A model generated the notes under the pieces. It searched no databases. It was not told where the DNA came from and was given only the letters and a program-made list of their open reading frames with translations. The position numbers and the translations under genes are program-made. A stretch of DNA of 32,866 bases from Trichormus sp. ATA11-4-KO1. GTDB lineage: Bacteria > Cyanobacteriota > Cyanobacteriia > Cyanobacteriales > Nostocaceae. Of this stretch, positions 1-32,866 are shown piece after piece (within the stretch, counting starts at the first letter, position 1; each line of letters starts with the position of its first letter). The stretch covers positions 1 through 32,866 of the forward strand of contig JAHHIM010000041.1 of assembly GCA_019358915.1 (NCBI GenBank), given 5' to 3'.

Positions 1-689
1 TCTCTAAGTATCTTTCGATAAAAATGTGGGTTATATATCTTTTGCGTTTCGGTTTTTACTGTTGAATCCTTTTAATCGGCGCTTAATTTAACAATGTATC
101 AATTAATTTATCCTAAGTCTGGCTAATTCAGGTGTTTTTTCTCTCTTGTGAGAAATCCGGGTTATGTGGGAGTGACTGTGGGTTCGCAGACTATATGAAC
201 TAGCTAATATAAATCGGGATGAAATTCTTGTGACCAATATATCCTTGCCCCGCTCAATTTGCAGGTATTCAGCCTTCTGGAATGCATCGCGAGTTTTGGG
301 CAGGGAGTTGCTTCCCAGAAAATCATTAGGCAACTTTATGAAAAAAAGACATTTGAACTAGTTATTACTGAAATAGGTATCTAACCAACATTACGCGTAA
401 ATTCGCAGGAATAAACTTGAAAAAACGTGTATAAAGTTACAAGCGCTACTATTAAACCTGATTTAGTGGGGGTTGTTATTTGGGCTATAGCTACTGACCT
501 TTGTTTCAGCCCATAGAAAGCGATTATGGAGTGAGGAATGTAGGAAATAGTGGGTAAAAAAGTTGACAACTTTATTTTTTACTCCTTGTTTCTTATCCCC
601 ACCCCGTGTTTGAGAACTGTGACGCTTGGTTTGCCAAAGCGCTACACCACAGCCAAAACAAATATTCATGACTTTAACAGGAAAACATC

Positions 690-1421
690 ATGAGCCAAAG
701 CTTAATCACGCAAGAACTTGGGATAATCATTGCTGCTAAAAATCATAAACCAACAATACTTAATCCAGATTTTCTCAAGTATAGTGGCATAATTCCGACT
801 GATTGGGAATTGGCTCGTCAACCCATATATACTCAAAGCGTTTCCCAAGTTGCCTTCACTAATGGCGTAGCAATTATAGCTGAACCAACACGGGTAATGT
901 TCATAGAGGCAATTGAAGACAAAGCGACAAAAGAAATTGTAGTTGCAGACATTGCTAAAAAATATGTTGAAACCCTGCCTAACGTAGAATATGAAGCTGT
1001 AGGCATCAATCCTAGAGGCTATGTTTCATTTGAGAAACAGCAGGATGCACCCCGCCTATTCCTAGCTGAAACACTGTTGAATCGAGGTGCTTGGCAAGAA
1101 GTTGGAAATGCACCCATGCGAGCTACTGTCAACTTAGCTTACACTTTAGAACGTAGTTCCCTGTACTTAAGCATCAATGAAGCAGCATTGAGAAATCCAG
1201 ACGAAACCACCACTCCTATCGTCTTATTTAGTGGTAGCTTTAGCTACGAAGTAAGAAGCGAAAGTGTCTCTGAACGTAAAAATAACCTGCATCAAGCTCT
1301 TGATAACTGGCAAGCAGATTTAGAAACTTACCAAGAAATTATCAGCACTAAATTTCTTAGCAAAAATATTGAAGACACAACCGTAATTCCCAATGTATTT
1401 GCTATGAGTACTGCTGTCTAA
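690..1421 (+). CDS. Hypothetical protein (243 aa), likely co-transcribed partner of the giant gene
   Basis: 243-codon ORF with globular alpha/beta composition; AGGA at 679-682 before the ATG; N-terminal motif PTILNPDFLKYSGIIP..WEL that I recall from cyanobacterial hypothetical proteins; no signal peptide or TM segment visible; same strand as and 244 bp upstream of the giant ORF. Confidence 0.9.
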   Translation: MSQSLITQELGIIIAAKNHKPTILNPDFLKYSGIIPTDWELARQPIYTQSVSQVAFTNGVAIIAEPTRVMFIEAIEDKATKEIVVADIAKKYVETLPNVEYEAVGINPRGYVSFEKQQDAPRLFLAETLLNRGAWQEVGNAPMRATVNLAYTLERSSLYLSINEAALRNPDETTTPIVLFSGSFSYEVRSESVSERKNNLHQALDNWQADLETYQEIISTKFLSKNIEDTTVIPNVFAMSTAV

Positions 1422-1524
1422 ACATTACTACTGTTACTGAACTTTGAATCGCAATACTTTTTAGCTTGTGTTACACGCTAAAAAAAGGCATCAAGTTCTT
1501 ACCAATCTAGACTGTAAAGAAATT

Positions 1525-1553
1525 TCGGCGGAAGTGACTACGCTATCCGCCGA
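1525..1553 (+). other. GC-rich stem-loop in the intergenic region (possible terminator, attenuator or RNA-stability element)
   Basis: TCGGCGGA (1525-1532) pairs with TCCGCCGA (1546-1553); inner AGTG/CGCT can extend the stem; only a weak U-tail (TATTCT) follows. Confidence 0.45.
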
Positions 1554-1655
1554 TATTCTGCACGTATAAATCCTTTATATAACGAGCTTTTTAAAATTTA
1601 TAAAAAAGCCGAAAAAGCCCTATTTTATTAACACTTACTCTTTTTATAATCATTC

Positions 1656-1661
1656 AGAGGT
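1656..1661 (+). promoter_or_regulatory. Ribosome-binding site of the giant ORF
   Basis: AGAGGT, 4 nt before the ATG at 1666. Confidence 0.55.
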
Positions 1662-1665
1662 CTAT

Positions 1666-4600
1666 ATGTCAGGGATGAATGAGTTGTTCCCAAACTTCGA
1701 CTCACAGTTAATGAATGATGGGTCTATAATGCCTGTGATGGAAGACCCGTTTAAATTGAGTCAAGGAATGGAAATCTCTCCTAATAATCCCCCGACATTA
1801 CCTGTTGGGTCTCCCAGCACAGATATCATCGTAATTGATACTCCTAGTTCTTCGACTTATTTTGGAGAACAGCCATCTAACATAACTCCAGTTCCTCTAT
1901 TTTTTCAACCAAACTCAAGTGACACCCCAACTAATAGCTTTGACCTGATTACAGGTACTAAAAGTGATGATCAATTAGTTGGGTTCTTAAGTAAAGATGA
2001 GGTTATTTCTAGCTCCTTAAGTGTTACTTCTCAGGTAGGAGAAGATAATATTAATCAGCAGCAGCCTGACCAACTGAGCAGTATTACGAGTGTGCTTAGT
2101 GAGATAGACAATCACCAGAGCTTTCACCAACTGACACCGGAAATATTGGAAATATTCCGTCAAGAGGCGATCGCACGATGGGCGAGTCTGGGTATTACTC
2201 CAGGAGAGCAAGGTATTCTTCAACAAGTGCAACTGGCGATCGCCGACTTACCTGGTTATCAATTGGGTTGGACTCAGGGGTACGTTGTTACCATTGACAC
2301 CGATGCTGCTGGTGCAGGATGGTTTATAGATTTGACCCCTGCTGATGATGTAGAGTTTAGCAATATTGTTTCGGCAAGTGAATTGCATTCCATTGAAAGC
2401 GACCCCGCTTTTGGTCGTGTGGACTTGCTGACAGTCATCAATCACGAGTTTGGGCACATACTGGGTCTGGATCACTTAGATTCTCACCAAGTAATGAATC
2501 CGACATTACTAATAGGAACAAGACACCTACCCACGCAGGAAAGTTTAGAAGTTACCAGAGCAACTGAACCTGTAAATGCAGCACTAGAACTGAATTTACC
2601 GACAATTTCTGCTAGTAATGGCACAGTTACAGGCTATCTCAGTACAAATGATGTTATCAACCCTACCCGTAATGGCAGATACAGCGATGACTATCAGTTA
2701 ATTGATTTCACAGTTGGAAAACTGGTTACGCTCGATTTATCTTCTTCAAACTTTAATACCTACCTACAACTGATTAACGCAGATACAGGGCAAATCATCG
2801 CCTACGATGATGACTCTGGATATGGTGCTAATTCACTGCTCAGGTTTACTCCTGTTGATGGTATCAAATATATAGTGCGAACTACCAGTTACAGTAGTGG
2901 TGTTACAGGAACATACACCCTGATTGTGACAGTTGGTAGACCCGACTTGGTAGTCACAGATGCAACTGCACCTATAACTGCACCTGAACGCAGTACAATT
3001 TCCTTAACTTGGACTGTTACCAACCAGGGAGAAGCCGTAGCAACAAACAATTGGTATGATTACGTTTACTTGTCAGACAACACTGTCCTTGATAGCTCAG
3101 ACCGCTATATGGGCAATTTATGGAATGGTGATAAAATTCCACTAGCCCTTGGTGCCAGTTATACAGCCTCTACAAACATGGCACTACCAGAACGAGTAGG
3201 AGCAGGAAAACAGTACTTGCTATTTGTTGCTGACCGGGATAATTACCTAGTTGAAGAGAGTGAAACCAACAATGTCCGAGCAGTTCCCATCGAAATCACT
3301 GTACCGGATTTAGTGGTAACAGAAGCAACAGCACCCGTTGCCGTCACAGTAGGTAGTAGTGCGGAAATTTCTTGGACGGTACTCAACCAGGGTAGCGTGC
3401 AGGCTACTCATCGCTGGTACGATCGCATTTACATCTCCAATGACCAAACTTTCGATGGGTCGGATACACAGGTTGGTGGATTTGATTCAGGTATACCAGG
3501 TACACCCCTGGGCGCAGGAGATACTTATACCCTAACCAAGACTGTTACTATCCCCAAGACTGCTTTGGGTAGTCGTTATCTGCTATTTGTCGCCGATGCA
3601 AATAACAATCAATACGAAACTAACGAAACCAACAATATCAAGGCAATTCCAGTCCAAGTTAACGCTCCCGACCTAATTGTCTCTGATGCTTCTGCACCCA
3701 CCACCGTGGCATTAGGTGAACAAATTACCGTTAACTGGCAGGTAACAAACCAAGGAAATGTAACTGCTGATGCTGATTGGTATGACTATTTTTACCTTTC
3801 TGATGACCAAATTCTAGATGGTTCAGATGATTATATTACCTATAAGTGGACAGGAGACAAAACACCTTTAGCTAGTAATACCAGCTACACTACTACCCAT
3901 AACATTACCATCCCCACCTATGCCAAAGCGGGCAACCGTTACTTACTATTTGTTGCTGACCGTGATAATTACCAAGGTGAAACTAACGAAAACAACAATG
4001 TTTACTCAATCCCCATCAATATCAATGCGCCGGATCTGTCCATTTCAAATCCCCAAGCCCCCAAGACTGCTAACCCCGGAGATAGTATAGATGTTTCTTG
4101 GACAGTCAAAAACATTGGCGATATAACCACTAATAATGGATGGTATGACCACGTTTACTTATCTTACGACTCAGTTTATGACTATTCAGATACCTATCTA
4201 ATTAAACATTACAACTCAATAAATTTAATTCAAGATCATAGCTACAACATAACCGAGAGCGTGACATTGCCTAGTGATGGGATAGGTAGCCCCGGAAGGC
4301 GCTATCTATTGTTTATTACTGATATTTATAATTACCAAAAAGAAACCAACGAAGATAATAACGTTGTAGCCATACCCATCACTCTCAATGGAGAGAATGC
4401 AGATTTAGCTATCTCAGCAGTGACAGCACCAACCCAAGCTGTAGTTGGTCAAAAAATCCCCATAGAGTTGACTGTTACTAACCAGGGAAGCTTAACAACT
4501 TCTAGTTATTACTGGTACGACTATGTCTACTTGTCGAATAAACCAACTTTAGATGATTCGGCTGTCTATTTAGATAGTATTTATTCAGCGTACTACAACT

Positions 4601-7600
4601 CGTACCAACCTCTAGCACCAGGAGCTAATTACACTGTTAAACAGGATATTAACTTACCCAGCAATATCTATGGTCATCAATACCTGTTATTTGTAGCAGA
4701 AGGAGATAACTACTTAGACGATGCAGATAGGTCTAACAATGTCAAAGCAGTACCTATCAAGATTGATGCTCCAGACCTAGTAATTTCTAATGCTACTACC
4801 CCTGCTCAGGGTGATGCGGGAGCGCAAATAGAAGTAAGTTGGACGGTGCAAAACCAAGGCAACGGTAGTGCATTCCCACCCCAGGGATACTACTACTACG
4901 CATATTTGTTTGATTCTGTATATTTGTCGGATGATAATACGCTGGATATCTCCAAAGATACTTTACTCAAAGATGTAAAAACAGAAAAACTGCTGCCGTT
5001 AGATAGTGGCAACTCTTACACAGTAACGCAACTGCTTTCAGTACCCAATAACGTTACAAAGGGCAACAAATATTTGCTATTTGTGGCAGACCGACAGAAT
5101 CGACTGAGTGAATTGAATGAGAACAACAACGTCAAAGCAATTCCCTTCAGCATTGTTGACCCCGACCCCAATCTGCCTCTACTACAAACGGGTAGCCCAG
5201 TCCAAAACCAAAATAGTCCCCAATTCGTTACTAACCCCAATACTGCTACTTACACTCCCCTTGCTGGTAGTTCAGCAACCGGACTTTTAGGTCAATATTA
5301 CGTCCTTGGAGGCAATGTCACTACCTTCCCAGACTTTAGTACTTTGCAACCTACATACACCAAGGTTGACCCACAGGTAAACTTCGACTTTGAAGGTGAC
5401 AGTTTTGCTGGTATTCCTGGTTTAACAAATAATTTTGCAGCCCGTTGGACTGGAAAAATTAATATTGCCACGGCAGAGGATGTAACTTTTTATCTTAGTA
5501 AAGATTATTATACCAACAGTGGTAATCGTCTTTACATTGATGGGCAGTTAGTGATTGATAATCAGGGATATTACCAGCAGGAAGCCTCTAAAACAATTAA
5601 CCTGACCCCAGGCGAACATGACCTGTACCTAGAATTTTTTAATAACATCCACTACTACGGTGGGGTAAGTCTCAGTTATGCCCCTATGGGAAGCAACAAG
5701 CAGGTGATTCCCAGCAGTATTTTGACACCAACAGCCGTGACACCGCCCGCCAACTTACCTGACTTAAAAATTAGCAATGTCGCAGCACCATCCTTGATTG
5801 CTCCCGGACAAACTATCAGCACTACTTGGATTGTCACCAACCAAAGCAGCAACAGTACCCAGAGTAACTGGTACGACAAAGTTTATCTTTCAGATGACAC
5901 TACCTTTGACAGCAAAGACACCTTTTTCGCTGGTTTTGATGGACGTACTAATTCACCTTTGGTAGCTGGTGATAACTATATTCAAACCCAGAACATCAAT
6001 ATTCCCACCAATATTGAGTTGGGAAATAAGTATTTATTATTTGTCACTAATCCAGATAATACTGAGATCGAGAGCGATCGCACTAATAATGCCTACGCTT
6101 TACCCGTGACGATCACAAACCCAGACCTAATTGTCACAGAGGCAACAGCTCCAGCGACCGCAGCTGACCGCGAGCAGATTACGGTGAGTTGGACAGTGAA
6201 AAACCAAGGAAATGTACCAACTAATGCATACAACTGGTATGACTCTGTTTACCTTTCTGACAACACCGTTTTCGATAGTTCAGACCGCTACATGGGCAAC
6301 CTTTGGGTTAGCGACAATCTGGCAACAGGAGAAACTTACGACAAGAGTGAGAATTTTACCTTACCAGAACGTACTGGGTCAGGGAAATGGTACCTTCTGG
6401 TAATTACTAATACAAGTAACTATCAAGCAGAAACAAGTGATACGAACAACGTCTATGCCATCCCTATTGAGATTACAGTTCCCGACTTGACAATTACCAC
6501 CAGCAGCACTCCCACAACAGCAGCAGTTGGTGAAACAGTTTCAGTGTCCTGGACAGTAAAAAACCTGGGAGATGTATCAGCCGCCGCCGACCGATATGAC
6601 TCTGTTTATCTCTCTAATGACCCAAATTTTGAGGCAACAGACACCTACGTTACAGATTTTTACCGTAGTGGTTCTTCACCCTTAGCAGCAGGAGCTAGCG
6701 AAGTTCGCACAGGAAATATTATAATTCCCCATTCTCAACTAGGCGATCGCTACCTGCTATTTGTAGGCGATCGTACTAATTCTCAAAGCGAAACTGACGA
6801 AACTAACAATATTTGGGCAACTCCCATCACCATTACTGCCCCCGATTTAATAGTATCTGATGTTACAGTTCCAATTGCAGCTGAACTAGGTGAAACTGTA
6901 TCAGTTTCTTGGACAGTTACTAACCTTGGGGATGTTGTCGCCCTGAGGGATTGGTACGACAGAATATATCTTTCTGATGATTTGATTTTTGATAACTCAG
7001 ACCAATATGTTACTCAAAAATGGATATCTAATCAAACTCCATTAGCAGCCTTTTCTAGCTATCAAATTATACAAAATGTGAGTCTTCCCACTTATACCAA
7101 AGTTGGGAATCGATACCTATTATTCATTACTGATCACAGCAATTACCAAGGTGAAACAAACGAAAAAAACAACATCAAGGCAGTTCCCATCTACATTAAA
7201 GCTGCGGATTTAGTAGTAACTGATGCTAGTACTTCAACCAATACTGTAACTCCTGGTTCTACCCTTGAGCTTGCGTACACCGTAAAAAATCAAGGGGAAA
7301 CTGCCACAGTAAATAATAGTGGCAGGTGGTGGTGGGACAAAGGTGGATGGTATGACCGCATTTATTTATCTTATGATCAAGTTTACGACGGAGCAGATAC
7401 AGAACTAGCAAATCGCTGGATTTCCCCAACCCCTATATTAGCGGCTGATGGCATCTACACATTCAGCAACATTAGTGTTACCCTGCCTAACAATACAATA
7501 GGTCAACCCGGCAGTCGTTACTTGCTTTTCATAGCAGATAAGGACAACTATCAAAGCGAAACCAACGAAAGCAACAACGTCAAAGCAATTCCCATCACCA

Positions 7601-10600
7601 TTACAGGTGATAATGCTGACTTAGAAGTAACAGCAGCAACAGCCCCCAGTGTGGTGACAACGCAACAAACAGTATCAATTTCCTGGACAGTTAAAAATAC
7701 AGGCGCGTTAACAGCATCAGCAGACTGGTACGACTCTGTTTACATATCTAATGATACTACTTTGGATGCTAGCGACACCAAACTTCGAGATCAATGGGTG
7801 TCGTCGCCAACACCTTTGGCAGCTAACGGGCAGTACAACCTTACTAGTGATAGTACAATTCCCCAAGGAAGAACAGGTAATCAGTATTTGCTGTTTGTCG
7901 CTGATAGTTATAATTACCAAGGCGAACTTAATCAGCTCAACAATGTTCGTGCTGTCCCAATAACAGTCCAAGCCCCAGACTTAGTAGTCACTGATGCTAC
8001 AGCCCCAGTAAAAACTTATCCTGGCACGCAGATAGAAGTAAGCTGGACTATTAAGAACCAAGGAAATACCAGCGCTCATGCCGACTGGTACGATCGCATC
8101 TATCTGTCAGATGATGCAACTTTAAATACTAGTCAAGATACCCTGCTCAAAGAAGTATGGACAGGCAACTTAACTCCTTTAAAAATTGGGGACAACTATA
8201 GTGTTAGCCAGTTATTAACATTGCCCAGCACTACCCCCATTGGCAGTCGCTATTTGCTGTTTGTTGCAGATGCTAACCGTGCTCAAGGTGAAAGCGATGA
8301 CAATAATAATATTAAGGCGATCCCCATTACCATTGGTGATAACGACCCAGACTTGATAGTCACTACCGCCACCGCTTCTTCTACAGCCGTCTTGGGAGAG
8401 ACTATTACAGTCAACTGGACTGTATTAAACCAAGGCAACATAGAAGCTTCAACGGATTGGTACGACACAATTTACCTGTCAGATGACGAGACGTTGGATA
8501 ACAGTGATGTGGCTGTCTCTTCCCAAAGCGTTGCTGACAAGATACCACTAGCTGTAAATGCTACCTACAACTTTAACCGTAACATTACCATTCCCAACAC
8601 GACAACTGGGAATCGCTACTTGCTATTTGTCGCTGATGCAGGCAAGCAACAAAGCGAAAGAGACGAAACTAATAACGTCCGGGCAGTCCCAATTACCCTC
8701 ACTGCACCGGATTTAGTCGTTAGTGATGCCAGCAGTACTGTTGAGACAGCCACGTGGGGCGAAACAATCCAAGTGTTTTGGACAGTAACCAACACTCAAA
8801 CAGTTACTGCGGCTGCCAATTGGAGTGACCAAATTTATCTCTCGGATGACACTATCTTAGATGGCACTGATAAGTTTGTTGCTACCTTTAGTGCAGCTTC
8901 TCATGCGCCATTAGCTGGCAACAGCAGCTATACCCAAACCAATAAGAGTATTATTATCCCAACTAATTCGGGAACTGGGAGTAAATACCTGCTATTTGTG
9001 ACAGATGCTAACGATGCCCAAGGTGAGACCGATAACAACAATAATGTTAAGGCGATACCTTTTGAGGTTCAATCACCCAATCTGCAAGTCACTGACATTA
9101 ACGCTCCCACAACAGCAACATGGAGGGAAAGCATTAATGTCTCTTGGATGGTAACTAATCAGGGTACTGGTGCAGCCTTAGCAGATTGGTGGGACTACGT
9201 ATATCTCTCTAGTAATCCTACCCTAGACAGTAGTGATACTTACTTAGGCAATTTATCAGCAGCGAATCAAAGTCCCTTAGCATCTGGTAGTAGCTACACC
9301 CAAAGCCGTAATGTTACTATCCCATCTGTTACTCCAGGAACCTGGTATTTGTTATTTGCCACTGACAACAACGGCAACCAACAGGCAGAGAGTAATGAAA
9401 CAGACAACGTGGGTGCTATTGCTTTGGAAGTCAAAGCTCCTGATTTGGTTATCTCTGCTGTCACGGCTCCTACCTCTAGTATTTTGGGCGCGACGATTCC
9501 CGTTAGCTGGACTGTAACTAACCAGGGTACTGGCGCAGCTTTAGCAGATTGGTGGGACTACGTTTACCTGTCAGCAAACCCGACCTTAGATGGAAATGAC
9601 ACCTTCCTGGGCAACTTATGGACAGGACGTGAGACCCCATTGGCAGCAGGAGCTAGTTATACAGTAGGTCGTAATGTAACGATTCCCAATGTGGCAGAGG
9701 GAACTTGGTATTTATTATTTGCAGCAGACCGAGATAATTACCAATCTGAGACAGATAACAATAATAATGTCAAAGCAGTCACCATTGAACTGGGTGCGCC
9801 GGATATTGAATTAACTGCTGCCACTGCTCCTACAACTGCTAGCGCCCTGGAAACTATTCAGGTCGGCTGGACGGTTACTAACATCGGGAATATTGTAGCT
9901 CCAGCAGATTGGTCTGATTATATTTACCTGTCGGATGATGCAACTTTTGATGGCAACGATATTCAACTAGGCTATCTATCAGCAGCCGATAAAACACCCC
10001 TGAGTGCTGGTACTAGTTATACTCAAACTTTGAATGTCACGATTCCTGGTACAGTAAGAGGCAACAAGTACCTGCTGTTTGTTGCCGATCGCCACAATAT
10101 TCAAGGCGAAAGTAACGAAAGCAACAATGTACGTACATTGCAGCTGACAGTCAATGCTCCCGACTTAATTGTCTTTGACGCTACCGCCCCAAATCGCGCT
10201 ATTTTGGGCGAAACTATTGACGTTTCTTGGACAGTCACTAACTCCGGCAGTGGCTCGGCTTTTACTAAATGGTACGATAGCATTTACTTCAGCGATGACA
10301 CAAACTTTGATGCCTCAGATACCTATGTTGCTGACTTCTGGACAGCAGAAAAGACGCCATTAGCACCGGGAGCCAGCTACAATCTTGCCAAAAAAATTAC
10401 TGTTCCCAACACTGCTACGGGCAACCGTTACCTACTGTTTGTCGCTGACCGCACCAATAACCAAGGCGAAACCAACGAGAACAACAATGTACAAGCGATC
10501 GCCATTACTCTAGGTTCCCTTGACCTGATACCCACAATCACCTCATCTCCCGCTATAGCCACATCTGGCACAACCGTATCCTTAGAATGGACAGTAAACA

Positions 10601-13600
10601 ACGCAGGTTCAGCAGCAGCAACGGGCAACTGGGTTGACCGCATATATTTATCAACAGACAATAAATTTGATACCAGCGATTTATTGCTCAAAGAACGCCA
10701 TTTTGATGGTTCGCTCTCCTCAGGTAGCAGCTATCAAGCTCAAGTTGACCTCGACCTGCCCATAAACGTAAACGGCAGTTATTATTTATTGGTAGCCACC
10801 GATGCCAATCAACAAGTAATTGAACTTAATCGAGAGGAAAATAACATTGCTGCCTCTTTGATTAATATCGAACTAGCTCCATACGCAGATTTAGCTATCT
10901 CCAATGTCACTGCACCTACATTAACCATCGGCGACCCAGCACAGGTAACGATTGACTGGACAGTAACTAATATTGGCACTGGTATTGGTAATACTAACAC
11001 ATGGGTTGACCGGATTATTGCCTCAAAAGACAGCATAATCGGTAATAGTGATGACATTGTACTAGCTAGTTTCTCCAACCCTAAAGCTCTGAATGTCAGT
11101 GAAAATTATACCCGCTCTGAAAAACTGCGACTTTCACCCGGTTTCCAGGGACAATATCAGCTATTCGTCCAAACTGATGCCACAGGAGTCGTATTCGAGA
11201 ACAACTTAGAGGCAAATAATACCATCGCTGCTGATCATACCTTCAGCGTTGTTTCCATTCCCTACGCAGACTTAGTTGTTGACGCAGTACAAGTGCAAGA
11301 AACCGCCAGCAGTGGACAAAAAATGCAGGTTTCTTGGACAGTTGCCAACAATGGCATTGGTATAACCAACACCAATTCTTGGAGCGATCGCGTTTCCTTA
11401 GCAACCGACCCAGAAGGTAAAAATATCATTGCTAATTTAGGCAGCTTTGAACTCTTAGGCGCATTGGCAGTTGGTGGCACTTACAATCGTTCTGTAGATG
11501 TCACCCTCCCCAATGGTCTAACTGGAACTTATTATTTAGTCGTTACCACAGGCGGCCCGTTTGAATTTATTTACACCCACAACAACAGCCGCGTCTCCAA
11601 TGCCGTTTCTGTGACTCTCACTCCACCTCCCGACCTAGTTGTAACTAATGTCACCTCTCCCACCACAACAGTACAATCAGGCAGCAAGATTGATGTTTCA
11701 TGGAGTGTGGAAAACTCTGGTACGGGTAATGCAACGGGTACATGGGTTGATAGTATATTTATCCGAGAAGTGGGTAACGTCAATGGTCAATTAATTTCGC
11801 TGGGTAATTTTACTTTCGGTAACGGTCTCCAGGCTGGTAAATCTTATACTCGCTCCGAACAATTTTTCCTGCCTTCCACCCTCCAAGGTTTGTACGAAAT
11901 TGTCGCCAAAACCAACGCCAGTAATTCCTTGTACGAACATGGTGCTACTGGGAACAACACTATTACAGCTACCAACCCTATACTCCTTAGCCTCGCTCCC
12001 CGTCCCGATTTGCAAGTCAAGGAAATTATTGCCCCCACAACCGCCAACGCTGGTGGCACAATCTCCCTAGAATTTATTGTGGCCAATGAGGGCACCATTG
12101 GAACCACCACCCCCAATTGGCAAGACCGAGTTTATTTGTCGCTAGATGACAAAATTAGCCATGATGACTTGTCCTTGGGCAGTTTTAGTAATGCCGCCGC
12201 CTTGGGATCTCTTGAAAGTTACCGCACCCAGGCTAATACCTTGGTGATTCCCAAATACTTCCGGGGTGAAGCCTATCTAATTGTCCAAACAGATGCGGCT
12301 GGGCAAGTTGACGAATATCCTCAAGAATCTAACAACCAAAAGGCAGTCAAATTAAATATCAATTCATTACCACCTGCTGACCTGGTTACTAGTAATGTAG
12401 TTGCTCCCACTCAAGCATTTGCAGGTTCTCAGATTAAAGTTCGCTACACCGTCACAAATCTTGGTATCGGTGAAACCGATCGCGATCGCTGGACTGATAC
12501 CATCTGGTTAACTCGCGACAAAAATCGACCATCCCCAGCCAATAGAGAAGGAAGTGCAGAAGATATTCTGTTGACCAGTATTGGACACAACGGTAGTTTG
12601 AAAGTTGGCGAGAAATATGAAGCTGAAGTTGATGTTACCGTCCCAGGTCAAGTCACCGGCGAGTGGTACATTACGGCTTGGTCGGATGCGTACAATGTTG
12701 TTTTAGAAGATACCCTTGATATCAATGCCAACCCAGATGACCCCACAGAACTGGACAACAACAACTATAAGGCTCGGCCAATTACCATCCTGCTGACACC
12801 GCCACCGGATTTGGTAGTCACATCAGTCACACCAACAACACAAGGATTAGGTGGACAACCGTTTAGCGTTACCTGGACAGTACAAAACCAAGGTGCTAAT
12901 GGTACAGCACAAAGTAATTGGGTTGACTATGTTTACCTATCTGATAGCCCCACACTCAACGCACCAGAAGCCAAACAGTGGTTTTTGGGTAGTGTTGGAC
13001 ATTCTGGCAGTTTGGGAGTAAATGAAACCTACACTCTTAAACTTGATACGGTTCTTGCACCAGGTGCTAGCGGTCGCTACATTATCGTCCAGACTAACCC
13101 TAATGGCAGCGTTTGGGAAGGCCCTTATACGAACAACAATTTGCTTACAGCAAACACGAATGTTACCAGCACGCCAGCCGACTTAACTGTGACAAATGTC
13201 AAAATTCTCCCTCAGAACTTCTCTGGAGAACGCACCACAGTTGAGTGGACGGTGCAGAATGTTGGTAGTGATATTTGGTCGGGAACACGCTACTGGTATG
13301 ACGAAATCTGGGTTTCCCCCGACCCCACTTTTATTCTCAGTCGAGCTACTAAAGTTGGATTTGTTCCCTACAGTTCCCAGCAATCTTTACGTACAGGCGA
13401 CAGCTATACTCAAAGGCAAGATATTACCTTACCTGCGGGAATTGATGGCGAGTACTATATTTACGTTAGTACGGATTACAGCTACAACTATGATACTAGG
13501 AAATTCCGAGGTGAAATTCCCCGCAGTGGTGATAACAATTCCTATCGGCAAAGCTTTGAATATCGTGTTTATGAAGACCCAGGTAATAATTTAGGCAGTA

Positions 13601-16600
13601 CACCCCTGACTGTCACTTACAAAGAACCAGATTTACAAATTACTAATCTTGTCCTTCCAGAAACATCGCCCACATCTGGTCAAACGATTTCAGTTAACTG
13701 GACAGTCAGCAATACAGGCACCCGTGATACCAGAGAAACTTTTTGGTACGATCGCCTTTACCTCTCGCGCGATGAGTCTTTAGACTTCAATGATACATTA
13801 CTAGGAGAGTTTACTCGTCGTGGCGGCTTACAGCAGGGTCAATCTTACGCGGGAAGTAGTGAAATTACTCTACCAGATGGCATTGCAGGTAACTTTTATC
13901 TGCTGGTATTTACAGACTCAAACGTTAGTCAGGGATACAGCAAACTTAGCTTTGAGGGCAACCCGACCTTGGCGCGCGTACCTGAATTCCAGGACGAAGG
14001 CAACAATATCATTGCCGCACCTTTGACAGTTACCTTGCAACCGCCACCAGATTTGCAAGTAACTTCAGTCCGTATTCCCGAACGCGCCACCACCGGACAA
14101 ACCTTCAATTTGGAGTACACCGTAGAAAACAAAGGTAGTGGCAATACACCCAGCAGACAAAATCGCTGGAACGATTTAATTTACCTATCAAGAGATGAAT
14201 TTTTAGACCTGCAAAGCGATCGCTATTTGGGCTATACAGAACATACTGATGGTTTAAATGCTGGCAGTAGCTATACAGTTAATAAAACTCTCCAACTGCC
14301 CAATGACCTAACTGGTTCCTACTACGTCTTTGTGATTACCGATGCACCTCAAAACAATGTCCGGGGTCATGTATTTGAAGGCAATAACGAAGGCAATAAT
14401 GCTCAACCTAGCGCTCAACCCTTAATTTTACAACTGCCACCGCCAGCAGATTTACAAGTAGACGAAATTACCATTCCTGCTACTGCTAAGTCTGGCGACT
14501 CTATCCAAATTAGCTGGAAAGTGACCAATTACGGTGACAATCCAGCCACGGGACAGTGGAGTGATGCAGTTTATTTGTCAGAAGATGCAATCTGGGATAT
14601 TAATGACCGTGCCATCGGTCGCGTTTCCTATAGCGGCATCTTAGCTACTGACGCTGCTTACACTTCAACACTGACAGCAAATTTACCACCAGCAACTCCT
14701 GGACAATATCGCATTATTGTTAGACCAGATATCTTCAATCAAGTTTACGAAGCCGAGAACGAGGCAAACAACCGCACCACATCTGCCGACCCCCTCAATG
14801 TTACCGTCGAGCAGTTACAGTTAGGTGTGCCTTTCAATACAATACTTAACACTGGTCAAGAAAGACTGTTCCAAATTAATCTCCAAGCTGGTCAAACGCT
14901 GCGTATAAACACCACTTCATCTGCCACTGATGCGGCAAACGAAGTGTTCGTCCGCTTCCAGTCTGCACCTACCAGTATTATTTATGACGCTGCTTACACA
15001 GGAGAATTAGGGGCAAACCAGTCTGTCGTTATTCCTACCACTAAATCAGGCACTTATTACGTTCTAGTGCGTGGTTACTCCCAACCCAGCAATAACACTC
15101 CCATCAGCCTACTAGCTGATGTTCTGCCCTTTGGTATTACCGATGCGATCGCCGACCGTGGCGGTGACAGTCGCTACGTTACCACCAATATTTTAGGAGC
15201 GCAGTTCCAGCCGGGAGCAATTGTCAAGTTGGTGAGACCGGGAATTGCCGAGTATATTCCAGTCAAGTCACAGGTCATCAACAGTACAAAAATCACTGCC
15301 ATTTTTGACTTGACCAACGCACCCCACGGTCTTTATGACGTAAAAGTGATCAACCCAGATGGTAGAGAAGCAATTTTACCCTACCGTTATTTGGTAGAAC
15401 GGGCAATTGAACCGGATGTGACTGTCGGTTTGGGTGGTCCCAGCGTCTTGGCACCAGGAGATTTTGGCACGTATGGCGTGTCTGTACAAAGTTTGACTAA
15501 CATTGACACGCCCTACGTGCATTTCTCTATTGGTACACCTGAATTGGGGATAAACTCAGATGTCTTCAACCTCCCCTACACGGAATTTAGCTCCAATCTG
15601 CGGGGTAATCCAGAGGGTGTTTTATCAGACGTGCCTTGGGCTAGTCTGATCTCTGATGTCAATACTAATGGCGAAATTATCGCCCCTGGTTACGTCCTCG
15701 ACTTGCCCAATGCCGGATTTGTCGGTCGCACATTTAACGTCCAAACTTACCCAGGACTGCAAGCGGAACTCGCAAAAGATTCCAAAGCTTTAGAGGATGT
15801 TCCCGACGATGCTATTGCTTTCAGGTTCCATATCTTGGCAACAGCGACAGCAATGACTCGTGATGAATTTGTCCAAGAACAAACACAACAAGCACTCTTG
15901 CTGCGGAACGCTATCCTCAAAGACCAAACTGCATCCCCAGCTTTAACTGTACTGATAGCAGATGCTAACACTTGGACTAATGCTTACTTAGCAGCATTGG
16001 AAGAAGCAGGATTGTTGCGGAAAGAAGACGAAGCGCCGACTATCCGCGAAAATCCCCAAGTTATTAGCTTAATGGCAACCCTCGCCACTGGGCTGTTACT
16101 TGGTCCGGCTGGCAATGAAATTATCTCCAATGGCAATCTGGTCAGTTTCTTTGAACAAATTCGCAAATGGTACGGTCACAACCCCAGCTTGAGGGGACAG
16201 GAATTGCCTCCTGACCCGCAACAATTTGATTTAGGACTGTCGCACACAACTCACGTTCAATCATTTAACGTTTACGTTCCCTTTGGGGACGCTAGGGTTG
16301 ACCTACCCCAAGGTGCTTCCGTACCGCCACCTAATTTCGCCAGCTTCTTTAATGCAGCAGGAACCACAAACAACCTCGCTACCCTGACAGGTCCAGTAGG
16401 TTTTGGTGCAGAAAATATTGTACCTTTGGGTGCGGCACTACCCTACACCATCCGCTTTGAAAATGCTGCCACAGCCTCAACTGCTGTTGGTGAAGTGCGA
16501 ATTGTCACCCAACTTGACTCCGACCTCGACCCACGTAACTTCCAGTTAGGAGGTTTGCGTTTGGGTGATATCCAAGTTCATATTCCCGCAGGACGTGCTA

Positions 16601-19600
16601 CTTTCTCTGGTGACTTTGACTTTATTCGCAGCAAGGGATTTATCCTCAGAGTCAGTGCTGGGCTAGATGTGATATCTAACACTGCCACCTGGCTGATCCA
16701 GGCAATTGACCCCAATACTGGGGAGGTAATGCAAAACCCGAATATTGGTCTGTTACCACCCAATAATGCCAATGGGGTGGGCAGTGGTTTTGTTACCTAC
16801 AGCGTACTTCCTTTCGCTGGCAGTGCTACTGGTACGGAAATCACCACCGAAGCGCGAGTAATCTTCAACACCGCCGCGCCAATGGATACAGCACAGGTGA
16901 CTAACATCATTGATGGTGTTGCCCCGACTACGGCATTAACTGTTACACCTTTAGTGGCAGGTGGTTCTGACTACTTGGTGAACTGGACAGCAACTGATGA
17001 TACCGCAGGTGCAGGAGTTAAACACGTAACCGTGTATGTAGCAGAAGACGGTGGTGACTTCAAGATTTGGCAGCAGCAGACTACGGAAACTTCTGCTGTT
17101 TACAGTGGTCGTGCCGGACACACCTACGAATTTTTGGCACTGGCAACAGATCATGCAGGGAATAGGGAACAACCAGGACTGGGTATTAGCGCACCTAGCG
17201 ACGGCTTCCAAGTGAATTTGGGTACATTACCAACAGTGGAAAAGACTACTCAACCGGATTTGGGTACTCTCCCCGCACCCAAGCCAGAACCATCTACTAA
17301 TCAACTGTTTTTAGAAGCAAAACAAGGCATTCCTGCCGTCGCACCCGCTACAAACCCATCCGAATTTAAGAGCGTTCTCCGTCCTTTCACTGCTGCTGCT
17401 TTTGCTACAGGCATTCCCACCAGCCACGCTAATATCGCTCCCTTGGCAATTACAGTCCTTGAGGATGGTTCGGTCTTAGCTAGCGGCGGTGCAAACCGTG
17501 GTTCATTGTACCGCTTTGATAAGGATGGGGAGATAGGAGGAGGGGGAGATAGGGGGCAAAATTCCCCCACTCCTATTGCTACCCTAGAACATCCTATCTT
17601 CGACCTTGCCCTAGATAATAACGCTACTCTTTGGGCAACTACAGGCGGCGGTCCCTTACTGCAACTTGATTTACAAACTGGCAAAGTTGTCAAGCAGTAC
17701 GGTAATAGTATTACTCAAGCACTGGCAATACAGTCAGAAACGGGACTAATTTACGTTTCTTCTGGCAAAGGCATTGAAATCTTCAATCCCCAAACCGAAA
17801 CTTTCACCCATTATAGTGACTTGCGGGTAGACAGTTTGGCATTTGCACCAGATGGTCAACTGTGGGCGACTACCTGGCCAGAACGTGGAGATATTGTCCG
17901 CTTTGATGAGCAAGGCAAAGCCCAACGGATGCTTTCTTTTGATAGTCCTGTTGATTCTATCGCCTTTGGCATGAAGGGAACTCATCTGGAAGGGCTGTTG
18001 TTTGTCTCGAATAACAACGGCAACCTAGTAATGGTTGACTTGGCAACCTTGCAGCAAGTCACTGTAGCGTCGGGTGGTAGCAGGGGTGAAAATATCACGA
18101 CTACAGCAGATGGTCGCGTTTTACTCAGTCAGTCCCATCAAATTGATGTATTTAGTCCCCTTGTCGCGCCCCAAGTCAAAGCGACTAATCCACCCCCTGA
18201 TGCTATTGTTGCATTGCCGCAGGGTACAATTAGCATCACCTTTGACTCTGATATGTTCATTGGTGCGGCTAACGACACCGCTTCAGTTCTGAATCCAGCC
18301 AACTTTGAGTTGGTCAGTGCTAGTGATAGATTTACACCACAGTCAGTCCGCTATGATGCTCAAACCCTCACTGTACTGTTGGATTTCAATACTATTACCC
18401 CTGACCATTACGAACTGCGGGTATCCCAGAACCTTAAGAGTATTGCTGGGGCGGAACTGATTGGGGGTTACAAAGAGCAGTTTACAGCCATTTCTGATTT
18501 CTCAGCCCTGGTAGACTTCCAATTTAACAATGCTCGTTCCCACCGCGCTAACGAGACAATTTCCTACGATGTCACTCTCAAGAGTAAAGCTGACTCTGAC
18601 TTACTGCTACCAGTCATGCTGGTGCTTGACCCGTCCCAGTATTTTACGGGTGTACCAACAGGTGCGACACGTAATCCGACTGGTGCATACATGATAGATT
18701 TGCGGGACAATTTACCTGAAGGTGTTCTCAAAAGAGGTCAATCTACGACTTCACGTACCATCACCGTTTACAACCCGGATGCGTTGCGGGTGGAATTTAC
18801 CCCTGGTATATATGCGCTACCTTACCCGAATCAAGCTCCTATTGTCACTTCTGCCCCAGTTTTAACAGCTTATTCTGGTCAATCATACACTTACCAAGTA
18901 GCAGCTAATGATCCTGATGGTGCTGTGCTGGGGTATTTACTGTATGATGCACCCCAAGGGATGAAGATTGACAGCAATGGTTTAATTACATGGACACCAA
19001 CACAATTAAGCCCTGCTAGCAGTAACGTTACATTGCAAGTATATGACCTACGCGGTGCTAAGACAACGCAGACTTTTAGTTTAAATGTTGTAGGTGGCAA
19101 CCACAAACCTGTATTTAATACCCCTGTTGTCAGTGGTGGGACAGTAGAGGAGGGGAATTTCTCTTCTAATTCCGCTACTGGGATGACAGTTCGTGGTGCC
19201 GAAGGTAAAACATTACAAATCAAGGTTGCGGCTACAGACGCAGATCAAGATAAACTTATCTATTGGGCTGATAATCTTCCAGGTAGTGCGGTATTTGACC
19301 TCAGCACGGGTATTCTTACTTGGACTCCTAGCTACACTGCTGCTGGTACATATGAAAATGTACAGTTCATTGTTAGCGATGGTATAGAAAGAGTAACGCA
19401 AACTGCAACTATCCTGATTGCGCCTACCAACCAAGCACCTACTTTCACACGTCCTGCTGACCGCATAGTTAGAGAAGGTGAGAAGGTCCGCATTCAACTG
19501 CAAGCCACCGATGCAGATATAACAGATGCTGTTTCCTCCCTCTCTCCCTCTCTCCTCACCTACAACAGCAATCTCCTCCCTGGCGGTGCAAATCTTGACC

Positions 19601-22600
19601 CGCGCACCGGATTATTTGAATGGACACCAGCCTACTTCCAAGCAGGGGAGTTTGAAATTCCTTTTACTGTGAGTGATGGTGAATCAATTACTACACAAAT
19701 TACTAAGATTACCGTCCTCAATGTCAATGCTGCACCTGTCTTCGATAATCTCGGTACTTGGCAAGTGCAAGAAGGACAAGAAGTTCGCTTCCGCGCCTTT
19801 GCTTTTGACCCAGATAACCCCGGCTTCGTACCCCAAGACCGCAATGCTGATGGTCAGTTAACTATTCTTGAAGGTAGCGATCCATCTGTTACTTATACTG
19901 TCTCAGGTTTGCCGGATGGTGCTACTTTCGATCCAGTAACGGCGATGTTTATCTGGACACCAGGGTATGCCAGTACTGGGACATACAATGTCGCTTTTAC
20001 CGCCACTGATGATGGCAATGGTACTCCGACGAGCAAATCTGCCGAGGTTACTGTACCAATTTCTGTTCTCAATAGCAACCGTGCGCCGCAAATTAGCGAA
20101 TTTACCAACATTACCCTGAACCGGGGTGAGGTACAGGAATTAATAATCAGGGTAACTGATGCTGATAATGACCCATTGGTGTTGCAACTCCAACCAGAGT
20201 CTACAGGATACAATATTCCTGATTTTGTTAGATTTACCGATAATGGTGATGGGACAGCTACTTTACGTTTAACTCCAAGTGCTAATGATGGTGGTGATTA
20301 TTCCTTCACTCTCACCGCATCTTCTGATAACGGTAATGGCGGTGGTGCAAATGCTATTCATTCTGATGAATATACCTTTATAGTCACGGTAAATGCACCC
20401 AATGACCCGCCGAAATTACCCTTCATTGGTAATAAGGTTGCAGTTGTGGGTGACACTTTAGAATTTCTTGTCAAAGCCAGCGATCGCAATCAAGACAATT
20501 TAAGCTTTAATTTGAGTGGTCTACCTGCGGATGCTATCCTTACCCCCACTGCTATTTATGGGGAAGCTTTGTTCCAATGGACACCAACAGTCGCTGCTAT
20601 CGGTACATATCCTGTGACGATAGCAGCGACTGATAGTGGTAATGGTCATCCTAGTGAAATCCTGAGCAGCCAGCAAGAGTTTAACTTAGTTGTTCGCACC
20701 TCTAACACTGCACCGACACTTTCTACAATTGCTAATTCCTCTGTAGCTGAAGGGCAGACTTTGAGCTTAGTCTTCTCCAGCACTGATGCTGATGGCGACA
20801 GCATTTCTTATTCTGCATCTAACTTACCCCCTGGCGCGGTACTTGACCCAGTACAAGGAATACTGACTTGGACACCTAATTCATCACAAGCAGGAATTTA
20901 CAATAACATTTCCTTGATTGCTAGTGATGGCAATAAGAGCAGTTCTCAAAGCTTGGCAATTCTGGTCAACAATACTAACCAAGCACCTGTACTAGCACCG
21001 TTACCTATTCAAACAGGACAAGAAAACAACCTCGTCCAGTTTACCTTGACAGCAGGAGACATTGATAATGATTCATTAATATATTCCGCAGTTTCACCTC
21101 TACCAACAGGTGCTGTTTTTGACGCGCGTACAGGTCAATTTACCTGGAAGCCAAACTACGAACAGGCAGGTGAATATGTATTAAAATTTGCGGTAACTGA
21201 TGCCCAAGGTGCGAGTGATGTGCGTGATGTGACTCTGCGGGTGAGCAATGTCAACCGCAATCCAGCTATCTCTGTATCAAACCATGCAGTAGCCCTGGGT
21301 GAAACACTGCGATTTACAGTTGTTGGTACTGACCCAGATAATGGGACAAATCTTACCTACAGTGCCGTTGATTTACCAGATGGTGCAATACTAGATGCGG
21401 CGACAGGACAGTTTACTTGGACACCCAGCCCCGGACAAGTGGGTGATTATACTATTACCTATACGGTTGCGGATGGCGAGGTCACAGTAACGCAGACATC
21501 CCTTGTGCGTGTTGCTGTTGCACCAACACCACCAACTGTGACCCTTGACCTCACGCCTTCTTTCCCCGCAGTTCCCGGACAAAAGGTCATAGTACAGACT
21601 CTTGCTTCTGGTTTGGCTGAAATTACCAATTTAACTGCTACGGTTGATGGCAAAGCTGTAACTGTTGATAGTCAAGGCAGAATTGAGTTTGTACCAACTA
21701 TTCCTGGTCGCCTAATTGTTGATGTTATCGCAACAGATGCAGATGGTCGCGTTGGTTATAACAGTACTGTAGTGAAGGTGCGTGATCCAGAAGACCAAGA
21801 TGCACCCATTGTGGCATTTGCGGCTGGGTTGGATGGAGCAAAACTGACGGCGGTTACTGACATTATTGCCAGTGTTAATGATAGTAACTTAGATAACTGG
21901 GTGCTGGAAATTGCTGATTTTGGTGAAGAAGCGTACAGGACTTTGGCTAGTGGTAATGGTGCGGTGAGCGATCGCACTCTCGCTCAATTTGACCCCGCAA
22001 AGCTAGAAAATGGCTTCTACCAGTTGCGGTTACGGGCGACTGATATCAGCGATCGCACCTCTTCAACGCAAGTGGTGGTTGAGGCGAATAGTGCGACTAA
22101 CAAGAGTGCATATGTGCGGAGTGAAACTGATCTTTCAGTGAATTTGGGTGGCAACAACATCAATTTGGTACGTACTTATAGTTCTCTTAACACCTCGGAT
22201 GTTGGTAGCTTTGGCTATGGTTGGCAATTGGCAAATGTAGATACCAATATCCAAACTAATGTACCGTTGACGGGTCGTGAATCATTAGGTGTATACGAAC
22301 CATTCCGTGTGGGAACTCGGTTGTACCTCACTACTCCTACTGGGGAAAGAATTGGATTTACGTTTGCACCCCAGAAACAGACAATTCCTGGTTTAACTTA
22401 TTACACGCCTACTTGGGTAGCAGACTCAGGGGTGAATTATACCCTCTCCTCAGCAGATGCGAAACTGACTTTGGCTGGTAATCGGTTGTATGACCTGAAG
22501 ACTGGTCATGCTTACAATCCAGCTAGTGGAAGCTACGGAGGTGCTGAGTACACACTAACCGCAGCAGATGGTACTGTTTATTACCTGAGTACAAGTCGCG

Positions 22601-25600
22601 GTGTGACTGAGCAAATAGCACCAAATGGTACGCACCTAATTTACAGCGATAGTGGGATTACTGGTTCCACTGGCGAGACGGTGCGTTTTGTTAAGGATGA
22701 TTTAGGCAGATTAACGCAAATTACAGCGCCAGATGGTAGTTTGGTAACTTATACTTATGATGCTCAAGGTAACTTGGTATCAGCCCGTAATCTCGCATCT
22801 GGTGACTCACACCGCTACGGTTATTCTTCCCTCCCTCACTCCCTCCTTACCCTAGCAACAGGAACACCGGGAACACCAGGATCAGCAATTAGCTACTCTA
22901 AAAATACACCGCAAGTATCAACCATCAACGCTGATTTGGGTGGTGCGGTATTGTGGAATGGTAATACTACAAGTTCAGTTGGCAACGAACGCTATACTTT
23001 TAGTTTGCGCAATAGCGAACTCAAGTCTACTGCTACAGGTGTTGTGTTGGTTGGAGTGGATATCACTGGGGGTGGTGTTTCTGTTCTCAATGGTTTGACT
23101 CCGATCTCAGTATCAGGTGGTTATTCACTGTATGCAATTGATCAAGCTGGCTTGAATCTGCTGCAAGTTGCAGGTAATGGCGCGTATGACTGGCAATTGG
23201 CGATCGCGGGAGATGTCAACCGCGATGGTAATGTGGATGGGGTCGATAGTGGATTGTTAGAGGGGGCGATCGCTTCTGGGGTTTACAATACTACCTACGA
23301 CTTCAACCGTGATGGTGTCATCAATGCTACTGATGTGCAGATTCTCGGTAGTAATTATGGGTTTACCGTCAATCGTGCGCCTGTGGTGACGCCAAAACAG
23401 ATATTAACCCATGTTGATTTAAATACTACTGTGGCACTGAATGGGTTAGCGACTGACCCAGAAGGGGATGCGGTGTTCTTCCGCATTGTGGGTGCAGAAA
23501 ATGGCACGGCGAGATTTACGCCTGATGGCAAGTCGGTGTTGTTTACGCCAAATGATGATTACTTCGGCGCGGCTAGTTTTAGCTTGGTTGCAGATGATGG
23601 CTACAGTATGTCTGCACCTGTGAAGGTGGATGTGAATGTTAGTAATGCGGCGTTGGTGAATCTGGACTTTGCACGGCGTGGTTTGCGTTTGGATGCTCTT
23701 GAAAGTGCTGATTTATTAGTAATTGGCGATTTTGCCGACCAACAAAATGTCATACTGCCTTATTCATATTTGCAGTTGGCATCGGATAATTCTGCTGTCG
23801 CCTCAGTATCTCAGGGTGTGGTGACTGGGTTAAGCGATGGTGTGTCAGTGCTGAGTGCTTACAGAGATGGTATTACTGCTGTGACGGCATTGCGTGTGGG
23901 TGAACTGGGTACACCTACGAATCAAACTGAGTTTAATTTGGCATTGGCTGAAACGAATGGATTAAACGTATATCCGCAAGCTGTAACGCTGGTAGAAGGG
24001 GTGAAGCGTCAAATTCTTGTTGGTATCAATGAGGTTCTTGATTCGCCAGATTTGAGGATAGCAACTTCTGGTACTCGTTATTTTGTTAGCAACCCCAATA
24101 TATTGCAGGTAACACCAGATGGGTTAATTACTGCAATAGATGAAGGGGTAGCGTCGGTTACGGTGATTCATGGTGCAACAGAATATGTGCTGCCTGTAAG
24201 CGTAGAAATTCCACATTTGAATTCAGCAGTGCTGGGTAAAGATGGTGGTGCAGTGCAAGCAATTGATGGATCAATGGTCATGGTTGCGCCTGGGGCGTTA
24301 AAAGAAAATGCAACTGTTAGTATAGAAACCGTTAACAAAAACCAACTTGCACTATCAGCTTTAGAAGAAAACTATACATTTACTGGAGCATTTAAGTTAG
24401 ATGTTGGAGAAAGCCAACTTAACATACCCGTACAACTAGCTATTCCAAATACATTTGGAGTAGAGGTTGGCAAAGAAGTATTTTTCATGAGTCAAAGACA
24501 ACTACCTGATGAAAATGGTGTATTACAGCCAGCTTGGTTTATAGAAGAATCAGGAATTGTTGGTGCAGATGGACTAATTCGCACTCAATCACCACCTTGG
24601 AACGGAGTTGTAGAATCCAAAACATACGCGGTAATGGTTCCGAAGTTTTCATATCGTGTTGTGAATGCACAAATTCCAGCTGATTGGATAACTGGTATTG
24701 GTATAGCAGGTATAGCTTTAGCGGTAGGAGGTACATACATTGCAGTTGCTGGAGGTTCTGCTTTGATTGCAGGTGCATCTGTAGTTGGCGGTCTTGGAAT
24801 ACTTGCAAGTCCTTTTATCTTCCCCGATAGATTTGAATCAGCAACAGAGCTGATTGATACAGTCGATGTTGTAACATATCCAGTTATTGAGTTGCCTTAT
24901 ATAACTAAAGCAGGGATTGCTTTAAACCTTGGTCAGTTATCGTCACAATCAAAAGTTCCAATTGCTCAAGTCAAACGACCTACCTCACAACCTCCTTTAG
25001 CTTCAACACCAACTATCGAAAAGTTAGAGGTAGATTTTGATGATAAAGAAGGAGCTTTTATTCGAGTTACTGGTCAAAATTTAAAATCAGTTCCAAAAGA
25101 CACGGAGCTAAATCAGGATAATCAACAATCGACTGACAAATTAGTTTTTGAGTTAGAGTATGGTAACAAAATATATCGACAAAGTGAAGTAGAAACTGCG
25201 GATATTAATAGTATTAGTGAGCAAGTGTTTACTTTCCGCTTACCAAACCATATTCCAGTTAGCGAAGACCTCAAAATTACTGCTATTCGACAGGTTAATC
25301 CTGTGATTGGCCCCCCACAAGAAATCAAAAGCCAGACGCTTTCAGCAATATTCAGTTCTTTTGACCGTGTTATTGCGACAAATCCATTGTCAGGTAATGT
25401 CCAAATCATGAATGCAAAGAACGCTCCAGGGGTTGTTGCGGAGTTTGGTAGTCAAAATCTCTTACTAGCAACTATTCCTTTGGGTCAACAAACGCGACCG
25501 CGCTATTCAGCTGCTTTGGATGATAGAATCTACGTCCCTTTAGAGGGAAATCGTTCCGTTGCTGTCCTAGATGCTTTAGGGTTGCGAGAATTAGATACTA

Positions 25601-28600
25601 ACCCTGAAACACCGCAAATTGACCGTATTTATCTACCTGCTGGTTCTAGCCCTTCTGCAATTGTTTTTAGCTCTGATAAATACTACGCATACATTGCCGA
25701 TCGCAATTTGGGTGCAATATATGTGCTTGATGTTAATCCTAATTCACCAAATTACCATAAACACATTGGTACAATCCAAGTTCCTGAGTCGAAAGGTGTT
25801 CACCAACTAGCTATCAATAGTGATGGTACTTTACTGTTTGCCACAAGTCCAAATACAACATCAAATAAAGGTGAGATTACAGTTATTAATATCGAGCCTA
25901 GCGCCCGTTCACAAAGTTTTCAACAATATAATCGCATCGTCGAAACGGTGAAGACGGAGGCTGGCGTTACGGGAATCTCTGCAACAGAAAATCCCGATGT
26001 AATGTTCTTTACTAATCGTTATCAAGATGTACAAGGATTTGGTCAGCTAACTGTTAAACAAGATTTAAAAGGTAGCATCTCTTCTGAAATTGTGACTGCC
26101 AAGTTAAATCTTGGCAGCGTCTTTGATTATTTTGATGTGAATGAAGCCATCGCTGTAACAATGTTGCGCGACCAAAAGACTGGGATTGAATATGCTTTTG
26201 TTGCGGGACGTAACGGTCGTCAGTTTGGTAGCGGTATTGAAAGTATTGATGGGCAAGGAGCAGGAAGCAATGTTGGTATTGTTCGCATTGCTCCAGGTCA
26301 AGCACCTGAACTTGTTGCTGCTACCCGACCAATTCCGATGGGGTTAACTAGTTCGTTGACACTATCGGATGATAATTCCTACCTTTATGTTGCCAACCCT
26401 GGTGTAAATTCCACCTTTGTTTATGATGTGAATGAGATGATCAAAACTGTAGAAGCTGCTAACAACAGAGAACAGTTAAAGTCAAAACCTCTTGATGAGA
26501 TTAATCCACTTGTGGGAATAGCAACAAATATTCAGCAAGGTTCAGATCAAAATAGACCAATTGGTGCAGGGGCATCTTGGGGTACAACTTCACACGCTAA
26601 AGACCCGCAAATAATTTCTGTTAAGCCTGAAACTGAATATATTCCTGAAGCAGAAGAAGCACTGCGTAAAATTCGGTTTAAGTTTGGAGTTGATCCCATA
26701 TTTAGTCCGCTAGAACAAACATACGCATCCGCAAAACCAGTTGTTGAAGCAATTGCAGAAACAATTTTTGGTGAACCAGCCCAAGCACAACCACAACCAG
26801 TAATAATACCGAAGCCTTTACTAAGACCAATTCCATTCCCCAAAATTTACCCAAAACCGACTCAGTTTGGAAACCCCATAATATTCCCGAACCCAGGTCC
26901 AATCATCATCCCAGATCCAAACCTTGATCCAAATCCTAACCCACAAACGGACAAACAAACTCAGATTGATGAAATTGAATTTTTCCTCAGTACTTTCCCA
27001 GAGAATGAAGGGTTAATTCCAAAAGATTGGACTCCTGCACCCTTAGAAAGTGGTAGAGACTATAATCCCAACCGGATTATTTCTGCTCAATGGTCTAAGG
27101 GTAAATGGACTGGGAAGGATAGCCAAGGTCAAGAAGTTACTAATGATGGTTCTTACGATGAATTTACTTTGCCTGCTGACCGAATGTTAACAGCAGGACA
27201 AACTTACTACTTGGCAATGGTATTTAAGGGACGTAAAGGAAGCGAAGCATTTACAAAAAGATTTACAGATGTTTATAAAGTACCTATTTCGCAACTTCCT
27301 ACCCAACCTTCAATAGATACTTTTAGCAACGTTACAATTCTTACCCCAGGAATTGAGACAGATGCACAAGAATTTGCCAGTGCTGGTTTAGAAAATATCG
27401 CTAGAAAAGTAGCGGCAAATGGTGGAGATGTATTCCGGTATGTTGCAAATACTGGAAAATGGCAACCTGTACGTTACTTTTTCCCAACAACAGAACTTGA
27501 CCAACAACAGCAACAAGCAGATCATCCAAAAGAATCTTCAAAAGGTAGACCTTTGGTTCTTTTGGCAGATTGGACACGAGATATCGAACAGTCGCAGCTC
27601 TATAATTCAGGCTTTGCAGAAGCTGCTGCTGATAGTTTCTTTGCTTCACTAGTAACACTGGATCAAGAACTTGGTGGAAGTGTTGGAAGTTATGATAATT
27701 TTGGGAACCTCAAGCGCACCCAAGGTTCGCTATTCAACTCGCCATTGCACTTTATTGGTTATGGTCAGGGGGCAGTTGTTAATTCCGAAATTGTACAACG
27801 TTTGGGAACCTTTTTCCCCAATGCTGGAGGCCGCGATCGTTCTAAACGTGATTTACAGGTTACTGTGATTGATCCTATTGTTTATGGTCAATCTTCTTTC
27901 GAGCCACAATTGCGGAATATCCTCGATCCAAGAATTACTACTTGGCAGAATGTAACTTATGCTGATACTTATTTCCAGAATAATGCTGGAGAGAATCCTT
28001 TCCCAACATTACCTCAGTCTGATTGGGAAACTGATTTGAGTGATCGTGCTAGTTTTGAGTTAAATAATGGTACATTCACACCTCATAAAACAGCGTTAAA
28101 TTGGTACACTGGAACAGCTAATTTGACTCAAGGACTTGGCACAAATCGTTACCGTCGTTTGGGTGATTTACTATCAACTGGTATTGAAGATTATGAAAGA
28201 ACTTGGTACACCCCAAATCATACACAAGCCAATTTAAAACATGGAGATGAAGATGCTGCATGGGAAGGGATTGGTACTGGCTGGTTTACTTCTGTATTAG
28301 GAGGTGGATTTAATTATCGTCCTTATGGAGATACCAGCCAGAAACTTGGTAAACAGCAACTAGATACTGCATACTTTGAGCGCAATCGGACTCCAGTTTC
28401 TCAAGATAATACTGCCGATCCTCGATTGCGCGGTGACTTTGCTGTTCCTACGCTGTTTAATGGTAATTTCGATGCGATTTCCGCACAATTGGATCAAGAT
28501 ATTCCTGGTTGGAATTTCCAAGATTCTAGAGGTATTAACTCACAAAATAATTTGGTGTCCGGTATTGCAGGAAATCAAAGCATAGCTTTGAGATTAGATA

Positions 28601-31600
28601 CTCAGCTAAATAGTATTACGCATAACCAATTTGTAGTTCCTGATTGGGGTGCGTTGCGGTTTGATTTGCATGTGCCAGTTCCCGATTCTGTTACTGATTC
28701 TCAAAATAGTGTTGTCAGAGTTTTTCTTGACAACTATGAACTACGAAGTTCCGCTTTTCAGGGATTACTTAGAAAAGACCAGAAAAGAAACAATAATGAC
28801 GTAGATTATACTGACGACGGATATCCTGCTGTTGACTTGCGGCAATATAAAGGCAATCTAGGTGCTAGAAACGGAGAGGGACAATCTAACAGAATTAGTT
28901 TTGCAAAAGAAGGATTTCAAACTTTTCAAGTCGATATTCCTAATGAATTTCGTGGCAAAGTAGCAACTCTCAAATTTGAGTTAAGTGGAGGCAAAATAGT
29001 TTACTTAGATAACGTTTTCTTCAAGAGTCAACATCTATTATTTGGTAATCCACAGATGCTAATAGATGGTTCAAATAGACAAGAAGCGAGAAAAGATATA
29101 GATACTCCTAAATTCACTACTAGTTACAACCCCTATATCCCCACAGATCCTCCAAGTAGCTTTTCTAATAACTATCTGATTGAAAGACCTCAGTATTCTT
29201 TGTCATACAACAATGATTTAAAGACACCAAATTGGGTCAGTTATCAATTAAATAAATCTTGGCTTGGTGCTGAGAATGATAGACCCAGCTTTGCAGGAGA
29301 TCCCCATTTACCCTTTGCAATTCAAGTTGGTGAAAAGGATATTCCTGAAAGTAGTGGTTATGAGAGAGGGCATATGACTACTGCTAATCACCGTAATCGC
29401 AATGAACAGGATTATGTAGCAACTTTTCTGATGAGTAATATCATTCCTCAGCCATTACGTTACTCAAAAGACTCTAACGGGAAAGAACTGGAAGGTCAAT
29501 GGAATAAGCTAGAACTATATTTGACTGATTTAGTTCAAACTTATAATAAAGAACTTTACATTATTGCAGGAAGAGAAGGAGTAACTTTTAAAACTATAAG
29601 TTCAAAGGTTAGCGTTCCTGAAAGTATTTGGAAGGTTGTACTAGTTCTAGATCGTCCTGGTCAAGGAATTTCCGACGTAACTAAAGATACCCTCGCTTTT
29701 GGTATTTATTTACCCAACACCCTTGATGTAAATGGTAAAGGGCAAGATCCTAATGACGATTGGAAACAAAACTTTACACTTGACGGAAAGACATTTGGAC
29801 TATTTAATGTTGAAGAACTTGAAAAGCTAACTGGGTATAATTTCCTGTCTAATATTCCCACAGAAATTCAGAAAGCAATTGAAAACCGTGACGTTAATGA
29901 TATTTTCACCAGACTAAATGTCATTAAACCTACTTCCCTGATGGCTGCAATAGAGGAAGAGAATCTATTTCCATTTCCAGTAAGGACCCCTTTCAACACT
30001 ACCACTGGGCATAGTGGTCTCCCAAATCAAATTACCGAACCTACAAATATTAGTCTCCAAGACGTCAGCCGAACGAAAGTTAGCATGAGCCAAAATGGCA
30101 TAAGAAAAGCCACCGATGTTAGCTCCACAGAAGGTAGCACGACTAGCGTTCATATGATTCAGGTCGGTTCCCCTCAAATCGGCTTCAGTCAAATCACACC
30201 AACTCAAGTTGGCGGAATACAAATTAGCATCCCTGACAATAGCGCGTTTCAACCAAGCGCTTTCCAAGGAAACACCAAACAAATCGGCTCCAGTCAAATC
30301 GGCTCGACACAGATCGGCTTGTCTCAAATAGGCTCCGCGCAAGTTGATATCTCTCAAAATAGCGCCTTCGAGGTCAATCGAACTGTCGAGGGGAACACCC
30401 TCAGATTGAATCAACTCAATCCCTCGAAAATCGCGCTCTCCATCAGCATACCGAGCCAACAACTCCTCAGCAGTTATTTCCCAAACCATAATTTAACCTC
30501 CAACTTATTTTCCGATCTTAAATATAGTGCTACTGATCTGTGGCCATCCCTTTTCGACCCCACCTTAAACATCAACCTCCAAATAACCGACCTCCCCACA
30601 GGACAACTAGCAGAAGCCCAACTAACCCAATTCGACCCCCAAGGTCGCCCTAACGGAGGCACAATCCTCATCGACCACAACGCAAACGGCATCGGCTGGT
30701 TCATCGACACCACCCCGCTTGATAACAGCGAATTCACCACCACCCTCACCGACACAGCCTACCGCGCCACCACAGGCGAAGCATTCGGCAAATACGACCT
30801 GCTCACCACCATCCTTCACGAAACAGGACACCTATTAGGTATAATCAACGGCAACCCAGGCTTCGACCGCTACATCCAAACCATCAACAGCACCAAAACC
30901 TTAATAGGCAACAACTTCACCGCCACCCTCACCCCAGACGGTAGCCACCTTGACTCCCAGGTACACCCCTACGACCTGATGAACAACACCCTAGCCCCAG
31001 GCGTGCGTAAGCTACCATCATGGCTCAACCTACAAATGATTAACGCCATCCGTTCCCAGGAGTGGGGGAGTGGGGGAATGGGAGAGTGGGGGAATACCCT
31101 ACAAGCACCACTAACCGCGATACTCCTTGCAGACATCACCAACGGCAACTTCACCGAAACCAACACAACCAAACCCGAATACGGCTGGACAACCCGTGGT
31201 GCAGCCACCATCCTCAATCAAGAAGCCATCCTCACCGAAGACTCCCCCTTACTCAGCAACTTCACCCAAACCTTCATCATCCCTGAACACGCCAAATACC
31301 TCCAATTCACCCTGAAAAACACCACCTTGGGAGCAAACACCTCAACCACCCCAGGTGACGCCTTCGAGGTCGCATTACTCAACCCCAACACCAAACAATC
31401 CTTAATCAACACCAGCCAAGGACTCAGCCACACCGACTCCCTACTCAACATCCAAAACGACGGCACATACTACACCAGCAACAAAGTCACCTTAGTCAAC
31501 ACCACACCCAACAGCACCCTTACCCTCAACCAACCACTCACCTTTAAAGTAGACCTCACAGGCATTCAACCAGGAACCGCCGCCACCCTCTACTTCGACC

Positions 31601-32796
31601 TCCTCGGTTTCGGAGCCAGAGATGCCAAAGTCATCCTCGACAACGTCATGCTACTCGACAATGACTTTGTCGCACCAGTCGCCAACAAAGACACCGCCAC
31701 CACCAACCAAACCCAACCAGTTACAATCAACATTCTCAGCAACGATACCGACACAGACAGCAGCATCAACCTCACAACCCTGTCCATCACAACCAACCCC
31801 AACAACGGGACAATCCAACTAAATCAAGATGGCACAGTCACATACACCCCTAACCCCACCTTTGTCGGCACAGACACCTTCACCTACACCATCACCGACA
31901 CAGAAGGCTTAACATCTAATACTGCCACCGTCAACATCACAGTCAACAATATAGCCCCAGTGATCACAGTAATTACAGGCGACACCACCACCACCGAAGG
32001 CACAACAGCCAACTTTAGTGCCACAGCAGTTGACCCTGGTGACGAACTGACCTACCTCTGGAACTTTGGCGACGGTTCACAATTGGTGGAAGGTGAAAAT
32101 GTTACCCACACCTACACCGACAACGGTACATACATCGCCACCCTGACTGTTATCGATAGTCTTGGCGTCAATAGCTTCCAAACCCTAGAAATCACCGTCA
32201 ATCATGTCGCGCCTCCAGAAATTACCAAACTCAAATTCGAGCAAAAACTACTCCATCTCAAAGTTTACGAAAATTCCCAACTAGTAGAACATGTTAAAGG
32301 CAAACAAAATCAACCAGTATCACCCCTAGCCTTGGACAGAATCCAAATACTCGCCCTCAACAGCAATGACCAATCCCAGATATTTGATGACATCACCTTC
32401 CATGATAGTGGAGAAGGTATTGGCATCACCGACGGAGAAGACGGTAACAAAGCACGTAAAAAGCGCATTGATGGTGATGAAATTTTACAAATCAAAATCC
32501 CACCTACGGATAAATACAACAGCGCCAAAACTGCCTTCGTTACCGTAGATCAAGTACAATCCACCACAAATAAAACCATTGGCGGTCAAGTGAAAATTGT
32601 GGCACTACGCGGTGCCACAATAGTTGGAGAACAAACTTATACCCTTACCGACAAAAACCAAACACTCACATTTACCAACACTACAGCCTTCGACCGTCTG
32701 CACTTAATGGCTGGAGACGAAGATACTGAATTTACCCTCAGAGGATGTTTGAAAAGTTTTAGGGAGTCAAAAATTAAGCCAATCGCTTCACCATAA
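1666..32796 (+). CDS. Giant multidomain extracellular protein (10,376 aa; CARDB/cadherin/RHS-like adhesin with peptidase and nuclease domains); native C-terminus disrupted by an IS
   Basis: Uninterrupted 31.1-kb frame with recognisable repeat and enzyme motifs throughout. The last 17 aa (GCLKSFRESKIKPIASP) and the stop codon are read from the IS end that starts at 32741. Confidence 0.95.
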   Translation: MSGMNELFPNFDSQLMNDGSIMPVMEDPFKLSQGMEISPNNPPTLPVGSPSTDIIVIDTPSSSTYFGEQPSNITPVPLFFQPNSSDTPTNSFDLITGTKSDDQLVGFLSKDEVISSSLSVTSQVGEDNINQQQPDQLSSITSVLSEIDNHQSFHQLTPEILEIFRQEAIARWASLGITPGEQGILQQVQLAIADLPGYQLGWTQGYVVTIDTDAAGAGWFIDLTPADDVEFSNIVSASELHSIESDPAFGRVDLLTVINHEFGHILGLDHLDSHQVMNPTLLIGTRHLPTQESLEVTRATEPVNAALELNLPTISASNGTVTGYLSTNDVINPTRNGRYSDDYQLIDFTVGKLVTLDLSSSNFNTYLQLINADTGQIIAYDDDSGYGANSLLRFTPVDGIKYIVRTTSYSSGVTGTYTLIVTVGRPDLVVTDATAPITAPERSTISLTWTVTNQGEAVATNNWYDYVYLSDNTVLDSSDRYMGNLWNGDKIPLALGASYTASTNMALPERVGAGKQYLLFVADRDNYLVEESETNNVRAVPIEITVPDLVVTEATAPVAVTVGSSAEISWTVLNQGSVQATHRWYDRIYISNDQTFDGSDTQVGGFDSGIPGTPLGAGDTYTLTKTVTIPKTALGSRYLLFVADANNNQYETNETNNIKAIPVQVNAPDLIVSDASAPTTVALGEQITVNWQVTNQGNVTADADWYDYFYLSDDQILDGSDDYITYKWTGDKTPLASNTSYTTTHNITIPTYAKAGNRYLLFVADRDNYQGETNENNNVYSIPININAPDLSISNPQAPKTANPGDSIDVSWTVKNIGDITTNNGWYDHVYLSYDSVYDYSDTYLIKHYNSINLIQDHSYNITESVTLPSDGIGSPGRRYLLFITDIYNYQKETNEDNNVVAIPITLNGENADLAISAVTAPTQAVVGQKIPIELTVTNQGSLTTSSYYWYDYVYLSNKPTLDDSAVYLDSIYSAYYNSYQPLAPGANYTVKQDINLPSNIYGHQYLLFVAEGDNYLDDADRSNNVKAVPIKIDAPDLVISNATTPAQGDAGAQIEVSWTVQNQGNGSAFPPQGYYYYAYLFDSVYLSDDNTLDISKDTLLKDVKTEKLLPLDSGNSYTVTQLLSVPNNVTKGNKYLLFVADRQNRLSELNENNNVKAIPFSIVDPDPNLPLLQTGSPVQNQNSPQFVTNPNTATYTPLAGSSATGLLGQYYVLGGNVTTFPDFSTLQPTYTKVDPQVNFDFEGDSFAGIPGLTNNFAARWTGKINIATAEDVTFYLSKDYYTNSGNRLYIDGQLVIDNQGYYQQEASKTINLTPGEHDLYLEFFNNIHYYGGVSLSYAPMGSNKQVIPSSILTPTAVTPPANLPDLKISNVAAPSLIAPGQTISTTWIVTNQSSNSTQSNWYDKVYLSDDTTFDSKDTFFAGFDGRTNSPLVAGDNYIQTQNINIPTNIELGNKYLLFVTNPDNTEIESDRTNNAYALPVTITNPDLIVTEATAPATAADREQITVSWTVKNQGNVPTNAYNWYDSVYLSDNTVFDSSDRYMGNLWVSDNLATGETYDKSENFTLPERTGSGKWYLLVITNTSNYQAETSDTNNVYAIPIEITVPDLTITTSSTPTTAAVGETVSVSWTVKNLGDVSAAADRYDSVYLSNDPNFEATDTYVTDFYRSGSSPLAAGASEVRTGNIIIPHSQLGDRYLLFVGDRTNSQSETDETNNIWATPITITAPDLIVSDVTVPIAAELGETVSVSWTVTNLGDVVALRDWYDRIYLSDDLIFDNSDQYVTQKWISNQTPLAAFSSYQIIQNVSLPTYTKVGNRYLLFITDHSNYQGETNEKNNIKAVPIYIKAADLVVTDASTSTNTVTPGSTLELAYTVKNQGETATVNNSGRWWWDKGGWYDRIYLSYDQVYDGADTELANRWISPTPILAADGIYTFSNISVTLPNNTIGQPGSRYLLFIADKDNYQSETNESNNVKAIPITITGDNADLEVTAATAPSVVTTQQTVSISWTVKNTGALTASADWYDSVYISNDTTLDASDTKLRDQWVSSPTPLAANGQYNLTSDSTIPQGRTGNQYLLFVADSYNYQGELNQLNNVRAVPITVQAPDLVVTDATAPVKTYPGTQIEVSWTIKNQGNTSAHADWYDRIYLSDDATLNTSQDTLLKEVWTGNLTPLKIGDNYSVSQLLTLPSTTPIGSRYLLFVADANRAQGESDDNNNIKAIPITIGDNDPDLIVTTATASSTAVLGETITVNWTVLNQGNIEASTDWYDTIYLSDDETLDNSDVAVSSQSVADKIPLAVNATYNFNRNITIPNTTTGNRYLLFVADAGKQQSERDETNNVRAVPITLTAPDLVVSDASSTVETATWGETIQVFWTVTNTQTVTAAANWSDQIYLSDDTILDGTDKFVATFSAASHAPLAGNSSYTQTNKSIIIPTNSGTGSKYLLFVTDANDAQGETDNNNNVKAIPFEVQSPNLQVTDINAPTTATWRESINVSWMVTNQGTGAALADWWDYVYLSSNPTLDSSDTYLGNLSAANQSPLASGSSYTQSRNVTIPSVTPGTWYLLFATDNNGNQQAESNETDNVGAIALEVKAPDLVISAVTAPTSSILGATIPVSWTVTNQGTGAALADWWDYVYLSANPTLDGNDTFLGNLWTGRETPLAAGASYTVGRNVTIPNVAEGTWYLLFAADRDNYQSETDNNNNVKAVTIELGAPDIELTAATAPTTASALETIQVGWTVTNIGNIVAPADWSDYIYLSDDATFDGNDIQLGYLSAADKTPLSAGTSYTQTLNVTIPGTVRGNKYLLFVADRHNIQGESNESNNVRTLQLTVNAPDLIVFDATAPNRAILGETIDVSWTVTNSGSGSAFTKWYDSIYFSDDTNFDASDTYVADFWTAEKTPLAPGASYNLAKKITVPNTATGNRYLLFVADRTNNQGETNENNNVQAIAITLGSLDLIPTITSSPAIATSGTTVSLEWTVNNAGSAAATGNWVDRIYLSTDNKFDTSDLLLKERHFDGSLSSGSSYQAQVDLDLPINVNGSYYLLVATDANQQVIELNREENNIAASLINIELAPYADLAISNVTAPTLTIGDPAQVTIDWTVTNIGTGIGNTNTWVDRIIASKDSIIGNSDDIVLASFSNPKALNVSENYTRSEKLRLSPGFQGQYQLFVQTDATGVVFENNLEANNTIAADHTFSVVSIPYADLVVDAVQVQETASSGQKMQVSWTVANNGIGITNTNSWSDRVSLATDPEGKNIIANLGSFELLGALAVGGTYNRSVDVTLPNGLTGTYYLVVTTGGPFEFIYTHNNSRVSNAVSVTLTPPPDLVVTNVTSPTTTVQSGSKIDVSWSVENSGTGNATGTWVDSIFIREVGNVNGQLISLGNFTFGNGLQAGKSYTRSEQFFLPSTLQGLYEIVAKTNASNSLYEHGATGNNTITATNPILLSLAPRPDLQVKEIIAPTTANAGGTISLEFIVANEGTIGTTTPNWQDRVYLSLDDKISHDDLSLGSFSNAAALGSLESYRTQANTLVIPKYFRGEAYLIVQTDAAGQVDEYPQESNNQKAVKLNINSLPPADLVTSNVVAPTQAFAGSQIKVRYTVTNLGIGETDRDRWTDTIWLTRDKNRPSPANREGSAEDILLTSIGHNGSLKVGEKYEAEVDVTVPGQVTGEWYITAWSDAYNVVLEDTLDINANPDDPTELDNNNYKARPITILLTPPPDLVVTSVTPTTQGLGGQPFSVTWTVQNQGANGTAQSNWVDYVYLSDSPTLNAPEAKQWFLGSVGHSGSLGVNETYTLKLDTVLAPGASGRYIIVQTNPNGSVWEGPYTNNNLLTANTNVTSTPADLTVTNVKILPQNFSGERTTVEWTVQNVGSDIWSGTRYWYDEIWVSPDPTFILSRATKVGFVPYSSQQSLRTGDSYTQRQDITLPAGIDGEYYIYVSTDYSYNYDTRKFRGEIPRSGDNNSYRQSFEYRVYEDPGNNLGSTPLTVTYKEPDLQITNLVLPETSPTSGQTISVNWTVSNTGTRDTRETFWYDRLYLSRDESLDFNDTLLGEFTRRGGLQQGQSYAGSSEITLPDGIAGNFYLLVFTDSNVSQGYSKLSFEGNPTLARVPEFQDEGNNIIAAPLTVTLQPPPDLQVTSVRIPERATTGQTFNLEYTVENKGSGNTPSRQNRWNDLIYLSRDEFLDLQSDRYLGYTEHTDGLNAGSSYTVNKTLQLPNDLTGSYYVFVITDAPQNNVRGHVFEGNNEGNNAQPSAQPLILQLPPPADLQVDEITIPATAKSGDSIQISWKVTNYGDNPATGQWSDAVYLSEDAIWDINDRAIGRVSYSGILATDAAYTSTLTANLPPATPGQYRIIVRPDIFNQVYEAENEANNRTTSADPLNVTVEQLQLGVPFNTILNTGQERLFQINLQAGQTLRINTTSSATDAANEVFVRFQSAPTSIIYDAAYTGELGANQSVVIPTTKSGTYYVLVRGYSQPSNNTPISLLADVLPFGITDAIADRGGDSRYVTTNILGAQFQPGAIVKLVRPGIAEYIPVKSQVINSTKITAIFDLTNAPHGLYDVKVINPDGREAILPYRYLVERAIEPDVTVGLGGPSVLAPGDFGTYGVSVQSLTNIDTPYVHFSIGTPELGINSDVFNLPYTEFSSNLRGNPEGVLSDVPWASLISDVNTNGEIIAPGYVLDLPNAGFVGRTFNVQTYPGLQAELAKDSKALEDVPDDAIAFRFHILATATAMTRDEFVQEQTQQALLLRNAILKDQTASPALTVLIADANTWTNAYLAALEEAGLLRKEDEAPTIRENPQVISLMATLATGLLLGPAGNEIISNGNLVSFFEQIRKWYGHNPSLRGQELPPDPQQFDLGLSHTTHVQSFNVYVPFGDARVDLPQGASVPPPNFASFFNAAGTTNNLATLTGPVGFGAENIVPLGAALPYTIRFENAATASTAVGEVRIVTQLDSDLDPRNFQLGGLRLGDIQVHIPAGRATFSGDFDFIRSKGFILRVSAGLDVISNTATWLIQAIDPNTGEVMQNPNIGLLPPNNANGVGSGFVTYSVLPFAGSATGTEITTEARVIFNTAAPMDTAQVTNIIDGVAPTTALTVTPLVAGGSDYLVNWTATDDTAGAGVKHVTVYVAEDGGDFKIWQQQTTETSAVYSGRAGHTYEFLALATDHAGNREQPGLGISAPSDGFQVNLGTLPTVEKTTQPDLGTLPAPKPEPSTNQLFLEAKQGIPAVAPATNPSEFKSVLRPFTAAAFATGIPTSHANIAPLAITVLEDGSVLASGGANRGSLYRFDKDGEIGGGGDRGQNSPTPIATLEHPIFDLALDNNATLWATTGGGPLLQLDLQTGKVVKQYGNSITQALAIQSETGLIYVSSGKGIEIFNPQTETFTHYSDLRVDSLAFAPDGQLWATTWPERGDIVRFDEQGKAQRMLSFDSPVDSIAFGMKGTHLEGLLFVSNNNGNLVMVDLATLQQVTVASGGSRGENITTTADGRVLLSQSHQIDVFSPLVAPQVKATNPPPDAIVALPQGTISITFDSDMFIGAANDTASVLNPANFELVSASDRFTPQSVRYDAQTLTVLLDFNTITPDHYELRVSQNLKSIAGAELIGGYKEQFTAISDFSALVDFQFNNARSHRANETISYDVTLKSKADSDLLLPVMLVLDPSQYFTGVPTGATRNPTGAYMIDLRDNLPEGVLKRGQSTTSRTITVYNPDALRVEFTPGIYALPYPNQAPIVTSAPVLTAYSGQSYTYQVAANDPDGAVLGYLLYDAPQGMKIDSNGLITWTPTQLSPASSNVTLQVYDLRGAKTTQTFSLNVVGGNHKPVFNTPVVSGGTVEEGNFSSNSATGMTVRGAEGKTLQIKVAATDADQDKLIYWADNLPGSAVFDLSTGILTWTPSYTAAGTYENVQFIVSDGIERVTQTATILIAPTNQAPTFTRPADRIVREGEKVRIQLQATDADITDAVSSLSPSLLTYNSNLLPGGANLDPRTGLFEWTPAYFQAGEFEIPFTVSDGESITTQITKITVLNVNAAPVFDNLGTWQVQEGQEVRFRAFAFDPDNPGFVPQDRNADGQLTILEGSDPSVTYTVSGLPDGATFDPVTAMFIWTPGYASTGTYNVAFTATDDGNGTPTSKSAEVTVPISVLNSNRAPQISEFTNITLNRGEVQELIIRVTDADNDPLVLQLQPESTGYNIPDFVRFTDNGDGTATLRLTPSANDGGDYSFTLTASSDNGNGGGANAIHSDEYTFIVTVNAPNDPPKLPFIGNKVAVVGDTLEFLVKASDRNQDNLSFNLSGLPADAILTPTAIYGEALFQWTPTVAAIGTYPVTIAATDSGNGHPSEILSSQQEFNLVVRTSNTAPTLSTIANSSVAEGQTLSLVFSSTDADGDSISYSASNLPPGAVLDPVQGILTWTPNSSQAGIYNNISLIASDGNKSSSQSLAILVNNTNQAPVLAPLPIQTGQENNLVQFTLTAGDIDNDSLIYSAVSPLPTGAVFDARTGQFTWKPNYEQAGEYVLKFAVTDAQGASDVRDVTLRVSNVNRNPAISVSNHAVALGETLRFTVVGTDPDNGTNLTYSAVDLPDGAILDAATGQFTWTPSPGQVGDYTITYTVADGEVTVTQTSLVRVAVAPTPPTVTLDLTPSFPAVPGQKVIVQTLASGLAEITNLTATVDGKAVTVDSQGRIEFVPTIPGRLIVDVIATDADGRVGYNSTVVKVRDPEDQDAPIVAFAAGLDGAKLTAVTDIIASVNDSNLDNWVLEIADFGEEAYRTLASGNGAVSDRTLAQFDPAKLENGFYQLRLRATDISDRTSSTQVVVEANSATNKSAYVRSETDLSVNLGGNNINLVRTYSSLNTSDVGSFGYGWQLANVDTNIQTNVPLTGRESLGVYEPFRVGTRLYLTTPTGERIGFTFAPQKQTIPGLTYYTPTWVADSGVNYTLSSADAKLTLAGNRLYDLKTGHAYNPASGSYGGAEYTLTAADGTVYYLSTSRGVTEQIAPNGTHLIYSDSGITGSTGETVRFVKDDLGRLTQITAPDGSLVTYTYDAQGNLVSARNLASGDSHRYGYSSLPHSLLTLATGTPGTPGSAISYSKNTPQVSTINADLGGAVLWNGNTTSSVGNERYTFSLRNSELKSTATGVVLVGVDITGGGVSVLNGLTPISVSGGYSLYAIDQAGLNLLQVAGNGAYDWQLAIAGDVNRDGNVDGVDSGLLEGAIASGVYNTTYDFNRDGVINATDVQILGSNYGFTVNRAPVVTPKQILTHVDLNTTVALNGLATDPEGDAVFFRIVGAENGTARFTPDGKSVLFTPNDDYFGAASFSLVADDGYSMSAPVKVDVNVSNAALVNLDFARRGLRLDALESADLLVIGDFADQQNVILPYSYLQLASDNSAVASVSQGVVTGLSDGVSVLSAYRDGITAVTALRVGELGTPTNQTEFNLALAETNGLNVYPQAVTLVEGVKRQILVGINEVLDSPDLRIATSGTRYFVSNPNILQVTPDGLITAIDEGVASVTVIHGATEYVLPVSVEIPHLNSAVLGKDGGAVQAIDGSMVMVAPGALKENATVSIETVNKNQLALSALEENYTFTGAFKLDVGESQLNIPVQLAIPNTFGVEVGKEVFFMSQRQLPDENGVLQPAWFIEESGIVGADGLIRTQSPPWNGVVESKTYAVMVPKFSYRVVNAQIPADWITGIGIAGIALAVGGTYIAVAGGSALIAGASVVGGLGILASPFIFPDRFESATELIDTVDVVTYPVIELPYITKAGIALNLGQLSSQSKVPIAQVKRPTSQPPLASTPTIEKLEVDFDDKEGAFIRVTGQNLKSVPKDTELNQDNQQSTDKLVFELEYGNKIYRQSEVETADINSISEQVFTFRLPNHIPVSEDLKITAIRQVNPVIGPPQEIKSQTLSAIFSSFDRVIATNPLSGNVQIMNAKNAPGVVAEFGSQNLLLATIPLGQQTRPRYSAALDDRIYVPLEGNRSVAVLDALGLRELDTNPETPQIDRIYLPAGSSPSAIVFSSDKYYAYIADRNLGAIYVLDVNPNSPNYHKHIGTIQVPESKGVHQLAINSDGTLLFATSPNTTSNKGEITVINIEPSARSQSFQQYNRIVETVKTEAGVTGISATENPDVMFFTNRYQDVQGFGQLTVKQDLKGSISSEIVTAKLNLGSVFDYFDVNEAIAVTMLRDQKTGIEYAFVAGRNGRQFGSGIESIDGQGAGSNVGIVRIAPGQAPELVAATRPIPMGLTSSLTLSDDNSYLYVANPGVNSTFVYDVNEMIKTVEAANNREQLKSKPLDEINPLVGIATNIQQGSDQNRPIGAGASWGTTSHAKDPQIISVKPETEYIPEAEEALRKIRFKFGVDPIFSPLEQTYASAKPVVEAIAETIFGEPAQAQPQPVIIPKPLLRPIPFPKIYPKPTQFGNPIIFPNPGPIIIPDPNLDPNPNPQTDKQTQIDEIEFFLSTFPENEGLIPKDWTPAPLESGRDYNPNRIISAQWSKGKWTGKDSQGQEVTNDGSYDEFTLPADRMLTAGQTYYLAMVFKGRKGSEAFTKRFTDVYKVPISQLPTQPSIDTFSNVTILTPGIETDAQEFASAGLENIARKVAANGGDVFRYVANTGKWQPVRYFFPTTELDQQQQQADHPKESSKGRPLVLLADWTRDIEQSQLYNSGFAEAAADSFFASLVTLDQELGGSVGSYDNFGNLKRTQGSLFNSPLHFIGYGQGAVVNSEIVQRLGTFFPNAGGRDRSKRDLQVTVIDPIVYGQSSFEPQLRNILDPRITTWQNVTYADTYFQNNAGENPFPTLPQSDWETDLSDRASFELNNGTFTPHKTALNWYTGTANLTQGLGTNRYRRLGDLLSTGIEDYERTWYTPNHTQANLKHGDEDAAWEGIGTGWFTSVLGGGFNYRPYGDTSQKLGKQQLDTAYFERNRTPVSQDNTADPRLRGDFAVPTLFNGNFDAISAQLDQDIPGWNFQDSRGINSQNNLVSGIAGNQSIALRLDTQLNSITHNQFVVPDWGALRFDLHVPVPDSVTDSQNSVVRVFLDNYELRSSAFQGLLRKDQKRNNNDVDYTDDGYPAVDLRQYKGNLGARNGEGQSNRISFAKEGFQTFQVDIPNEFRGKVATLKFELSGGKIVYLDNVFFKSQHLLFGNPQMLIDGSNRQEARKDIDTPKFTTSYNPYIPTDPPSSFSNNYLIERPQYSLSYNNDLKTPNWVSYQLNKSWLGAENDRPSFAGDPHLPFAIQVGEKDIPESSGYERGHMTTANHRNRNEQDYVATFLMSNIIPQPLRYSKDSNGKELEGQWNKLELYLTDLVQTYNKELYIIAGREGVTFKTISSKVSVPESIWKVVLVLDRPGQGISDVTKDTLAFGIYLPNTLDVNGKGQDPNDDWKQNFTLDGKTFGLFNVEELEKLTGYNFLSNIPTEIQKAIENRDVNDIFTRLNVIKPTSLMAAIEEENLFPFPVRTPFNTTTGHSGLPNQITEPTNISLQDVSRTKVSMSQNGIRKATDVSSTEGSTTSVHMIQVGSPQIGFSQITPTQVGGIQISIPDNSAFQPSAFQGNTKQIGSSQIGSTQIGLSQIGSAQVDISQNSAFEVNRTVEGNTLRLNQLNPSKIALSISIPSQQLLSSYFPNHNLTSNLFSDLKYSATDLWPSLFDPTLNINLQITDLPTGQLAEAQLTQFDPQGRPNGGTILIDHNANGIGWFIDTTPLDNSEFTTTLTDTAYRATTGEAFGKYDLLTTILHETGHLLGIINGNPGFDRYIQTINSTKTLIGNNFTATLTPDGSHLDSQVHPYDLMNNTLAPGVRKLPSWLNLQMINAIRSQEWGSGGMGEWGNTLQAPLTAILLADITNGNFTETNTTKPEYGWTTRGAATILNQEAILTEDSPLLSNFTQTFIIPEHAKYLQFTLKNTTLGANTSTTPGDAFEVALLNPNTKQSLINTSQGLSHTDSLLNIQNDGTYYTSNKVTLVNTTPNSTLTLNQPLTFKVDLTGIQPGTAATLYFDLLGFGARDAKVILDNVMLLDNDFVAPVANKDTATTNQTQPVTINILSNDTDTDSSINLTTLSITTNPNNGTIQLNQDGTVTYTPNPTFVGTDTFTYTITDTEGLTSNTATVNITVNNIAPVITVITGDTTTTEGTTANFSATAVDPGDELTYLWNFGDGSQLVEGENVTHTYTDNGTYIATLTVIDSLGVNSFQTLEITVNHVAPPEITKLKFEQKLLHLKVYENSQLVEHVKGKQNQPVSPLALDRIQILALNSNDQSQIFDDITFHDSGEGIGITDGEDGNKARKKRIDGDEILQIKIPPTDKYNSAKTAFVTVDQVQSTTNKTIGGQVKIVALRGATIVGEQTYTLTDKNQTLTFTNTTAFDRLHLMAGDEDTEFTLRGCLKSFRESKIKPIASP
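2131..2532 (+). other. Domain: metzincin/matrixin-like zinc metallopeptidase (copy 1)
   Basis: HEFGHILGLDH (2443-2475) matches HExxHxxGxxH and is followed by a Met-turn-like VMNPTL; preceded by IDTDAAGAGWFIDLTP. Confidence 0.8.
2617..2931 (+). other. Domain: PPC (pre-peptidase C-terminal)-like beta-sandwich
   Basis: D.Y...VTLDLSSSNFNTYLQLINADTGQIIAYDDDSG...YIVRTTSY...TGTYTL pattern typical of PPC domains. Confidence 0.75.
2941..14802 (+). repeat. About 30 tandem CARDB (Ig-like) repeats of roughly 120 aa
   Basis: Consensus PDL.V....AP......G..I.VSWTV.N.G......W.D.VYLS.D...D..D......YLLFVAD......E.NE.NN; 30 unit starts counted by eye from 2941 to 14446, period about 360-400 bp. Confidence 0.9.
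5281..5724 (+). other. Domain: PA14 (carbohydrate-binding), inserted between CARDB units 6 and 7
   Basis: GLLGQYY...DPQVNFDF...NNFAARWTGKI...RLYIDGQLVIDN...LTPGEHDLYLEFF...KQVIPSSIL is the PA14 signature. Confidence 0.85.
17425..18156 (+). other. Domain: beta-propeller (NHL/SMP-30-like blades)
   Basis: Repeated blade motifs DLALDNNATLWATT, ALAIQSETGLIYVS, SLAFAPDGQLWATT, NITTTADGRVLLS. Confidence 0.65.
18829..21516 (+). repeat. Nine cadherin-like / putative Ig (He_PIG) repeats
   Basis: Units N.AP.......EG..L......D.D.D.L.Y....LP.GA..D..TG.F.WTP...Q.G.Y starting near 18829, 19099, 19429, 19726, 20077, 20401, 20704, 20977 and 21253. Confidence 0.85.
22129..22827 (+). other. Domain: RHS N-terminal (DUF6531-like) motif plus only 2-3 YD repeats
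   Basis: DLSV...INLVRTYSSLN..VGSFGYGWQL, then DDLGRLTQITAPDGSLVTYTYDAQGNLVSA; no long YD array and no DPxG core end seen. Confidence 0.7.
23209..23361 (+). other. Domain: dockerin type I-like (two Ca-binding loops)
   Basis: GDVNRDGNVDGVD ... DFNRDGVINATD duplicated F-hand motif. Confidence 0.85.
23371..24600 (+). other. Domains: cadherin/Big_9-like, two Big_2-like and a ZU5-like module
   Basis: NRAPVV...ATDPEGD...FTPNDDYFGAASF...DDG; SDNSAVASVSQGVVTG; SNPNILQVTPDGLITA; GKDGGAVQAIDGSMVMVAPGALKE (ZU5-like start). Confidence 0.6.
24685..24822 (+). other. 46-aa uncharged Gly/Ala-rich hydrophobic segment (two-helix hairpin)
   Basis: WITGIGIAGIALAVGGTYIAVAGGSALIAGASVVGGLGILASPFIF contains no charged residue. 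Confidence 0.75.
25363..26430 (+). other. Domain: YVTN/YncE-type beta-propeller
   Basis: PSAIVFSSDKYYAYIAD, QLAINSDGTLLFATS, SLTLSDDNSYLYVANPG blade motifs. Confidence 0.7.
27319..28116 (+). other. Domain: alpha/beta-hydrolase-like fold with a degenerate nucleophile elbow
   Basis: VTILTPG ... LADW ... LHFIGYGQGAVVNSEIVQRLG ... VTVIDP ... ADTYFQ ... H order of motifs; the elbow reads GYGQG instead of GxSxG. Confidence 0.6.
29032..29889 (+). other. Domain: DNA/RNA non-specific endonuclease (NucA/Serratia-type beta-beta-alpha-Me)
   Basis: HLLFGNP, NYLIERPQYSLSYNN, NWVSYQLNKSWLG, SGYERGH (ERGH at 29362-29373), ATFLMSNIIPQ, WNKLE, KELYIIAG, KVSVPESIWKVVLVLD, VEELEKLTGYNFLSN are colinear with Anabaena NucA as I recall it. 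Confidence 0.92.
29965..30489 (-). CDS. Pentapeptide-repeat protein (174 aa), fully nested antisense within the giant ORF
   Basis: Typical cyanobacterial N-cap AEELLARYADGERDF, tandem A(D/N)Lxx units (ADLCR ADLTG ADLFG ... ANLYS ANLSW CDLTE ADLRG), C-cap TTMPSG, GGAGG 7 nt before the ATG, TAG stop at 29967-29965. Confidence 0.9.
   Translation of the reverse strand: MVWEITAEELLARYADGERDFRGIELIQSEGVPLDSSIDLEGAILRDINLRGAYLRQADLCRADLTGADLFGVSLESAWLKRAIVRDANLYSANLSWCDLTEADLRGTDLNHMNASRATFCGANIGGFSYAILAHANFRSADVLETNICRFGNLIWETTMPSGSVERGPYWKWK
30496..30501 (-). promoter_or_regulatory. Shine-Dalgarno site of the nested antisense gene
   Basis: Minus strand reads ...AAGTTGGAGGTTAAATT-ATG; GGAGGT is a perfect anti-SD complement at suitable spacing. 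Confidence 0.8.
30565..31050 (+). other. Domain: zinc metallopeptidase-like (copy 2), homologous to the N-terminal copy
   Basis: ITDLPTGQLA...IDHNANGIGWFIDTTP.D.SEF...AFGKYDLLTTILHETGHLLG (HExxH from 30817)...DGSHLD...DLMNNTL.PGVR. Confidence 0.75.
31061..31092 (+). repeat. Four tandem G-rich octamers within the reading frame
   Basis: AGTGGGGG AGTGGGGG AATGGGAG AGTGGGGG, encoding part of EWGSGGMGEWGN, set in otherwise very G-poor sequence. Confidence 0.75.
31672..32202 (+). other. Domains: cadherin/Big_9-like repeat followed by a PKD domain
   Basis: APVANKD...INILSNDTDTD...YTPNPTFVGTDTFTYTITD; then LTYLWNFGDGS....VTHTYTDNGTYIATLTV (PKD WDFGDG-type motif). Confidence 0.85.
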
Positions 32797-32866
32797 TACG
32801 GATCATTGCAAGGTAGAGAAAGGTTTCTGAAGTTTCGGGCAATAATTCATAATCTCTGGCCAATCG
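32741..32866 (-). mobile_element. IS5-family (IS1031-like) insertion sequence, right end; continues beyond the window
   Basis: Terminal sequence GAGGATGTTTGAAAAGT (32741-32757), preceded by TCA (32738-32740, fitting the TNA target of the IS1031 group); transposase C-terminus on the minus strand. Confidence 0.88.
32774..32866 (-). CDS. IS5-family transposase, C-terminal 30 aa (partial)
   Basis: Minus-strand translation RLARDYELLPETSETFLYLAMIRIMVKRLA* matches the RL.RDYE...AMI..M..RLA end of IS5/IS1031 transposases. Confidence 0.9.
   Translation of the reverse strand, partial: RLARDYELLPETSETFLYLAMIRIMVKRLA

Follow-up and report, generated by a model that had tools for sequence, protein, structure and literature searches.

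A pentapeptide-repeat gene encoded backwards within a giant multidomain gene: a probable case of long-lived antisense dual coding in cyanobacteria

The stretch analysed here (the window; 32,866 nt of a contig of Trichormus sp. ATA11-4-KO1) probably holds a real and old antisense dual-coding segment, a reading to which we assign a probability of about 0.8. A functional pentapeptide-repeat protein (PRP) gene appears to lie backwards and codon-aligned within a giant multidomain gene, ~95 nt after the region encoding a NucA-like nuclease domain. Judged by comparison of homologous loci, this is an unusually well-supported case of one DNA stretch apparently encoding two proteins. More tentatively, the PRP may mimic DNA and inhibit the NucA-like domain or confer immunity to it, in which case the product of the giant gene would be neutralized by a protein encoded backwards in that very gene.

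The nested gene and the giant reading frame around it

The features of the window on which the argument draws are as follows.

1666..32796, plus strand: giant ORF of 10,376 aa, encoding a multidomain surface or secreted-type protein with a single Cys
29155..29871, plus strand: NucA-like non-specific endonuclease domain (Pfam PF01223, E 4.4e-34; match at nt 29164-29862)
29872..29964, plus strand: short conserved stretch from the nuclease to the overlap (alignment KAIENRDV..LNVIKP..LMAA..)
29965..30489, minus strand: nested PRP gene, 174 aa plus stop, ATG start, antisense and codon-aligned to the giant ORF
30496..30501, minus strand: GGAGGT of Shine-Dalgarno type, 6 nt ahead of the PRP ATG
30521..30526, minus strand: candidate -10 box TATATT, 31 nt upstream of the PRP start codon
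30550..31419, plus strand: HExxH-motif region, conserved between loci; HETGH lies at nt 30817, and the C-terminal module, also conserved, starts here
31672..32199, plus strand: Big_9/cadherin-like and PKD domains (Pfam matches), downstream of the overlap

A preliminary description of this DNA had reported a 174-aa minus-strand ORF with pentapeptide repeats, preceded by a GGAGGT Shine-Dalgarno motif and codon-aligned with the giant ORF such that its repeats read as QIG on the plus strand, and each of these elements is present. The ORF occupies 29965..30489 in phase 0 antisense to the giant frame, the plus-strand translation of the overlap reads ...QIGSSQIGSTQIGLSQIGSAQ..., and the motif lies at 30501..30496, 6 nt before the ATG. 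The minus-strand product matches the Pfam family Pentapeptide (PF00805) over three stretches (E 1.2e-23; score 82.7 bits, cut-off 20.2), with at least eight contiguous A(D/N)LXX-type repeats recognized by the profile. A profile built from 16 PRPs (12 nested, 4 from fragments) matched solved PRPs (2J8K, E 2e-47; 3DU1, E 1.4e-44), the nearest solved relatives being Nostoc Np275/Np276 and All3740 (HetL); it also matched Qnr (E 7e-21), MfpA (E 9e-19) and an McbG-like protein (E 1.5e-16). From these matches we infer that the nested PRP adopts the right-handed quadrilateral beta-helix fold. Its non-repeat N- and C-caps are conserved among homologues, of which database searches returned 449 at E<=1e-3, many annotated as PRPs by their sources. 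Read in the plus frame, the same segment is a Q/S/T/I/G-rich linker that matches no Pfam family. Four other long ORFs within the giant gene (130, 110 and 106 aa on the minus strand, 132 aa in another plus frame) gave no Pfam match.

Pfam families recognized on the giant protein comprise 24 CARDB stretches, PA14, Peptidase_M10, He_PIG, Big_9, Cadherin_5, RHS_repeat, Dockerin_1, PKD and Endonuclease_NS. The nuclease domain covers residues ~9,164-9,402 of 10,376 and is followed by ~770 more residues; its best solved relatives are two chains named 'Nuclease' (2O3B and 1ZM8, E 1e-68), which we take to be Anabaena NucA. G72 and H73 in the RGH motif of the NucA/Endonuclease_NS family are invariant in 12 of 12 nested loci, and the domain is on this evidence a NucA-like nuclease predicted to carry the catalytic His of the (D)RGH motif. 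Beyond the overlap, the HExxH region shares 65-85% identity with 12 other loci (74% mean column identity; H90, E91 and H94 invariant), and a Pfam search of 30490-31599 at E up to 1 returned no family besides a chance-level TNF match. Among the folded domains previously placed after the overlap (peptidase, cadherin, PKD), the cadherin and PKD domains are recognized by Pfam together with Big_9, while the 'peptidase' consists of the HExxH motif (HETGH) only. Disorder of the linker as judged by AlphaFold2 (8 rows, mean pLDDT 36.1) was dropped as a line of evidence, as the conserved HExxH region (13 rows) also reached a pLDDT of 33.5; the models of both regions are uninformative because the alignments are so shallow.

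Upstream of the PRP start, a purine-rich motif of the GGAGG, GAAGG or GAGAGG type stands at the Shine-Dalgarno position in most of the 14 related loci listed, where the plus frame reads TS or PP. At the same distance as TATATT, 14 other loci carry the block CACTATATTTAAG or GGGTTATCTTT (of 15 listed, L076 deviating), and a promoter signal in this block is inseparable from coding, since the block also encodes the conserved plus-frame residues KYS or KDN. A simple promoter and terminator scan of 29700-30900 yielded sites in numbers no greater than in shuffled sequence and no promoter upstream of the PRP start.

Codon choice, recurrence and selection in the two frames

Codon choice in the PRP gene is restricted in a manner that leaves the giant frame open. 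Its 21 Leu codons comprise 17 TTG, 2 CTC and 2 CTG, and neither these nor its 12 Ser codons include TTA, CTA or TCA, which would be read as stops on the opposite strand. Across 1,989 long ORFs of the genome, TTA and CTA together account for 46.7% of all Leu codons, and TCA for 16.7% of those for Ser, whilst the corresponding values in 23 unrelated PRP ORFs of the same genome are 39.1% and 10.8%. The probability of avoiding all three codons by chance is 2e-7 under genome usage and 7.6e-6 under PRP usage; the absence of these codons and the order of magnitude given for it previously (~1e-5, on an assumed 40%) are thus upheld by measured usage. A general PRP habit of avoiding TTA, CTA and TCA was considered and is out, given their use by the unrelated PRPs (39% for Leu, 11% for Ser). 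Each of these 23 ORFs has between 4 and 43 antisense stops (5.4-19.2 per 175 codons), and the stop-free run of 175 codons is the longest among 468 runs in that frame of the giant ORF (runners-up 132 and 92).

The same pattern extends to the 12 nested PRPs that were counted, in which antisense-stop codons account for 0 of 247 Leu and 0 of 136 Ser codons. GCA and ACA, read as Cys on the plus strand, are used for 1 of 238 Ala and 1 of 96 Thr codons, compared with 27% and 37% in unrelated PRPs, and GTA usage is 5% versus 30%. Nested PRPs thus appear to avoid plus-frame Cys, in line with the almost Cys-free giant protein (1 in 10,376 residues). Restriction of synonymous PRP codons (TTG for Leu, GCT/GCC for Ala, ACT/ACC for Thr) would keep the plus frame free of both stops and Cys, and the giant gene would be read straight through the overlap, yielding a Q/S/T/I/G-rich linker from the nuclease to the HExxH/cadherin/PKD C-terminal module. 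Codon usage suggests that the plus frame is more than passively open and encodes a tolerated, composition-filtered linker.

The search for recurring nested copies proposed in the preliminary description found the arrangement in 16 distinct loci, this window included, from several cyanobacterial genera; Nostoc sp. CHAB 5836 and Plectonema radiosum NIES-515 are among the strains with a nested locus. The nested PRPs range from 127 to 302 aa, with 29-80% identity to that of the window, and none uses TTA, CTA or TCA. At all of them the PRP gene is traversed by a large plus-strand ORF, whose measured lengths go from 1,148 to >10,000 aa, with no stop in the aligned frame in 16 of 16; the insertion point and phase are identical throughout, and conserved domains lie on both sides. 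Of 54 related cyanobacterial loci examined, 52 have an intact PRP ORF (the exceptions, L063 and L064, being short or partial), and 28 have an aligned antisense frame free of stops. Stops in this frame of homologous loci, which had been named beforehand as evidence against dual coding, do occur in the other 26, all but one of which have lost the giant gene, either wholly or (L011) down to short flanks. The exception, L037, is a 2.2-kb contig with a single stop in the big frame.

Substitution rates within the overlap, given for plus-frame positions 1/2/3, were 0.207/0.121/0.144, 0.358/0.173/0.197 and 0.454/0.276/0.368 in three locus pairs. The fastest position is plus-frame position 1, which is PRP position 3, whereas the flanks show the normal plus-frame pattern (d3>d1>d2). 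On this evidence, amino-acid-level selection in the overlap follows the PRP frame, the two frames being unequally constrained. Selection on both strands, as inferred in the preliminary description, is supported by this PRP-frame substitution pattern, by the open plus frames in 16 of 16 loci and by Cys avoidance; both frames of the antisense pair are selected across diverged homologues. A proposed difference between nested and free copies at the three codon positions was not seen at matched divergence (only 15 nested-nested pairs).

Free-standing PRP copies retain ~5-75 codons of giant-gene remnants on either side, including remnants of the nuclease-overlap stretch (..SLMAATDEEL..), and two free loci examined are set among ordinary genes. 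No nuclease was found within 4 kb of the free copies. On the tree they form short branches beside nested copies, and the nested state requires at least 5 changes. Scattered new TTA codons have appeared in them (TTA+CTA 39 of 823 Leu), and antisense stops and GCA/ACA are still rare, which fits a recent escape and is only partly accounted for by it. Many fragments carry the PRP and the HExxH region without the nuclease (among others L002, L077 and L101), and the same genome also holds truncated 'orphan' fragments in which the PRP is intact (L002, L003). These observations support the view that free-standing PRPs are probably derived fragments of the nested arrangement; the notion that nesting is ancestral is itself subject to sampling bias, since deep nested PRPs were found via the giant gene.

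Three readings would dispense with lasting dual coding. The PRP alone might be functional, with the giant ORF open by chance or as a decaying fusion and untranslated through the overlap; the 28 stop-free antisense frames among 54 related loci, some without any giant gene, and the passenger-like evolution of the plus frame are compatible with this. We nevertheless judge it highly improbable, as the frame is open and in phase at 16 loci, between conserved domains, with PRPs of up to 302 codons and as little as 29% identity, as unrelated PRPs bear 5-19 antisense stops per 175 codons, and as plus-frame Cys codons are avoided (1/238 and 1/96) in a protein with 1 Cys in 10,376 residues. The converse, a functional giant ORF whose period-5 QIGxx repeat produces a PRP-like ORF as its mirror image, draws on the fact that the antisense of A(D/N)Lxx is xxQI(G/S), likewise of period 5, and on the invariant plus-frame columns of the overlap alignment, which are Q residues at a spacing of 5. 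It is scarcely credible against substitution rates that track PRP codon positions, a PRP ORF that stays intact in copies without the giant gene (at the two loci examined, among ordinary genes), conserved non-repeat caps, a start codon and an SD-like motif, and a plus-frame segment belonging to no Pfam family.

A slim chance also attaches to the PRP being a selfish or mobile element inserted backwards into the giant gene and tolerated there in the way of hidden homing-endonuclease genes. PRP copies with short flanks do occur at unrelated chromosomal sites, and a comparable gene inside a gene, with the host frame open, is described for phage methylases (PMC11855218). Against this, all 16 loci agree in insertion point and phase, the flanks have diverged along with the PRP, and the dispersed copies carry giant-gene remnants, so that the direction of movement would be out of the giant gene rather than into it. 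We know of no mobility function for PRPs. An old dual-coding segment under selection in both frames is the reading that we retain.

The adjacent nuclease and the possible role of the PRP

On the opposite strand, the PRP stop codon follows the nuclease match at a distance of 94 nt. A similar layout is seen at the stand-alone nucA of the same genome (C13:94286-94945, plus strand), where nuiA is convergent just downstream (95270-95662, minus strand) and represents the sole NuiA of the genome. At 14 of 20 stand-alone nucA loci a nuiA gene lies no more than 2.5 kb away, in the convergent downstream position at 12 and co-directional at 2. The PRP gene shares this nuiA-like placement, just downstream of nuclease DNA and convergent, and it is because of the same position and orientation that we read the PRP as a protein that may inhibit the neighbouring nuclease domain in the cytoplasm, or give immunity to it, a reading held at somewhat less than even odds. 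NucA-type nuclease is described as toxic before export, such that an always-present cytoplasmic inhibitor is needed (PMC13522737). The PRP does not belong to the NuiA family (PF07924), its Pfam matches being to pentapeptide families only, and tblastn detected no NuiA at the 18 nested or fragment loci searched or at a set of 56 related loci. As a positional replacement of nuiA, the PRP would perhaps act as an acidic DNA mimic like the gyrase-binding PRPs. Nesting may have arisen when the nuclease ORF was read through a convergent inhibitor gene and fused to a downstream module, a fusion that would then lock nuclease and inhibitor together.

Other observations bear on this proposal less directly. 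PRP genes lie within 2.5 kb of stand-alone nucA at 2 of the 20 loci (L086, L099), about as expected by chance given PRP abundance. Identity between loci is 28-69% for the nuclease, 26-76% for the PRP, 58-84% for the region after the PRP and 28-65% upstream of the nuclease; co-divergence of nuclease and PRP is explicable by linkage (~95 nt) and the upstream region is variable too, so that it would be just as fair to say that everything varies except the C-terminal module. All 16 aligned PRPs (12 nested, 4 fragment) have a pI of 4.2-5.5, and 7 of 13 unrelated PRPs are acidic as well. A complex prediction for the nuclease domain with the PRP (score 0.00, mark 0.32) counts neither for nor against binding. 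The literature records PRP genes next to GH-E His-Me nuclease toxins for which no immunity gene is known (PMC5714182), and our search on PRPs with nucleases brought up no case of a PRP described as inhibiting a nuclease.

The PRP could also have a partner other than the nuclease, since there are many nuclease-less fragments that retain the PRP and the HExxH region, and the free PRPs are likewise nuclease-less. Dual coding would then be real and the PRP unrelated to the nuclease, acting on the HExxH module or another component, or regulating the giant gene through transcriptional interference or an antisense RNA duplex; we regard this as a realistic option, likewise short of an even chance. Linkage of the PRP to the HExxH region is as tight as to the nuclease (L002, L077 and L101 are among the nuclease-less fragments), intact free PRPs persist with no nuclease nearby, and the functions of cyanobacterial PRPs are described as almost all unknown (PMC8145042). 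Its weak points are that the position and orientation of the PRP match those of nuiA beside nucA, that NuiA is absent at nested loci, and that a pure RNA role would not preserve PRPs of 127-302 aa with conserved N- and C-caps over 29-80% identity.

Significance and comparison with known systems

Should the inhibitor reading be correct, the locus would represent a toxin-antidote cassette, both ancient and diversifying, of the giant surface proteins in filamentous and pleurocapsalean cyanobacteria, and nesting would make nuclease and PRP inseparable by recombination. It would also supply a biochemical function for a cyanobacterial PRP clade and a new class of nuclease inhibitor. Long bacterial antisense overlapping genes are, to our knowledge, few, mostly young and often disputed, and as far as we know the dual-coding reading, if true, would make this the best comparative case yet of long-lived bacterial antisense dual coding. 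Selection on the second frame would be directly visible in codon choice, through the lack of stops and Cys, and the locus may serve as a natural system in which two proteins, a folded beta-helix and a composition-filtered linker, share one DNA stretch over the long term. It offers in addition a concrete hypothesis of PRP function, namely inhibition of the adjacent NucA-like nuclease. No description of a PRP nested in a giant gene was found in the literature searched for this arrangement; the single paper that came closest on wording, PMC8557916, deals with other genes. Embedded overlapping ORFs are reported to be systematically discarded by annotation pipelines (bioRxiv 10.1101/2020.11.18.388249), and gene callers may drop either the PRP gene or the 10,376-aa gene.

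Among embedded antisense genes, olg1 and olg2 of Pseudomonas aeruginosa and pop, antisense to ompA in EHEC, are ORFs for which selection on both frames has been described (PMC8850804, PMC7103648), and the window resembles them in having a long ORF fully embedded antisense with evidence of selection for both frames. Those embedded genes are described as evolutionarily novel, whereas the embedded gene of the window comes from a large, structurally solved family with free-standing homologues, recurs in 16 loci of several genera with an embedded protein of down to 29% identity, and appears to be the more strongly selected of the two frames. The olg1/olg2 and pop genes are backed by expression data, while the pair in the window is known from sequence comparison alone. 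The ShiLan-type 'hidden HNH endonuclease' of phage methylase genes, an out-of-frame, actively mobile homing endonuclease whose host frame stays open (PMC11855218), is likewise a functional gene inside another, an extra segment tolerated in an open host frame. The inner gene of the window differs in being antisense, in not being a mobility gene, in its fixed position and in having co-diverged with the host gene.

DNA-mimic PRPs (MfpA, Qnr, AlbG/McbG) share the Pfam family and the acidity of the nested PRP. AlbG and McbG protect against their toxins. The protection given by MfpA and Qnr consists in taking the place of DNA when they bind a DNA-processing enzyme, and the same source calls the biochemical functions of cyanobacterial PRPs, Np275/Np276 and HetL included, almost completely unknown (PMC8145042). 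For the nested PRP the presumed target is the nuclease rather than gyrase.

Polymorphic toxins with Tox-NucA are similar in combining a giant repeat-rich protein and a NucA-type nuclease with a small gene directly after it, in a nuclease and small gene far more variable than the flanking constant region, and in orphan fragments (here L002 and L003). The PRP adjoins and co-varies with the nuclease and orphan fragments exist, a pattern that physical linkage alone could yield. Unlike in those systems, where the variable toxin domain sits at the extreme C-terminus, the nuclease of the window is internal, with a more conserved region of ~770 aa downstream, and its small gene is antisense and nested rather than co-directional. 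For Tox-NucA, Zhang et al. (2012, PMC3482391) give Imm36, Imm-SUKH and Imm-NTF2 as immunity families; PRPs are not among these, and the spread listed there does not include cyanobacteria. The nucA-nuiA pair of Anabaena and Nostoc, which encodes a secreted, sugar-non-specific nuclease together with a cytoplasmic inhibitor protein, shares with the window a close NucA relative and an opposite-strand small gene just downstream of the nuclease DNA; the differences are that the small protein of the window is a PRP instead of a NuiA family member and that the nuclease ORF of the giant gene runs on through the small gene for ~770 more residues.

The nested gene and its host frame

The window, 32,866 nt, is the complete contig C41 and belongs to a genome of 5.97 Mb with 41.7% G+C, and the features that bear on the overlap are as follows.

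1666..32796, plus strand: giant ORF, 10,376 aa
29164-29862, plus strand: Endonuclease_NS domain (Pfam), ~100 nt 5' of the nested gene in the plus-strand direction
29965..30489, minus strand: nested ORF encoding a pentapeptide-repeat protein (PRP), 174 aa, codon-aligned (phase 0) with the giant ORF
6 nt 5' of the PRP ATG, minus strand: SD-like GGAGGT

The preliminary description had claimed a codon-aligned minus-strand pentapeptide ORF of 174 aa, with its own GGAGGT and devoid of TTA, CTA and TCA, and this was confirmed throughout: the product matched Pfam Pentapeptide (E 1.2e-23) and the three codons were counted zero times among 21 Leu and 12 Ser codons. Read in the plus frame, this DNA gives QIGSSQIGSTQIGLSQIGSAQ..., which matched no Pfam family. 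At E<=1e-3, 449 database proteins (from 884 candidates) matched the PRP, the best 120 at 43-95% identity and mostly 164-185 aa long, many of these 120 being annotated at source as pentapeptide repeat-containing protein. Two close paralogues occur in the same genome, on contigs C36 (82% identity) and C65 (55%). With one genome scanned per species, 56 loci were obtained, or 54 once two non-cyanobacterial ones were dropped (L065 and L066, which matched only part of the query, at 31-40% identity), and the PRP ORF was intact at 52 of the 54, with short or partial exceptions (L063, L064). The PRP gene is therefore a real, conserved gene. One copy, 73% identical to that of the window, lies on a 3,080-nt contig (L033, JACCVJ010000077.1) from a metagenome bin labelled Tatlockia (Legionellaceae), likely a binning error given its tree position among Nostoc and Calothrix copies.

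An SD-like purine-rich motif was found 6-10 nt 5' of the ATG at most of 14 related loci listed, and a conserved block with TATATT or TATCTT lies ~30 nt upstream at 15 of the 16 loci compared, window included (L076 differs). Conserved plus-frame codons span this block, and the promoter scan did not pick it up.

Pfam assigned to the giant protein 24 CARDB stretches together with PA14, He_PIG, Big_9, cadherin-like, RHS, dockerin and PKD domains. The closest solved relatives of its nuclease domain are the 'Nuclease' chains 2O3B and 1ZM8 (E 1e-68), presumably Anabaena NucA by itself and bound to NuiA. The region 3' of the overlap on the plus strand carries an HETGH motif (the HExxH region), followed by Big_9/cadherin and then PKD domains. 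Of the peptidase, cadherin and PKD domains said to resume there, the latter two were recovered by Pfam, whilst the peptidase amounts to the HETGH motif of a region that matched no Pfam family. AlphaFold2 models of this region and of the linker, as we term the plus-frame reading of the PRP DNA, were uninformative (pLDDT <37 for both). A second motif near the N-terminus (HEFGHILGLDH, window ~2443, plus strand, residue 260) is matrixin-like with a Peptidase_M10 match, giving the giant protein two metalloprotease-like motifs. Only one Cys occurs in its 10,376 residues, at position 10,361, and Met (0.47%) and His (0.87%) are also scarce, a composition that may reflect the export route or extracellular life. 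Upstream, a 243-aa plus-strand ORF (window 690-1421) had no Pfam match.

Constraint on both frames of the overlap

TTA and CTA account for 46.7% of the Leu codons, and TCA for 16.7% of the Ser codons, of 1,989 long ORFs in the genome; the 23 unrelated PRP ORFs that it also contains use them at 39.1% and 10.8%, and carry 5.4-19.2 aligned antisense stops for every 175 codons. From these measured usages, the chance of the window PRP avoiding all three codons is 2e-7 to 7.6e-6, which bears out an earlier estimate of ~1e-5 that had assumed ~40% usage. The giant ORF contains 468 stop-free runs of this kind, and the 175-codon one at the PRP is the longest. Avoidance extends beyond stops to codons read as Cys, Tyr or Arg in the plus frame.

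Codon use in 12 nested PRPs (2,163 codons) and 23 unrelated PRPs (7,062 codons)
Codon; plus-frame reading; nested; unrelated
TTA+CTA; stop; 0/247 Leu; 39%
TCA; stop; 0/136 Ser; 11%
GCA; Cys; 1/238 Ala; 27%
ACA; Cys; 1/96 Thr; 37%
GTA; Tyr; 5%; 30%
TCT; Arg; 4%; 18%

As GAA, AAA, GGA, AGA and CAA were not avoided in nested PRPs, there is no general bias against A-ending codons. For the window alone, a PRP with 20 Ala and 8 Thr codons would be free of plus-frame Cys by chance with a probability of 4.6e-5. Avoidance of Cys codons, alongside the single Cys of the giant protein, indicates that PRP synonymous codons are filtered by permissible plus-frame content. Judged by codon choice, the plus frame of the overlap is thus more than passively open, and we take this filtering as the strongest sign that it would be translated as part of the giant protein.

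Differences at plus-frame codon positions 1, 2 and 3 (d1/d2/d3) were compared between the window and three nested loci (L018, L032 and L043). The flanks followed the normal plus-frame order d3>d1>d2 (L018 downstream, 0.131/0.083/0.292), whereas the overlap gave d1>d3>d2 (0.207/0.121/0.144, 0.358/0.173/0.197 and 0.454/0.276/0.368, respectively). Plus position 1 is PRP position 3, and amino acid-level selection in the overlap therefore follows the PRP frame. Most of the invariant plus-frame residues are Q, recurring every 5 positions as the mirror of conserved TTG/CTG Leu codons. Nested-nested pairs, 15 in number, and free-free pairs of matched divergence did not differ in position-specific rates. 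The proposal that both strands are under selection is accordingly upheld in two different forms, as a PRP-frame substitution pattern and as a plus frame without stops and almost without Cys codons. Antisense dual coding at the PRP and giant genes is strongly supported by these comparisons.

Recurrence and probable release of the nested arrangement

Recurrence of nested copies, suggested as a check in the preliminary description, was found at 16 distinct loci, window included and L069 (identical in sequence to L032) counted once, their PRPs lacking TTA, CTA and TCA. Three (L018, L032 and L043), from the 54 loci of the species scan, hold the PRP inside open frames of >2,600 aa, with homology to the giant ORF on either side of it. 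When 200 more same-family genomes were searched in six frames with the nuclease-to-HExxH stretch, matches came from 125 of 201 genomes (own included), mostly at stand-alone nucleases; stop-free matches from query positions 1-23 to 712 were found in eight other genomes (G115, G123, G173, G011, G171, G122, G197 and G190) and long partial matches in three (G153, G178 and G043). Every locus fetched (L068-L076, fragment L077, L100-L103) encoded an intact antisense PRP with zero TTA/CTA/TCA, of 144-250 aa in L068-L077 and of 127, 301, 302 and 137 aa in L100-L103. The 301- and 302-aa products (L101, G147:C274; L102, G121:C307) are tandem double PRPs with two N-caps and two C-caps each. Upstream of the overlap, 15 of the 16 nested loci encode a nuclease domain, partial in L076; in L101 none was found at E<1e-5. 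One contig-limited locus of 2,213 nt (L037, JBCBQE010001127.1) spans nuclease, PRP and HExxH start with one TTA, and hence one big-frame stop, so that either its giant gene is broken or the sequence contains an error.

The own-genome paralogues (L002, G000:C36:405816-409328; L003, G000:C65:227235-230774) are intact PRPs antisense in open frames of 780 and 363 aa, truncated copies that read from the nuclease-domain end through a QIG-type stretch to the HExxH-region start. The window and C36 PRPs are near-identical over ~125 residues and diverge beyond them, a pattern suggestive of recombination within the gene. The C65 PRP clusters with the nested PRP of L068, from a different genome.

Among 55 aligned PRP genes (52 loci and three own-genome copies), 42 have no giant gene around them, whilst seven more, besides L002 and L003, are fragments. 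At free copies, tblastn of the giant protein matched only the PRP region and ~5-20 codons each side, the aligned antisense frame extends only ~5-75 codons each side, and the flanks retain remnant readings (..SLMAATDEEL.. and H.LTS..F..LKY). Neighbours at two free loci examined are ordinary genes (RecQ, glycosyltransferase, hydrolase, GH25 lysozyme). Nested copies are scattered over the whole PRP tree (64 rows), many free copies pair with a nested one on short branches (L052/L070, L034/L032, L044+L045+L051/L043), and the nested label needs at least 5 changes. We read free copies as probable repeated, fairly recent escapes; that nestedness is ancestral to the whole family is unprovable from this tree, since deep nested PRPs were sampled via the giant gene. 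The difference in TTA/CTA/TCA use anticipated between nested and free paralogues stood only in part: nested copies have none, whilst 1-3 antisense stops have newly arisen in each of 22 among the 42 free copies (with one exception TTA, at central Leu positions of different repeats), but free copies remain strongly depleted (TTA+CTA 39/823, TCA 0/403, GCA 20/779, ACA 8/340). Escape does not fully explain this depletion. At 11 free loci of the L044-L060 group, 42 of 79 conserved columns are synonymously polymorphic, yet only one TTA occurs and the leftover antisense ORF is only 216-256 aa.

A possible nuclease inhibitor and comparison with known systems

The same genome carries a canonical nuclease and inhibitor gene pair.

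C13:94286-94945, plus strand: nucA
C13:95270-95662, minus strand: nuiA, convergent, just downstream of nucA

In a family sample of 20 stand-alone nucA loci, nuiA lies within 2.5 kb in 14 (12 convergent downstream, two co-directional downstream), so that the nested PRP occupies the place of nuiA; NuiA itself was found neither at the 18 loci searched, nested or fragment, nor at the 56 loci of the species scan. Identity to the window varies together in the nuclease (28-69%) and PRP region (26-76%), compared with 58-84% in the HExxH region and 52-92% in the next 305 residues, although the stretch 5' of the nuclease varies as well (28-65%), leaving no clean nuclease-PRP cassette. All 16 aligned PRPs (12 nested, four fragment) are acidic (pI 4.2-5.5), and 7 of 13 unrelated PRPs are acidic too. 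Only two PRP functions are explicitly known according to the parts consulted of a 2021 review (PMC8145042), one being DNA mimicry by MfpA/Qnr, which inhibits DNA gyrase, and Jablonska et al. (PMC5714182, in part) noted YjbI-like PRP genes beside GH-E His-Me nuclease toxins lacking an identified immunity gene. Position, co-variation, acidity and this literature make the nested PRP a tentative candidate for inhibiting, or conferring immunity to, the nuclease domain, with somewhat less than even odds, and nesting would then have arisen by read-through of the nuclease ORF into a convergent inhibitor gene. Contrary to an inhibitor role, some fragments retain PRP and HExxH region without nuclease, and free PRP copies lie distant from any nuclease. 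One stand-alone nucA with no nuiA within 2.5 kb (L086, G026:C37:182603-188250) is immediately preceded by a PRP gene in the same orientation, whose product is 31% identical to a nested PRP (E 1e-22); PRP genes being common, this adjacency may be due to chance.

Literature searches on the nested arrangement and on PRPs together with nucleases turned up no account of it. For Tox-NucA, the consulted text of Zhang et al. (PMC3482391) gives Imm36, Imm-SUKH and Imm-NTF2 as immunity families, and 'pentapeptide repeat' was not found in it. The closest known systems are nucA-nuiA, antisense embedded genes, polymorphic Tox-NucA systems and the hidden HNH genes in phage methylases (PMC11855218). The nucA-nuiA pair has the same place and logic, but its inhibitor is another protein and its genes are not nested. 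Embedded antisense genes known from Pseudomonas and E. coli share the geometry but are described, in the portions consulted, as evolutionarily novel, and polymorphic Tox-NucA systems, as far as the consulted text goes, show similar variability and orphan fragments, but with a C-terminal toxin and a co-directional immunity gene. Ultimately, the nested PRP in the giant gene is a variant of known phenomena that is itself new, its dual coding being strongly supported by comparative sequence analysis.

Follow-up and report, generated by a model that had tools for sequence, protein, structure and literature searches.

Genomic comparison suggests that a giant cyanobacterial exoprotein and a small pentapeptide-repeat protein (PRP) encoded inside its gene work like a polymorphic toxin-immunity pair, with the departure that the toxin domain is internal and its partner is nested in antisense. 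The giant is predicted to be a polymorphic toxin carrier with a NucA-type tip, and the PRP its cognate cytoplasmic inhibitor, a reading to which a probability of roughly 0.64 is assigned. The analysed window, a stretch of 32,866 nucleotides, makes up one complete contig of a cyanobacterial genome, and nearly all of it is filled by one ORF of 10,376 amino acids (AA). The PRP gene lies entirely within this ORF, inside the linker behind the NucA domain (Table 1). A sequence-only reading of this DNA had described an antisense gene nested behind an internal nuclease, and the coordinates and residue counts it gave for this gene (25 D/E and 17 K/R) were confirmed. It had also placed the end of the nuclease near base 29889, with the antisense stop about 75 nt further on, and about 950 AA behind the effector. 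Matches to PF01223 and to the NucA structures 2O3B/1ZM8 agree with the first two positions, and about 968 AA of the giant were found to remain C-terminal to the nuclease.

Table 1. Features of the window, with positions counted from its first base.
Feature	Position	Strand	Remarks
Giant exoprotein ORF	1666..32796	+	Matrixin-like peptidase, then more than 20 CARDB, PA14, He_PIG/Big_9
Giant ORF, further along		+	RHS/YD repeat, dockerin, beta-propeller, conserved pre-toxin region, NucA domain, linker, second peptidase, Big_9/PKD
Conserved pre-toxin region	27316..29025	+	Ends FFKSxHLxFGNP; alpha/beta-hydrolase as a weak lead only (Atlas 0.82)
NucA/EndoG-fold (DRGH) nuclease domain	29026..29910	+	PF01223, E 1e-35
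Linker, Ser/Gln/Ile-rich, ~210 AA	29911..30540	+	Plus-strand reading of the nested gene
PTSLMAA	29929..29949	+	xxLL/LMA (xxLLA) motif, after the nuclease in 31/41 nested copies
Nested PRP gene, 174 AA	29965..30489	-	PF00805; proposed cognate nuclease inhibitor
Shine-Dalgarno GGAGG	30497..30501	-	7 nt upstream of the PRP ATG
Second zinc-peptidase-like domain	30541..31065	+	HETGH (HExxH) at 30817-30831
~130-bp repeat	32737..32866	.	Terminal in five other contigs as well

The giant ORF, its nuclease domain and the nested gene

The whole giant contains a single Cys. Its pre-toxin region has no Pfam match and sits before the nuclease in both the nested and the un-nested forms of the locus. The plus-strand linker has no Pfam match either. 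Its structure model, looked at with a second beta-helix in mind, was uninformative (pLDDT 43), and a protein search with the linker gave six matches from which nothing further was learned. The motif behind the nuclease is a possible candidate processing site, at which the flanking zinc peptidase may cut to release the nuclease. A similar xxLL/LMA motif is located behind the second peptidase (31105-31134). This peptidase is the conserved flank that anchors the nuclease-PRP cassette and its orphan copies. No export route, signal, export genes or delivery into other cells could be identified. The giant is probably truncated at its 3' end in this copy, since its last ~18 codons are read from the contig-end repeat and only 751 AA follow the start of the peptidase, compared to 1312-2044 AA in 13 homologues (560-1290 AA shorter).

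The structure model of the nuclease domain matches 2O3B with an E-value of 8.5e-22. Its GH motif is kept (catalytic His codon at 29371-29373), as is WxxxE (29497-29514), and the His and Glu are invariant across the nuclease alignment. The Asn five residues past the conserved Gln, which in NucA numbering would be the metal-binding Asn of the H-N-N motif, is present in 83/95 homologues and lacking in 10/95, including the window's clade. This clade has an insertion near the expected position that carries Asn, Asp or Glu, in a loop modelled with low confidence. According to the available text of PMC3025545, metal is bound by the final Asn of the H-N-N motif. Because the usual metal-ligand position is missing in the window's clade, the nuclease of this copy may be weak, altered or inactive. 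Homologues such as L013 and L010 have the canonical site. The PRP is conserved in the clade despite the atypical active site.

The nested protein matches PF00805 with an E-value of 1e-23 and 82.7 bits, compared to a Pfam cut-off of 20.2. It has an Np275-like N-terminal helix (EELLxRYAxGERDF) and a C-terminal TxMPxG motif, and its best relatives in the PDB are Np275-Np276 and derivatives. No match was found to PF07924, the family of NuiA-type inhibitors, and the protein falls far under the curated cut-offs of the HetL, MfpA and Qnr families (26-31 bits with the MfpA/Qnr profiles, cut-offs 240-460). PRPs sharing the N-terminal motif also occur at unlinked places in this genome, and the subfamily is therefore not exclusive to giant loci. 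A Shine-Dalgarno-like word is present at the matching place in 15/24 nested copies, compared to 1-4/24 in five control windows, while a promoter and terminator scan stayed at chance level and gave no promoter site for the nested gene. A complex prediction for nuclease and PRP, made with alignments of 22 rows only, scored 0.01 and supports neither outcome.

Selection on both strands of the overlap

The nested and the giant frames are antiparallel codon for codon. In this register, stop codons on the plus strand arise only from the PRP codons TTA and CTA (Leu) and TCA (Ser). The window's PRP uses none of these among its 21 Leu and 12 Ser codons (p about 7e-5 for the window alone). Along the giant, no other antisense run in this register is as long as its stop-free 175 codons, the next one having 132, and none of the 24 ordinary pentapeptide ORFs of this genome is free of opposite-strand stop codons.

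Since freedom from stops is true by definition in intact giants, independent tests of double coding were used. The plus frame is still open in 35/39 orphan cassettes, which were not picked for openness, and only 1/54 un-nested PRPs is free of stop-making codons. Codons that produce Cys on the opposite strand are rare in the 41 nested PRPs compared to the 54 un-nested ones, with GCA used for 10/752 versus 190/1250 Ala and ACA for 5/371 versus 144/643 Thr. A shadow-ORF reading of either strand was rejected, as Stop- and Cys-making codons are purged relative to these un-nested controls. On the plus strand, the linker is purged of Cys and stop codons, shows a periodicity of five residues and is under amino-acid selection. 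Changes that are synonymous in the PRP outnumber those synonymous in the giant in 10/10 close pairs, and the PRP is therefore the more constrained frame. The codon comparison thus shows both strands to be under selection, with the PRP being a real gene and the plus strand probably being translated through it.

Distribution and cassette behaviour of the nuclease and its partner

Homologous loci were picked by second-peptidase or pre-toxin anchors, and the PRP was not used in the selection. The anchors matched in 31 (peptidase) and 47 (pre-toxin) of the 401 genomes of the order, and the anchored loci come from many cyanobacterial families and plasmids. Among the matches listed, with short partial ones, sequence duplicates and three copies of the genome's own contigs left out, there are 96 distinct full-length giant-type nuclease domains, 95 of which could be assessed (at least 400 nt downstream). 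A PRP gene lies at most 2.6 kb downstream in 95/95 of these, nested in 41 and separate in 54; like all locus counts here, these numbers are descriptive because the loci are related and not independent. The register is identical in 41/41 nested copies, and strains in culture such as Calothrix brevissima NIES-22 and Anabaena cylindrica PCC 7122 carry the nested locus intact. In the un-nested form, the giant belongs to the same family but stops just past the nuclease; a gene of its own encodes the PRP, within 400 nt of the nuclease in 47/54 loci. This gene is convergent in 50 of the 54, in any phase (13, 18, 19), and on the same strand in 4. Over both layouts, the PRP is on the strand opposite the nuclease in 91/95 loci. 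A convergent orientation is unusual for immunity genes of polymorphic toxins. Arrays of two or more PRPs are found in 24/54 un-nested loci.

Controls without a giant-type nuclease gave a different picture. At stand-alone nucA loci, a PRP was found within 1.5 kb in 0/29 cases and a convergent nuiA in 8/29, and homologous loci without a nuclease have a PRP in 0/11, including a cyanobacterial giant of 13,403 AA. In giants of other phyla, the effector slot is occupied by PT-HINT with a tip, by a lipase or by a GH19-like domain; one cyanobacterial homologue carries ART-PolyVal there. The expectation that different effectors would be paired with different antisense ORFs was not borne out, as no other recognisable nested gene was seen in the non-nuclease homologues examined, where GC-rich genomes yield many uninterpretable antisense ORFs. 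Beside the peptidase, a full nuclease with a PRP was counted 39 times, a full nuclease without a PRP never, a PRP without a full nuclease (orphan cassettes) 39 times, and neither 8 times. The dependence is one-way: at these sites the full nuclease never occurs without the PRP, and the PRP can occur without a full nuclease.

The two partners also diverge together. Across 24 nested pairs, the identity matrices of nuclease and PRP correlate with r 0.74, a value driven by the closer pairs, compared to 0.11 for nuclease and peptidase, 0.15 for PRP and peptidase and 0.47 for PRP and pre-toxin region; the rank correlation of nuclease and PRP over all pairs is modest (Spearman 0.32-0.33). Among 95 pairs, nearest neighbours by nuclease are nearest neighbours by PRP too in 7/8 cases above 90 % identity and 38/51 at 60-90 %, falling to 8/22 at 50-60 % and 2/14 below. 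This tracking holds across layouts, with 62 % PRP identity between the nested L013 and the un-nested L205. Where the peptidase flanks are 90-93 % identical, the nucleases can still share only 31-42 % and the PRPs 24-44 %. By these comparisons, nuclease and PRP are shown to form one exchangeable unit, varying together between nearly constant flanks as the sequence-only reading had supposed when it spoke of one swappable cassette. Their tracking suggests specific recognition, which may reside mostly in the variable C-terminal third of the PRP as the site of inhibitor specificity. Against this, co-inheritance makes the trees of adjacent genes congruent even when their products do not interact.

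One giant (L194) contains a second nuclease together with its nested PRP at a different internal position, and the next domain there is an Ig domain. The PRP as a partner of the peptidase was considered and rejected, since the two do not track each other (0.15) and the L194 module has no peptidase.

This genome contains two orphan cassettes that retain nothing of the nuclease but its C-terminal end. The C36 orphan PRP starts with a part that is the same as in the window's PRP, while 57/65 of its last 65 AA match the cognate PRP of another strain, compared to 34/65 for the window's. Orphan PRP cassettes would protect against the nucleases of other strains and would serve as donors for recombination. 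These cassettes also bear on the possibility that the PRP is a dedicated chaperone or export adaptor, which keeps the nuclease unfolded or loads it for secretion without inhibiting it. Obligate association and co-divergence would fit any dedicated partner, the PRP is retained beside nucleases with an atypical active site, and PRPs act as scaffolds or binding surfaces in other systems, as stated in the available part of a review (PMC8145042). A chaperone that has lost its client would serve no purpose, and still a PRP is kept without a full nuclease in 39 orphan cassettes; arrays of diverse PRPs stand behind single nucleases, and the PRP gene is located downstream, at the place that nuiA takes after nucA. 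A chaperone role is therefore considered unlikely.

The sequence-only reading had noted that no nuiA is visible in the window, which is correct; a separate nucA with a convergent nuiA is present on contig C13 of the genome. This NuiA gene could provide protection in trans, or secretion could, leaving the PRP as a passenger or generic DNA mimic and the overlap as a convenient spacer. The periodicity of the plus linker in steps of five residues, the amino-acid selection acting on it and the net acidity of the PRPs (89/95) would agree with such a role. The PRP is, however, equally obligate in the 54 un-nested loci, where there is no spacer role to fill, its frame is more constrained than the plus frame, and a generic mimic would have no need to track its own nuclease. 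In addition, NuiA was found in 14/20 module-bearing genomes (two weak matches) and not found in 6/20, so that it may contribute in some genomes and is no general substitute. A passenger or generic mimic thus appears very improbable. DNA mimicry itself, with which the mild acidity of the nested protein had been called compatible, is weakly supported. The acidity proved to be general among these PRPs, yet it is shared by the nucleases, and divergence specific to the partner is better explained by specific binding than by a generic mimic, so that mimicry is not needed.

Another possible explanation accepts the PRP as an inhibitor and takes the giant for a surface adhesin that degrades extracellular DNA, with the producer protecting itself and no competitor being killed. 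DNA could be degraded for nutrients or for biofilm or sheath remodelling, the carrier consists mostly of Ig-like, CARDB, PKD and Calx-beta domains, a delivery apparatus was not found, and NucA-NuiA is described as such a self-protection pair in the accessible text of PMC13522737. On the other hand, extreme nuclease diversity between conserved flanks is a signature of inter-strain conflict, and so are the PT-HINT/ART tip swaps and the orphan PRPs that match foreign nucleases, which makes a role limited to self-protection rather improbable.

Origin of the overlap and relation to known systems

For the preferred reading as a toxin carrier with its inhibitor, the locus offers a variable domain on a conserved carrier, an adjacent co-varying partner that is never missing, and orphan cassettes together with poly-immunity arrays. 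The usual layout of a C-terminal toxin and a co-oriented immunity gene is not what was found, as the toxin is internal in 41 loci and C-terminal in 54. The PRP would bind and block the nuclease before export, or upon its delivery from a neighbour. The immunity role proposed by the sequence-only reading is strongly supported by the one-way obligate association, the cognate tracking, the orphans and arrays, and un-nested forms at nuiA's place, all of which come from genomic comparison, and it is kept here as a prediction.

That reading had explained nesting as the answer to an internal effector, beside which an ordinary downstream immunity gene could not sit. This need not be so, as the same nuclease-partner pairs occur un-nested, and nesting for this reason looks like read-through over an existing neighbour. 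Un-nested ORFs end behind the nuclease, with the PRP gene lying tail-to-tail to them as nuiA does to nucA; read-through would then join the peptidase and the Ig/PKD/Calx-beta extension in frame across the PRP gene. The TTA, CTA and TCA codons of the PRP can be removed synonymously, and the PRP can therefore be overlapped without any of its amino acids being changed. At 28 aligned sites with a stop-making codon in the un-nested sister, the nested copy keeps the residue by another codon at 21. In the nuclease tree (FastTree, weak deep support), nested and un-nested copies are intermixed, with 25 changes compared to 31 for shuffled labels, and sister pairs across layouts keep their cognate PRP (62 % for L013/L205 and 55 % for L010/L219). 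Intermixed layouts and kept partners indicate that the cassette changed its layout several times while the partner protein was preserved. Several un-nested sisters of nested copies have a TTA+CTA use of 0.04-0.24, compared to 0.36 overall, which hints that some un-nested copies derive from nested ancestors, although genome composition confounds this low use.

The closest known pair is NucA-NuiA of Anabaena PCC 7120 (1ZM8, 2O3B; PF01223, PF07924). It has the same nuclease fold, and its inhibitor is encoded downstream on the other strand, an arrangement also seen in the C13 pair and 8/29 stand-alone loci. Here, by contrast, the nuclease forms one variable domain within a giant, the partner PRP is unrelated to NuiA, and it is located inside the toxin ORF in 41 loci. 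Polymorphic toxins, including Tox-NucA, have in common with this system a conserved carrier with a variable tip and an adjacent partner, as well as orphan cassettes, poly-immunity arrays, and peptidase and RHS domains, as far as the available text describes them (Zhang et al. 2012, PMC3482391). Their toxin is C-terminal with the immunity gene on the same strand, whereas the present system allows an internal toxin with a partner nested in antisense. The immunity families given there for Tox-NucA are Imm36, SUKH and NTF2, cyanobacteria are not among the carriers, and the word 'pentapeptide' is absent from the accessible portion of the main text.

Pentapeptide proteins have appeared beside other toxins. 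GH-E His-Me toxins, which are nuclease-like, adjoin YjbI-like pentapeptide genes that are not called immunity genes in the available part of PMC5714182. In the Tse6-Tsi6a pair of Stenotrophomonas, Tsi6a is a putative immunity protein resembling a pentapeptide-annotated antitoxin, according to the accessible text of the preprint (bioRxiv 10.64898/2026.07.13.738213). Both cases differ from the present one in belonging to other toxin families with ordinary same-strand genes, and the immunity function of Tsi6a is only predicted. Np275/Np276, HetL and MfpA/Qnr belong to the same right-handed beta-helix family as the nested PRP, and Np275 shares its N-terminal capping helix. In the available text of the PRP review, Np275 is given no function and a nuclease-inhibitor role is not named (PMC8145042). 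The PRP family has thus not been established as nuclease immunity before. A search of full-text literature, whose coverage of subscription journals is thin, turned up no account of the locus itself, of NucA being inhibited by a PRP or of any immunity gene nested in antisense.

To our knowledge, bacterial antisense genes that are both long and fully nested are few and disputed, and the best published cases are young ORFs without known function. In Pseudomonas aeruginosa, olg1/tle3 and olg2/PA1383 share with the present locus an antisense overlap that is complete and in the directly opposite frame, as well as purifying selection. These olg genes are described as young, species-restricted, overprinted ORFs with no assigned function, and immunity is not mentioned for the one nested within the effector gene tle3, in the accessible part of PMC8850804. 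In contrast, the gene nested here comes from an old family, occurs in many cyanobacterial families, is tied to its host gene and has un-nested counterparts. A known protein family is thereby found nested in another gene across dozens of divergent genomes, and the matched un-nested controls allow direct measurement of both the selection on the two strands and the way in which the overlap arises.

It is judged an even bet whether a widespread, unannotated toxin-immunity system exists in cyanobacteria, with PRPs as specific nuclease inhibitors and with repeated switches between side-by-side and nested layouts by synonymous Leu/Ser recoding. If true, much of the cyanobacterial pentapeptide family (Np275-like) would gain a function, and there would be a natural path, taken repeatedly, to the complete overlap of two old genes. 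The proposal offers a testable role for cyanobacterial PRPs, an old open question, and a new class of NucA/EndoG inhibitors. Public annotation lists the giant alone when it is intact, and the PRP gene only where the giant is broken. For this reason, neighbourhood-based searches for immunity genes miss the nested layout.

Duplicated modules and other tips

Within a single giant gene at one homologous locus (L194, contig C83 of genome G069), two modules of nuclease and nested antisense gene for a pentapeptide-repeat protein (PRP) were found, and at another (L133) the pre-toxin region is duplicated and the nuclease is single. The nested PRPs of L018, L020 and L039 consist of two tandem units (300-345 aa), and the strand opposite to them is still free, or almost free, of stops.

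Other tips were found in the nuclease slot between the pre-toxin region and the second peptidase. An Undibacterium homologue (L049) has an internal PT-HINT domain and an unknown tip in this slot, followed downstream by an additional PT-HINT gene, and no nested partner gene was recognised at this locus. A metagenomic homologue (L068) carries an internal Rhs-core-like motif and an unknown tip immediately 5' of the peptidase. Downstream of its pre-toxin region, L252 has an ART-PolyVal-like tip together with repeated fragments of the tip and small genes on the same strand, and a PRP is absent at the locus.

The genome of the window (G000) encodes more PRPs that share the N-terminal motif ELLxRYAxGERxF with the nested PRP and are located at unlinked positions on contigs C5, C13, C18, C36 and C60 and show ordinary codon use. 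These are possibly distant orphans, i.e. PRPs without a full nuclease.

Surroundings of the giant gene

The last codons of the giant gene are read from a repeat that marks an assembly break or an insertion. For its upstream neighbour, no Pfam match was obtained; the gene was assigned to a mostly cyanobacterial Atlas cluster with the automatic name "putative TIGR04255 family". Two plasmid homologues of the giant gene have an upstream gene that resembles this neighbour in size.

Among homologous loci (L046-L048, L053), genes for DUF3467 and an efflux adaptor lie downstream of the giant gene in alphaproteobacteria, and a peptidase-domain ABC transporter gene does so at one Nostoc locus. These neighbours hint at type I export. 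On an Anabaena cylindrica plasmid (L163), type III-B CRISPR-Cas genes are located immediately upstream of the giant gene.

Coordinates of features in the window and at homologous loci
Feature	Sequence	Position	Strand	Basis
243-aa gene, upstream neighbour	window	690-1421	+	
~130-bp repeat	window	32737-32866		copies at ends of contigs C17, C4, C24, C36, C1
Undibacterium homologue	L049	52-11061		
Additional PT-HINT gene	L049	11173-12264		
Metagenomic homologue	L068	4501-6000		
Locus with ART-PolyVal-like tip	L252	437-1900		
Locus with CRISPR-Cas genes	L163	4605-21422
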